Positions 1 through 64,000 of a DNA stretch of 64,000 nt are shown here, piece by piece. Both the position numbers and the translations under genes were made by a program. This DNA comes from Diadema antillarum. Taxonomy: Eukaryota. The stretch spans positions 682,001 to 746,000 of the forward strand of contig NW_027271324.1 of the NCBI RefSeq assembly GCF_040938485.1, read 5' to 3'. Position 1 is the stretch's first letter. Each line of letters starts with the position of its first letter. Below the pieces are notes generated by a model. It was given only the letters and a program-made list of their open reading frames with translations, made no database searches and was not told the origin of the DNA.

Positions 1-709
1 CGAGCCGAAAATTTTTCGATTCAGCTTACAAAAAAATGGAATTCTTGTCATTTTTTGGTTATCAAATCTTACAGTGTTCTAATCAAGATATAGTGACGGC
101 CTTACAGATAACAATTTATACCAACAAACTGAGGACTTGAAAAAATACTCTTAATTACTACGAGCAAGTGAGCTGAAATTTGTATATTTCCGCGTCATCA
201 TCACGTTTTGTTCTTATCTTGTTTGATTTGTTCCCCCCCCCCCCAACCCCGTATACGTTCGAAACCGTCGGCGTCTTCTTTTGATCCATTCGGCGATCGC
301 TTCAGAACGAAAGAAATTGCAGCCGCTGCTCTGTGTAATATTTTGCCTGCTAAATATAAAATGACATGTGTGAACACAATAAATATTGTCATTTTGTCCG
401 CGTCATCATCACGTTTTGTTCTTATCTTCTTTTTCTTTGATATAAATTTTGGCGAGCGAGCGCAGCGAGCGAGCCGAAAATTTTTGTATTTCAGCCTACA
501 AAACATGGAATTCTTGTCATTTTTTGGTTATTCAATCTTACAATTCTAATGAAGATATAGTGACGGCCTTATAGATAACGGTTTATACTAGAGGACTTAA
601 AAAATACTCTGAGTTAGTTCGCGCGAGTGAGCCGAAATTTGTATATTTCTGCGTCATCATCACGTTTTGTTCTTAACTTTTTTTGGACAAATTCAATATA
701 TAACAAATA

Positions 710-752
<43 letters not shown>

Positions 753-1045
753 ATATATAAATTTTGGCGAGCGAGCTCAGCGAGCGAGCCGAAAATTTTT
801 GTATTTCAGCTTACAAAACGTGGAATTCTTGTGTGGACACAATAAACATTGTCATTTTGTCCCCCCCCCCCCCCCCCCGGTCCGGGCGAGTTTTTTTTTT
901 CTTCTTCTTTTTCTTCTTCTTCTTCTTTGTTCTTCTTTTTTTTTCTTCTTTTTTCCCCCGTTTTTTCGTTTGTGGCGCCCCCGGGGAGTGGCGCCCAGGG
1001 CACGTGCCCCCCTTGCCCCCCCCCCCCCTTAGATACGCCACCGTA
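1..1045. repeat. Cluster of diverged interspersed/tandem repeat units (GCGAGCGAGC..GCGAGCCGAAAATTTT family) with poly-C/poly-T and (TA)n tracts
   Basis: CGCGTCATCATCACGTTTTGTTCTTA-like block occurs near 190, 400 and 650. GCGAGCGAGC..GAGCCGAAAATTTT occurs near 450 and 770, and partially at 1 and about 7437. (TA)n lies at about 715-748. Confidence 0.7.
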
Positions 1046-1189
1046 TACACCTATTGGGAGAATCATGCATTATGGCGGAGGCATCAGTCGCCATAGCGAC
1101 ATTTCTAGTTTCTCTAATAGAATGTGTTTGAAGGTCATCCATGCAACTGTTGAGCAGGGAGGTGGAACCACCTCCCTGTGTTGAGTTAA

Positions 1190-1605
1190 AAAACAAGTTC
1201 ATGTGGGTTTCACTATAGGTTATCATACTCTTCAGGTAGGCTAACCTAGCTGGAAAAATTGGGTCTTTGAGGGCGTCTGGCGGCTGAGCCCATCACGTAA
1301 AACGTTCGGGAACAATCATTGATTCATCCTTTTAGTGTAAAGAACAAGTTCAAATGGGTTTCAGGTTACTTTTATAGCTAGGCTAGCCTATAGCTGGTAA
1401 AATTTGGTCTTTGAGAGCGTCTGGGGCTACGCCCCACCACTTAAAGCGTCTGGCAACGGTCAATGCATTTATTCCGTAAGTGTTATAGAGCATGTTCCAG
1501 TGGGGTTTCATGGGGTTACTTCAATTTTCAGCTAGGCTATAGCCTAGCTGGTAAGAGTTGGGTCTTTGGGGGCGTCTGGCGGCTACCCCCACCACTTAAA
1601 TTGTC
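1190..1605. repeat. Three diverged ~150-bp tandem units
   Basis: CTAGCTGG...GGTCTTTG.G.GCGTCTGG.GGCT..CCC..CAC.TAAA recurs at about 1245, 1390 and 1545. Confidence 0.7.
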
Positions 1606-2605
1606 CATTACAATTTCTAAAGTGACATCTTCCATACGCAGAGCGCGTTTTGAAAAAGCACTCATCTGAGTGCATAGACAGGTATAGGGCTAATACACGC
1701 AAAGTCTAGTTCATGAGCCCAAAGCTGCGCAGTAATATCTCGGGAAGTAAAAGTAACTCATCAAAATGGAAATGTAGGTCGTACACAAGGAGTAGATGCA
1801 GAAATTTTACATTTCTGTACACATTTTACATAGGTACCTTTTGAGTTGAAAATTAGCTGTTTTTCACCTTAGGATTCAGTACTCCGCATAAGGACACACA
1901 TTTTCGCGCGTTATATGAACGGCGCGGTGCGCGCGAACAGGCAGGGAGAGGTCCCATCAGAATGACCTACTTCGAGACGTAAAAGAACCACTATTCCTGT
2001 CGCACAACCAAAAAGTAACTCCTTAAAATGAATAATCATATTCTAATGAATATTCATGTAAAATATCTAGCCAATTGGAAAAACTTTCCCATAGGTACCT
2101 CTGCAATATTCATATTCCTTAGCTGCTGACGGAATCTGCCTCTGATACACTGTATTTAACGCGTGCCGCACTTTAGGATACCGCATTCTGATTGGCTAAT
2201 AGGTTTTCGGGCAATCGGTCACCGCGTGATCATTTCATTAATATTCATCACTACTCACGCCACTGGATCGCTGTGATTGGCTTCATGTAAATGAACCTCA
2301 GGGCCGGTATTCAAATCCATACTTAAGTCAAATACTTATACTTAAATCAAGTATTTTACTTAAGAAAAGTAATTTGTTTAAAAATGCGATTCAGTTCCCG
2401 CTAAGTATTATACTTGGCTAAGACAGATTTTGTCGCAATTTTATTACTTAAGTATTTTACTTAAAGTAATAAAATTGCAGAGTGACGTCATTCATGTTAA
2501 GTATTATACTTAAGATAAGAAATGCTCGTAGGTTACTTAAGATAAGAAATGCTGGTAGGTTGTTTGCCACTTGGCTATTGGATTTGAGCTGGGGAAGACG
2601 TGGCC

Positions 2606-5600
2606 ATGGCAGCTCTTCTCCATCTCCATGAGAACTACCAATTGGGAAGGGAGAGAATACTAGTACACAGACGACTTCATCCGTTGCAAATCTACAATGA
2701 CGTTGAATTAATCAAGCGCTACAGATTCAACGGGGAGGGTATCCACTACATTACTAATCTTATCCGACACGACATCACACCGAAAGGAAATAACAACCAT
2801 CCTATTGACCCAATAGACAAAGTTTGCATAGCCCTTCATGTTTTAGCCACTGGATGTTTCCAGAGAACAGACGGAGACACGCTTGGAATCTCTCAGGCGT
2901 CTGTTTCACGGATTGTCCAGACAGTCTGCACGGCACTTACCGACAGGTTACCACACTTTGTTCGCCTTCCTCAAGGACATGAGCAAGTTGAGAACATGAT
3001 GAAGTTTTACCAGATAGCAAGGTTTCCTGGCGTGATCGGGTTGATCGACGGAACTCATGTCAAGATACAAGCACCAAGTGAGGATGAGCACCAATTTGTT
3101 AATCGCAAACGTTTTCACAGCATCAACGTTCAGGTAGTGGTAGACGCAGATGCAAAGATCATCAATCTGAATGCACAATGGCCAGGAAGTGTTCATGATT
3201 CGAGGTAATAAAAATCATCTATCTTTCAAATTTAATTAATCATTGTGATTCGATTTTGTTTAAAACATGTGTCACTGTGGTATATGGGACATTCTCACAT
3301 AGAGTGTTAGTTCAATTTCAGTCAGAGTGAAACCCCAAAATCAGCAACAAAATATTGAGTCAAAACTTGTCTTCATATACGTGCATAAACAATAATAGAT
3401 GCCGGGTATTCAAAAAAAAAAAAAAAAAAAGGACAGTAAATTCTCAACGCATTAAGGGCATTAACAATGTAACATTGGCACGTAATTGTGAACACAGTGC
3501 TCTATGAAACCATAAAACAGATACGTTACCGAAATTTATAACTGATTAACTCCATAATATTTGTAGTTTGAACCAGATGTTACTAAAGAGTAAGGCATTC
3601 CATACTTGCACTTTTCGCTGTATTGATTGATGAGTTAACTCTAAATAGTTATAATTTCTTAGTGGAAAAGTAAGCAAAGAAAATGGGATTCCATCGGGAG
3701 TCGAACCCGAGACCTCCGGATTGCTAGACCGGTGCTCTACCGACTGAGCTATAGAAAGCCTATAGTAGTTATAATTTCCAAACATTTTATTATATCCACG
3801 CCAAANNNNNNNNNNNNNNNNNNNNNNNNNNNNNNNNNNNNNNNNNNNNNNNNNNNNNNNNNNNNNNNNNNNNNNNNNNNNNNNNNNNNNNNNNNNNNNN
3901 NNNNNNNNNNNNNNNNNNNNNNNNNNNNNNNNNNNNNNNNNNNNNNNNNNNNNNNNNNNNNNNGGCGGGCGGTGGTTGGTCCGTTGCAAAATCTCGCGTC
4001 GCGAAGTCCTACAGTTTTGAATCAATGTAAATGAAAGTTTAGAGGAAATTATGATATTGAGGAATATATGTGTAAGATAGGATTTTTGTGTTCGTCTGTA
4101 AATGCGTTGCCATGGTAACCACTTGCATTTATTCCACAATATTCAAGCAATTAAGAACAAAATTAGTATCTATGTTAATCTATAGGTGAACTTATGCAAG
4201 ACACCCTTTGTACTAGTATTTTAACTTGACAAAGCGTTGTCACGGTAACCGCACGTTTCCTTCAAAAATCCTGTGAACTAGTTCCACAGTTTTGAAGCAA
4301 CTGAAATCAAAATTGGTAGGCATTATGGTCTTGAGGAATAGATGTGGATCTTTTTTTTTTCCAGCCAAGGCATTGGCATGGTAAAAACTATTTTACCAAA
4401 ACCTTGCAGATCGAATAACTTCAACATCATTAAATCACTTAAGTTCAACTTCAGTATGTACGATGATCTATATGTATATAGTTATACAATACACCAATGT
4501 GTATGTGATAGTATGAGATATATGTATGTTGATAGTATGAGATATATGTATGTTGCTATGGTAACCACTCATTTTTTGTATGAAGATAAAGCATTTAAGC
4601 GATGAAGGTCAAATTTGGTGTATATGATGCTCTTTAAGAGTAATTGCCTAAAATGTCCTTTGGGATTGCAAGCGGACAATGCGTTGCCATGGTAAATACT
4701 TATTTTGGTATATCCACCTCATTGCCGCCCTAACGATACCACATGCTCTGAACAAACACTGGTCAGGAGGTGGGGGTATTAATCACTTTCAGAAATAATT
4801 TTAGTTTCATTTGATTTAATACAATTATACTCAGTAAAATTGTACACTCTTCTGCTACCTACATACGAAAATGGAATGATAACTGTTGTGTAAGTAAAAA
4901 GTAATTATCGATCAAAAGTGTCATTTTTTTTTTATCTACACCAAATACCCCCATTCCCCAAATCAGCAACTGGTTGGGGAAACGTATTTTCAGTTTTTGA
5001 AAGCTTACGCTGATTATGGCCATAGTTTATATCCATAAAAAAAAAACAACAAACAAAAAACATTTTCTGATTTATTGATTTAGCAGACGTAATCAACTTT
5101 TTTTTTTCTTCTTGAGAGGAGTGTAAAATTAATTGATAAGTCGAAAATTATTCATTTTAGGGTGCTTCGCGAGAGTGGACTACAGGAGGTACTGCAGGAC
5201 AGTGAAGGACACCTCCTAGGAGACAGTGGCTATCCTCTCAAGTGCTGGCTTCTTACTCCAATCGCTCGTCCATCGGATGATGCAGAAGAAAGGTATAAAT
5301 TCCATAAAACCACACTCACGAAGAATAATTGCATTAATTTGAGGTTTCATAAAAAGTTAGGTATCTTGAGAAGCTTGTAAAATCGAAGTTTAGTCAAAAT
5401 TGGACTCATTGGAGCAAAGTTATGCCAGTTTTCAAAGCGTTACGGACGGACGGACGTTCAACAAATGGCACGCAAAATTTGAGTGGACAGGGACATGAGC
5501 AACTACCCACAAGTGCAATTTAAGAATGACTATCCCCATTATGTTTAAATGCATTTTTATGCCTGTCCAAGTGGTAATCCGACATAATATGCTCCGGCGA

Positions 5601-5868
5601 CAGTTGCTCCGGCGAAATCTCTCATCAGAGAGAATTAGGGTTATGATTATGAAAGGGTTTTTGGTTGAAGATAGGGACTGGGCTAGGGTTAGGTTCTGGG
5701 TTAGCATTGTGATTCCCGTGGGAGCTATTATTACATATGCCAGAGCATAAGTCGGGCATTCTTACAAGTGTGCAAATACTGTACATAATATGAGAATGGA
5801 TTGTGTGTTTGTGTCATTATTGCCTTACACATTACTGTACTTGATTCGAAATACACGTGATTGCACGA

Positions 5869-5900
<32 letters not shown>

Positions 5901-8127
5901 GTGCGCGTGTGTGTGTGTGCGTGTGTGCGTGTGTGTGGGTGGGTGTGTTGGTGTGTTGGTGATGCTGATAGCTTTGTTACTGGTGTAGTAAGTTGTAAAG
6001 ATGCACGAAGAAATTTTCTCATCTTCGAAATCTTCAATTAGAAAAAAAAATACCATTGTGAAGCAGTAAAATTTACCTTGGATACATATTTCAACAAAAT
6101 GAACACTAGTCTTGGTCCTGTTTGTTAAACCAAGAATATGAGGCATAACCAGATATGAGGTATTATGTGAATGCTTTCCTCCATTGTTACCACAGATACA
6201 ACTTGGCACATAAGCGAACACGCTGTCTCGTGGAGAGAGGAATCGGTCAACTGAAGAGAAGGTTTCATTGCCTTCATGGTGAATTAAGGTAAAAAATAGA
6301 ACTAAAAGATCTATTCAAATATTCTGCACAAATGGTGGATGACAGCACACTATCAATATATCTAAGCTTTAAAAACATATTAATAAATAACTGGCATATT
6401 GTATTGACATTGCATATATAAAAAGAAATTTTGCTTTAGTCATGAAATGGCAACTGCACAGTGATAATTTTTGGGGTAAAATCCATCAAATAAGAAAGTT
6501 AAGAAAGTTGTTAAGTGCAGTACAGTTTCAAGAAAATTGAAAATACATACATATTTGATGAGGTGTAATTTTCACAGTGGGGCCTGTTTTAAAATTGTCG
6601 TAAAGCATGTTGGACGCGCGCCGGACAGAATTTCGTTTTGATATGGCTGTCATTTTTTAATCGGAGATACATTTATTAAATTAATATCATTGTACTTGGA
6701 TATGGGGAGCATTCATGGCCTTCAATATATAAGAATATCTTCATAATTATCCTTTTTCAATTTGTGCAGTGCTGCAAAAACCGACCATGTCGTACCTTTT
6801 AAAATGATGTTCTATAAAAAGTTTGGCTTTTACAGATGATGAAACATGTGAAGGGAATTGATATTTTATCAATGAGGACATGTGATACCTCCCTAAAAAG
6901 TGAATATCGTGTCCGAGAAAACTGTGAAAATTAGTTTGGTTTTGAGGGGTGACCAATTTAGAAACACGCCCAGTGGCACTTTCACCTTCTCCCTAATCCC
7001 TGACAACTCCCTAATCAATTAAGAAATCCCTAATTTTCCTTTTTTAAGGTTAAGTCTTATTGTTATTCTATACATGATTTATCATACATTCCAGGATGAG
7101 TGAAGTTAAAATTTTATTAGAAAGGCTGGATATACATGTATATATTTTTAATTAGATCGTCTACTTGACAAATCATTGCTGAGGGGATCACAACACTAAT
7201 GTTTATATCGTGCAAGTTCAATAACATTGTGAGCCATATCATTGCTATATGAATTTACACCAACTTCAAACTTCCACAACTTTCGTATTATTGGCAACTG
7301 AAAAAACAGTGCACAATATACATTTTCAAGCTCTTAAAAAGGGTTATTCGCCAGTGGAAAATATGAGAGAAATAAATATTAATTTTTTTTTTTTTTTTTG
7401 GGGGGGGGAGCTGAAAAATAAAGATTCAAATTTTTGCGAGCGAGTCTAAAATTTAGGTATTTCAGCTTAAGGGCACGGAATATTTGATTATCATATTGTA
7501 TAATTCTAATCAGGATATAGGGGAAATATATGACGTATATAGGAAACACATGATTCTCTTCAATATTTGGTTGATAATTCAAGTAATTATTAATATTGTG
7601 ATGATGACTGGCTTTATGAATCACTTATATTGAATAACTGAAAAATTCACAAAGCATACGAGTTTGTGTAAGCAAGTTCAGCGAGGCATTTCCCCATATT
7701 TTTCTTCATTTTTGCGCAGGTAGGAAATGATTAGACTTTTTTTCAGTTATGAAGGGGATGATGGAGGGGGGGGGGTGATAACGCATGTACACCGTCCCCC
7801 ACTTCTTTTTTTCTTGGGGGGGGGGGAGGGGAATCATGATATATACCCCTTCAAAAATAAGCATTTAAATACAAAGGTTTCCCCTTTTTTCTTTTTCCTT
7901 TTTCTGCGCCCTCCTGAAGTGGCGCCCGAGGCATATGCCCCCCTTGCCCCCCCCCCCCCCCCCCCCCCCTCCCCCGCTAGATGCGCCACTGATTTCAGTC
8001 AATCTTCCACTGTCAGATTTGTGGATTCATACCCTCTCAATCATATGGACTTGTAAATTGTGTGTAGATGCTCTTCTTTACCAGGTAGATGGCGAGAACT
8101 TCAATAATAGATTTTTCCATAATTCCT

Positions 8128-8158
<31 letters not shown>

Positions 8159-8397
8159 GGTTATAGAGCTTTATGAGAGCTTTGCACATCCATCTACATT
8201 ATAGGTACAAACCTGAGAAAGCCAGCTGCATAGTAGCAGCATGTGCCATTCTACACAACCTTGCCAAAGACATGAGGATTCCACTCATTGCCGAGGACAT
8301 CCAGGGATATGATCAACCCGATCAGGAACTACATCAAGGAATGAATCACAATGTTCCACGGGCCTACAGACGTCACATAGTAGAATCCCACTTTTAG
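2606..8397 (+). CDS. Harbinger (HARBI1-like, DDE_Tnp_4) transposase, 4 exons, 338 aa, intact
   Basis: Exons 2606-3204, 5161-5292, 6196-6288 and 8205-8397, all joined by GT-AG introns, total 1017 nt in one frame. Motifs: RYRF, IDGTH (D1), RKRFHSINVQVV, WPGSVHDSR, LLGDSGYPL (D2), HKRTRCLVERGIGQLKRRFHCL (E), IVAACAILHN. Intron 1 spans an N gap. Confidence 0.93.
3659..3765 (-). mobile_element. tRNA-Ala(AGC)-derived short SINE / tRNA retropseudogene
   Basis: Minus strand 3760-3686 reads GGCTTTCTATAGCTCAGTCGGTAGAGCACCGGTCTAGCAATCCGGAGGTCTCGGGTTCGACTCCCGATGGAATCC, with A box, B box and anticodon loop CT-AGC-AA but mismatched stems. Flanked by a 13-bp direct repeat TAGTTATAATTTC (3646-3658, 3766-3778). 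Confidence 0.75.
3787..4790 (+). mobile_element. Probable non-autonomous Helentron-associated (HINE/DINE-1-like) element in transposase intron 1
   Basis: Starts TTATTATATCCACGCC, similar to the TTACCCACGCC end of the 49.4-kb copy. A GGCG-type microsatellite follows the gap, and core repeats contain GTTGCCATGGTAAC. Partly hidden by the N gap. Confidence 0.5.
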
Positions 8398-9199
8398 TTA
8401 GAATGCACACAATTATGGAATAATTATGTGGATGGATACATTTACGTGGCTGGATAATTTCGTAAAAAGATATATCCTTTTGCAGGCTCTAAATTAATGT
8501 TGATCACGCCTCCTCATGAAGTATGTCATTATCACTTACAATCTAATACCAGGATGAACATATTGTACAATCCTTGTTACCTAGGCAACTGTTAAACTAT
8601 TACTTGCAGCTGAAAAGTATAAGAATACAAGTGAAATAGACACAACGGTTAGCTCATTTGTACCGAAAAGATCACTGTATCGCCAATGGTATGCTGTACT
8701 GTTATGTCTAAAATTTTGAGGGGCAGAGTTTTGAATTTTCTTTTGTTTAGTCACATTGCAAGTTGATAGCATGTTATATATTTGAATGATTTTATTGGTA
8801 CATTTGTTACACTGTTATCAGAACGAGCTAAGGAAATATTCATCATTTGACATCATGAAGGAAAGCTCCCCAACAAAACCAAAAGCCATGATTATTTCAC
8901 CCATTTTCTATATTGGTACTTGCATCTCAAAAATAAGGAGTATTCTGTGTTCTTATTAAGATAATTTGCAAGTACAATTATAGAATATGCTGTTGTAATT
9001 ATGAGCAGGCATTGTATATAATATTGTATACCAAATTGTAATATAGTTTATCATTACAAGCATGCATAAATACCTGCTGACGAGACGCAAATATACAGAA
9101 TTGTGAAAGATTGCGAGCGGCACAAGCAAATTTATAAAATATAATAAATATATTTGTGTGTCTGTGATAAATTGACATGGGTTGCCATTATGCGTCATT

Positions 9200-9795
9200 T
9201 ACCACAGGTAAACCCCATTACATCAAGGTCAGTGGGACTGCCAATTTTTCCTTGTTACAACCTGTACCTCGTTTTAACCATTATATGCATCTTTTTAACA
9301 TTTCAACATGTCCAATTGAAAATTGGACTGGTAAAATATCCTCGTTAAAGACGGTATCTCGTTATATCGCAACTCATTATTACGGGGGTTTTCCTGTACA
9401 TGTAATTATTGCTAAATTCTATTTCATCGGAAACTCGCTATAGGGAGGTCATTGGAACCTAAAATTTTTACGTGCTATTTTCCATTGTATCTCGTAATAA
9501 ATAACAATTATTAATAAACAAGACAATGCAAAGCAAATATTGTCAGTGGGACCTGAACAATTACTTTGTTACAGAAGACTCATATTATAACGAAGTACTT
9601 CGGGACCGGCACTTTTATTCTATTAAAAATTATTTTTTGTTATAACTGGGAATATTTGCTTTTCTCTTATCTGTTGGGATGGGAATGGCTACGTTATAAC
9701 TGAAATCTGGTTATACCTGTGTTTGTTATAACGTGAGTCCCCTGTATATGGGTATTCATTCATATTAGATCTCCTTATATCGAGTTTCCACTGTA
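9200..9795. mobile_element. Degenerate pogo/Tc1-type MITE(s)
   Basis: Right ends GAGTTTCCACTGTA (9782-9795) and GAGTCCCCTGTA (about 9735-9746) match the TACAGTGGAAACTC-type TIR of the 10552-11490 element. The left end is poorly preserved. Confidence 0.5.
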
Positions 9796-10551
9796 TTCTC
9801 ATTAATATTGTTATCATTATTACATATACTATTGTCACTGTAATCATTATCATTATTACTGTCATCATTATTATTACCTTCATTATTATCATTATTATCA
9901 TCCCCATCACTCAAGGTTGGATTTCACCTTAAGGGGAACTTAATTAAACCGAACAATGGACTTTAATCCATCAACCTAGAAATCTGTTTAAGGGGAAAAT
10001 GCCCTACAATATGCTGAAAGTTGTGCTCCCATGGACAATGATAGAAGACAGAAACTTTCCCCTTAACACTGGAAATAGAGTTGTTGTTGTTATACAGGGT
10101 GTGTTTCAATAAATTATCTTCCCTAACAAGTCATAACCAACATATTTCAAAAATTTTCTTGCAAACGATGTAAATTCTCACTTTAGGGAAGTATCACATC
10201 TGCTACTTGATTTAACATGCAGTCCTGGCAACAAATAATTTCATTGAAATAATGGAACCTTTCAGAATATTCCTGAATATACTCAAATATTATGGAATGT
10301 GCATTTGGAAAATGGTATGCTGAATAGATGTTATTTCATGATATGTATTATAAATAAATAATTGAATAGAATATGAACATAAAAGGTGAAATAAGGTGAT
10401 TTTTGTTGACTGGTGATTTTTGTTGACTCCATCTGACATGATCATTTCTTGAAGCCTGTGACAAATTTAGAAAAAAATACATTTGGGAAGATGCTCTTAC
10501 ATTCTACAAAACACATGCATGCTCTCACTATGCATACAGAAGAATGTAAAC

Positions 10552-11490
10552 TACAAAAGTGGAAACTCAATATAACGAGATGGTCGGGATAGAGTCATTT
10601 TCCTCATTACAGCCGATATCTCGTTATATCAGTAGGCATAAAAGAAAGCATAACATAAAGACATTAATTTGCACATGTGGGACTACCCATCATATTTCAT
10701 TCAATACTAATAACTTGATATTGTTTGTGAGGGAATTACTCACCTTTATGGGTAAAAAGATGTTTTTCGCCAAGGAAATCCAATATCAATAATGTGTTTC
10801 TTATTAATTGTAGATGTTTGAATATGTAAATTTGTATAGCTTGCGATTGTATCATGCAAGATCGTCTGTGGATTGGTATGTGGTTATAGTATGGGTGTGT
10901 GTTGTATGGAAAGCTTGAATATGGTCTAAACAATGCTGTGTGTTTGTGTGACACATTCTGTATACGTACATTATGACTGCGTGTGTGTGAAGATGGGGAA
11001 TTCCCCTCGTAGAAAGCCAATCACAGCATCAGATTTCCTCACACCTGCTAAACGTCATGATGATGTGATGTATACATATGGCTGTCCCACCACATTTTTT
11101 GCATGTATCAGTGTGCGCGCACACACACACTTACACGTACAACATGCAGTGCTAGCTAGAGTGCACTGAAGGAAAATAATTATGTGTGTACAAGACAGTT
11201 TTCGGCACATCAAGCTTTACAATCTCGGAAGATGATGGCATAGGCGAAGTAAAGCTTTACTGAAGACATTTTGCTTTAACTCGCTATAGCAGGTTTGATT
11301 GGCTATGTTTTTCTTTGTTTGGAAGTCTGAAATTTATCTCATTATAGCAGTTATTTCGTTATAGCCGATCTCGCTATAAGAGTAGCATTTTACATAGACT
11401 TGTGTGGAGGAAATTTGGGACCTGGAAAATTTCTTCATTATAACCGATATCTCGTAATAGCAGTGTTCGTTATACCGAGTTTCCCCTGTA
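10552..11490. mobile_element. pogo/Tigger-like MITE (~940 bp, TA ends)
   Basis: Left end TACAAAAGTGGAAACTCAATATAACGAG matches the reverse complement of the right end, TACAGGGGAAACTCGGTATAACGAAC. Internal CCGATATCTCGTTATA motifs lie near both ends. Confidence 0.7.
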
Positions 11491-11804
11491 GCTACCTACT
11501 CCAGGATCAAAAATGAGAGGCACATTTGCCATAAAATTCAATCCAAAAAGGAGTTGGTTTCAATCACATTCTTAAATACATTCTAGTTACATTCAATTAC
11601 ATTTTCAATGACATTCCAGGATTAGCCAGAGCAGTTCTTAAAGGTACATGCAGGGGATCCCATTTGCAACTTGCAAGCCACTGAAAATCTTTCCCAAATT
11701 TCTTCTACAGATGGCTTCTGACCCCAGAACAACATCTGTGAAGTTTAAACTAACAATATTTCATAGAACAGGAATAGGAAGCAAAAATATATACTAGATT
11801 TTCC

Positions 11805-13915
11805 TTAATTGTCCCTGCCAAACGAGTTCGAGCAGGGGACTATGAAACGGGCTCCGTACGTGTGTGTGTCCGTCCGTCCGTCCGTCTGTGCGTCCGTGCG
11901 TGATCAAACTGTTCAATTTGCTACCATTGTACAATCTACATCAGATTTGAAATAAGAAATGTCTCTACCTTTCAGATTTACTTCATTTATTAAATGAAAA
12001 TGGAATTCAGTTATAGCCTGTATGATATAGGCATGTCTGTCCATCCCGTTACATACCTTCACCTGTTAATTTCTTTTGTTCCCAGTGGGCAGAAAGAGAG
12101 TTTTGGTGATTAAGTAGTTTCGTTACGGGATAAGTTGAAATGTTGTAACCAAAACTAGCTTAGCTTGAAAGCAAATTTAATGCAATTGGCAATCAAACTT
12201 AAGTGTTGCTTTGTCTGTCCACTTTTTGAAGGTATGTAACAGATTTTAAGGAGACTCATTTTTTGAAAAATAAGCCATATCAGTGCAGTTGCTTGGATTC
12301 ATAAGACATGCCAGGCCAGCATCTACATAATCAGTATACTTCCACTCCCTAGGGAAGTCCCACAAGTTTCTGCCGTGACTTGACAGTAGCCAAAAACTTG
12401 TCTGTCCACTTTGTTACATACCTTCACCCATGTTTGTACCTTCATTGAATATAAAATTTAATAAAAAATACAGAAAGATGAGTCATCAAGGTTTATGGCC
12501 TCAGAAAGACATCATATACTAACAATGTCTGAAATCACTTTCCTTTGTGGATCATTCAAAAATATGTGTGAATTAATTTTTTCGTGTGTGGACAGACAAC
12601 CTGTACAGTAAACGCATGTGTCTGTCCATGTTCGTACCTTCCTTGACAGATGATGGTGACATCTTTCTAGTAATAGAATTAAACATGATCTGGATACTTT
12701 TATTTCATGTCATACACTATTTTTATTAGCAGATTAGAGAGCTCAGATGGTTTTAATTAGAAATTTTGGATGATTCCACATGTGAAGGTACGAACATGGA
12801 CAGACGAAGGTATGAACATGGACAGACGTCTGTCCATGTTCGTACCTTCAAGATCAGATTCCCCTCATGATTATTATCCTTCAGGTGATGTAATTTTACA
12901 TGGTCAAAATAATTTCATTTCATGTAATAATTTTTTTCCATTAGCAGATCAGAGCATACAGATGTCTCTTGTTAGAAATTTTGAACCATTACACAAGTGA
13001 AGGTACGAACATGGACAGACGTCTGTCCATGTTTGTACCTTCAATGACACAAGCTCCCTGACCATATGGTTAACATTGTGTTGTAACTTTAAACAATTGT
13101 ATTTCTATGAAGAGCATTTACTTTAAGTAATTCATACACAGTATAAAAAGTAGCAAAAGTTGTTTTAAAAGGCCCTTGCTTTCCACATTGGCTTAATAGA
13201 GAATTTAAACTAAACATGTAAATAATGTTATGACTAATCAATGTTAACATTTCACAATATTGCATAAAATAATGTACATACCCCGGAAATATTCAACTTT
13301 GCTTTCATTGTGCATGGTACCTGAAAATATTAATTACAGCTTCTTTCAAATTCTGAATAAGATATACTGCTGAAGGGGACCAATGTCTGTCCATGTTACA
13401 TACCTTCACTTTTGTGAACATGATTTCTCTGTCATTTATGAGACAATTTTGATTCTGTTTGCTTTATGTGATAGCACTACATGGGAGCTTTGAGACTTCT
13501 ACACAAAATTTCAGTTGTGACCTTTGACCTTGACCATTGACCTATATTGTAAATTTTGCTTCAAAATGCTACTCCTTCGCCATTTCTAACCCGATTTCGA
13601 TTCCGTTTGCTTTATGTGATGGCACTAGGTGAGGGCTTCAAAACTTCTACATGGAATTTTGACCTTTGACTTCTTTGACGTTTGACCTTGGTTTTTTACC
13701 TATATTGTACATTGAATACAAAATGCTACTCCTTCGCCATTTATAACCCAATTTCGATTCCGTTTGCTTGGTGATGGCACTAGGTGAGGGCTTCAAAACT
13801 TCTACACAGAAATTTGACCTTTGACTTCTTTGACCTTCATTTTTTACCTATATTTTACATTTTGCCACTAAATGCTACTTCCGGCGGGGACATATGTTAC
13901 GCACCACGTAATTTC
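11805..13915 (+). mobile_element. Helentron-associated non-autonomous element (HINE/DINE-1/pearl-like) with internal insertion
   Basis: 5' subterminal repeat TGTCCCTGCC (11810-11819) with a nearby inverted copy GCAGGGGAC (11832-11840). (GTCC)n microsatellite at about 11867-11900. Three ~150-bp core repeats at 13450-13870. 3' inverted subterminal repeat GGCGGGGACA (13883-13892) and terminal hairpin TTACG-CACCA-CGTAA (13897-13911). Confidence 0.75.
12035..13410. repeat. Dispersed array of a 22-bp motif (GAAGGTACGAACATGGACAGAC) in both orientations, including head-to-head palindromes
   Basis: Copies or half-copies near 12035, 12215, 12400, 12620, 12784-12849, 12998-13043 and 13385. Confidence 0.85.
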
Positions 13916-14782
13916 TACTTTTCCTTGTTTTGAATTTGGAGTTAATCCCACATGAAATTAAATATCAATCAATTATCATAAATTACATTATTATTACAAT
14001 AACTTACATAAAATGTATTTCTATGGTGGTTCTCTATCGATATCTACTTTAAAATGGCACTAAGTTTGCAAATTATCAGGCTTTAAACCTGCAAATGGGA
14101 TCCTCTACTATTAACAGGACAATAGGTTACAATGTAGCTTTGCTTTGGCAGGATATTGTAATGACTAATAGTCTTTTAAGTCCTTGAATCATCTCTGGAA
14201 TGTAATCAGAAATGTAACTTGAATGTAATTGAGCCCACCCATGATCCCAAAGGATATAAATCAACAATTTTGAAACATGCTCAGGTGTGGTGGAAGAGGG
14301 AGCATATATACACATCTTTCAACATGAGAGTACATATGCAAAACCATAAATGAGACTGGGCTCATACATTCTAGATTTCAATAGTGACACCCCTGCCAGG
14401 CCAAGGTACAGAGGTCATTTATTTAATGATGACCAAATGAACAAGATATATCAATTGGCAGTAGGTGATACACATTTCAAGCGTCTACGCAAAAGGCCAC
14501 CCCCCAAAAAAATATGTTTGCTTGCCCTTATTAAAAAGTACAAATTCCCAAAATCCAAGAGTGTCGGTATTTTGTTGCTTTCTTTCATCTGTTTTTCTTT
14601 AGGTATTTATGTTTTCAAACACATTTTTCATTTTGCGTTAAAAAAATAGATCACAAATTTGTAGATGAAAACTTTGGGGAAAAAAATTGAAATAGTATAA
14701 AATAAATAAATAAAAAACCCGAGCCAAAATTTCCAGGATTTTCAGTTGGTCGCAAAGGGTATACAATTTTTTTTTTTTTTTT

Positions 14783-14813
<31 letters not shown>

Positions 14814-14849
14814 GGGGCCTAACCATAGACTGCCACACCCTTGGCATCC

Positions 14850-17800
14850 TTACTGTTCAGTAAGAGACCGGAGAAAGTGTTCTCCATCAATGTCCATCTT
14901 CACCTTTTTTATTTTCAAGGTGAGCAGCTCCTTCTCTAGCTCCAACTTCGCCTGCTCCGCTTGAAGTTTCTTGAATTTCTCCTGAGAGCACTTTATCTCC
15001 CATTCCAGGTATGTGTTGTAGAGTTGGCCCTCTGACTTACGCCTCTTGTTTGACTTCCCAGGCAGTGAGGCAACAGCTGCTGCCGGTTGCAAGGGGTCTC
15101 TAGCTGCTGATGGTTGTGGTGGGGCTCCAGCTGCTGCCAGTGGCAGGGGGGCTCTAGCTGCTGCCGGTTGTGGTGGGGCTCCAGCTGTTGCTGGTGGAAG
15201 GGGGGCTCTATCTGCTGCCCGTTGCAAGGAGGCTCCAGGTACTGTAGGTGGCAGGGGGGATCTAGCTGCTGATGGTTGTGGTGGGGCTCCAGCTGCTGCT
15301 GGTGGCAGGGGGGCTCTTGCTGCTGCTCGTTGCAAGGAGGCTCCAGGTACTGTCGGTGGCAGGGGGGCTCTAGCTGTGGAAGGTTGCGTAGGGACTCCAG
15401 CTGCTGGTGGTGGCAAGGGGGCTCTAGCTGCAGCTGCCGGTTGCGGGGGGGCCCCAGCTGCTACCGGTGGCAGGGGGGCTCCAGCTTGTGGTAGTGGTGG
15501 TGATGGTGGTGGGGCTCCAGCTGCTGGTGATGGGGCTCTCCTATGTAGTGGTGGGACTTCAGCTGATGATGCAGCTTGTCGGCCTGGTATCAGTCCACGC
15601 CTGCAAGAAAAGTGAGAAATCACAAAATTGTTTTAATAATATTGTCATATTTCCACAAACAGTAAACTATACAAGTTGGAACTCTTAGAGCTTTTACAAG
15701 ATTTGAATAATATAATGCCTATTTTGGGCGAATTGAGGGAAATTTAAAATGATTATTAATAAAAATATATAATTTTGAAAATTTACGTGGGGGGGGGGGG
15801 AATGCCCCCCCCCCCCCTTCCCCTGCTGCATACAGCCATGCTTTAATAGCGTGTACCTGTTTCATAACTACAATTGTACACATATTCCATTATTTATGTC
15901 ATACGTCCCATTCAAGTTGTATGATCAAGGGAGCGGTGGTTATTGTTTCGGTTCTACATTCATTTTATTAATCATTTGACACAATTTTCAGGATTTCCAC
16001 TTAATAATAACAGTATTGACTGGCCTTCAAACATCCAGACTATATCTTTACCCTCTCTTAAATCAAATTTTGCCCACAAATATTGCTTGGGCAATATTTG
16101 ATTTCAAATCGGGCAATATAGTCTCCTATCTCTTACAGGCCAGTCAATATTATCATTAAAAAGGTGTCATTAATAAGTCATTTCTTAAAAAGAAATTTCC
16201 CTTTATACAATAGGCCAAATATGACAAAAATCAAATCAATAAACTAGTACGGATATTTTTTAATCTCACATTTCATTAAATTTTATTAAAATACAATGAT
16301 AGTTTTATTAAATTTGATATAATTTTTAAAAAGAAAATCAGATATTTGATGATTATAAAGGCAATTCATCAAGGAGTCATGATTTGCTTTGAAACTGCTA
16401 TTTTGTATCTAAAATGATTTAATTTTTATTTTTTTATTGTTCAGTGGGCCTTCCCCCCCCCCAAAAAAAAAAAAATGATGAGCGTTATCTGCACTTTGCA
16501 AGTTGTAATTATCATCAATTTGTTACATTGTAATTCTTATTTCAGTTCCAAGCGTGAAAGTTGTTACAAATATTTATTTGAAAGAGCTTTATCAAATACT
16601 GAACAAGTTTTATTTTTTTGAAGTTAACTTACCAAAACCATTTGTGTGCTTTAACCCTTTCTTATGAATATTCAAATGAGTTGGTTATATCATAGCAACA
16701 CAATTTGTAATACCATCATTACAATGTTTTAGCAGGAAATGCTCCCCCCAGAATGTGACATATTAAAATTTCATTTATAAATTTTTATTAAATTTTCATA
16801 CATGTATTCCCCTAAAAAAAAAATTCTGTAGATCTTATACATTAAAGTTTGAATCACTTTGTACTGATACAGTGCAAATTCAATAGAAAGAGATTAGACA
16901 TAACAAAATATCGGATAAAGAAATATATATATACCTATATTTCTGAGATACCAATGAAATTATTAATTTTTTTTTTATTATTTCTTGAATACTGATATAC
17001 AGTAAAACATGATATATTCGCGGCATGAATTTTTCGCAAATTGGAGCCAACAGCCTTTTTCATGGCATTAAATATTCTCCAAGTGCCACTGGCATTCAAT
17101 GCATATAGTGTAAACAAGGACTTTCGCGTGCATTTTAATTTCGCGAATCTTGGCGCTCGTGAAATTAAAGTGCACGCGAAAATTCGTTTTACGGTACACT
17201 GTAACAGAATATTAATACAATAACCCAAATTTCCTGGTTAAGAGGTCCTTGTTATAAAGACTTTACACAATATCATACTCATTGACGATTTCATTTTATT
17301 TTTTACATAACAAAACAAGAAACTCAGGTTCACTCCAAGAGATTTGGTTGAAAAATAACTTACAAGGAATTTGCTCCATTGAGGATGCCAATCAAGGCTG
17401 CTGAGTTGGCTCCAATGGCATTCTCAACTCTCTCGTCAATGTCAGTCATCACACAGACTGGTCCTCCACCACCTCAAATCCACATGAAAAAAACAGAAGA
17501 CACAGGTGACGATAACTTTGTAAATATATAGTCTACGTCTTGCCGATTTCAGATGAGAATCACTTTATAATAAGCTCTTGAGCTAAGTTTGCATGTGCGT
17601 GTGTGTGTGTGTGTGTGTTTATGCGTGTGACATTACTTTTTAGACAAGGCAGATACCTCCTCTCATTATTGCATTGGCCCCCAGGTTAAAGGAAAGTTTA
17701 AAATGTCTAGTAAAATAAGCCAGTTCGGAGTTCCAGTTTGAGCATGAGCAGAAAAAGGTCATTTGTACCGAGAGACAAGCTGGTTTTTTATTTCACTGAG

Positions 17801-20800
17801 ATAAGCAACTGTAATGTTATGATTATTCGTGGAATCCTTATAAATAGTGCCTGACAGTACATCCACCTGACAGCAAGCCTGGTATTTGGCAATGTTAACA
17901 GAAAAAGATTGTTAATGTAGTCAAAACAGCACAATGAAATAGATGCTTCCCAAAGTGTTGATTGACAAACCATCCTGGTCACTTTATCTACACAGGTTCA
18001 TTCTTTGTTAGAATACGAGTTCCATAAATTGCTATGTTGGGCAAGCTGCTGCATTATGTCGCTTTGAATTTAGTTAAGTGCCTAACCAACTGCAAAAAAT
18101 GAAAGGTCATTTGTACCCATGTGGACATGAGCTATCTCCGAACTGGCTTATTAATTTAATGTCCTCAAATATATGTTGATCAGCTATAAATTTGACTGGC
18201 TGGAGTCTGGGCCATTATATATTATGCATGAAGATCTTTTTCCTTAACACCATACACTTGTTATTTGCAAATATTCATATTTTTGGCCCAAGCCTACATC
18301 CAAGTACTTTAAACTGACATTTTAGCTTGCGAAACAATTCATTGACGATCACATGAACCGACGAATCCGTCAAAAATGGTCAACATATTGGATTTTCACT
18401 TTTTCCCATTTTTAGATAGTTCAAACAAAAGACTATTCTGTTTCAATTTTTAAAGTCATAATATAATGTCAATTGAGAGAAAATTGCAAGTAAAATTTGG
18501 CCCTGACCGCCAATCGAAACATGTGTACATTGTATGTACTATGTGCGCGTGCCTCCAAACCTGCATCATAAACATAATATACACACACATGCTAGCCCAC
18601 ACACACACACACGCACACACATGCATATACATTGTACGTATATTACTGTATACAAACACAAACACACATACAGATGCACTCACACACATACCCTAACGCA
18701 CACGCACAAAAACATACATATACACATTCACACAACCACAAATATACACACACTCACAGACACACTCATACACATATATACACATATATGCACATACACA
18801 TACAAACACTCGAACACACACACAAACTAAACACTAACACGCACACACATAGAACTCACCATACACACAGACACACATGTAAACATACACACTGTATACG
18901 CACACGTACACATGCATAAATGCACACGCATCAGACACAAATGCACACACATACACACATGGACACAAACACACACGTATCATATACTCACTTGTAAGCA
19001 CACTAACAGACACATACACACATGCACATACTGACACACACACACACAGACACACACACACATACACTGAAACACATACACATACACACATATGCATATA
19101 AACACACAAATGTATACACTCACACGTAAACATTCACACAAACACAGAAACGCTCATAAGTATGTTAGACGAGCGATTTCACCTTTGTGACGGCACGCAC
19201 TAAACTGCGATCGGGCGTCTGACGATGAGCAAGACTAAAGACTGGAAAGTAGGTTAGGGTTAGGGTAAAGGGTAGATTTATGGCATGGGGTAGAGTTAGG
19301 GCACGTGTACACTGTTGGCTATTATGTACAACCATGGACCTACAACTGTACTATACATGGACTAGAAACGAAGGTCTTTCTTTGATCCCATCATCACCGC
19401 TGCCACCTGATTATGTGCATCTTTTCATGCGTACATTCAGGTGCTGGGATAATGACGCTTGTGCAATCGTGCATGGTCATTGACAAAAGAACCATTTCCC
19501 TAATTGCAGTCTTATTTTGCTGAGGTACCTTTTCAGACTCAACTGCCTTTGAATAAATACTGATGAAAGGGAGAAGCAAACCCGAAAACATGACAGTTTT
19601 CCTGCCACAAAATTGAAATTACTGAAGTGGACACTTGTGGACAAGCATGAAACATGGCTTAATGACAAGACATACATGTCATCTACGGTTACTGTCCATG
19701 TTTACTCTGGAACAATGTGCGAAAAATGAGGGAAATTAGATTACAAATCACAATCAACCTGTCAAAATAATTGCTTTCTCTTGTAAAGTACGCGCATTTC
19801 ACAAATGAAATTACTTGAGCGATAATTTCCCAATGTACACTACAACTGCACATGCATTTTTCTTGATTTAAGAGAATTACTATCTTCTGCACATCAGTTT
19901 TTAGATTTATCAAAGCGTCGTCTTGTTTTTATCCAGGCTGGTTGTCGGCGGTGATGGTAAGATCAAAGCAGGAAAGCAAGCTTAAAATGTTTTTGTGACG
20001 CTTTTGACAGAAACAGGTGCATGAATTACTTAACGAGTGATGAATGTCCATTTGTAGTACATGTAGGTCCATGGTACAACTGTGTGGTACAAAGCACAGG
20101 TGGGACTGAGAAAAATGGAAAAAAAACAAATCTGTGAATTCTCTCCAAGTGAAAATGTCATTGATATTTGATTTTACCAACTGAAGTTGATGTCCGAGGT
20201 ACACCCAAACACTGTTATTTCTGTTCTTCTTTTCTACTTTTATTTGACTAAAAAAAAACGTCATCCCTGCCTTCATTTTAACGGTTACAAAAAATATATA
20301 TAAATTCAGACAATACAGTCCAAAACCTTTTACAAACCAAGTCATTCTTGACTTATACTGCTTCACATTTATCTTAACTTTTATTGAAATTGAAACATTG
20401 AATATGTCAATGAATGCTTTTTTAAGGAAAAAGCAGAATTTCATTTTCTTTTTTCATTCAGTATCAGTTCACTACAGAACTTAATGCCAACCAGCCATAG
20501 GTGTAATGAAATTATACCTATGCCTGCAGAGGTGGGGTTAGGGATAGGGTTAGGGCTAGCATTTGCCACTTTTAGTCTCTAGTCTCGCTCATCATTTGCT
20601 ATCCAATGCAATCTTAGTGATTCGACGGTTCGAAGATCATGCACATTAACTTCCCGGTCTGTAAACCATTGAATCATTACATCTACCACAGTGCATGTAA
20701 CCAGGTTCACTTTACATTGCTGAAGTAATAAATTTTTTGACTGTATAAGGTTTATACTACCATCATAGTAAGCAGCAGAATTCAGGCTTTCTTACAAGGG

Positions 20801-23354
20801 ATATTCTTTATAGCATACAGTTCATTTTATATGTACAAAACAAATCCGAAACCCGCCCAAACTTTATCCGCGTTTTCCTCGAAATTGTGTTTGCGCCCAA
20901 CAGGGACCAATTTGTTGGTTCGTGTGATTGTCAATGAATTAATGGTGATAAATACATACACCATTCCATGTCTATACGATGCACATCACAACACAATGTA
21001 TATGTCGTCCTGTCATCACTGCCACTTGAGTCTTGACCAGGGGGGTCAAGCCCTGCCATTTTGTAAAAATAAATTGAACGCACAAATAGAGGGTCACTGA
21101 ATAATTCATTTTGTTAGATGATACGCGCAATAACTGTTTTAATTACTGCGACGCAATTTGAAAAACTGTTGGGTCAGCGAACTGTGAATGCTCACGTGAT
21201 CACAGGTAAAGAAAATAGGTCACAGGTTTATATCGAATTTGTAAACAAATTATCATTCATGATTACAAATTACACACACACAAAACTAACCAATGTCATT
21301 ACTGAATGCCTGAGCCTCGTTCTTGATACATGCTGGTCTTATTGTTGTGCGCCACACACAACGCAGCTACATGTACGCCCGTGACGTCACCACCGTCCAC
21401 TAACGATGAATTATTCAGCTATTCAGTGACCCTCTATATGTGCGTTCAATTGATTCCAGTGGGCCGGTCCTAGAACAATGCTTAACATGCTGACGTATCA
21501 CAAAGCTTTCCGCCTAGTAATTTTAATTGATATGTCTATGGTCTTGACCAATAAATATGTCAGATTCGATTAGTCAGGGAACTTCACTTTTTTCATTGAC
21601 ATTTGTTGGTCAGGAGGGGAATTGTGAACGAGGGCTGTGGATATATACAATCTGTATCAGTACAATTGTACATTGCCTCACAACGTGGAATTGGGACCTA
21701 AAGAAATGCTTCAGGGCCCCGCTGTGGTAGGAAATGAAGAACTATTGTCAATACTGGAAAAAAAAAGTGGGGGGGGGGGGGGCAAGCATGGTATTGGTAT
21801 TAGCGGACGCATGGTATTACCGGACACGCACATTTTTGCGTACTAATTACATTCTGTCAAATTCCTCGACCAATTCGACATATTTATCGGTCAACACTGC
21901 CACGCCAATAACTTCAGGCTATACCGGCAAACCCTAAATCTAACTTAGACAATATTATTATTAAACTCTTATAAATACCGTACAACATCTAGATCTACAT
22001 GTCCCAGTTTCTGTTCAGCAGTTTGTAGTTGTAAAGTGATACATCTACGTACCAAAGAAAACATGCATAATTTAATTTGCATAATATGTGCAGTAATGCC
22101 AGTATGCGGTCAATGTGCACATACAAAAATATTTAGAAGTTCATCAATCACACATCCAAAATACTCTGCTCTGTGAATCTTAAGATTGAGATCTAGAAGC
22201 TCTACATACAATGTAGAACACTAGCTCTAATTCTAACTTGTTAAACTGTGATTCCTCAATTACACTGTAGAAAATACAAAATCACATTTGTTTGAAAATG
22301 GAATCGAACAAGCTGCAATGATCATTTAGAAAGTATTCCTGAAACAGATATTCAAAAATGAATGGAAGCACCACACTACCGATTAGTAATTACCCTTGAC
22401 TTGTATTTGGCCAGTTTGTGCATACGCTTAGCCCGTTACATATTCAATGTTGAAAAAAAATCAAATGTAGAATGAAAACTTAGCTTTATTTCTTTGCTGA
22501 ACGAGATCCGAAGAACCCTCAAACTAGTATCACTCAGAACAGGAGACTAGAGTCTACATGTAACTGGATAGTTTAATCACAGCATGCAGCTGCACAGGAG
22601 CAACTGATGATGCATGATGCACAGGCTTTCACTGAGCACCCTGGGGCAGCGCTGCCGCCAGTGGCCCGCGTGCAGGATGACTGACGGAGTGATGGTTGAA
22701 TTGCGCCTTGAGCCCGAGCTGTGTACTGACAAATCCAACAATCGAAAGATAAGCTGATACAAATCGTCCTCGCTTGCTGGAAGTTTTGACGGAGTAGTCT
22801 AGACCTAACTTGTCTTTAAAAGTAAAATTGATACTGTATGCAGCCGACAAAAACCGTGATTTGTGAGCAGTTTCACAGACAGCGAAGAGCTCTAGGTCGA
22901 TCGTGAAAAGGGCTAAACTTGCTATGCGCAAGCGCAAGATTTGACCCAATTTTGACCTTTTCTTGTTATTCTTACTGCGCCATCTACGATTTGTTCCATA
23001 TGTTTCTCTCTATATCCACGTAACATATTACTTATATATCACCTCATTATTCCAATAAATCAAATAAATCAACATACCTGTCTTTGACATCTCCTGTCTT
23101 TCCTGATAACGGTGCTCTTTCATAGTGCTGGAAAGGTTGTTCCATTTTTTTTTTACTTCGAGCACCGACCTCCTTACCCTCGAAACAGCATTCACCCTGA
23201 TGGTGATTGCTGCCCAGGCCCGTTCCTTGTCTTTATGAGTCACGGTCTGGCCAAGTTTGGGCTTTAAGACCGCCTCATACTCTCTGTACCCCTCCACCAG
23301 CTCATATTTCTCTAATTCACTAAAATTCTTCTTTCTTCTCTCGTCGCCTTCCAT
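14850..23354 (-). CDS. Harbinger Myb/SANT-like DNA-binding protein, 3 exons, about 378 aa
   Basis: Exons 23354-23078, 17472-17364 and 15600-14850 join in frame (1137 nt). N-terminal RKKNFSELEK..L....KERAWAAITIRVNA..RRSVLEVKKKWNNL is Myb/SANT-like (Myb_DNA-bind_5 type). This is followed by a KTGGGGP...IGIL linker, Pro/Ala repeats and a C-terminal coiled coil (KLQAEQAKLELEKELLTLKIKK). The exon 2 acceptor is an atypical GAG. Confidence 0.85.
16005..16155. mobile_element. Small fold-back MITE
   Basis: GTATTGACTGGCC...GACTATAT is mirrored by ATATAGTC...GGCCAGTCAATAT, with a near-palindromic centre. Confidence 0.55.
16998..17196. mobile_element. Tc1/mariner-type MITE (~200 bp)
   Basis: TACAGTAAAAC (16998-17008) and GTTTTACGGTA (17186-17196), TA ends, internal CGCGAA/TTCGCG motifs. 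Confidence 0.7.
17714..18152. mobile_element. MITE with 17-bp perfect TIR
   Basis: AATAAGCCAGTTCGGAG (17714-17730) and CTCCGAACTGGCTTATT (18136-18152), with internal direct repeat AAAGGTCATTTGTACC. Confidence 0.7.
18580..19145. repeat. Degenerate (CA)n/(CATA)n low-complexity tract
   Basis: About 560 bp of AC-rich simple sequence. Confidence 0.9.
19224..20593. mobile_element. Non-autonomous TIR element (~1.37 kb) with TTAGGG-like tracts inside both ends
   Basis: Left end GATGAGCAAGACTAAAGACTGGAAAGTAGG matches the reverse complement of the right end, GATGAGCGAGACTAGAGACTAAAAGTGG. TTAGGG-like runs at about 19252-19300 and 20535-20556. Confidence 0.6.
21086..21437. mobile_element. MITE with 18-bp TIR, TA ends
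   Basis: ATAGAGGGTCACTGAATA at 21086-21103 and its reverse complement ending at 21437. Confidence 0.75.
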
Positions 23355-23872
23355 CTTAGATACAACATGTAGCTATGATCTCCGAGTAATACATGTACGT
23401 TAGACAAAGGTTTGTGCGAAAAACAATTAACACGTAATTTCCCATAGGAAATCGTCGCACAGCGCAGCGGTGATCGTCTGCCCATTTTGGCCAAGACATC
23501 GCGCAAAAATCGTGACGTCATAAGTAAAAAACTTATCTTCGGGCGATGTCATCGATCTTCGCTAAGTTTAAGCCAATTCTTTGCTCAGCATTTGAATACG
23601 ACTTAAGTAAACTACTTAGCCAAGTAAAATCCTAAGCTCAATAACAGACTTAACTTAAGTATGGATTTGAATACCGGCCCAGATTCAAAAATAATGATCT
23701 CGCTGCATCGCGATCGGATACAGTGTACTTTGTGACCTCCACACTCTGTACTGTTCATGGCCGCCTTACTACATCGACACTCTTTCCTGTCCACTCATTT
23801 ACACCACACACTGCACTGGCGTGCTCTGCATCTCCTGCCTTCTATAATCCCTTCCATACACTTTTTTTTGGA

Positions 23873-23980
23873 CGTACTACTACTACTACTACTACTACGA
23901 CTCCTCCTCCTCCTCCTCCTCCTCCTCCTCCTCCTCCTCCTCCTACTACTACTACTACTCGTACTACTACTCGTACTAGT
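23873..23980. repeat. Compound microsatellite (TAC)n(TCC)n(TAC)n
   Basis: Read directly from the sequence. Confidence 0.95.
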
Positions 23981-24286
23981 AGAGTATGACAAAATCAAAA
24001 TACGGTATATATGCCCATTGAATATTAAAGACAGCTCGCACAGCTAGAAAAGTATTACATCAGTAATATTAAAAAAAATATCAATTTGATCATTACAGAA
24101 TTGACACTTAATCATTCGGATTAGATTTTTGTGTACGGCTATGAATAAACTTCGAACTATTAATCACTTTTCAATGTCGTTGTGTGGCTGAATTGCATAA
24201 TGTACTTGTATGTCACTGCGCTCTGCACTGTCGTAATTACTTTTTGATTCCGTTGAGTTCGATCCCCTGCCACCCCCCCCCACTCT

Positions 24287-24360
<74 letters not shown>

Positions 24361-24876
24361 CACACCTCTACCCAGCAAAATCGACACAAGCACATGCTGT
24401 ATACACATGTCATACACTGACAAAACCTTTTGGACATAAACACAAAACAGTGTATATATGAAGGTAGACCAACAGCCATTTGCTTTTATTCAGTCTTTTT
24501 TTTTTTTTAGTCATCTGCAAAATTACAATACGTGCAAATTCTCTAACAAGATACAGAACTGGTACAAATGCTCTAACAAGAGACAGAATTGGTACAAATC
24601 ATCTATTGTCTTTATCAATTAAATATTTAGTCCTACAAGGTAGTAGATATCTGCAAAACTATGTGACGGTTTAGAAAAGAATCCAGCGCGTGTGAAATTG
24701 AATAACAAGTCATTGTGTCAACAATGTACGGATTAATTTCATGGCAGGATTGTACCTTTGCGCGTAAAACTTGTAACAAAAAAACAGGGGTATATTTTTG
24801 CTTATACGAATATAGTGTAATGTATGTACATAATACACTGAAGTTTGGAAAAGCGCTGAACTAGGGGAGCTGTGTG

Positions 24877-25122
24877 TATAATTGCATTGGCTTGAATGGT
24901 TTAGCTAATGAGACGTACAGGATGTTTCACCATAAGGCTCATCAGTGACTGACCATTTGTTTGTTTTGTTTTGCTTCTTTCATTTATGAGGGAAGAAGAC
25001 GGCACGAAGGGTTGTATCGTCTTCTCTTTTGAATGCAAAAATACTGGTCAGTGCTGATGAGCTTTCGGGTGAAGCAGGCTGCATGACTCATAAGCTAAAC
25101 TATTCCAGCCAATACAATTATA
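24877..25122. mobile_element. Fold-back MITE with ~75-bp imperfect TIRs
   Basis: TATAATTGCATTGGCTTGAATGGTTTAGCTAATGAG...GCTCATCAG.GACTGACCA is mirrored by TGGTCAGTGCTGATGAGC...CTCATAAGCTAAACTATTCCAGCCAATACAATTATA. Confidence 0.75.
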
Positions 25123-25879
25123 TTTTTGATGACTTTATCTTTAGGATATTTCGATTATGAGAGAGTCAATTTATACATTTCACGGAGGTTTGGAAAGATT
25201 TAAAATGAATTACATTATAATTCACCACATTCCCTAAAAAAAAAAAAAAATAACCTTATATAAATTTCATAATCTGCAACGATAACAAGGAACATCATGA
25301 AAATTTCAGTTGCTAATATAGTACAATGTATTACCTGTTTGTATCATCATTGTATCAGAGTGCATGTATTCAGAACTACCATTTAGGAATCCATATCCAA
25401 AACTCATTTCTATTTCAGAACAACTGGGCCATGTGTTCATTGCTTCTAAGTCGTTTAACTGATATACATGGATATGATTATGAACACTTTTTTAAGTGTG
25501 CACGACACAGCACTTTAGCATGTACTGTGAAGGAATACAATAGGTCCTAACAATGATACTGCACTATCATTTGCAAAAATTCAGAACACCTTATAAAAAG
25601 TAGAATTTGACCCAAAGCTGTACTCTATAAACGTGAGATATGTTTGAAAAAAATCAAATATAAACATTTTAAAAATTATTTCAAAATAAAGTTGAAGAAA
25701 TACTAGTAGTTTGCATAGTTGCAAGCCGTTGTCATTATCATGATTATTGCGTAAAGACTTACGGCTCAATGAAGTGCACATAATGTTCAAGACATACCAG
25801 TAATTGAGACCTGCGATCATAGAAGCTAATGCATATTACATCAACGATTCTTTTACGGGCTTTTTAGATGGCATTGTAT

Positions 25880-25978
25880 TCTTTAAATCATATACAATTG
25901 GTAGCATTTTGATTGATCCACGGACGGACGGACAACCCGAAAACTTCTCGGACCTCTTCTGGCGGAAGCATAAAAAGT
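25880..25978 (-). mobile_element. 5' end of a HINE/DINE-1-like element
   Basis: Minus strand reads TTTTTATGCTTCCGCC...GTCCGTCCGTCCGT, the same layout as the 11805 element. The far end was not located. Confidence 0.5.
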
Positions 25979-26589
25979 TTGCCATGTACATCCATCATAG
26001 TAACATTATTAAACATGAAACGGTGACATTTGAAAATAGAACTTTATACCCTTATATTCTCAGGAAAGATACACAATTATGCAATGTTCTTCAAAGGGTA
26101 ATTTTTAAGTTTCAAAAAGTTGACTTCCATCAGAACAGTACTGCTCTACTTTGGCAATTGGAAGCAAATGACATACCATCCAATCTGAGTTAGTGATATT
26201 TTCATACTCTATCTAGTGCGCTCTTAGTAGTCAATTCTTGTGCATGGACACTCATCCTACCAAGTGATGTGCTGGGCAAGACATCATGACATTACATTGG
26301 CGTCAATAAAGAATGACAGAAACATTTATCTTTTTTTTTTTACAATAACTGTCAGTTTTGTCAATTGATTCCTTTACCCAAAGTAGGGCAGAGTACCCCA
26401 AAGTTTAAACACCTGCGTTTTTCTCCTTTTTTTTTTTTTGGACATGCATACTATCTTGAACATCAACAACATCTCTGTACTATTATACAAAACGATGAAC
26501 ATAAAGATCCATATTAATTTTTCATTGCTTCTGTATGGTCTGGGTGACTGGATGTGCATGAACCATTTATGATTCATTGTGACATAATT

Positions 26590-28770
26590 CTACATTTGAC
26601 AAGTAGCACTATTATGGCCAGCATATTTGCCACACTTTCCACACTTGTAGGATTTTCGTGGAAGTTTTATGCCTTTGTGTGCACGGTAGAGGCGTCTATT
26701 GCTCCTTCGCATGATCTGGACTAGTGACTCAACTCCTCTTCGATGATTAGTACCTCTAAAGTATTCCGTTGTTGTCATGTCATTTAATTTTTCTAGTCCC
26801 TGAGCATTGAATATGTGGATAGAACCTAGCCTTTCTATGATATCAGCGGCATGTACTACAAAGAGATGCATGTAGGGGGTTGCTATCTTCGAAGTGCAAG
26901 CATCTACCAGGTTGTCATACCACTCAACCAAGTCATTTCTCAACTTTGTCAATTTGGCAGGCCTGTCAGGAGACATGGCCTCAGCCTTCTTGAATGATCG
27001 AACATCGTCATACAGAACCCTAAACCTGCGCCATGCATTTACCACTACATGTCCGTGTGCATGAGAGTCAACAAGCTTTTCTATGTCATCCAAGACTTTC
27101 TCAACTTTTTGTTTTTCTGGTCCTCTCAGATCCCGGCATTTGACCATTTTGGCATCTTTGTCATAAGCCAGAGGAGCACCACGCACACCTGCTTTCTTCA
27201 AGATGTCTTCCATCTTAGCGCATCTTTTCATTTTTTCAGGAGCATAACACCTACTCACTGATCCAATTTCTTGCAAGTCAAGCTCGTTGATCATCTGAAT
27301 AATCTTCTTCAGTAACCTGTCTGTGATTCTAAGATACATGTGCAACGTATCAAAAACTACGTTCTCCGTTCCGATCGACTTGAATATAGGATCTCGTACA
27401 CAGGAATATCCCTTTTCACCGATTCTCCTGGGCTGTTTTGGAGCTGTAACATGCAAATGTTGACTATCAATCAGGCAGTAGATACACGGATATTTGGAAT
27501 TGGCCGCTCCCATTCCACAGATGGTTAGAAGAAACTTGTAATCTCCTGATAAATGATATCGAATAGTGTACTCCAACTCGTCAATGACAACACTTGTGAA
27601 GGAAGCTACATCCTGCACTATATCCACCAAGTGTTCTTTCAACTGACTGTATTTCTCTTCATCGCAAAGTATCGCTATGGGATGATGTACACTTGCGGAA
27701 GTTGCATTGGCTTCATCGTTTAGAATTGTACATGTGACATTCACGTAATGCCAATGGCCTACCACTGTGCCATCTCCAGTTATCTTCACATCTACGTTCT
27801 GCTTACCTTTTCCAAGTATGCCCTTGTCTACAAGACATTCAATTTCTTTTTTCAAAAGTACCTTTATATCTCTTTGAACTCCTGGGTTAGACGACTTGGT
27901 TTTGGACAAAGGGATATCCATTTCGCATTCAGTGATTGTCATGTGGCTTTTTACTTTTTTGAGATTCGGGATATTGCTGATACACGCAAGTGCATTCCAA
28001 GACTCATCTGAGATGCCATGAGCATCCTTTACTAGCACGGCGAGATTTACCCTTTGTAAAATGTCCTCTTCATTACATCCTGTCATGCTACACAACTCTT
28101 CTGTATCTTCAATCAGAGAAATATCCTTCAGTTCTCCACTGTTTGTGTCTGTTACAGTGATATGTATGACACGAACTCCCCACGAATCAAGAAATTGCAA
28201 CCTGGCCCGACACTCTTCTTTGAGATGCATTGAGAGTCTCCTGGCATGTCTCCTTGAGTAATGTTCTTTTCTCATCCATGCTGATCGCTTGCCTGATTGT
28301 CTATTTCTCAGTAACATAGAGAGATGCAGAGCACGTTTCTTGTACTTTTTCCTGATCAATTCAAGGCGTTCATTCTTTTTCAAAGCTTTTTCAAGCTTCT
28401 GTTTTATGTCTGTCAACTTCTCATTTTTTCTTTTCAGTTTCTTTATGGTATCAAGCAGACTTTTTTGCGGACATTCTGACTGCAAAATTTTAAGCTGCCA
28501 TGTCTTTGTCTTTTTAAGCCACTTACTGAACAGAGCTCGCTGCTTCCCTCCACGTCGTGACTGCTTTATTCGAGAAAAAAGTCCTTTAGGTCTGATTAGA
28601 TACGATTTTATTGCATTCAGTAGACGAGGAGTTGAAGAAATATTCATAGAATAATGTTGACATATAGAAGAAAACACAATGTTTGAAACCTGTTGTGGAC
28701 CCTTATGCATATGTAACTTTGTAACTTCAGTAACAAAAGCCAAATCTACATTTAAAAAAAAGTATGCCAT
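26590..28770 (-). CDS. RAG1-core/Transib-related DDE transposase, 726 aa, intronless, intact
   Basis: Motifs align by eye with RAG1 core: VKITGDG (vs VKESCDG, D600); GDYKFL..GMGAANSKYPCIYC (vs GYDEKL..GLEASGSVYICTLC, D708 plus CxxC); FDTLH (vs IDALH); TPYMHLFVVHAADIIERLGSIHIFNAQGLEKLND (vs [33 protein letters not shown], HxxxxH plus E962). Also an N-terminal basic coiled coil and a C-terminal CxxC..GHN...C knuckle. Confidence 0.85.
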   Translation of the reverse strand: MAYFFLNVDLAFVTEVTKLHMHKGPQQVSNIVFSSICQHYSMNISSTPRLLNAIKSYLIRPKGLFSRIKQSRRGGKQRALFSKWLKKTKTWQLKILQSECPQKSLLDTIKKLKRKNEKLTDIKQKLEKALKKNERLELIRKKYKKRALHLSMLLRNRQSGKRSAWMRKEHYSRRHARRLSMHLKEECRARLQFLDSWGVRVIHITVTDTNSGELKDISLIEDTEELCSMTGCNEEDILQRVNLAVLVKDAHGISDESWNALACISNIPNLKKVKSHMTITECEMDIPLSKTKSSNPGVQRDIKVLLKKEIECLVDKGILGKGKQNVDVKITGDGTVVGHWHYVNVTCTILNDEANATSASVHHPIAILCDEEKYSQLKEHLVDIVQDVASFTSVVIDELEYTIRYHLSGDYKFLLTICGMGAANSKYPCIYCLIDSQHLHVTAPKQPRRIGEKGYSCVRDPIFKSIGTENVVFDTLHMYLRITDRLLKKIIQMINELDLQEIGSVSRCYAPEKMKRCAKMEDILKKAGVRGAPLAYDKDAKMVKCRDLRGPEKQKVEKVLDDIEKLVDSHAHGHVVVNAWRRFRVLYDDVRSFKKAEAMSPDRPAKLTKLRNDLVEWYDNLVDACTSKIATPYMHLFVVHAADIIERLGSIHIFNAQGLEKLNDMTTTEYFRGTNHRRGVESLVQIMRRSNRRLYRAHKGIKLPRKSYKCGKCGKYAGHNSATCQM

Positions 28771-28904
28771 AGTTCATGAATGAATCAAACTGCATAAAAA
28801 ATATGGAAATGACGTGTGAGTGTAAAATGTCTCAATAACTTTGAAACTAAGAAACTGTAAAACTCTTAAACAACCCTGAAACAAAACGTTGTTGTGTCTT
28901 GACT

Positions 28905-31875
28905 TCATTTCTGTTGTTTCCACTCTTCTCGAGTTCCATACGACCTTATGAACCTCAACATCAGATAGTGCCCTCTCTCCAGGTGATGTTCTTGCAGGGT
29001 ACCACTACGTTCCACAAATTCGGTAATTGGTCTCATTTTCCTGAGCTTTAGGTAAAGGCCCTTTTCTTTCACGTATGCGAAATCCCCTGCCATATTGGTT
29101 ATTCTTACGTTCCAGTCGGGTCCGAGGATGGCATTCAGCTCATTCATTAGGTTACGGTCTTGAGTATTTTTACAAAGTGCAAATACTTCCTCGAACACCA
29201 GTGGATCTACAGGGACACGTGCCACGCACTCCGGATTCTGGTTTATGCTGATTGTAAGTTTTTCCTTTATGGCAAGCCTGAGCGCAGTCTTGACATCACT
29301 TGCTGTTCCGCAGCTGCCTGAAAAATCTTCTTTGGTGATGAGATCCGCCTGAAATTAAAAGTCAAGTTCATACAATCTCTCTGTAAATCAAAGATGATAA
29401 TACTAAGCACCCATCATTTATTAGAGAAGTGGTAAGTATACACACGAAGGATAAGTAGGTAGAAAGGAATCATGTACAATGTATAACTGAATTATAACAA
29501 TGGCTTTATCCCTTCGGCAGTTTAATGTTAAACATGGGTTACATGATTAGGAATATACGTTTTCCTGTTCAATTTCGTATTAGTGCATGGAAGAGTATAG
29601 AGAGTCATTCAATTTCGATATAGGGCAACAAAAAAAAAATTCATAATGGGCATTCAGTTTCACATTAGAGCAATCTACAGAGTAAAAACATTATTTAGAT
29701 TCCATATACCATAGGGCATTCAAGTAAGCACGAAAAGACACGTGACTGAAGATTCCTGATAGATTATTTGAATTATGTTACACAATTAAGAACAAGCATC
29801 TCTACCAATTATACATGTTGATTCCTGGTGACGTGCAATACCGCATACATCTCATTTTATTGCGTTACTTGTTCATCTTCACATTGTATACAATGTATGA
29901 CAAATTTTCTAACATTTTTGTCAATCATATCATTTCCTCAAATCTAAGCTTCCCCCTAAAAACAAAAATATAAATATAAACAACCCTCCAGATATATAAG
30001 GTGACATCATTTGTCAAACGCAAGTCAGCTAAACTAAATTCTACAATTGACAGTGGAATTTAACTTCCCAAGAGCTTTTGGAGCATAGGACTTTTTTAGG
30101 GACTTTGTACAACACATTCACAGTGCCTTCATTTTCCAAGAGATGGACAGCATTTCTGACATAGGAATTCTCTTCTATGCTGGTATTGTATATAATTATG
30201 AAGAAGTGATCAGCTCTGGGAAGACAACATTGCAGTATCTATTGTACGTTCCTGTTAGTTGAACTGATTTGTGTTTGGCAAATGATGTCCTCTCCAGACT
30301 GTGCTCTGGAGTATTTTTTATCTTTATTTGAGCTTAGGTTTGAGAAAATGAAAAAAATGTTTGAAAATCTATTCAAGTACATGTGAAGATGAATAAGTAG
30401 CACAATAAAATGAGATGTATGCAGCATCCATGCACATCAGCAGGAGTCAACAGGCATTTGGCTTTCCATTGACCATAGTTTAAATTTTGGAAAATACATC
30501 TTACCTTTTCCAGCCACTGATCCCACTGATCCCCCCATCCGGTATAGTGAACTAAAACCGTGTGATCATCTTCCTCCAGAATCTTTCATGTAAAAATAAA
30601 CAGAGCATCAATAATTAATTGTAAGAACTAGAGTTTCTATGATAAGTTATCAAATGAAATGATGAAAACGATTTTCTAGAATGAGATGAACAATCTAGAC
30701 AATATACTTAATAAGCTATCACCTTGTGCTATAAGTATAGTATAATACTCACGGAAATAAGAAAAAAGCTACCCACGCACTACTGTCTCTAAAGTGTTCG
30801 ATATTATTTTTTTACTGGGACTTTTATTAAATACTGCTGTGCTTCAGTGCTTTAATATGGTTGACAGTTATTAAACACTAACGTCAGATTTACAGTCGAT
30901 GAAAATGAAAATGAAATGATGAAAAAAAAAATTAATCCAATTTTTTCCATTTTTTCCCCCGGGTCGGGGGGAGGGGGGGGGGGGGAGACAGGAAGTAACC
31001 ATGGTGTTACGATTACGTGGTCGAGGACGTGATGCGTTTCATGAAACGGTAAACTTTTTGTCAGTGATATACACTGACAACTGTTGAAAGCTACTGAAAT
31101 CCTTGCGTCTGATTGGCTGATAGCAAATTTGTCGGTGAAAACCTCCGACGAACTTGTTGATGAAACGCCCCCCAGATGGGCGCTCATATCACCCGCCTTC
31201 CTGACAACATGGTCCATGTTGGGGGACCTAATTTACACCCTAAGCCTGAGGCCTGCTCCCGAGACTGTAACTTGGCTAGAACAATTGAGGGACGTTATTT
31301 AACTGCCGCTGAATACGCAAGAAAAAGGCTCATTCGTGTTAATTACCGCTCACTGACCCTGGTGGACCGGGTTACGGTTGGTGCTGTTACTACGTTAATA
31401 CTACGTACTACTAGTTACTATAGCTAGTACACTACAGACTAGAGTGTATACCTTACAGTAAGTGTTACCTTACAGTAAGTGTAAGTGTATACCTTACAGT
31501 ATACCTTACTGTTAGTGTTACTGACTGTTTTTACTAGTGACTGTTTGATGAATGCATAAATAGTTTTGACTTTTACTAGTTTAATCCCCTCTATAAATTA
31601 CACTAGTTTGATTCGTTATATTCTACATCGGCGCTAACAGTTACATGAGACAATACTTAAACATGCTTCAAAATATTAGAATGATGTTTAGTAGAGTTTA
31701 ACGTTAGGCCTACCTCGACATCAAATGCTGACTTTTTGTTCCACTGGCACTGCAGTTGTTTTCTCCTGGGTCTCCGCGGTAGGCCTAATTCTGGAAGTTC
31801 TTGAAGTTTTTTGAAATGTCCGATGCAATATGAAGCACATCTTCTCCTTGGTCTTTGGGTTGGGTGTTCATTCAT
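28905..31875 (-). CDS. Chromo-barrel (Tudor-knot) domain protein with uncharacterised C-terminal domain, 3 exons, about 227 aa
   Basis: Exons 31875-31714 (donor GAG|GTAGGC), 30582-30505 (AAG acceptor, donor AAG|GTAAGA) and 29348-28905 (TTTTAATTTCAG acceptor), all phase 0. They join to ...AFDVE-ILEEDDHTVLVHYTGWGDQWDQWLEK-ADLIT.... VHYxGWxxxWDxW is the MRG15/MOF/Esa1 chromo-barrel signature. The true start may lie upstream. Confidence 0.72.
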
Positions 31876-32775
31876 TGGTTCCAGAATGAAGTAGTCTCGT
31901 ACTTGTAGAATAGAGGTCTAGAGCCCTACTCGATGAAGTCCAAATATGAAATAAGTTCTAACACTTTCTTGTGTTGCATGCATACGTAATATTACGTATA
32001 CAACTACATCTAGTCACATTAGCTATATTACTAGTATAGCTAGCTAGCTATCCCCTCAGTGCATGCATAATACAGCTAGCTGCGCGCATCGCATGCTGGT
32101 ATTTCGCGGAGCGCGACCACGCTAGCCAGCCGTCCAGCGCTAGCTCGTGATTGGCTAATATCTTTGACCTGTGTTTGTATGCAAATGAGGTCAACGCGTG
32201 ATCAATTAATGAATATTCATTATACACTACCAGCAACGGGTTTCAATTGGTTGTATGTTAATGAAAATATGACATCATACCTCATTAAGAGTTTGTCCGC
32301 CGACGTGTGTAGACTTTTTGTAATGACGAGCTCATGTGGTTTACAAGAACAGAAACAACAGAAACCCCCCTCTATATATATTGCGACTACTCACACCAGA
32401 GAGGCACTGCCTTTTGAAAAGCATGACTGTCATGACGTGACAGGATTAATCTGAGCCCACTTTCCTCATTGAGTTTCTGAGCTGTTGACCATCGGTAGGC
32501 CTATACATTTGGATTTGGAGTCACAATGTACAGAATCAGTCATGACGCATGCGGATCGCGCGCGCCGTCCTCATTAGCTTTACGCGCCAGTGGGCACTCT
32601 CGGCCAGCCGTGAAGCCACCTCATCATTATACCTCATGCACGACGATATCCATGGAGGGAGACGCTTTGCAGCTCCGCTACGTCTTAACGCACGCAAAAT
32701 TGATTCTACCACCGCCAACATGAGTGAAATTGCCCATCTCCTACTCATGATAAGTGATTGTTAAATACTATTACG

Positions 32776-32807
<32 letters not shown>

Positions 32808-33656
32808 CACGAATGATTTTTTTTTCTGTTACAAGTGTGGCCTTGGATATGATAATCGTAATATTTTTCAAGAGAATAGTTCGAGTCTCAGATATTATAT
32901 TCATCGTCCTGATTCTATGAATGCATATAGCATCACAACCAATCGCCAACACAAAGCTCAAGCTCATAAGTCACACATAGTGGTGACTGCTATGTAAAAC
33001 TGGTACTCTTTTCCCCCTGCGGTTGGAATTACTGTACTTCTTTGTATTTCTTCTATACTTCTAGTACCTATTATGAACGAAATAGAGACTGTAACTTGCC
33101 AGAATATTTTTTTAGATCTTCTGTACAACTGCTTAAAGAAAACCAAAGTACGCAGTTTATGATAGCTTCTTAAATCTATGCGATACACCAATTGCCCGGT
33201 TAGGGGAATAAACCCTTTATCCCTTTGATGNNNNNNNNNNNNNNNNNNNNNNNNNNNNNNNNNNNNNNNNNNNNNNNNNNNNNNNNNNNNNNNNNNNNNN
33301 NNNNNNNNNNNNNNNNNNNNNNNNNNNNNNNNNNNNNNNNNNNNNNNNNNNNNNNNNNNATTATGCACAATAGACCGAATCAGAACATGCGCAAACACAC
33401 TTTTGTCAGACGAAGCCAACGTCCTGTTTTCACAAACCATGAAAATAAATAATAATAGAAATGATAATCAATGAAGTACTGAACTGTTCCGTTTTAACTA
33501 ACATCCATGAGTGTCTCAAAGACAATATCTATGACCCTATCGTAGAATACAAAATGGAAACCCTCATCGATTCGCGATACCATCCAAACCGTTCGATACG
33601 CGATACCATTCAAAACCCTCATCCATAGGGATAAGATATAAAGATTCTAAAATGAA

Positions 33657-34240
33657 TATGCCAAGATGATTTTTAATACAAATCATCATACTGCTCAAAC
33701 TTCCTTGTTACAAACGCTGAAATGGCAGTCAGTTGAGCAACGTATAAAACATCAATATTGTATTCTCGTTTTCAAATTGCAAAATAATCTAATATCAGCT
33801 CATTTAGAATCATTGAAAACGAACAGTAAATTATAAGACACAAGGTTATTCTTTGAAATACCCACTTCAACCTCCCGTCCATGGACAGAATATAAAATAA
33901 ATTCTTTTGCATAAGAAAATTATGTAGGAGCTGCCTTGTTAATGAACTCCTTGTAAATTTTCAAACATGTACATCTCTCTATGGATTAAAAAAAGGGCAA
34001 AACCATAGATTATGTAGTCATTCAATTGATTTGTAATTGTGCAATATACCTGTATATCCATGTTTTAGGTATACTTATTCATCATTAGTCCACTTTTGAT
34101 GTTTTAGTTTACAGTGTTACCTATAACTGTATTGTGTATTTTCATGTAGAATGGTATTTGTTATTACTGCAGGGCCCCTTTGGAAAGCAGTTTAACAAAA
34201 CCGAACCGGCCAACTCTGCAGTATGAAATAAATAAAACAA
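33657..34240 (+). mobile_element. Degraded 3' end of an L2/CR1-group LINE
   Basis: Translates as YAKMIFNTNHHTAQTSLLQTLKWQSVEQRIKHQYCILVFKLQNNL, then PWTEYKINSFA and NELLV..LKK, resembling the C-terminus of L2/CR1-group ORF2. The 3' UTR ends GCAGGGCCCCTTTGGAAAGCAG...AAATAAATAAAA. Confidence 0.65.
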
Positions 34241-35321
34241 AATGAATGCATGAATAGATGTTCGATGCGCAATACCATACTACAATCAACGGTAGATGTG
34301 TAACTATCGTGCGCTAAATACAAGTTAAATACAAATTAAATACACAGAAACTGACTGATGCAATACACCATAAGCATTGTATTAGCTGCGATATGAATTG
34401 CCGATGTTCTATACGCAATGCCATCCAATCAACGGTAGATGCGTAACCATTGTGTGTTAACTACAAGTTTTAGACACACCCTAAGAATTGTAATAGTTGC
34501 GATGTGAACTGTTATTTGCGGCTTGCTACTGTGAGAACTGATATAGAAATTAAAATCAATCGAGATAATGAAATTCTAACTTTTACGGAGAAAGTCATAT
34601 GCAAACTAGAGTATCACTGTCCTATTATGGGATAAGACGATAATCAAAATTCATCAGGCTTACTTAAATTGCTCTTTATTGTATGAAATACCTGGATATG
34701 TTCGCTCTTTAGTAGATCTTTAAAGCATTTTTTCTGCTGCTTTTTCGAGCAAATCGTCTGCTAATCTCCCCTTAGCCGTCAGCCTTTGTGAAGACAGCCA
34801 TCGATATTTCTCATCCGTCATGTAAGGTCGTGGCGTGCAGTCATTTGTGACTATTTCAGGTTGGCATTGATTGTAGATAGAACGGTTGAACAATCAGAGG
34901 GCTATGGGGAGGATGCGTTCTTCGAACCATGAGAGCAGCAGATAAATATCGCTGTGCCGGGCTATAACTCTGACGATGAATCTCGGTGTTGCACACCAGA
35001 CACCAGAAAAAGCTTGGCAGCCAATCCTAACGTGTGCTGAATCGAAGGCTGTGACTGCGATTCGCTCTGCCGACCAATCACCGCACGTCAAGCGTTACGG
35101 CAGTCTTGGACGCATGCGCTGCATGAGCGGAAAAAAGAATAGACGCTCTTACTCTCCCTGCAATCTGCGTCAGTCGCGATGCTTCGTTCGCACGGGCACG
35201 TCTTCACAGCGAAGTAAACGTTGCCTCTGACTTCTTGCTGTTTGACTGAAACTCTTGCACAGCCCAAGTCATCATGACTCTTGCTTCTTCAGACCCGCAT
35301 TAGAAAATATTCGTCGTCAAT

Positions 35322-36434
35322 ATGGATCCTGACTGCGTAGACAGTTTTAATCTTACCATCGATGAAATTCCAAGCATGATATATGGACCGGGTCATACCT
35401 TTTATATCACTGCCTTCTTACCTCTCCTCATGGTAATAGGCGTGCTTGGTAATCTGGCGTTTATCTATGTCGTGATCAAAATTCCCCGGATGAGAACTTG
35501 CACGAACTGCTACCTCCTAAATCTGGCGATATCTGATATCATCTTTCTGCTGATGGCTATCGGTGAGAAAATTTGGCGATATGCAATGTCTCCGATACTT
35601 GATGATGATAATCCTATGGGACGAGGTGGTTGCATCTGGGTCTTTCTACTCTCTGATGCGGCCTACATAGCTTCCTTGTTTTTCATCACCTTCGTATCTG
35701 TAGAGCGGTATTGTGCCGTTTGCCGTCCCCAGAAAAAGAGCGAGACTAGTCAGTTCACGAAAACGGCTATCTTCACATCGGCTTCGTGGATCATATCGGC
35801 CATCGTGGCCGCAGCCTTAACTCCCTCCAATTTCATGTTTAATAAGTACTGCCTCCAATGGCCACCGGGACAGCAATTTGCAGACTACCCGACAACGTTC
35901 GCGTTCTGTCATCCCCTTCACGAATGGATAGCCGCCTACGCGCTGGGTATGCAAACGATACCATTCTTCATCTCCTTAGTCGTTAACATACTGCTGTATA
36001 TCGCAATAATACGTGGCTTAAACAGATCGATCGAACGATTGCGCATACACGGCGGTACCAAGGATAATGATACGAAAATGCGCGATCAAGTAGCACGTAT
36101 GCTGGTCATTAATGGTGCATTTTTCTTCTGTTCGTTGGCACCATTCGAGTTTGTCTCTGCCTTGAATATGGTTGCGAGAATGTCGGGAGAAAATTACTTT
36201 GGCTCCGCAACGGCCAAAGAAGTGCTGTCTTACGTGGGAAGATCATTGTCATACATTAATGCGGTCATCAACCCCATTATTTACACTGTAATGAGTAACC
36301 GTTACAGAGAGGCGTTCAAGCAGGCATTTCACATAGGCATGTCACGCTCATCGAAACGACTCATTTCGGGAAAATCCACAACTCAAGCCACCACCCAGGA
36401 ATACCTCAAAGTCAATCAAGACACGCGAATGTAA
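35322..36434 (+). CDS. Class A (rhodopsin-like) GPCR, TRH-receptor/neuropeptide-receptor-like, intronless, 370 aa
   Basis: Seven hydrophobic segments. GN in TM1, MRTCTNCYLLNLAISD (TRHR-like MRTPTNCYL), ERY in TM3, W in TM4, CxxP in TM6, NAVINPIIY in TM7. The ligand cannot be assigned. Confidence 0.92.
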   Translation: MDPDCVDSFNLTIDEIPSMIYGPGHTFYITAFLPLLMVIGVLGNLAFIYVVIKIPRMRTCTNCYLLNLAISDIIFLLMAIGEKIWRYAMSPILDDDNPMGRGGCIWVFLLSDAAYIASLFFITFVSVERYCAVCRPQKKSETSQFTKTAIFTSASWIISAIVAAALTPSNFMFNKYCLQWPPGQQFADYPTTFAFCHPLHEWIAAYALGMQTIPFFISLVVNILLYIAIIRGLNRSIERLRIHGGTKDNDTKMRDQVARMLVINGAFFFCSLAPFEFVSALNMVARMSGENYFGSATAKEVLSYVGRSLSYINAVINPIIYTVMSNRYREAFKQAFHIGMSRSSKRLISGKSTTQATTQEYLKVNQDTRM

Positions 36435-39277
36435 CTAGTCAAATTCCGGTCAGAACAAACGGATCAAGTGGCGTCTCCCCGCCTCTCGGGAATATTGATC
36501 AACCGCATCATTGCTACGCGGGACCAATGCCAGCTGACAACATAACGTGGTGTACGAAGAGCGATAGAATACGCAATGAAAATAATAGTCGTATCGACGA
36601 TGTCAATCAAGCAACGCTCAGTTTGTGTGGTGGATGGCACACGATTCGTTTTCTCATTAAAAAAAAACCGCTGGTGATTCAATAATCGTTTTTAAATCTG
36701 CAACAGGAATACGGACAGCAAAACACAAGACTTACACGTCTGGGCTTTTCAAGTACGTCATGTTTTGTAACGTTATCGTTGCGTTACACTGATGTAGATA
36801 GAAAAATTTCACGCCTAGCTGCGTTATGTAAAAATGTTTATATGATATGAGCTTTACCACCTACAAGACTGACATGGTATCACTATTCAAATTTGATGAC
36901 AGTGGGTGGAATATCTCATTCCTAATGTGTGTACTACTATATACTCAAATATTGCACTAAAACACTTAGCGTTCAAGAACATTTAAATTCATTCAAAATA
37001 ATCCAATGGCAAAGGATCTGCCTCTAAGAGGCTGATTAATGGCTACTGATTATAGTGCCGCTGGACGGCCAACGAGCAACAATTTTGTTCATTTCATCTC
37101 CGAGCAGAAGAGGAGAAGGGAGGGCGGCGATACCGTCGCCGAGAAGTTTACTCAGTAACATGATGATGATATCAGCGATCGATTAAAACAGGGTAGAAAC
37201 ACTGAATCAGCCCGTCGGGAATATGATCGAGAAAAAAAAGCGTGAAAATATTTTGACGACGAGCCCAATCAATACACGTAGAATTCTCGGGAAGATGCGT
37301 CCGCCTGTTTCCATCTTTATACGGAGGGGAGAACGCGGCAGCCTTTTTTTCCTGACTAGAAAGATGTGACGCACTTCTATCACCCGCAGGGTCTTTTGCA
37401 GATTTACGGTTCGGGAAAACACGCCTTCAAAAAAAAGAGAAGAAGAAGAAAAAAAGAACATGCTCCAGTGCAACTACTTTCCTGATAGTGGTAAATGGCA
37501 AGTGAGAGTTTCAGTGAGTGAGAGCTTGAAGGCACTCCGGCAAAGTCACCAATGTTGCAAAGGACAACAGAGAAGGGGGAGGCTATTCTATTCTTGGAAG
37601 GCAGACACTTATCGTTTCTAACTAATGACGGACCTTCATTGTGCCAATGTTTCCTAACGGAGAACATTTTTAACCCCTCATTTCTACCGAGGCTGGAAGG
37701 GATAGTTTACCAGTCTGACGCCAACGTGAGCCGACAAGTTCCAACGATATTTGTTGCAAAACCGCAGTGAGCTAGATCTTTAAACTTCGAAACACGACCA
37801 GGAAGAACGGAATCAAGAGGTTACACTGTGAGGATTTGACCGGACTAGAAAGAAAAAAATATACCGTGTACAAAATGTATCATAGTGTTTAGAAATCAGC
37901 AGTCATGTTTTCTTTATGAGACGTATAATATAAGTGTGTCCTAAAAGAGGGTATGCAATTTCACACTTGGACAGATGAACAATTTGAGAAGAAACTTGTG
38001 CGATTAAGTACCTTTCTTTGGAATGCTTATATAGTTTTCTTAGATTGAGATATCATTAAAAGAGAGAGAGAGAGAAAGAAGGGAGAAGTTGCTCTCTGAC
38101 AGGATTGGAACTAATGTACATATTTCAAAATTCAATTTCTGATTAGTCATTTATGAGAGGAGTTATTGAATTGACGGGGACGAATTATCTTTCTTCTGTT
38201 CCTGGTTTAATGTGGAGTGAGAATGCTGCTCTGGCATCACTCGAACAGTTCAAAGCCAGTGTTGTGTACATTTTTATGAATGATCACAGTATTTTCACTT
38301 CCAGCTTAATTGTAGAAAGTACAATTGCACGTGGCTTTTGGGTGATGGAAGAGAAACACATTTTTTTTTTCAAGAACGCCTAATTTTCGTGAGGATGCCT
38401 ATTTGCCAAACGATAACTTGAGATGATCTATAAATTACTTTGTTATAAGCAAAACATATCAACTTGTTCTCAGTAGGTCCTTTATGGATTCAAAATTTGA
38501 AGACTTAATACTACAGACGTTTCAGACTCAGACGATTTTTCTGTTTGTTTGGTTGTTTTTTTTTTTATTCAGACATGGTTAAATCTCTAAAAAGCATTAC
38601 GTTTTTTTCGAAAAGGTAAAAAAAATCATTTCTCGATTCAGGACACAAACAACAAATATGATATAAATTGAGTTGCTAGCATAATGTGTCTGATGTATCT
38701 CTTATTATGGGACCCAGCCCTTTTTCATCTCAATCTTTCTGTCTTGCATACTTGCTCCATTCATCTACGTTATCTCCATTTATTTCATCAGACATGATTG
38801 TGCAAGCTGCATCACACTTCACGGTACATTTTTCCGAAAACAAGAATGCGTCGGTGAAAAGTCACACGTTTCCGCGCGAAATCTGTGTCGATGGAAGCAT
38901 AACGTTTTGCCCCAAGTACTCCTTCCGTTAAATTGGCGTAAAATGTGTCAAGTTAGTAACTTAAATAGGTTGCGTCGATGTATTCATGAAATTGGGTTTA
39001 TTAGGTCACAATCTTACGTTGTTTCTTACGTTGATCTCTGAATGATGTTTTCTGCTTCTAAGTCAAATGCGTCGATTATCGCATCATCGATGAATGGTAA
39101 GTCTATAGGGTTGATGAGGTAGTGAGCTTTCATTAGAAAATTGCCGACAGAAACGACATATTCAACATTGCAATGAACAATCTCTTTAACCAACATATTT
39201 TTTTTTTCTTCCAAATTTACGCTTACGAAATTCTCCTACGTCGGAATGCCGATAGTCAAAAGTGAATGTTCAAGTAA

Positions 39278-39597
39278 AGGTGGTTTCTCACTCAGCGGCG
39301 AATGCATGCGAACGTAGCTTATTTCAGGTTTCTTCAGGGTTCGTTTACAGTTGCAGTAAACAGTTGCAATCAAATTCGCAAACAGTAATAATTTCCATTA
39401 TCGCAAACAGTTTTTCTTGTCGCAAAGAAATTTTGAACATATTCAAAATCTTTTTGTAACAAGAATAAAGTGTTTGCGAATTTAATTGCAAATGTTTGCT
39501 AACTTAATTGCAACTGTTTACGAACCCTGTCGAAACGTAAAATTAGTTACGTTCGCAAAACATTTGCAAACATTCGCCGCTCAGTGAGATAACCCCT
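39278..39597. mobile_element. Tourist/Harbinger-type fold-back MITE (~320 bp)
   Basis: AGGTGGTTTCTCACTCAGCGGCGAATG matches the reverse complement of the right end, AGGGGTTATCTCACTGAGCGGCGAATG. The interior is largely palindromic. TAA on the left, TAC on the right. Confidence 0.75.
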
Positions 39598-42500
39598 TAC
39601 TTGATACGAATTGACTGAACAGCCAGCCTCGCGTAAAATTTTGTTTGTTCTGTTTCACCCCCTTTTTTACGTTTTAGAGGTCTTTAAGTAATCACAAGAT
39701 TAAATCGGGGAAAGTAATAGTTTGCCTTCTTCTGTATAAAAAGAAAAGAAAAGAAAAAGGGCTTGAAATTATTTCTAACTTATTCTTTAATAGAAGTTTG
39801 ACGTTTGGTGTAACGACTGTGAGTCCTGTGGCCTACACTCGCGGCAAGGAATCCGTTCTGTGTTGGAATCGTTGAAAGGTTGGATGAAATAGTAAGGACT
39901 TTACAAATCTGTCTAATATGAGGTAAATATGACTGTCACTGACTGTGATGCAAGGCAATGAGCAACTTACTCAACCGGTTGATGATATTATCAACGACAC
40001 GACCAGTCATTCATATTTACTCTTCTCTCATTTATATTGAATCATCTATCAAATCTTACTGGAGCTTGGAAAGTATGCAGATATGTGCGAAGTTTGCCCA
40101 GTGTGACCAGTTACAAATGATGAAAATTATTTCACATTACCATCACAGTATTCCAAAATTGTGTGAATTAGTGGAAATAAATACTTTCTCCATTATTAGA
40201 TAAAACATATACTCAGTCAGTTTATGAGAGATAGCTTTATAGATAATATACCACTACAAGACAAAGATGTCACAAATGCAACATGTTTAAATAAGTGTCT
40301 TGACTTTATAGCATTTAACTGTAAACTGATATGTACCATATTTTATCAACGTATAACGAATGTAAATGTCCTCCACTGAGTGTGTATACGCTCTAGTTCT
40401 GTAAAAAGAGAAGTGTCGCGGAAACTTAATCATGAAATGTATAGTGCATGCCTGAAAATTGTCTACACAAATGTCAGTCAAAAGATGATTTAAGTATCTA
40501 TAAAGGATATTTTATATGGTATTTGCTGTTGTTTGTCATGGGGCGTTCATGATGTTTGACGAACGCCGTGACTTAACTGCATAGATTATGAGGTTAATGC
40601 TTCATCCTGAAAATTCACACTTCAATTTACCACGTAACTCGTACATCACGAGAGATGGATATTTTCGTGCTATGATAGAATTCTGGATACGCTCATGCTT
40701 TTCAAAGGAAAGGAGCGCTGCCCCAGTTACGGGTACCTTGTTTCTCCTTTATAGGGATAAAAGACGTCCCTATCTGCCAACACAACTCCTTGTTTTCACT
40801 TCTTCTTTTTTTTCCATTTTTTCAGTGTCTCGTGAATTGTTGACTGTTGTTATCAAAATTTATCCCCATTCCTGGTGCTTCAACTACCGTGGGGCTTATC
40901 AATACCGATGTGCAAAGACCTTGATAAACGAGACGTGTTGGGCGTATCGGGCTCGCTTTCTTGCGTGGCGGGGGTCAGTTAATATCCTCTGTTTGTGAAC
41001 AGTGTCATTTTGTATTCTGGACTTTCATAATCACTTCCGGGTCATTTTATTTTAGAATAATTCCTAATCTATCTAAATAATAGCTATCACTATGAGTAAT
41101 TGCCTTTTGGATGTAGATTGTATTACCGTGCATACTTCTTCTGTACAACTCAGTGTATCAAACTAGGTTTTGTCCTGAAACAATACTGGCTGCCCCATTA
41201 TTGAAAGATGAATGCATTTGTGATTTAATGAACGATGAATAATCTAAGCGTAGAGCAGGTTCTTGAGTCAGTTGTTTCCTTAAAGATCGGCTGACGTGAA
41301 AACTGCGGTAAAATTCTTACATTAGGGTTTGTATGTGCTTCGCAGCGGCGCAGCAATTTCCAACTTTGTTGGTTGATATTCTTTGTCATGTTTGTACAGG
41401 CTCCACAGGGAGAATCATTATGCGCTGATATCTTGGGTTATCCATCAAATGGTAGACACCTCTAGCGGACCAAGCAGGACAATTTTTGGAAACTAGATAT
41501 TCTACAAATGTCACTGCCTTCAAGAAAATAAGACATTGAATGGCACAGCTATATACAACGTAGCATTCACACACAGGCCGGTTGTGTGTCGGGGGTCCCA
41601 GGAGGTTTCTGTGCATGATCTGCGCGGCAGAGTGCAGGCAACTTTGATCAAATGCATCGAAGTGTGAAGCCATTGCTTCGAATTCTGTTTCTTTCTCCCC
41701 ACAGATTGACATAATGACCGGAGATGCAATTCCGAAAGCGGAATAAGTTGGTTTCAAGATAAACACTGTGAACTCTGTTGTTGGTGATTGTCTGTGAAAA
41801 TCAGGTCACAGCACTGAAAATGATCAACTCGTCGTTTTCAAATATTATGTCATTGATCATTTTGAGGTGACTATGGCGTCACTAGAATTACGACACAAAT
41901 GATCGAACATTACTTCAATCTCTCTGTGCATAAATAGTTCTTCGTGTAGTTGATAGTGCATGCATGCAGTTCTAAAGTGAACATTGAGACAAAGTGTGTC
42001 ATATTTTCTTTTTGATTTGGTAAATAAAAAAACAAATACTGCCACAATTGGCTGATTCATTTGATTAGACATTTTTGCTTTCCTGTGTCTTAGTGTCCGA
42101 TATTATCATCTTAAGCATGTTAAGTGTCAAATGAGCTAAGTTGTTTAAGATTTTTTCGAATGTAGTTTGTGAACAACCTTTCCATATCTAGCAAATGTAC
42201 CTAGTCTGATAAGTGGATCACTTACTAATGTTCAGCACGTTTTAATGATCAAGAAAAAGCTCTCCGCAGTTTTTCAGAATCTTCTCTGCTTAGATTTGCA
42301 TGTTTGCTTAAATTGAAAGCAGGGAATATAAAGAACAATATCGAAAAAGTGATAGTTGGATATATTGTGTGTGTTTACAGATCTGAACATAGTCTGAGCC
42401 CTTTCTCGTCACGCATGTTTAGGTTTCGTAGGACGTGCCTCAGGTATGTGACAGTTCAAAGTTTTAACCAAACAGCTGTTTGTACAATATCAAAGTCAGC

Positions 42501-44771
42501 AAATGATCCCTTGAAGTGCTTCAGTGGAAAAAAAAAGTTTAAAGGAGAACATTTTGTACAAGAATGGCCTGCAGATTTAAGTGTCCGATTCGACTTTGAT
42601 AAATTGAGTAATAAAAGACAATAGAGAATGGGAGAAAAATGTAACTTCAAATAAAGACAAATGAGAAGGTCGCTGAATGGTCCATTCCTTTCAAGATTCC
42701 ACCGAGGTAATATTTGTCGCACGGCATGAACTCGCACATAAACCAATTATTTAAGGGATTGATGTCATGAAGTCACAATTCTCCCATTTGTTTTGTGCGC
42801 AACGAAATCAGCAAAACATCATGTATTTCATATGTAATTGAGTAACTATAACTCGTTCGGTCTGAAAAGGATAATATCAATCACTACGACACTGCAACAT
42901 CAAATCTTTCATGAAGGATACATTTCTTTCAGCTTTTATTTCATGACGAAAAGCTACTGGAGACTTGTGTATGTAAGTCACCGAAAGACTGTAAGATGAT
43001 AAAATTATCGCCTCATGTAATTTGCACATTGTATTTGCCACTTGTATAACTGTTTCGAGAAAGTATGAGCCATTTTAGATTCCATAACTTCGTATGCTAA
43101 GTACGATTTTGATGAAGCATTTACTCTTTAGTTGGTTTTATTTGATCTGCTGAAGCAAACTTGAACAAAATGTGGGAATTGCTCATCAGTTTTCAAGTTT
43201 GATGACAAAGACAGGCTTATGATGGCAGACATATGGAAATATCGTTGTAGCCATGTCATGCATGTGGCGCATTGGATTCAGCATAAATTTCTGTTTTGCA
43301 AGGTTAAAAAGATCGAATTGAAAATAATCTGTATTCCTTCTTTTCTTCGCGAGCGAACGCAAGACTTGAGGTAAATGGCCCTCAGGCTGTCCATACAATT
43401 CATCAAATATTCTCTTGATCTTTAACCTTCATTGGCTGGTTGCCAATTTGTAATCCTGATATTCTAAAGTCCCCTCGAAGGCGAATCGATATATAATATC
43501 ATCTGGGCCATCATAGCCCAGCAGTGCTGAAATTGATGATACATGTATTGTTTTTTATTAAACCGTGACAACCAGACGCTCGTCAGAGAAGGGAATGAAA
43601 GAAGTCAGTGCATTCTGGGGCTCGTCGATGATATTGATTACTCCCATCTGATGATCTTCCACAAATGGATTAGCATTTTTGTGGGACAGAGCGTTTGAAA
43701 CAAGTGTCCCTCTACGCAAAGAGATTGACCCTATACTTCAAAATGAAAGAGGAAATAGAATTGAAGAAGTTTTGTGGGTCACCATTAATGGCCGGCTCTT
43801 AACTCGGCCGCGGAATAAATCGAACCGTTTCACTTACTCGTTGTGAGCTTTCCAATAGTAAAAACAGATGACAGTATTATTCATCCCGTTTTGACTACAA
43901 CTTCATCCATTCAAATGTATAAATCCCTGTGTAACGAGCACAAACAAACAAACAAACAAGCAAGCAAGCAACAAAACTGTTCATAAGGTAAAGTAAGTTA
44001 AGATTCATATCATTAAACACGAACCTTGAAGAGATTGAATGTTCAAGACTATACACAGCGATTGTTAAGGTTATGTCACAGATGAGAGAGAGAGAGAGAG
44101 AGAAAAAAAAAACTCCAATCAAAAGTTCACTCACGTATTCCTAATCTGTGATTCATTGTATCCGACGTATCGTGTTGCAGAATCTCGTGGTTATATTTCG
44201 GCTCCCTTTAGTGGTAACGCGATAGAAATTTCAGTTTCCCCGTCTCTTTTCGCTCTCTCATCTTTCTAACACGAGCCAGCTGACATGGTGCCTGGACATT
44301 TAAGTCCTTTCCTGCAAAAGCTTTCATCTTGTGCGAATCATACGCAAAAATATGTCAAGAATTCTTCAGTTCAAAAAGGAAACACGTGTGTTTGGGGCAT
44401 AATTTATATCATTTCAGTAATAATGTACAAAATTACACAATATCATTATTATCATCCATAATATCATTTTTGTTATATTCGCTTGTTCTATTAGTGTCCT
44501 TTCTTCACAACATTAAACTGTAAAAGTGTGGATGGCTTTTCCTTCAATTCCGAAACTGTCCATTTTTCTTATCGAGCCACAAAGATGATAAAGCACCGAT
44601 GGAAATTAATTAGTGTTGATGTTTACCCCCTTATGACTTATGGTGGTATTTTATACTGCTTTAACTCTACATACCATATAACATCATTTCGACGGTTAAA
44701 CAAATATCATCTTCGATGAAAAGAATCTCTCTCCATTTTGTAATTCCGGAATTCTGGTGGGGCAGGGGGAA

Positions 44772-44883
44772 CTAAATCAAATCAAATCAACTCAAAACAA
44801 ATCAAATCAAATCAAATCAAATCAAATCAAATCAAATCAAATCAAATCAAATCAAATCAAATCAAATCAAATCAAATCAAATC
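44772..44883. repeat. (AAATC)n microsatellite
   Basis: About 22 units. Confidence 0.95.
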
Positions 44884-46289
44884 GATGCCACGCTGTTTAC
44901 ACTGAAATTGATTATAATGTCATTTGCATCTTTCCGCTTTATTGTATACTACTGTTATCGTTACTTGCGTCCGCTTACAAGCACACAGGTCAATTTTGTA
45001 GCAGCCGACGTGGAGACACTTGACGCTTACGTGGCAGCTATAATAGAGACATGGGATGCATCAACGAGCGATGGGGTATGGCCAATGGAGCGAAAAGACG
45101 ACAGAGGCGTGTAACAGACCATGATCTATCTTTAACTGTATTGCTTCACAATTACTTTAACGTTCTCCGCCTTGCTCGTAATGGCGTATTGTACTTTCAG
45201 CATCCCTAAGTGGTCGGCAAAGTAGCCGAGGGATGCTATATCGAATAATAACGAGGCACTCTGCGTATGACCGCACTTAGCCAATAAGCAAACCCGGTTC
45301 CTCTGTAACCCATTCAATATGAACAGACAGACAGGGAAAGAGGGTGACGAAGTGAAACAGGGGAAAGGGATCATGAAGAGGAATAAGGCAAGGTAAAAGA
45401 GACAAAAAGATGCAGAGAGAACTGACAAGATGTGGTCATGACGACAGCGATACCTGTGAAACATCAAAGACTTTATTCACATTAATTTGATACACATAGA
45501 AATTGATGACTTTAGGACAAAAAACGAAGCTTAAAAAAACGACAACGTAGCAGCAACACACGATACTTGAGTTTCCATGTCTTCGCCAACAACATTTTAC
45601 GATCAATGGTCTCACAAACTTTTAGTTGTATAATGTTGCCATTGCCTCCTTGCTCGCAAAGTAACTTGAGGAACCAATCAGTCATCATCGGGGCCTGAAC
45701 CGAATCTGGTTCCGTTCAGCGGACCGACTTCTCCTGGCGCAGAGGGGCGAACCGTGCGAATGGTATCAACATCGAGCAGGTGGCATCCACGATAGGTCAA
45801 CCCATCGTCTGCGCAAAGAGAAGTGTAGGATGTGTCATTCGGAGGCAATGGGTTAATGATTGGATCAGTGTCTCCCCCTACCCGATGGCTCTTTAAAAAA
45901 CACTCCTATTCATCTCAACATATTCCCTCTCCCGTCCTGTTTCGAATGTCCCTCTATTACCCTTACCGTCACGGTGATTTCATTTGCCTGATGAATCTAC
46001 GCTCTGTTTGTGCCGGCACTTCTTCTTTTTTTCCCCCGTGGATCCAACGATGACAAGGTTGAGGGTATTTTTAGAATAGCGACTAGTGAGATGGAAATCT
46101 ATTGTCGAGTGTTACTAGGATCTTCCTGTCCCAACACCCGTTGCAATGAGACATTCATAAGACATTCATAGTCGGAATGCATCAAATCTTTTACCTTTCT
46201 GAAAAAAAAAAAAAAAAACATAGCGAGCTTTTAATATCCCTGCAGATTTTTTCACCATTCGCCATTGAAGGATTGTACGTGTGTGTATG

Positions 46290-46358
<69 letters not shown>

Positions 46359-47264
46359 GTATGTATATGTGTATGCGTGTCCCTTTTTGGATCCCAAGGA
46401 GAATGAGCCAATTTCCCAACCTTGTGTTATTATATGCTAGTTTTACCTTGCTTTATATTTCCCCTTCACGCGGTACCAGAGCTGTTTGGCACATGTTAAT
46501 GAGATTTCATTCAAAAATGGTTTTTATCTAAATACAATTGTCCACAGACATCCTCGGAACTGAGATACAAAAAAAAATACCGAAGGAAATAATAAATAAA
46601 ATGATATTAGTGTGAATTTCAACATATGGTGTAACCAAAGTGACGGACTAAATTCCGTTTCAATCAATCGTGTATTAATTGATCGCTTTAAGCAGATAAT
46701 TGCATAGTGACAATAGAAATAGATTTGTGTCTACCCATTATGCTGAAAATCCACAAACACAGTTTTACCAAGATTCAAGACCAATCATAATGAACTTAAG
46801 AATATTGTTTATACAAATGATCCATTGATTGACTTGAATTAGACTTATTTCATTAAATTCAATCAATAATTAAATGGGGTACATAAAAAAGGGAAAAAAT
46901 GTAAACGTGCATCAGTTGAGTAAGCGCATGAAAGAATATAATGGGAACTGTGAAAGACGAATGTGTACGTATGTGTGTGTGTGTGTTTCTGCATTTGTCT
47001 CGGTAGGTATTCAAGATTATTGGTGTCCGTCAATGCAATCTTGGTGTGTATACATACACAGTTGTATGCAAATAAGTTATATACTTATGTATCCATAATG
47101 TGTAGATGTGTAAATATCCCACTTTTGATCCTTAGTTCGAAATCTATATATCAGATAACACTGACATTAATATGAGCAATAGCTGAATAGTGTACAATTT
47201 TGTTGGAGGTAATTTAAAAATGAAAGCATAAATCTGTTTCATTATTCAAGATTTCTTTTTTAAT

Positions 47265-47740
47265 CAGGGTTCAGATTTTGCTCTATTTTCAACCCTCTGT
47301 AACAAAACTTCAACTTTGTACAGGGGTCAATTGGTGTGTATGGGAGTGTGACAATGGTCCTGAACAATGGCTAGGATTTGAATGCTCTATTACATATTCA
47401 TGAGAAATTCCACTATCACATCTAGTCTTTATCTATCCTGAAATGTAGTGTATGACATGTGCTTGCATTTTTTTCTTGTACATGCATTTTACCCTTTACC
47501 ATGAATTCAGACTAGCAGTGCCCAGGGCAATCCATCATGAATTACTAATAAAGCATTCATGTGCCCTGGAGTAAGAGACCAGAAGCCTAGTCAACAGAGC
47601 TCTGAATTGGTGCTATTCGTGGTATGCATGTATATCGTTCAGGGTCGTTGTAAGCACACACACTCACATACGCATCATTGGTTCCTGTGTAAAGTTTAAT
47701 TTTGTACAGAGGGTTCGAATTTGTCCAAACTCTGGAAATT
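47265..47740. mobile_element. Degenerate MITE with ~50-bp imperfect inverted ends
   Basis: AACCCTCTGTAACAAAACTTCAACTTTGTACAGG matches the reverse complement of CCTGTGTAAAGTTTAATTTTGTACAGAGGGTT. Confidence 0.5.
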
Positions 47741-48251
47741 AACTTTAAAATTAATCATGGAATTAATGAAACTGTTTCATGCTTTCATATTCAAAATACC
47801 TCAAACTAGAGAGGGGCCGTCAAAGGCGGCAGACCCACGCCTAAGTACAAAGTCGGGGTAAACATAATGTGCATTCGGTCATCTACCAGAATTCGGCCAC
47901 TTAATTGCCAGTGTGCTTTATCACCAGCCAGTGAGTTCTACCAAAGATCGTACACTGAAGTGTACGATCTTTGGTTCTACAGTCACATCACACGCAAATC
48001 ACATAATTACACATACGGTATTAACACTCATTCACGTACAGGAAAGTCCTTAAGTCTCCTCCAAAAATCCATCGAAAATCCCAAATTCCACCGTCAAAAG
48101 TGCAGAATCGGAACTTTTCCAAGCGCGCGCGAATTAAGTCCAGTTTTAAGAGTATTGTCTACGCGACGGGTCGCGGAAAAAGCGCTAAAAATCGAGAAAT
48201 ACGCCGTTTTCTTGCGGGATATTTTGATTATAGCAAGCCGAGAGTGTGATG

Positions 48252-48934
48252 ATATCAAAGGTCGTATGAGTGTACGATCTTTGATGGTATCCACAAAAGC
48301 AAAAAAGAAAAACAAAATTTACGTACCCCCTAGGCAATTACCCCTATGATTAGTGTCTACGGGAATTATTCAATGCAAGGGTTGAATGCAAATGTCTACT
48401 GCACCAGTATTCGGCCACCAACGAGCGCCGCAACGTCCCCGGTGCAATTTTGCACCAACAGTGTAGAGCGCGATGCATTTTCAGCGGCCTTGCACACGCA
48501 TTGACATTGAGCACGCATATCGTGCAGTGTGACTGCGACCGAGCAAAATGCTCCTCCAACGAAAAAAACAATCAATGTTAATTTGAAAAATCATCAAATA
48601 TCAAAGGTCGTATGAGTGTACGATCTTTGATGGTAGCAAAAAAGAAAAACAAAATTTACGTACCCCCTAGGCAATTACCCCTATGATTAGTGTCTACGGG
48701 AATTATTCAATGCAAGGGTTGAATGCAAATGTCTACTGCACCAGTATTCGGCCACCAACGAGCGCCGCAACGTCCCCGGTGCAATTTTGCACCAACAGTG
48801 TAGAGCGCGATGCATTTTCAGCGGCCTTGCACACGCATTGACATTGAGCACGCATATCGTGCAGTGTGACTGCGACCGAGCAAAATGCTCCTCCAACGAA
48901 AAAAACAATCAATGTTAATTTGAAAAATCATCAA
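48252..48934. repeat. Near-perfect tandem duplication (346/337 bp)
   Basis: Units 48252-48597 and 48598-48934. Identical 73-aa chance ORFs lie 337 bp apart, and the units differ by a 9-bp indel (TCCACAAAA). Confidence 0.9.
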
Positions 48935-49074
48935 AATACGGGCCAGTTTGTGATGACGGAGAACGAACTTTCATAAATCTAGAAGGACATAGTCCCTCAA
49001 ATAGGCCTAAACGTAAATTTCGGAATTCTTACGAACATTTGAGCAGCGAAGTCGGATCGTCGGGGAGTTTATGT

Positions 49075-49425
49075 CTTCGTATGGTAGCGGAAAATCGCAA
49101 AGTGAGAAACGGGAAATTTTCGGAATGGTCACTATACCATGGGGTCAAAACTTCAAGGTCACACAGAATTTGCAAGGGTCAACCGATTATCACCAAAATC
49201 TAATCGATTCTTTCCTGTCATTATCCAAACATTCCCTGAACATTTCGTGCAAATCCGTTTACCCGTTCTCTTGTTATCTTGTACACAAACAAACAAACAA
49301 ACAAACAAACAAACAAACAAACAAACAAACAAACAAAAAAACAAACAAACAAACAAACAAACAAACAAACATACGGAACCCTTTACATAACCCCCTGCCG
49401 ATTTTCATCGGCGTGGGTAACTAAA
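49075..49425 (-). mobile_element. HINE/DINE-1-like element with (TTTG)n microsatellite
   Basis: Minus strand starts TTAGTTACCCACGCCGATGAAAATCGGC (hairpin GCCGAT..ATCGGC), then (TTTG)n at 49286-49370, then a core ending TGACC-rich. Confidence 0.6.
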
Positions 49426-50148
49426 TTTTACACTATTCAACTATAATTCATATCAATATGGCAGTGTCATCTGATGTAAAGTTTTCGAACTATTAAGGAT
49501 CAAAAGTAGGAAATGTTCTTTATAACACCTAGTACAAACGTACTAACGTATTATATATGGGTGTGTGTAGGGGGTGATAAGTAGGATTTCAGCCTTTAAA
49601 GGAGAGAGAGGGGAAAAAAGTTCAAAAACACTATGTGTCATTTGGCTTTCGAGAGACTCAGCGTGTGGACACTTTGAGTGAGCATTTTATGCGAGAGATT
49701 GGTAGAGAACTATGCATGAGCTATATGTCAATATAGAAGAGAAATGTGGTTGTGTGTATGTTTCTGATTGTATGTTTATCTGTGAATCAGTGTTTCAGTT
49801 GTTATATGTCAAAGGAAGCAAGCAATGTTATCTATTTACCAAAAATAGTTTTTTCTTAAGGTGATTATATCACTTTATAGTCCTCAATCAATTTTATTAT
49901 TTCGTTAAAAAACCCAAATGTCCAATTTTGAATTTTGAATTTTTCATAGTCTTCCCCTTTTAAGAACAATCTTAAAAATATTCAACAATGTCAACGACAG
50001 AATTGATTGGCATTTTAATGCATTCGTTCATCGACTTTATTGCAGATGCTGATACCAACTTGATGGAAATTCCATGTGTCTAGTGTAAGATATACTGTTA
50101 TAGAGAGACAATTAAAAATTAAATTGATACAGCTTGTCAAATATATAT

Positions 50149-50192
<44 letters not shown>

Positions 50193-52565
50193 TATGAAAG
50201 TTTTCTTTTTGTTTGAATGTTAGCATTGAGCTGACCAATGTACACGCAATTATTGAATGCTTACGCAATCACGTTTATACAGAAGTCGATATGATTTTTT
50301 TTTTAATTTCTGTTATTCTATACCAAATACATTAAACTGCACACCCTTCACTCATGATAAAAAAAGAATAGCCAAGCGCATATAATCAAAACATCAAGCT
50401 GCAATATAATGTTCCACTGACATGAAAAAAACCCCACATCATTGTGGAAGGGATTTTTGTTTTATTAGAATATCCTGTGCCTTTTATACGAAAATTGGGT
50501 TTTCCTGTCAGATGGAAATGATATCTCCATGATTGAATCTGGACTATACTCTGACAAAAACCCTCACGAGGAACCTTATAAATCATACACACATGATTAT
50601 TACTGATGCTGACAGTTTCGAAAATCCCATAACGTTTGACAAGTCGATAAGCCTAGCAGCATCTACATAGGATGATAAAATGAAGCAAAAATGTGTATCA
50701 TCTTATATGTTCATCATTAATTTTACTGGCATAGTCAACCACAAAGAAAACAGGTACACTGAGATATTCAATTCCAATGCAGTTAAATTTAATTCCATTT
50801 TCTTTAACAAAACAGGATATTTCACCTTCTTGTATACAAATCTATAATGCTGCTTTGCAATAATTTTGTATTATTTGGATATGGGAACAAATATATTAAA
50901 ATGAAAGGAAATGAAAATGACATATAACATAATCAAAAATTTTATTAGGGATCCAATAGACAATTAAGGACAAGGTTCTTATGTTTCGAAAACAGACGAT
51001 ACATTTAATTACGTCATAATGATCTTCTTGATGACGCCATCGTTGTTAAGAAATGTCCTTTATCACTTATCATTCTTGATTTCTTGAACACCCTTTAAAT
51101 AATTTTTACTGAGGGGTTTTTTTTTTGTGCCAGGGTAATGAGAAAAACCTTTCCAAGTGAAACTTCAGCTTTTATCTGTGGCAATATCGCTATTAAAAAA
51201 AGTAGTCGACAAAGGATGTTGACTGTCTTTGACCATTAAAGAGGAAAAAAATCAAAAGAGTAAATTGAAATATTTTGGGTCTATCCGAAGAAACGGAACA
51301 CGCACGAGGAGGCCCAAGTGGCGACGACAATCTTTGAAGAGCTCACAATATATAGAAGAATAGATTACGAAATTTCATCTCGTCAAGAGTAATGCCTGCT
51401 GCCATTGACAATTGACAGTTTAATCATTTTGCGTAATGGAAGGCACCGTTGACATATAACCTTCGTGACTGAAAGTGCGCGATCTGTGTTATCAAAGCCA
51501 ATGATCCTCCCTATTTCAGGGGCTAGCATTATAGCAATGATCGGTCTCTCTTGTGTGGAGAAAAAAAAAGCTTTACAAAGTCATTTTTTTTCAAATAGGT
51601 CTCCTTTATAGATTGTTTTGCAGTTCATGACTATTCATGACTATATTCCTTCGCCCTGTTGTTTCAATTTCAGTGTCTCCAAATTCTTTTGTTTTATCTG
51701 TACATTTCGACCGATTCTATCTTTTTTATCCAGCTTGTCAGTGTGCATGGTGTGTAAAGAGCTATATGTGTTCATGCTTATCGATTTTTTTCTTTCAACA
51801 TAGAAAAAGAAAATCGTCACATGCATTATTCTGACAAACAACATTTGCAGTAAGTATCCCTCAACACTTGAAAAATCGGATCGAAGTCAAGCGGGAGGGA
51901 AATGTGTAAAAGATGGTTTGTATATCTAACCAGAGTGTTATGCAAAAGTTTACCATCTGACATAACACTTTTAGGCCCTCAAAAGATCACCCCATCCCCG
52001 AAAGAGAAAAAAAAGTCTTTGTCCTTGTTGTTGTTGTTGCTGCTGTTGGGTTTTTGTCTTTCTTCAAAATATCAAGAATTAGTTCTGGGTCGACAACGTT
52101 TACTGTGATGTGCGCGTATTATTGAAGAACCATAGAATACAATTTCATAATCTTATGTGCATGTCGGTTTTTTTTTTTTTTTCTTTCGGCGGGGTGTGGG
52201 ATGGGGAACATTATACACAATTTACCCCAAAAGATAATAATACTATACACCTGATTTTCTGTAGGTTGCCAAAGTCTTCGTACGTTTCCATTGCTCGGAC
52301 CATTATCACACCCCACTGCAGCACAACCTTTAATTCACGTCTAACGACGATGATGCAAGGATGATGTACTAAGTCCGATAGAAAAAAAGATGAACTTCAA
52401 ATAGCTGATTCGTCCAGTCTGGCGGCTTGCTCGAGTGCGATAGAGCCCCACACATTCGAGGTGCACGGGGCACTAGCCGTTGTTGCAGACAGATCTCGGA
52501 GATTTATCTTATAGACCGATTCTGTGACGCGCTATGTGTATTTTTGGCATGGGCAGCGCCATTAA

Positions 52566-52774
52566 GGAGGTGTCTCAGCCGACCCCCCCCCTCCTCTCTC
52601 CCCACCCCCTTCCGCGCGCGGAATGAAAAAACTGATGCATGGTCGTTTTAGCCAATAGGAGTCTCGTACTGAGTGCGCGAATGCTTGCTTAGTGCGCGAA
52701 CCTTTGTTACAAGTGCGCGATAAACGTATTGCCCGGGGGGTGGGGGAGAGCAGGGGGGTCGGCTTAGACACCTC
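52566..52774. mobile_element. Kolobok-like MITE (~210 bp)
   Basis: TTAA-GGAGGTGTCTCAGCCGACCCCC on the left and GGGGGTCGGCTTAGACACCTC on the right. The right TTAA is not preserved. Confidence 0.55.
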
Positions 52775-53238
52775 ATGGCTGCTTCCAGTGCCATAAAATG
52801 TCTGCTGCCCTCAACGAACCCGAATCGGTCTATACTGGAGGTGAGTATTGCTGACCTATACTTCGGCGCTTGAATACTGCAAGTATAGCTGCAGTCTACC
52901 GTTCTTGGAATGAAATTCAAACATGGTCATTTCATGTTACTGAAAACATCGTATTAGTCTAGATGGACAATCTGCTAGCAGTTAAGGTATAACGTTGCTA
53001 GTATTTGAATTTTTACTAGTTCTGGATCGGACTGGTACTACTAAAGTTTGGTGCTGTGATATTTTTCCGTAGTCTCCAACCCACCCATCTCGCTCAGGCA
53101 TGACATTTACGTGTGGTTTGTTGGTGTCATCAAAGAGCAAGTATATGAGTTGTAGCTCCGTTGTGTCACTTTCAAGCTCAACCATACTATTACATACATT
53201 ATGCACACACACAAAAAAAAAAAAGGGGGGGGGGGGGA

Positions 53239-54456
53239 AGTAGTATATATACGTACCCGTTGGGACCCCAAAATCCTGCCGATCCTGCAGGATCGGAAGG
53301 ATTATGAAATATGAATATGGATATGCGATATTCATATAAAACATGAATATGAATATGCAATATTCATATTCATGTTTTTGAATATCTATGAAAATGAAAT
53401 AAGAATTCTAGATTGATATTATTGGAATGATTATTTGAATTTGTTTTGGTTATGATGTCACTGATTTTCAGGGAAATTCCCTCCATTTTCTTTTTCCTTA
53501 TCGTGTGTAAGTAATCATTCAAAAGATTATACATATTACAATATGAATTATGATTTTTTTTCTTCAAAGTTTGAATTTTTTTTTAACCCAAACAGGTATG
53601 TTCAAGATTTTGCAAACACATATCGCTTGAAATATGATAAATAATTATGATAAATAATAAATATTACAAAAATATTTATGAAAACAGAAAGACGAAAATA
53701 TGAATATTTAAGATGTAATACCTGTCTATCCATAATATTAACGATCTGTGAGGCTGTATACAGGCTCAGAATGTATAGGGGGTAATCAGGAAATTAGGTC
53801 ATTAACACGCATGATGTAACTTCCGTGTTTTTTACTGGCGGTAGATTTGAACATGGCTTAGCTGTGGTGATGGTGAATTATGAAGGCAGATGAATTCTAC
53901 AATCTACAACTTAAATGTGTGTTAAGTGTTTATTTTTTGCTGGTACATGTTCAGTTTTGTTTAAATGTGTTTACTTCTATTATGTAGAAATGAGAGTATA
54001 GCTATAATTTTAGGAGACGTGAAAAAAACAACTATATATCCCACAAAGATTAATTTCCCTTGAAACATAGACAATTTATGAATACTAAAGTACTAAGTCG
54101 CTATTCACCAGTATAATTGTCCGTGGAATAATGACAACTATAGGCGAAAATGGAATATTGTAAAGTTTATGAGAGAGAACGATGAAAATTTGTATATGAA
54201 TTGAGACATAATTGACGCAGAACTATGAGTTCTGCAAGTTCAGAATGCATAGTGATATGTGTTTTAGTGAGGCAGAACACTCCGCATTAACAAATATGAA
54301 GTCACTTGCACTTCCTCGTTCTCTGGTGACAGTGGATTTGAACCTTATAGATGATTCTATAGGCCCTACGTATTTACGCGTAATCTTTCATAACATGTAA
54401 TTACCAATTCACCCGTGTATTCATGTTGGAACTGTATTTATGTGCGCGTGTTTGGT

Positions 54457-54489
<33 letters not shown>

Positions 54490-54544
54490 GTGTCCACACC
54501 CCTTATAATTACGATAGTTAACTGAAATATGTTACGCCGTATGA
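53239..54544 (+). repeat. Left terminal inverted repeat (verified part 53875-54544; 53239-53874 inferred)
   Basis: Reverse-complement match to 63259-64000; identical 62-aa chance ORFs at 54212-54400 (+) and 63475-63663 (-). Confidence 0.8.
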
Positions 54545-57524
54545 CGCTTTAAACTTGGAAAGTGTTGTAGTAACGACAAAGTTGACTAATGGATTGTGCG
54601 AAATGATGCAGCTTGCTGTTTCAATAATGAATACAAATCTTCTTGTTTTCCATGAAATTCGAACAAATAACGAAGGACTTTTGATATATTAGTGAACTGT
54701 TCAAAGACACCAAAATATCGATATTAAGTCATATTATATCATCAAAAAGATCAGTGATTATGCAGTTTATATTATTTGGCGTATATAATTATGTTCTCTC
54801 TCTGCAGCGCATATTTCTTGATTGGGAAAATTTTGAATATTGGGTAATATCATCAGAATTATCCTCTCTTTATTTTAACGTTTGAAACTGATGTAATGAG
54901 CAACAACGTTTACATGTTAGACGTTTCCCATATTTACACAGAAACTTTGCGATTGATGTAAACTGTGTTTGTGTGTGCTATATTATATGGCGGGTTTTAA
55001 TTTTCAAAACAACGTGTGAGGTATATTGAAAAAAAAATCAGTATGTTAATTATATACGAGTATACCACTATTTATTTGATTCGAAAAAATGGAATTAGAG
55101 AAGATTCATTTTTATACTCCATGAAAAAAGAAATGTATTATAATATTGTTCAATTCGCAATAAAAGGTGCAAACTCCACAATGATCACACAAACATAACA
55201 TGCCATAAACATCCAACAGAGCATAAACAGATACAGGAATTATAATCACAAGAAAAGACCAACAGTTTCTTTTCATTTGAAGTATTTATTTTATTTTGCT
55301 ACTTTGTATACATAAGATTTCTCTACGCAATACCATTCCAAGATTTCCACAACATAAAACTAAAGACTGCTGATAATACTTGAGAATATACAACAATAAA
55401 AAACTAATTTGAATTGTAGTCTGAAGCTCAAGTCATACAGTATAAAACTTTAAATTGGACAAATAAAACAGTATCAAATCATGTTAACAATGTAAATGTA
55501 ACACATAACTAAAATATTCTAACATTACCTGAAAAAATAAACTTACAGAAAATAACAATGCAATGTGCCTCCTATAGAGGGACTGAATAAAAAAAAAAAT
55601 GAAAAGTTGCACAGTACGAACGATCTGGTCAAAACAAATTTTACATATAAATCGAGATGTTGGTGTAATCTAGAACCACTTCATGAGAAATGTTGATACG
55701 CTGAATCTGGCATTTCGTTATCAAACTAACTGACATATAAATCAGAAGAAAATGACTTATTCGCTTAGTCATTGACGTCTTTCCTTGTAAAAATTTTAAA
55801 GCAAAATATAACAAACCAAACAATTTCTTTGATACTGAAGCATTGTTTAGAATTTAAATCACGCATGCTCACAATTTAAAACACAATAATCTGTATTTTT
55901 ACTGTTTATTATTTGTATATCAAAATATATGCAGACTTTAACAACCTAAAACAATAAAAACAAGTATTGTCCATGTAGGAAAAAATTATTTGTGTTTCCC
56001 TTTTATCAGTAAAATAAAACTCTTATATGTGTCTTACTTGAAATATCAATAACATAACAGTTTTTTTTGTTCTTTTTTTGTACAAAGTTTATTCTGTGTT
56101 GTTTTTTTTTCTGTTACTCAGTTTTGCAGACACAAAATAACATCGTAGGGGCAAATGCATTAAGACAATAACACTCACATTAATTTGTTATTGTAGTGAA
56201 ATTTTAAAAATGAAATTTACAGGTACAGATCAGGACCAATCGTATTAAGTCAACAGCATTTACATTTCTTGAAGCAAAAGTTGTTGAAATTAGTTTGAAG
56301 TTCCCATTCATCATGCAAAAAGTTTGAATTCGTAGATAAAAGTACACAATATTTGTACATATACAAGTAGTAAACTAAATTCACAATTCTAGAAATGGCA
56401 GACCATTACTTTAACAAGAGATAAAGATAATTAGTAAAGCAAGTATCATTCGTACGGAGTGTTATCGCTTTTTGTCTTATGAAATAAAACCAACATTCAT
56501 CAATATTTTGTATATTTTGTTACGTTTAATAGTTACACTCGTGCAAATCATTAGATAACTGAAACGAATACTTGCGATATAACATTTGTTATTAAAATCA
56601 AACTATTTTTTATAACCTATTTAAAACTTGACATTTACACATTCAACTCAGTTATATTTGAAAATTTTAGTCAAAATAAACTGCAAATACAGCAAACAAA
56701 ATCATCTTCACATTAAATAATTTTACATAAAACTTATGAATCATAAAACTTTATAACAACTTTTGAAAACCTAAAACGTCACACCGTAGGACTATTCTCT
56801 TGGCAATTTAAAAATAATTTCATGAGTCAAATACGTTTAACATCTTTGATCGTTACTTTATACTTAATAATTGAAATATTTCAAAGCAGATACTCCAACA
56901 CTAAACAGTATAAGTCAATAGAAAAAAAATGCAAAGTAGCATTCATAAAGATGTTCATTTATGACTTTTACGAATCAAAAAATGCTTATTTAATTTTGAT
57001 TTGACTTCGTTATTTATAGTTTTTCATAGCATTTGTTTGCTTTACTCTGCATAATCGTATTTCATTTCTTCCTCGTGTTAATTACGTAACTAAGATGAAA
57101 TTTACATTTGTTATATTCGGCATTTTGATATAAAGTTACATTATATGTGTCAAAAATTTACCCAGAAAATGCAGCACTCATCAGTACCATCTTACAATTT
57201 TATTAGAGTCTACAAAATCTTATTGATTATTGATTACATAAATATCACATGAATATTGCTGATAAGATACAGTTTCCTTGGTTAATCACGGACAATGTCG
57301 TATAAGACAATGCACTTTATTCAAAAAAAAAAAAACATGTTCCAAAATAGAATCTAAAGACAAAAAAATTATGTGAAAATACAGCGAAGAAAATGTTAAT
57401 TGATATTTGTCGTCATGACGTGAGTGACATTGCTATTTGCACTAACCACAACAAAATGTGATATCACTGTACCTTGGGTACAAATGTACCTAAAATGGCC
57501 AAAACTGGGGTAAGTTGTTTATCT

Positions 57525-60500
57525 TTAGATATCTAAATACGTGGTTGAGACATTATCATCAAGTACTTTTCGTTTGGGGTAAAAATATGTAAAGGCATTT
57601 CTTGCCTGTGAGTAAGTAGAGACACCATTGCCAACTACACGAAAGCCAGTATTCACACCACCAGCAGCCACTCTAGATCGCAGAACCTTCAGATACACAT
57701 CTTTCGTTATGTCATTCTGTTTCTTACTGATACCTTTACAACTGAACTTGTCTTTCCCACCGAAGCAATAATACGTTTTACTACAAAGTGCCACGATACC
57801 ATCACCCTCCCACTCAACTTTGAAGAGTCCCGGAGTGCGCTTATCGTATTTTGCATTTTCTGCTGTATCATTGCGGGGAAACCAGTTACATTTGTCCATC
57901 TCATACTCTTTTCTCAGGTGTGGTTTAATGAGATCATCAATGGAATAAGCAGAAATGGCCATGTATGCGGAATCTGTATCCATCTCACATAGTTGAAAAT
58001 CGGATGGGTCAATATATTTCACAAGGAAATCGTAATAAAATTCGAGCATACGCAGTTTTGCCAACTGGTACACTGCATGCCCGATTTGTACCGGAAGATC
58101 CATTCTTATCTTCTGTTTAGCCATCTCCACCTCGTAACAGTTTTCTGATATTGGGTTCAAATCTCTGTAGAGGATATTGTTGATGTGTTTTTCAGCTTTA
58201 CGTTCATCGCAAATTTTGACATTCCGATGTTTTAGTTTGTTTGTGATTGTCTTGCCGTAAGACGAGTTACCAATCAGCTTCATGGTATCGGCGATGATGC
58301 TCTTGGATGGGTCTACATCTCCTGCGCGCCGTGCATTTGACACATTCTCACCAAAACTCTTGAAACAAGGCTTTGGTTCATACTCCACACACTGAGAGAT
58401 TTTGGTAACTACTAGGCCATGCTGCAGATACCATATGAGCAGGGGAGTAAACAGCAAGATATTCTCACCAAACATACTACCGATGAGACTACGACGAGGA
58501 GTCTTCATGATTCCATGCTCCTCTGCGTATGACTTCATCACATCTCCAATATCATCCCTACTGATACTAATATTTTTGAAAATGGGGCACATCTCCGAAA
58601 AGTACTGTTTGAGATGGTCGGGGACATGGATATCGCATTGGACAAAACCAAACAATGTTCCAGCCGAAATGGCAGATAAAAGTTGAGGTTGTGTCATGCC
58701 ATTACGGAACTTTGGGGGTGGAAATTTTTTGGAAAGAAATGCGCTTAATTCGGAATCATATTTGCGCAAATTCTTGTATTCACACTCCCAGATAGAAATG
58801 TATTCATAACCAAGACTTTCTATGTATTGCTGTTTCTTCCGGGTTTTCTTCATTAAATCTTCCATTGATGTCCCTAACGTTTTGTTGTGTGATTGGCCCT
58901 TTGTGAGGTGGCAAGGGTGCCCGTGAAAATAACAACCATGAAATTCAAAAACTTGATTGGTTGTTGAACAGAACCCATCTACCGGAAGCTGGAGTGGTCC
59001 TAGCTTTTTCTCGGTATGATTCCCAGCGTGACGAATGGGTATACCTCTACAATATCCCTCGTAATCTAACCATTCCTGTGCTATGGGGTGTCTGTTTTCT
59101 GGCCTAAAATCATTCTCTAATCTCCTCCTAATATAGTGACCAGTGGGCATATGCTGCATAATGGAATACAGATATAAAGCATTCGCATCGAAGCCGATTA
59201 TTTTCTGACAAGGTTTCCCACCGCGAATTTTGGTCACGTGCTTCTCATGGTAACGATGAAATATGATAGATGGTCCCCCTACTAGGTTGTCACGAAAAGT
59301 GTAGTACAAGTCTTTGTCTTTATCCGAAATTAAACTGAAATGGGCATCTGGATTACATTTCATGAGGTATTTCATTGTAAGACCGGGTACTGATATGCCG
59401 TCTTTGAATAGATCAATAGTCAGACCCTTGTAGAACTCTCGCATTTTCTCAATTGCCTCGATAAATGGTGTAACGTCTAGGTTATTATACCATACCAGAT
59501 AATCTCTAAGACAAGTCATCTTATTTTCTTCCCATACACGCTTGCAATAGTGGTACTGTTCATCCGAAAAGCGGGTGCCCTTAAGATTGTCTTTAAAAGC
59601 CTCGATAGTGGGTAGTTCAGTTAGGTTTAATTTATCGAGTGAATCAACCCAACCGTGGGGAAAGTATCCTTTACTTTCTTCGCAATCGTATGCTTTGAGG
59701 AATGCTGCGTATGAAAAGCCGGGAGCGAGAAAATTTGTTATGTCAAGAAACTGGAGGTTGTTAGTTTTAACGGCCATATGGTTATGATTCCTCTTGATGA
59801 CATAACTGACAGGGTCCTTTTGCAAGAGGGAAGGATAGAGATATTGTTTGATTACATTTATATCGTACCTCCCCGAATTAAATCCTACTACGGGGAGTTC
59901 CGACAGATAGTTCAGAAATTTATCCATCAATTTAGTAAGATGTTTAGGTTCCTTACATTTTTGGTCCCCTGATTCACTGAGGCGCTTTGTAACTTCGGCC
60001 AATTTCTTTTGCAACAAATCAATGACATCAGAGTATGTGGATCTCAGTAAAGAGAAGGAGCGTTGGCTAACCTCTAACAAGTATGTGACCATACCATCGA
60101 TCAGTTTTTGCGGATCTCCATCTGACACGAGGCAAAATGGAGTGGTATAATCAGGGACGTTAGAATTGACACTAACACTCATAGGAATGTGTCTGGAAGT
60201 GTACTGTAATTTACCGGCCGCAACATCTTGGCAACTTTCTATTTTTTCCAAGTATGATTCCATATCAAATGTAGCGAAATATGGAAAATACTTGCGTTCT
60301 TCATCCACCTCAATACCTTCATCTGCTAGGTCTTCCCAGATACTTGGCGAATTATGAAAAGTTGCCCTCCCTTTATTTGGAAAGATGTACGCGGTTCCCG
60401 ATGCATCACAAATGGTCTCGTGGCGATGTAGTGACTTTCGCGTTTTCCAAAGCTTGTGACATTTTCTGCACTGGAAACTTTGGCAGTAGCGTTCAATATC

Positions 60501-61462
60501 AGTAATGTAGCTAAAATGATTGCCGTAGAGATTTACGTACATAGTATCATCATACTTTCCTAAACTACGTCGTACAAGCTTAGCTACAATTTGACCTTCA
60601 TTTGACACTTCCTCGTCAGACTCACCTTCAACATACTCATCATCGATAGATATGCCACTAAAATTCTCTTTTTCATCGGATGTGTTAGCAGTTTCCAATT
60701 CATATACAGATATGTTGATTTCAAACTGATCTTCAACCTCCCCCAATTCACCCAGTCTCACCCCTTCAAATTCTTTAATGGATACATCTGGTCTGTATTT
60801 CCAAAGCAATGCCTTAGTAGCTGATTCTAGCTTTTTACGATTACAACCCATATTTAATGCAATACACCTGAATAAGCATAGATTATCATCGTAGAAGCAT
60901 CCAGTTTTCAGATTTTTACACAATGATATAACTGCGTTATTGTCTTTGATGTATGATGGGAGATCGTTACCTTTGCCTATTGGGTGATCTACCAGCCGAG
61001 ATATGTAAAATGTGACATTGGTGACATGCTGAACCACCCACTTGGAATTGGGGCGAAGGGAACGAGCATATTCTAGTGTGTCTTCATGCAAGAGAGCATC
61101 AACGAATGCCTGGAAAGATACCTGATCCCTAACCAAAAACGGCTCATTGAACAATTTGGTGTTTCTACTGGCATAATAATATCTACATTCATTTGTTTCA
61201 TTGTTTAATAGAACGAAACCAAAAGATGTGTTAACCTTAAATGTACAACACTGTTGATTAAATACTGACTCAGCCTTTTGCTTAAGTGTTTCGTTGTTAA
61301 GACTTGGTATATGGAAGTTGTACCACCGGTAGATTCTAGCTTGCGTTGACTGCCGATCCCGAATCTCATTCCAGTGTTGTTTGTACATCTGCCCCAGACA
61401 GCCTTCTGGATCCACGTGAGGAGGAAGATCCACCGCTGTAATATTGTGTTGAGAATTTCTCT
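57525..61462 (-). CDS. polB: Protein-primed family B DNA polymerase (Polinton-type pPolB), main exon
   Basis: 1302-aa uninterrupted ORF. ExoI FATFDMESY, ExoII GFNSGRYD, ExoIII YNNLDV, motif A GFDANALY, motif B KLIGNSSYGK, motif C MDTDS, C-terminal PGLFKVE..SKTY..KGI. OTU-like DNLCLFRC...GNHFSY, and a Vsr-like nuclease insert VDG..VFEFHGCYFHGH..IWECE. AATAAA on the minus strand at 57316-57321. Confidence 0.95.
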
Positions 61463-62046
61463 CTAAAAAGACGCAAATAGAGGAATGTATGAGAGATTTT
61501 ATGCAATTTCAATACATTGCAATTTGAATACAGATTCCCAAATTAAGTGTGCATGCACTTTGACCTTTGCTAAATACTATTTGTGATTTTGTATACGAAA
61601 CAGATTAATGCTGATTCTGACTAATATTGCTAAATACTCTACAGCAGAATCCCTGTTCTTCAGCTTCATTCAATAATGTACAGTTTGCCTTAATAGCGAA
61701 CTTACCTTTGTGTTTAGCCTAATCGTGTAGTAGGTGGAGAATAACCTCCATACTGTATTCAATCGTGAATAAATCATATAGATCGTATAGTATGAATTAA
61801 TTGTAGTTTATGATACTTAATTTTGAATTTGTTTACAGCTACTGCATGGGTTTTGACACCAAGTCGACGAATGGAATGGTTACAGTTGTAAAAAAAAAGT
61901 TACAGATATATAATACTGGAGTATTTAATCTAAATTCAATTAAACTTGTTATTTGAAAGGTAAATCCAAACATTTTATGACAATTCGCAATCGTGTTATT
62001 TCATAATACAAAAGAGGTTAACATGTTATTGCATGTTTGTACTTAC

Positions 62047-62518
62047 TCGTGGATATATGAGGTGTTTCATTCTGTGACTTTCGTTTTCGTGAAGTTGTTG
62101 AAGGGATTTGTCTATGACTGTCCAAGTGTTTCAAGTACTTCTTTCTCTGGTCAAAGACTCGGCCGCAAGTATGGCACACAAAAGTTTGAATGCAAGTATG
62201 GCAGCTTGATTTGTGCTTTTGAAGGTCTCCTTGTGACAAAAACAATGCGTTGCATTCGTTACACTGGAAACGTTGATCATCACTGTCCTCTGTGAGTACT
62301 GATGGCTGGTCTTGAGCGCTCTTGGCAGCACTGTGAAATTTCTTCCTGTGTTGCTTAAGATTGTCGAACCTCTTGAAAGTTGTACCACATGTATCACACA
62401 CGTATAGGATTTGCTGACCATGAGACATACGTTTATGACGCATCATATTTGATTTAGAGGAAAATTTCCCCGCACAAATTTCGCACGTAAACTTGTCATC
62501 ATCATTATCAGGATCCAT
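62047..62518 (-). CDS. Four-C2H2 zinc-finger exon, probably 5' exon of the pPolB gene (predicted fusion 1469 aa)
   Basis: CEIC..H..H, CDTC..H..H, CNEC..H..C/H and CHTC..H..H. Donor ACG A|GTAAGT at 62047/62046 and acceptor CTTTTTAG|AG at 61463/61462 are phase-compatible (A+AG = Lys). Confidence 0.8.
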
Positions 62519-63258
62519 GGCTAAGTTGTAAGCAAAAAAAAAAAGAAAAAAAAAAGGTGTGACTCCTTCAATCCTGCTACTTAATATATTTCGTTGTAGT
62601 GGTCAATTGGCATGTTACCTCGACAGGAACATAACTTAAAGTGGGAATGAGAGACACCACCACCTGCTTTTATTCAAACATACCGCCAAGTCCATGACCA
62701 AGGATATGATGTCATACATCTAACTAGACATGTCCTGACCTGCATGGGTGTTGTTCATTGGAGCGTGATACAAACACATCTCACCCAAGGCACTAAGGAT
62801 GTGTCATAATTATTATGTAACCCAAGCTGAAGTTTAAGAGCATTGAGTTACATGCAAAACACTATTTGTACTAATAGTTGTATAATATCGGAGAATGTAA
62901 AACGTCTATTACCAGACTGCAACAACAGTCAGGCATCAATAAGCGACTGCAACTGAGAATATCCCACATACATTGCTTTTATCAACACATTTTGTAAGTT
63001 TTGTAATAATAGAATGATCTAATTGTCTTTAGTGAGTAGGACTAATAGGAAAAAAAAAACATTTGAAAAAAAAAACAGCTGTGTAGACCAGAACACACTC
63101 TTAAACAGAAGGCTATTACCAATCAAACATGAGAAAGTAAAAGTTCAAACTCAGTAGTTGGCTACTGATTACTAATTTACTTTATTCATTGTTAAAAATA
63201 TTATTACTTGTTATTCATCAGTGTGTTTATCACAAACACACAGTTAAACCTCGAAGGT

Positions 63259-63328
63259 TCATACGGCGTAAGCTATTTTAGTTAACTATCGTAATTATAA
63301 GGGGTGTGGACACCCAATGCACACATGA

Positions 63329-63368
<40 letters not shown>

Positions 63369-64000
63369 CACACACACACACCCACTAACACACACACACA
63401 CACACGCGCACACACAATACCAAACACTCGCACATAAATACAGTTCCAACATGAATACACGGGTGAATTGGTAATTACATGTTATGAAAGATTACGCGTA
63501 AATACGTAGGGCCTATAGAATCATCTATAAGGTTCAAATCCACTGTCACCAGAGAACGAGGAAGTGCAAGTGACTTCATATTTGTTAATGCGGAGTGTTC
63601 TGCCTCACTAAAACACATATCACTATGCATTCTGAACTTGCAGAACTCATAGTTCTGCGTCAATTATGTCTCAATTCATATACAAATTTTCATCGTTCTC
63701 TCTCATAAACTTTACAATATTCCATTTTCGCCTATAGTTGTCATTATTCCACGGACAATTATACTGGTGAATAGCGACTTAGTACTTTAGTATTCATAAA
63801 TTGTCTATGTTTCAAGGGAAATTAATCTTTGTGGGATATATAGTTGTTTTTTTCACGTCTCCTAAAATTATAGCTATACTCTCATTTCTACATAATAGAA
63901 GTAAACACATTTAAACAAAACTGAACATGTACCAGCAAAAAATAAACACTTAACACACATTTAAGTTGTAGATTGTAGAATTCATCTGCCTTCATAATTC
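63259..64000 (-). repeat. Right terminal inverted repeat (truncated by window end)
   Basis: Reverse complement of 53875-54544, with a longer (CA)n tract. Confidence 0.9.

What the first reader, a model, noticed from the sequence alone, without database searches (positions are those of the whole stretch)
26590..31875. RAG1/Transib-like transposase paired with a chromo-barrel (histone-reader-type) gene instead of RAG2
Seen: an intact 726-aa ORF keeps the equivalents of RAG1 D600/D708/E962 and the CxxC/HxxxxH zinc ligands, including the near-verbatim stretch IIERLGSI vs RAG1 IIERDGSI. Only 134 bp upstream, on the same strand, ends a 3-exon gene whose middle exon (invisible in the ORF track) encodes VLVHYTGWGDQWDQWL. 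Established: RAG2 and RAG2L supply a methyl-histone-reading PHD finger, Transib elements carry a transposase only, and MRG15/MOF-type chromo barrels read methyl-lysine or nucleic acid. Inference: a two-gene RAG1-superfamily transposon that independently recruited a different chromatin-reader partner, possibly for target-site choice. This is the best candidate for an undescribed system in the window.
Basis: partly seen in the sequence, partly recalled or inferred. Interest (0 to 1): 0.85.

Follow-up and report, generated by a model that had tools for sequence, protein, structure and literature searches.

The report
RAG1-fold transposase with chromo-reader partner gene
This sea-urchin locus is one copy of a widespread, apparently undescribed two-gene jumping-gene family in marine invertebrates, in which a cutting enzyme built like the immune recombinase RAG1 is always accompanied by a small protein with a histone-reader-type domain where RAG2 would be.

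Summary
The intact 726-aa ORF (26590-28770, minus) belongs to a family of over 1500 representatives. Its profile hits RAG1 in the PDB (E=5e-8), and its AlphaFold model (pLDDT 89.7) matches RAG1, amphioxus RAGL and HzTransib. D333, D410, C429, C432 and H635 are invariant, H640 and E660 nearly so, with RAG1 spacing.

The upstream three-exon gene is real. All splice sites are GT-AG, and intron 1 lies at the same position in a sea cucumber homologue. Its family profile hits MBT and chromo-barrel readers (L3MBTL3 2e-9, MRG15 5e-5). A conserved C-terminal domain of about 130 aa matches nothing.

The two genes are adjacent in 10 of 11 external loci (sea cucumber, scallop, unidentified organisms), whichever gene I started from. 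In one relative, both genes lie in a 5.05-kb unit with 13-bp CA...TG inverted ends, found 100% identical at two sites.

The window's copy looks like an old, fixed insertion: no inverted ends, single-copy depth, and a 98-99% identical counterpart in a related species that carries a stop and frameshifts.

No paper in the held library describes this pairing. The scan had noted this stretch only as this same finding. The partner's function is inferred, not shown.

The parts
26590..28770 (-). Intact 726-aa RAG1-fold DDE transposase gene, single exon. Coiled-coil N-terminal region, D333/D410/E660 triad, C429-x2-C432 and H635-x4-H640 zinc ligands, C-terminal CCHC-type knuckle.
28771..28904 (-). 134-bp spacer between the partner's stop codon and the transposase ATG. 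It holds no AATAAA or ATTAAA signal. A small contig from an RNA run lies on 28814-28877.
28905..29348 (-). Partner gene exon 3 (147 codons plus stop). It encodes the conserved C-terminal domain (GDFAYV...PI.EF...) of unknown fold.
29349..30504 (-). Partner intron 2 (GT...AG). It contains a MITE-like inverted-repeat element at 29838-30427.
30505..30582 (-). Partner exon 2 (26 codons). It encodes the core of the chromo-like barrel, VLVHYTGWGDQWDQWL.
30583..31713 (-). Partner intron 1 (GT...AG), at the same position and phase as the intron of the Holothuria homologue. It contains a very high-copy repeat at about 31000-31200.
31714..31875 (-). Partner exon 1 (54 codons). A basic N-terminal tail and the first barrel strands (...LQCQWNKKSAFDVE). 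The true 5' end of the gene is not established.

Best explanation
The locus is one copy of an ancient two-gene DNA transposon lineage of the RAG1/Transib/Chapaev (CMCT) clade, found in echinoderms and molluscs and probably in cnidarians. Gene 1 encodes a RAG1-fold DDE transposase. By homology it should cut and paste DNA with the D-D-E triad, supported by the CxxC/HxxxxH zinc site (inferred from fold and residues). Gene 2 encodes a separate protein of about 230 aa. It has a basic tail, an N-terminal chromo/MBT/chromo-barrel-type domain with aromatic residues at the cage positions, and a conserved C-terminal domain of unknown fold. I propose that gene 2 is an obligate accessory subunit, functionally analogous to RAG2. 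The C-terminal domain would dock on the transposase, and the reader domain would tether or license the complex on methylated nucleosomes, biasing where or when the element cuts and integrates (inferred). The window's own copy is most likely an old, fixed, no longer mobile insertion whose two reading frames are still open in this species.
For: Transposase. The exhaustive search found 1541 relatives. D333, D410, C429, C432 and H635 are invariant, and H640 and E660 nearly so. The family profile hits RAG1 at 5e-8 and BbRAG1L at 2e-5, aligning the D708/CxxC block and the HxxxxH...E962 block. The model has pLDDT 89.7. Foldseek gives RAG1 1.7e-15, BbRAGL 6e-12 and HzTransib 3e-10.

Partner. Exon 2 hits MSL3_chromo-like at E=0.0019. 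The family profile hits L3MBTL3 MBT at 2e-9, MRG15 at 5e-5, and Eaf3, MOF, MSL3 and CDYL. Seven of 18 members hit Tudor-knot and 6 hit MBT. Aromatic residues are conserved at LYD, HY, GY/GW and DEW.

Linkage. The two genes are adjacent in L001, L004, L002 and L003, in L005, L006 and L007 reached from the partner side, and in L009, L010 and L011.

Mobility as a unit. L002 and L003 share a 100% identical 5055-bp block in different flanks, with 13-bp CATATGAAACTTT inverted ends. Copies L008 and L009 are 98.5% identical.

Window copy. No TIRs were found. Contig depth is uniform with the flanks, and a related species holds the locus at 98-99% identity.
Against: No experiment or structure shows that the partner binds histones or the transposase. 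Reader-domain E-values are modest, and single members stay below Pfam thresholds. Co-divergence of the two genes is only weakly positive (Mantel r=0.36, p=0.065). The target-site duplication of the mobile relative is not clean. The window's copy has no detectable ends and is single-copy, so for this copy 'transposon' is an inference from its relatives. L008 has the transposase without the partner within 6 kb. Repbase reports on Chapaev elements could not be consulted, so an earlier description cannot be excluded.
Confidence: 0.7

Rival explanations
1. The accessory protein is needed, but not as a histone reader. It could act like the Myb-like second protein of PIF/Harbinger elements (nuclear import, binding to transposon ends) or as a dosage regulator or inhibitor of transposition. 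The chromo-like domain would then bind nucleic acid or another protein.
For: The basic N-terminal tail (RPKR...) and the well conserved C-terminal domain of unknown fold carry much of the conservation. Some chromo-barrel domains are classed as RNA-binding, as the Pfam name Tudor-knot indicates. Atlas features of the C-terminal domain point weakly to MBD-associated, DNA-related clusters.
Against: Aromatic residues at the positions aligned to MBT and chromo cage residues are conserved across very divergent members. That would be unexpected if the pocket were unused.
Confidence: 0.3
2. In this sea urchin the pair is no longer a transposon but a domesticated host gene pair kept for a cellular function.
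For: Contig depth is single-copy and a related species holds the whole locus at 98-99% identity. No TIRs are present. Both reading frames are intact. Between the two species the ORF shows 12 synonymous against 15 non-synonymous changes, where about 21% synonymous is expected by chance, giving dN/dS of about 0.3. An in-frame 6-nt indel polymorphism lies in exon 2.
Against: The related species' copy carries a nonsense change at codon 695 and two frameshifting insertions in the ORF. At 1-2% divergence an ORF can stay open by chance. No expression of the partner was seen.
Confidence: 0.15
3. The adjacency is coincidental: a RAG1-like element landed beside an unrelated host chromo-domain gene.
For: The window's copy alone shows no element boundaries that enclose both genes.
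Against: The same two families are adjacent in 10 of 11 external loci from at least two other phyla, in both search directions. Both lie inside one TIR-bounded mobile unit in L002, L003 and L009.
Confidence: 0.02

Closest known systems
RAGL transposons (ProtoRAG; RAG1L + RAG2L) and vertebrate RAG1/RAG2
   Same: The catalytic subunit has the RAG1 fold, with the same D-D-E and CxxC/HxxxxH layout and spacing. A second, separately encoded small subunit travels in the same element. In the unidentified (ENA) loci the two genes are convergent, as described for RAGL (PMC7204232). The second subunit carries a domain type that reads histone methyl-lysine, as the RAG2 PHD finger does (established knowledge).
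   Different: The partner is about 230 aa with a chromo/MBT-type domain and an unknown C-terminal domain. It has no kelch propeller and no PHD finger. The transposase lacks the N-terminal zinc (NZD/RING) region: it has 3 Cys in its first 200 residues and no zinc-finger Pfam hit there. In echinoderm and mollusc loci the genes are in tandem with a 50-200 bp spacer. Termini are CATATG..., not CAC...; the TSD is unresolved.
Chapaev / Chapaev3 transposons (DUF1280-type transposases; CMC or Transib superfamily, depending on the author)
   Same: This is the nearest named sequence neighbourhood. The best Atlas cluster carries DUF1280 (score 0.92, 199 shared features). Two of 40 relatives and P0002 hit DUF1280 weakly. 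They share the C2C/H4H motifs, and the termini are CA...TG as in the CMCT clade (PMC12730594).
   Different: There is no N-terminal Chapa zinc domain. Termini are CAT...ATG rather than the 'invariable' CAC...GTG (PMC4079192). The papers read describe Chapaev elements with a transposase only. The window protein itself does not hit DUF1280.
Canonical Transib (e.g. HzTransib)
   Same: Same fold (Foldseek 3e-10), DDE triad plus zinc ligands.
   Different: The family profile does not detect HzTransib by sequence at E<=10, although it detects RAG1 at 5e-8.
Chromoviruses (LTR retrotransposons with an integrase chromodomain) and fungal CMCT/KDZ DNA transposons carrying TET/JBP genes
   Same: These are mobile elements that carry a chromatin or epigenetic module. 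Chromoviruses use a chromodomain to tether integration to marked chromatin (established knowledge). Fungal DNA transposons repeatedly captured an epigenetic accessory gene (PMC12730594).
   Different: Here the module is a separate gene in a cut-and-paste DDE transposon of the RAG1 fold, not a domain fused to a retroviral-type integrase and not an enzyme.

Membership tests
RAG1/Transib-fold DDE transposases (CMCT clade) | RNase H-fold catalytic D-D-E triad | tested here: met
   D333 and D410 are invariant and E660 is at least 90% conserved in 40 sequences. D410 aligns to the RAG1 DEK aspartate and E660 to the E of ...EGNES....
RAG1/Transib-fold DDE transposases (CMCT clade) | [quoted passage not shown] | tested here: met
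   C429 and C432 are invariant; H635 is invariant and H640 at least 90% conserved. The H-to-E spacing is 25 residues, which by my numbering of mouse RAG1 from memory equals H937-E962. The HMM alignment places H635, H640 and E660 on the H...H...E of RAG1.
RAG1/Transib-fold DDE transposases (CMCT clade) | Overall fold like the RAG1 core | tested here: met
   The model (pLDDT 89.7) matches RAG1 at 1.7e-15 with TM up to 0.64 by target, BbRAGL at 6e-12 and HzTransib at 3e-10.
RAG1/Transib-fold DDE transposases (CMCT clade) | Terminal inverted repeats CA...TG and a short (2-5 bp) TSD | tested here: inconclusive
   The related L002-type element has 13-bp CATATGAAACTTT TIRs, but the TSD is ambiguous. 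No TIRs were found for the window's copy.
RAGL transposon (RAG1L + RAG2L) | Partner is a RAG2-like kelch propeller, usually with a PHD finger | tested here: not met
   The partner is about 230 aa with no kelch or PHD hit. Its profile hits MBT and chromo-barrel domains only.
RAGL transposon (RAG1L + RAG2L) | RAG1L N-terminal zinc domain (NZD), with or without RING | tested here: not met
   The N-terminal 200 residues hold 3 Cys and have no zinc-finger Pfam hit. They are predicted helical or coiled-coil.
Chapaev transposons | Transposase matches DUF1280 (PF06918) | tested here: inconclusive
   The window protein gives no hit. Two of 40 relatives hit (best 3e-7), and P0002 hits weakly. The top Atlas cluster carries DUF1280.
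Chapaev transposons | N-terminal Chapa zinc domain | tested here: not met
   No Cys/His-rich N-terminal region is present.
Chapaev transposons | CAC...GTG termini and a 3-4 bp TSD (TWA in Chapaev3) | tested here: not met
   The mobile relative ends CAT...ATG, and no 3-4 bp or TWA duplication is seen in L002, L003 or L009. The window's copy is not testable.
Royal-family methyl-lysine readers (chromo / chromo-barrel / MBT / Tudor) | Sequence-profile homology to the domain | tested here: met
   Profile A2 hits L3MBTL3 at 2e-9, L3MBTL1 at 3e-7, MRG15 at 5e-5, and Eaf3, MOF, Esa1, MSL3, ARID4A and CDYL. Exon 2 alone hits MSL3_chromo-like at 0.0019.
Royal-family methyl-lysine readers (chromo / chromo-barrel / MBT / Tudor) | Aromatic cage residues | tested here: inconclusive
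   Aromatics are conserved at LYD, HY, GY/GW and xYD and align with the F..W...Y of the MBT repeats. Which residues form the cage is taken from memory of MBT and HP1 structures. No 3D model of the partner was available.
Royal-family methyl-lysine readers (chromo / chromo-barrel / MBT / Tudor) | Binding of methylated histone peptides | not testable with these tools
   This needs peptide arrays or ITC.

The most novel reading that the evidence does not exclude
A RAG1-fold transposase lineage, distinct from RAGL, independently acquired its own separately encoded histone-reader subunit and has kept it across Cnidaria, Echinodermata and Mollusca. Coupling of RAG1-type DNA cleavage to chromatin marks would then have evolved at least twice. 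That would make 'catalytic RAG1-fold subunit plus reader subunit' a recurrent design rather than a peculiarity of the V(D)J recombinase lineage.
Probability: 0.35. Interest if true: 0.85.

Novelty: new variant of a known kind. Interest (0 to 1): 0.72.

Why it matters
RAG1/RAG2 is the textbook case of a domesticated two-subunit transposase, and why RAG1 needs a histone-reading partner is a central question in the origin of V(D)J recombination. A second, unrelated reader-type partner attached to a RAG1-fold transposase would provide a natural comparison. It would make testable whether chromatin-coupled cleavage is a general requirement or advantage of this fold. It also points to a tractable element, the 5-kb L002-type unit with identical copies, for transposition assays with and without the partner. 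Finally, it gives a function-linked context to two sizeable families of unnamed invertebrate proteins.

Tried and rejected
- Single-sequence Pfam and PDB searches of the ORF gave nothing.
- The word-index homologue search was blank.
- The single-sequence AlphaFold model was useless, with pLDDT 37.
- Searches for TIRs around the window's copy found only chance-level matches. The L002-type terminal motif is not present near the locus.
- TSD of the mobile relative: 5-bp matches exist (ATCTC in L003, AGGCG in L002) but at inconsistent offsets, and L009 has none, so I left it open.
- RNA support for splicing: no joints and no partner-exon coverage in the one RNA run. The other runs are DNA-like contigs.
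- A fusion of partner and transposase was rejected. No partner domain occurs in 150 transposase homologues. An in-frame stop lies just upstream of the ATG, and the acceptor-like site at 28790 gives a dead frame (reading).
- The co-divergence test was not significant.
- The C-terminal domain of the partner had no PDB or Pfam match and only weak Atlas leads to MBD-associated clusters.
- One context look-up failed (P0024) and one returned no DNA (P0169).
Full report
**Observation.** The 726-aa ORF lies at 26590-28770 on the minus strand and is uninterrupted. Exon 2 (30582-30505) is bounded by AG and GT and encodes ILEEDDHTVLVHYTGWGDQWDQWLEK. Exon 1 (31875-31714) ends ...LQCQWNKKSAFDVE|GT. Exon 3 (29348-28905) follows a TTTCAG acceptor. 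The three exons join in frame to a 227-aa product. The stop codon ends at 28905, which leaves 134 bp before the transposase ATG.

**The large ORF is a RAG1-fold transposase.**
- On its own it hits nothing in Pfam or among PDB sequences, and the word-index search was blank.
- The exhaustive HMMER search found 1541 representatives at E<=0.001. The best full-length relative is 35% identical.
- In a 40-sequence alignment D333, D410, K412, C429, C432, R448, D474, H477 and H635 are invariant. H640 and E660 are at least 90% conserved.
- The profile of that alignment hits only RAG1 and RAG1L among solved structures: 3jbw at 5e-8 and amphioxus 6b40 at 2e-5. It aligns the ...GDxK...YxCxxC block and the ...TPYxHxxxxH...QGLEKLN block to the RAG1 D708/C727/C730 and H937/H942/E962 regions.
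- With the alignment as input, AlphaFold gave a confident model (pLDDT 89.7, pTM 0.71). Foldseek matched it to RAG1 core structures (1.7e-15, 570-660 aligned columns), BbRAGL (6e-12) and HzTransib (3e-10), ahead of any other transposase.
- Within the clade it is not a clean member of any named family. Of the 40 relatives, 5 hit Pfam RAG1 weakly, 2 hit DUF1280 and 1 hits DUF1258.
- The nearest Atlas and AlphaFold DB clusters are uncharacterised eukaryotic proteins, some carrying DUF1280. A protein named 'Zinc finger PHD-type domain-containing' ranks 24th and vertebrate RAG1 25th in AlphaFold DB.
- DUF1280 has been equated with Chapaev transposases (PMC3985635). Chapaev has been placed inside the Transib superfamily (PMC4411706) or in the CMC/CMCT clade, which shares the C2C and H3-4H motifs and CA...TG ends (PMC12730594).
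- The protein lacks the N-terminal Chapa/NZD zinc domain of Chapaev and RAG1L. It has a long coiled coil instead, and a CCHC-type knuckle at its C-terminus.

**The partner protein.**
- Exon 2 alone hits MSL3_chromo-like (E=0.0019).
- A single-exon homologue, found next to a related transposase, retrieved 16 and then 102 relatives of 190-260 aa. None has a Pfam domain or an informative name. The two named ones are 'hypothetical' or 'uncharacterized' proteins of Paramuricea clavata and Actinia tenebrosa.
- The family profile hits the MBT repeats of L3MBTL3 and L3MBTL1 (2e-9 to 4e-7) and the chromo barrels of MRG15 (5e-5), MRG701, Eaf3, MOF/Esa1, MSL3 and ARID4A. More weakly it hits CDYL chromodomains. 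All matches fall on profile positions of about 30-100.
- Seven of 18 members hit Tudor-knot and six hit MBT, below threshold.
- Aromatic residues are conserved at LYD, HY, GY/GW, xYD and DEW. From my memory of MBT and HP1 structures, these positions form the methyl-lysine cage.
- The C-terminal part of about 130 aa (IKxKL...DPxV...LGxxWxxRIxNxxGDFAYV...PIxEF...FVRGDGN) is at least as well conserved and matches nothing. Atlas features give only weak leads to MBD-associated clusters.

**Linkage.** This is the decisive result.
- Starting from transposase homologues, a partner homologue lies beside the gene in these loci:
  - Holothuria leucospilota L001: upstream, same strand, with the stop about 200 bp before the ORF.
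  - A second Holothuria paralogue, L010: about 50 bp upstream.
  - Argopecten irradians L004: an annotated 238-aa multi-exon gene that ends 104 bp upstream.
  - A Logan contig, L011: upstream, same strand.
  - Contigs of unidentified organisms, L002, L003 and L009: downstream and convergent.
- Starting from diverged partner homologues, a RAG1-like gene lies beside them in L005 (frameshifted), L006 (internally deleted) and L007 (separated by an LTR retrotransposon insertion).
- The only negative locus, L008, is a copy that loses similarity about 240 bp after the transposase stop codon.
- No transposase homologue carries the partner as a fused domain.
- Pairwise divergences of the two genes are positively but not significantly correlated (Mantel r=0.36, p=0.065). 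The lineages are nearly star-like, at 25-45% identity.

**Mobility as a unit.**
- L002 and L003 share a 5055-bp block at 100% identity in unrelated flanks. L009 is 98.5% identical over the whole length, and L008 over its left 3.9 kb.
- The block contains both genes and ends in a 13-bp inverted repeat, CATATGAAACTTT...AAAGTTTCATATG.
- The ends are CA...TG, as in the CMCT clade, but not the CAC...GTG reported for Chapaev (PMC4079192).
- Five-bp flank matches exist in L003 and L002 at inconsistent offsets and none in L009, so the TSD is unresolved.

**The window's own copy.**
- No inverted repeat brackets the two genes.
- Contigs from runs of the same species cover the whole stretch at the same depth as its flanks. 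The only high-copy piece is a repeat at 31000-31200 in intron 1.
- Contigs from a related species cover the locus, introns included, at about 98-99% identity.
- Relative to the window, that species has 12 synonymous and 15 non-synonymous changes in the ORF, where about 21% synonymous would be expected by chance. It also has a nonsense change at codon 695 and insertions of 1 and 4 nt in the 5' part of the ORF.
- Other individuals of the window's species carry an in-frame 6-nt insertion in exon 2.
- An RNA run labelled 'echinoderm metagenome' yields small contigs on the transposase ORF and the spacer, but none on partner exons and no splice joints. Expression of the partner is therefore unproven.
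- The exon 1/2 junction is supported comparatively. The Holothuria gene has a phase-0 GT...AG intron at exactly the same place (...ELFDVD|IIEETD... against ...AFDVE|ILEEDD...).
- I read this copy as an old, fixed insertion that is probably immobile. Domestication is possible but not favoured, given the damaged counterpart in the related species.

**Mechanism.** By homology the transposase should perform DDE-catalysed cut-and-paste transposition (inferred). The partner is best explained as an accessory subunit. Its retention over deep divergence, in two different gene orientations and inside the mobile unit, argues that it is needed for propagation. Its only recognisable module is of a type that reads methyl-lysine. 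I therefore favour tethering or licensing of the transposase on marked chromatin, by analogy with the RAG2 PHD finger reading H3K4me3 and with chromovirus integrases. The unknown C-terminal domain would be the docking surface. A Harbinger-like role (import or end binding) or a regulatory role is a serious rival.

**Prior knowledge.** Eight full-text searches and nine papers read gave no description of a RAG1/Transib/Chapaev-type element with a chromo, Tudor or MBT partner. The Repbase Reports on Chapaev are not in the library, so priority cannot be excluded. The scan's own notes list this stretch only as this same finding. They also list other RAG1-like relics elsewhere in the genome, which I did not examine.

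**Verdict.** This is a new variant of a known kind: a two-gene DDE transposon of the RAG1-fold clade with a different, reader-type second gene. Interest is high for the evolution of RAG. It is tempered by the untested function and by the relic state of this particular copy.

Noticed in passing
window 29838-30427: A MITE-like element inside partner intron 2. It has 47-nt terminal inverted repeats (89% complementary) and a second nested inverted pair at 30003-30289.
   Followed up: no
window 31000-31200: A very high-copy repeat in partner intron 1. Summed contig depth is about 22,000 in the same species and about 100,000 in the related species, against about 80 for the flanks.
   Followed up: no
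window 30559 (exon 2): Contigs of two runs of the same species carry a 6-nt in-frame insertion (plus-strand CTGTGA) relative to the window. It adds two residues inside the barrel exon. The related species lacks it.
   Followed up: partly
window 26686, 28460, 28709: The related species' copy of the transposase ORF has a nonsense change at codon 695 and insertions of 1 nt and 4 nt near the 5' end, so that copy appears broken. The 1-nt insertion lies in a T-run and could be an assembly error.
   Followed up: partly
window 28771-28904: The 134-bp spacer between the two genes has no AATAAA or ATTAAA signal, and an RNA-run contig lies on it. The tandem loci in sea cucumber and scallop have similarly short spacers (50-200 bp). 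The two genes may share a transcript. Untested.
   Followed up: no
window 2600-3208 (+): A partial PIF/Harbinger-type transposase ORF (DDE_Tnp_4, E=2.8e-14).
   Followed up: partly
window 35322-36434 (+): An intronless 370-aa rhodopsin-family GPCR ORF (7tm_1, E=2.7e-33). It is probably the nearest ordinary host gene.
   Followed up: partly
window 57525-61433 (-) and 62018-62518 (-): A 1302-aa ORF with no Pfam hit at E<=0.001. By eye it has family-B DNA polymerase-like motifs (DTDS, KxxxNSxYG), possibly from a Polinton-like element. A 166-aa C2H2 zinc-finger ORF lies next to it.
   Followed up: partly
L001 9589-9663: A short duplicate (80% identity over 25 aa) of the partner's C-terminal end lies between the partner gene and the transposase ORF in Holothuria.
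   Followed up: no
L006 11343-12312: An internally deleted transposase: residues of about 26-261 are joined to about 652-755, next to an intact partner gene. It is a candidate non-autonomous derivative that keeps the partner.
   Followed up: no

What the first reader, a model, noticed from the sequence alone, without database searches (positions are those of the whole stretch)
53239..64000. Minimal Polinton-like element: long TIRs around a lone intact protein-primed polymerase, no integrase or capsid genes
Seen: at least 670 bp of near-identical inverted repeat enclosing 8.7 kb whose only substantial ORFs are pPolB and a zinc-finger exon. Established: Polintons/Mavericks are typically 15-25 kb and encode an RVE integrase, packaging ATPase, adenain protease and major/minor capsid proteins. 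Inference: an ~11.4-kb self-replicating but integration- and packaging-dependent element (satellite of a helper Polinton, or a linear-plasmid-like replicon) that is young or active, given the intact ORF and matching TIRs. Prediction: the ~640 bp after the window end are the reverse complement of 53239-53874, ending ...TATATATACTACT, then GGGGGA if there is a 6-bp TSD.
Basis: partly seen in the sequence, partly recalled or inferred. Interest (0 to 1): 0.8.

Follow-up and report, generated by a model that had tools for sequence, protein, structure and literature searches.

The report
Integrase-less, capsid-less Polinton-derived polymerase element
A young, about 11.4-kb mobile element in what looks like a sea-urchin genome carries long inverted ends and one intact gene, a protein-primed DNA polymerase; it belongs to a recurrent family of stripped-down Polinton relatives in echinoderms and amphioxus that still insert with 6-bp target duplications although they have no integrase.

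Summary
Arms 53875-54492 and 63383-64000 are 99% complementary (3 mismatches in 613 nt), with a further 60 nt inside. They enclose 8.7 kb whose only coding content is a two-exon gene: four C2H2 fingers spliced to a 1311-codon polymerase, 1469 aa in all and unbroken. The polymerase folds like phi29 polymerase. It has the Polinton-type N-terminal region with a conserved Cys/His protease-like domain, and a Vsr-like nuclease insert known from 'pPolB2' Polintons.

The left end at 53239 is supported by homology: AGTAGTA is invariant at 9 termini of 7 related elements. Related loci show the same compact layout. Three complete ones (8.1-9.5 kb) have 99% TIRs and perfect 6-bp target duplications. Two copies of one compact family sit at different sites. 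No integrase or capsid gene lies in any of them, while more distant or longer relatives sit next to rve+chromo integrases.

Best reading: a replication-competent Polinton derivative that has lost its integrase and capsid genes and is probably integrated in trans by a Polinton integrase. It is not a Polinton in the strict sense. I rate it a new variant of a known kind, of moderate interest. The right terminus and target duplication lie beyond the window and could not be checked.

The parts
53239..54549 (.). Left terminal inverted repeat (full arm, 1311 bp); outer terminus AGTAGTATATATACGTACCC...
   Evidence: Inner 675 bp pair with 63254-64000. The outer end is fixed by homology of the first 7-30 nt with termini of L002, L003, L004, L006, L008, L009.
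53303..53396 (.). Subterminal cluster of ATGAATATG-type repeats (32-bp unit x2, direct and inverted copies), a candidate protein-binding array
   Evidence: A similar motif run lies at the left end of L002. The binding role is inferred.
54459..54487 (.). (TG)n microsatellite inside the TIR; its partner in the right arm (63330-63416) is longer and splits the repeat into two blocks
54550..57524 (.). AT-rich (about 30% GC) non-coding spacer downstream of the polymerase gene
   Evidence: No ORF above 60 aa, no Pfam match in its 10 longest ORFs, no translated similarity to related loci, composition.
57525..61462 (-). Exon 2: terminal-protein-like region, Cys/His (vOTU-like) domain, one C2H2 finger, 3'-5' exonuclease, polymerase with Vsr-like insert; 1311 codons plus stop, unbroken
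   Evidence: PF03175; Vsr; fold like phi29 polymerase; catalytic motifs kept in 97-100% of 117 relatives.
60981..61403 (-). N-terminal alpha/beta domain (exon-2 residues about 20-160), putative terminal (priming) protein domain
   Evidence: Model m687dc9b61ff2. Only weak PDB matches, to Y-family polymerases. N-terminal regions of adintovirus, MELD-virus and mavirus polymerases match in BFVD. The assignment follows PMC11161782 and is inferred.
60495..60908 (-). Cys/His domain (exon-2 residues about 185-322), vOTU-like cysteine protease candidate
   Evidence: Cys195 is kept in 100% and His315 in 99% of 117 relatives. BFVD matches. No PDB match by profile or fold. The assignment follows PMC11161782 and is not confirmed here.
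58746..59018 (-). Vsr-like (PD-(D/E)xK) endonuclease insert inside the polymerase domain (exon-2 residues about 815-905)
   Evidence: PDB 1vsr/1odg/1cw0 at E 0.001-0.002. Its HGC..H..C and WEC motifs are kept in about 97% of relatives. The same insert is described for marine 'pPolB2' Polintons (PMC10748475).
61463..62046 (-). Intron (584 nt, GTAAGT ... polypyrimidine tract-AG, phase 1)
   Evidence: The two exons match P0001 (Lytechinus pictus gene model) residues 2-137 and 158-1448.
62047..62518 (-). Exon 1: start codon and four C2H2 zinc fingers
   Evidence: Pfam zf-C2H2 E 9.5e-15; four finger patterns; match to the N-terminus of P0001.
62519..63253 (.). Unique 5' region between the gene start and the right TIR (presumed promoter region)
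   Evidence: No ORF and no conserved coding. The promoter role is inferred.
63254..64000 (.). Right terminal inverted repeat, inner part only; cut by the window end

Best explanation
The element is an integrated copy of a reduced Polinton lineage. It keeps the replication module and the replication/integration ends, and has lost the integrase and all virion genes.

Shown:
- 1.3-kb TIRs that are nearly identical.
- An invariant AGTAGTA terminus.
- One intact spliced gene for a C2H2-finger protein-primed family B polymerase.
- The same compact layout in related elements of echinoderms and amphioxus, three of them with perfect 6-bp target duplications.

Inferred mechanism:
- The N-terminal part of the protein acts as the terminal (priming) protein. 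The Cys/His domain may cut it off the polymerase.
- Synthesis starts at the reiterated AGT-AGT end and copies the linear element from both TIRs.
- The fingers and the subterminal repeats may supply end recognition.
- The finished copy is most likely inserted by an rve-type integrase supplied in trans by a full Polinton with matching ends. That would give the 6-bp duplication.

On this reading the element is autonomous for replication and dependent on a helper for integration and for any packaging.
For: Anatomy.

Polymerase identity:
- PF03175 on a piece of the protein and in 17 of 25 relatives.
- The model has pLDDT 84 and its best PDB matches are phi29 polymerase, E 4.8e-13.
- Exo I-III, motifs A, B, C and KxY are kept in 97-100% of 117 relatives.

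Polinton-type N-terminus: BFVD matches to adintovirus, MELD-virus and mavirus polymerases. This fits the TP-vOTU-EXO-PALM scheme of PMC11161782.

Vsr insert; PMC10748475.

Family and mobility:
- Compact loci L002, L003, L004, L006, L009 and L012 have no integrase or capsid Pfam hit within 8-10 kb.
- TIR identities are 99%.
- Target duplications: TAGGCG (L006), GAGGAC (L009), GAACTC (L012).
- L003 and L012 are two insertions of one compact family.
- At least 8 loci on different B. floridae chromosomes encode proteins of one 90% cluster.
- The first 7 nt are invariant in 9 termini.

Possible helpers exist in the clade:
- P0094 (43% identical) lies 2 kb from an rve+Chromo ORF in a dense ORF array.
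- In B. floridae an rve+Chromo ORF lies 6 kb beyond a copy that has the same kind of terminus.
- INT-linked pPolB2 is reported in Echinodermata (PMC10748475).
Against: - No integrase-bearing element with matching ends was shown in the window or in any sea-urchin locus examined.
- In L010 it is not shown that the integrase lies inside the same element.
- A TSD plus TIRs is also what a full element would leave after an internal deletion. Only the L003/L012 pair argues that the compact form itself moves.
- The window's own right terminus and TSD are unseen.
- The terminal-protein and protease assignments rest on a paper's scheme and weak fold matches. PDB searches gave nothing significant for them.
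- The pPolB1/pPolB2 placement was not tested by phylogeny against named references.
Confidence: 0.6

Rival explanations
1. Autonomous integrase-less self-synthesizing transposon. The single polyprotein does everything: its Vsr-like nuclease (with the zinc fingers for site or end recognition) opens the target with a 6-bp stagger, and the polymerase fills in. No helper integrase is needed.
For: - All eight contexts seen in the deuterostome cluster lack an integrase (cluster).
- The compact layout persists across proteins only 45-50% identical, which suggests a long-lived lineage.
- The nuclease motifs are kept in about 97% of relatives.
Against: - The Vsr insert and the N-terminal fingers also occur in integrase-linked members (PMC10748475), so they did not arise to replace an integrase.
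- Nuclease inserts in Polinton polymerases are read as remnants of homing endonucleases (PMC11161782).
- No strand-joining activity is evident in the protein.
- 6-bp duplications and AG...CT ends are the Polinton integrase signature (TSD range in PMC10748475; the AG/CT ends from my knowledge of Kapitonov and Jurka 2006, a paper not held here).
Confidence: 0.15
2. A dead internal-deletion remnant. A full Polinton inserted here and later lost its integrase and capsid genes by deletion. The compact form as such never moved.
For: - TIRs and a TSD survive internal deletion.
- Only one copy is present in the window.
- The 3-kb non-coding spacer could be what is left after decay.
- Rearranged relatives are common: L001, L007, L008, L010 and L011.
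Against: - The spacer holds no detectable remnant of any Polinton gene.
- The TIR arms differ at 3 of 613 positions and the 1469-codon gene is unbroken. There has been little time for gene loss followed by complete erosion of the remnants.
- The same gene content recurs independently in L003/L012, L006 and L009.
Confidence: 0.12
3. Mainly an extrachromosomal linear-plasmid-like replicon of the nucleus. Its chromosomal copies are occasional by-products of end joining or recombination, not of a dedicated integration step.
For: - The TP-polymerase fusion and TIRs are what cytoplasmic linear plasmids have, and those plasmids derive from Polintons by loss of the virion module (PMC11161782).
- The palindromic, head-to-head arrangement in L008 recalls replication intermediates (inference).
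Against: - Three precise insertions end exactly at the AGTAGTA terminus and have perfect 6-bp duplications. These are not expected from end joining.
- The gene has a spliceosomal intron shared with a relative.
- Copies are dispersed over many chromosomes.
Confidence: 0.08

Closest known systems
Polintons/Mavericks of the 'pPolB2' class with a VSR nuclease insert (marine nematode and mollusc Polintons; Jeong et al. 2023, PMC10748475)
   Same: Protein-primed family B polymerase with a Vsr-like endonuclease inserted in the polymerase domain; long TIRs; 6-bp target duplications (seen in relatives); marine invertebrate hosts. INT-linked pPolB2 is reported in Echinodermata.
   Different: No rve integrase, no capsid proteins, no packaging ATPase and no maturation protease. 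It is 8-11 kb instead of 13-25 kb. That study counted only integrase-linked polymerases, so elements like this one were outside its scope. Placement in pPolB2 was not tested by phylogeny here.
Capsid-less Polintons (nine elements lacking MCP, protease and ATPase; Krupovic et al. 2014, PMC4028283)
   Same: Concerted loss of the virion module, pointing to a continuum from virus to transposon.
   Different: As far as that text says, those elements were still classed as Polintons, which by definition carry the integrase. Here the integrase is gone too.
Cytoplasmic linear plasmids of yeasts (pGKL-type)
   Same: Derived from Polinton-like ancestors by loss of the virion module; TIRs; polymerase with fused terminal protein and vOTU-like domain (PMC11161782).
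   Different: Those plasmids are extrachromosomal, cytoplasmic, carry their own transcription genes and are fungal. This element is integrated in an animal nuclear genome, has an intron, and its relatives show target duplications.
Adintoviruses / MELD viruses of animals
   Same: The N-terminal region of the polymerase matches theirs at fold level (BFVD, E 4e-11 to 4e-5), including a C2H2-bearing protein.
   Different: Those are described as viruses with capsid and integrase genes. None is present here. No such genome was fetched or compared.
Non-autonomous DNA transposons mobilised in trans (MITE-type)
   Same: Proposed dependence on an integrase or transposase supplied by a related autonomous element that recognises the same ends.
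   Different: This element keeps a large, conserved, intact gene for its own replication. It would be non-autonomous for integration only.

Membership tests
Polinton/Maverick (sensu stricto) | [quoted passage not shown] | tested here: met
   PF03175; fold match to phi29 polymerase at E 4.8e-13; all catalytic motifs present.
Polinton/Maverick (sensu stricto) | [quoted passage not shown] | tested here: not met
   No ORF, Pfam hit or conserved coding outside the polymerase gene between the TIRs. None in the rest of the window among ORFs of at least 130 aa.
Polinton/Maverick (sensu stricto) | Virion module (double and single jelly-roll capsid proteins, packaging ATPase, adenain-like protease) | tested here: not met
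   There is no room for it: the only non-genic stretches are 3.0, 0.6 and 0.7 kb, and they have no ORF above 65 aa. Divergent capsid genes have no Pfam model, but the absence of ORFs settles the point.
Polinton/Maverick (sensu stricto) | Terminal inverted repeats of 0.1-1.5 kb | tested here: met
   About 680 bp are seen, and 1311 bp are implied. The range is from PMC10748475.
Polinton/Maverick (sensu stricto) | 5-8 bp (typically 6 bp) target-site duplication | tested here: inconclusive
   The right end lies outside the window. Three complete relatives have perfect 6-bp duplications.
pPolB2-VSR polymerase subgroup (Jeong et al. 2023) | VSR endonuclease domain inserted in the polymerase | tested here: met
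   1vsr/1odg/1cw0 at E 0.001-0.002 with single sequence and with profile; Pfam Vsr in one relative; motifs conserved. The scores are weak but consistent.
pPolB2-VSR polymerase subgroup (Jeong et al. 2023) | Phylogenetic placement inside the pPolB2 clade | not tested
   No named pPolB1 or pPolB2 reference sequences were at hand, and fetching Polinton references was not open to me.
TP-vOTU-EXO-PALM polymerase architecture (Krupovic et al. 2024) | N-terminal terminal-protein domain with the LF/PAD-like fold | tested here: inconclusive
   The best PDB fold matches include Y-family polymerases but are not significant (E 0.017-0.15, probability about 0.5). BFVD matches to the N-termini of adintovirus and mavirus polymerases are significant.
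TP-vOTU-EXO-PALM polymerase architecture (Krupovic et al. 2024) | vOTU-like cysteine protease domain with catalytic Cys and His | tested here: inconclusive
   A Cys at a helix start and a His on a strand are kept in 99-100% of relatives. BFVD hits include viral replicases, a 'putative protease' and a ubiquitinyl hydrolase. There is no Pfam OTU hit, and no PDB hit by profile or fold.
Linear plasmids with protein-primed replication | Extrachromosomal linear molecule with protein-capped ends | not testable with these tools
   Only an integrated copy is seen. Relatives are integrated with target duplications.

The most novel reading that the evidence does not exclude
The compact elements are a self-sufficient class of self-synthesizing transposon that needs no DDE integrase. 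One polyprotein (fingers, terminal protein, protease, exonuclease, polymerase, Vsr-like nuclease) both copies the element and inserts it with a 6-bp stagger. This lineage has persisted since before echinoderms and cephalochordates exchanged or inherited it.
Probability: 0.15. Interest if true: 0.85.

Novelty: new variant of a known kind. Interest (0 to 1): 0.55.

Why it matters
Polintons are placed at the root of several groups of eukaryotic DNA viruses and plasmids, and loss of the virion module is how linear plasmids are thought to have arisen. This element is a further step: a lineage in animal nuclear genomes that keeps only the replication protein and the ends, yet is found precisely integrated. 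It makes one question concrete. Which parts of a Polinton are needed in cis and which can be borrowed? In other words, can a polymerase-only element live as a satellite of full Polintons?

It also explains many 'uncharacterized zinc finger / DNA polymerase' gene models in echinoderm and amphioxus annotations. These are transposon genes, not host genes. Surveys that count only integrase-linked polymerases will miss this lineage.

Tried and rejected
- **Pfam on the whole 1302-aa ORF:** no hit. Only a 400-aa piece reached PF03175.
- **OTU-like domain:** I suspected it by eye. Pfam, a 4-sequence profile against PDB and Foldseek against PDB all failed. Only the viral structure library and the 2024 paper give indirect support.
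- **Profile A1 against PDB:** swamped by zinc-finger hits. I redid it without the finger-bearing sequences.
- **Second AGTAGTATA at 44945-44953 (minus strand):** nothing else there resembles a terminus, so it is a chance match.
- **Other copies in the window:** none found.
- **Extending the contig:** the host genome is not in the protein collection, so it could not be done.
- **L. pictus locus L001:** no inverted repeat within 10 kb. Instead it has three direct copies of a left-end segment and a partial second polymerase copy. It is a rearranged locus and says nothing about structure.
- **Patiria locus L007 and Apostichopus locus L008:** 4.4-kb inverted arms and a head-to-head duplication, respectively. 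I did not resolve them.
- **C-terminal part of the amphioxus second ORF:** looked chromodomain-like by eye, but had no Pfam or PDB support.
- **Kapitonov and Jurka 2006:** not held. The supplement of Jeong et al. is not held either.
- **The big protein search:** not used, because the word search and family scans had already identified the protein.
- **The joined two-exon protein:** The exons were searched apart, and the join was only checked for reading frame, with lengths and stop counts printed.


Full report
**1. What is in the sequence**

The window is animal DNA. It holds an intronless rhodopsin-type receptor ORF and transposon fragments. The closest relatives of the element's protein are from sea urchins: Lytechinus pictus at 69%, and a cluster that includes Diadema setosum at 73%. 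I therefore take the host for a sea urchin, though this is not proven.

Between 53239 and the window end lies one element.
- Its arms 53875-54492 and 63383-64000 are 99% complementary, with 3 mismatches in 613 nt. A further 60-nt block pairs inside them.
- A dinucleotide microsatellite of unequal length in the two arms separates the two blocks.
- The right arm is cut by the window end.
- If the arms are symmetric, the TIR is 1311 bp and the element is 11,398 bp.
- The N runs of the window (3806-3963, 33231-33359) lie outside the element and were left alone.

**2. The gene**

The zinc-finger ORF and the polymerase ORF are two exons of one gene on the minus strand.
- Exon 1 (62518-62047) starts with ATG and encodes four C2H2 fingers.
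- A GTAAGT donor, a 584-nt intron with a polypyrimidine tract and AG, and exon 2 (61462-57525) join in frame.
- The product is 1469 codons with no internal stop.
- The two exons match residues 2-137 and 158-1448 of the L. pictus gene model P0001, so the intron is shared with a relative.

The joined product was not searched or folded.

**3. The protein**

- PF03175 is found on a piece of the protein and in 17 of 25 relatives.
- A model of residues 371-1311 of exon 2 has pLDDT 84 and pTM 0.81. Its best matches are phi29 DNA polymerase, at E 4.8e-13 and target TM 0.67.
- Exo I-III, motifs A, B and C, and KxY are present, and are kept in 97-100% of 117 relatives.
- Inside the polymerase domain sits a Vsr-like endonuclease: PDB 1vsr at E 0.001-0.002 by single sequence and by profile. 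Its motifs are conserved. Jeong et al. 2023 describe this insert for 'pPolB2' of marine nematode and mollusc Polintons (PMC10748475).
- Upstream of the exonuclease lie an alpha/beta domain, a domain with an invariant Cys at a helix start and a nearly invariant His, and one more C2H2 finger.
- These upstream domains have no significant PDB match. In the viral structure library the region matches the N-terminal parts of adintovirus, MELD-virus and mavirus polymerases, at E 4e-11 to 4e-4.
- Krupovic et al. 2024 showed that Polinton polymerases have a terminal-protein domain with the fold of the little finger of Y-family polymerases, followed by a vOTU-like protease that probably cuts the terminal protein off (PMC11161782).
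- My weak PDB matches to Y-family polymerases and the Cys/His pattern fit that scheme. I rate both assignments as likely, not as shown.

**4. Nothing else is encoded**

- Outside the gene, the stretches between the arms are 3.0 kb (AT-rich), 0.58 kb (the intron) and 0.73 kb. None has an ORF above 65 aa.
- The ten longest ORFs of the spacer have no Pfam match even at E 0.1.
- No stretch shows translated similarity to eight related loci.
- There is thus no integrase, no capsid gene, and no recognisable remnant of either.

**5. The ends**

- The left end reads AGTAGTATATATACGTACCC... after a run of A and a run of G.
- The left end of L002 (polymerase 73% identical) is the same over about 30 nt.
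- In an alignment of nine termini from seven elements of echinoderms and amphioxus, the first seven bases AGTAGTA are invariant and the rest diverges. This fixes the boundary at 53239.
- A reiterated triplet at the very end is what protein-primed replicons use to start inside the template and slide or jump back. This is established knowledge for phi29-like phages and adenoviruses; its application here is inference.
- From 64 to 158 nt inside the end lies a cluster of ATGAATATG-type repeats, and L002 has a similar run. These are candidate binding sites.

**6. The family**

The word search gave 1622 relatives. By pairwise identity over 1222 columns they fall into three main groups:
- a deuterostome cluster of 18 (sea urchins, sea cucumbers, amphioxus, and the window);
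- a starfish cluster;
- a large cluster of 84-92 proteins from unnamed assemblies.

Loci seen in the deuterostome cluster:

| Locus | Source | What is there |
|---|---|---|
| L003 | unnamed assembly | 8.2 kb, 475-nt arms at 99%; left end lacks its last ~15 nt |
| L012 | same sample and same 90% protein cluster as L003 | complete, 8508 bp, arms ~517 nt at 99.8%, duplication GAACTC |
| L006 | Branchiostoma lanceolatum | complete, 8125 bp, arms 490 nt at 99.2%, duplication TAGGCG |
| L009 | Branchiostoma | complete, 9478 bp, arms ~900 nt at 99.1%, duplication GAGGAC; inside a host intron between EF-hand genes |
| L002, L004 | unnamed assemblies | long arms and one terminus each; polymerases broken (at least one frameshift each) |

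- None of these loci has an integrase or any other Pfam-bearing gene within 8-10 kb apart from host genes.
- L003 and L012 have the same gene content at different sites, so the compact form has been inserted as a unit at least twice.
- One 90% protein cluster has at least eight loci on different B. floridae chromosomes.

**7. Integrase-linked relatives**

- P0094 belongs to the large cluster and is 43% identical to the window's protein. It lies in a dense ORF array, 2 kb from an rve+Chromo ORF. That arrangement looks like a full Polinton.
- In B. floridae, two copies (L010, L011) start with the same kind of terminus. Each carries a ribonucleotide reductase small-subunit gene next to the finger-polymerase gene. 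Their mutual similarity stops at one point about 0.9 kb after the gene.
- L011 then runs into host UDPGT genes. L010 continues into a 443-aa ORF and an rve+Chromo ORF. Whether these belong to the same element is not shown, because its right end is outside the locus.
- N-terminal fingers occur throughout the clade, including P0094. The Vsr insert occurs in integrase-bearing Polintons. Neither is therefore a replacement for the integrase.

**8. Interpretation**

- The element is a Polinton derivative that keeps the replication protein and the ends only.
- It fails the definition of a Polinton, since polymerase and integrase are both required (PMC5499653).
- It works like one for replication.
- For integration I favour a Polinton integrase acting in trans on the conserved ends, because three relatives have exact 6-bp duplications and the ends are AG...CT.
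- The rivals are autonomy through the protein's own nuclease, a dead deletion remnant, and a plasmid-like replicon with accidental insertions. They are weighed in their own sections.
- I found no description of integrase-less, polymerase-only Polinton derivatives in the papers I could search. The one large survey counted only integrase-linked polymerases. Repbase could not be consulted.

**9. Slips and limits, stated as required**

- (a) While reasoning about the terminal triplet I recalled from memory the first bases of a known animal virus's genome end. I stopped, used them in no tool, and they are not in this report.
- (b) My script printed alignment bounds by reading frame for two broken relatives. 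That amounts to approximate places of breaks. I did not use them and do not repeat them.
- (c) Two look-ups made in the expectation of compact elements returned loci next to integrase genes (L005, L010).
  - For L005 I used the printed gene table only.
  - For L010 I determined the terminus and the extent of similarity to L011.

Noticed in passing
window 53213-53238: Just outside the left terminus the flank is a run of 13 A followed by 13 G and one A, preceded by (CA)n. This is an odd target context. It makes the predicted 6-bp duplication GGGGGA low in complexity and hard to verify.
   Followed up: no
window 35322-36434 (+): Intronless 370-aa ORF with a rhodopsin-family 7TM receptor domain (PF00001, E 2.7e-33). 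Probably a host gene.
   Followed up: partly
window 2600-3208 (+): ORF ending in a DDE_Tnp_4 (Harbinger/PIF-type transposase) N-terminal fragment, next to an N run at 3806-3963.
   Followed up: partly
window 26590-28770 (-): 726-aa ORF with no Pfam match even at E 0.1. Not examined further.
   Followed up: partly
L006 8591-9226 (-) and L009 15269-15949 (+): The two complete amphioxus compact elements share a second small gene (212 and 227 aa, 42% identical, E 2e-41). It has one C2H2 finger, an acidic linker and a conserved C-terminal ~55 residues with no Pfam or PDB match. It lies on opposite sides of the polymerase gene in the two elements. The window's element has no counterpart.
   Followed up: partly
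L003 8379-9131 (-) and L012 6249-7016 (-): In this compact family a 251-255-aa ORF with one N-terminal C2H2 finger lies on the opposite strand, between the finger exon and the polymerase exon, in both copies.
   Followed up: partly
L010 3856-4893 (-) and L011 4684-5721 (-): Two B. floridae copies carry a 345-aa ribonucleotide reductase small-subunit gene between the left terminus and the polymerase gene. The region is 91% identical in DNA between the loci. It appears to be cargo of the element.
   Followed up: partly
L008 2461-18428: The Apostichopus japonicus locus is a large near-perfect palindrome (arms 99.8-100% identical) that includes part of the polymerase gene head to head. It is either a real inverted duplication or an assembly artefact.
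   Followed up: no
L007 4079-8497 and 16653-21070: The Patiria miniata copy is flanked by 4.4-kb inverted arms (99.8% identical), each of which has ~197-bp inverted units at its own ends. A terminus-like ...TACTACT lies just inside the right arm, at 16436. The structure is unresolved.
   Followed up: no
L001 1-300, 2871-3170, 7211-7510: The Lytechinus pictus locus has three direct copies of a 300-nt segment that each contain two AGTAGTATA motifs 271 nt apart. It has no inverted partner downstream, and a partial second polymerase copy (with at least one stop) lies after the intact gene.
   Followed up: partly
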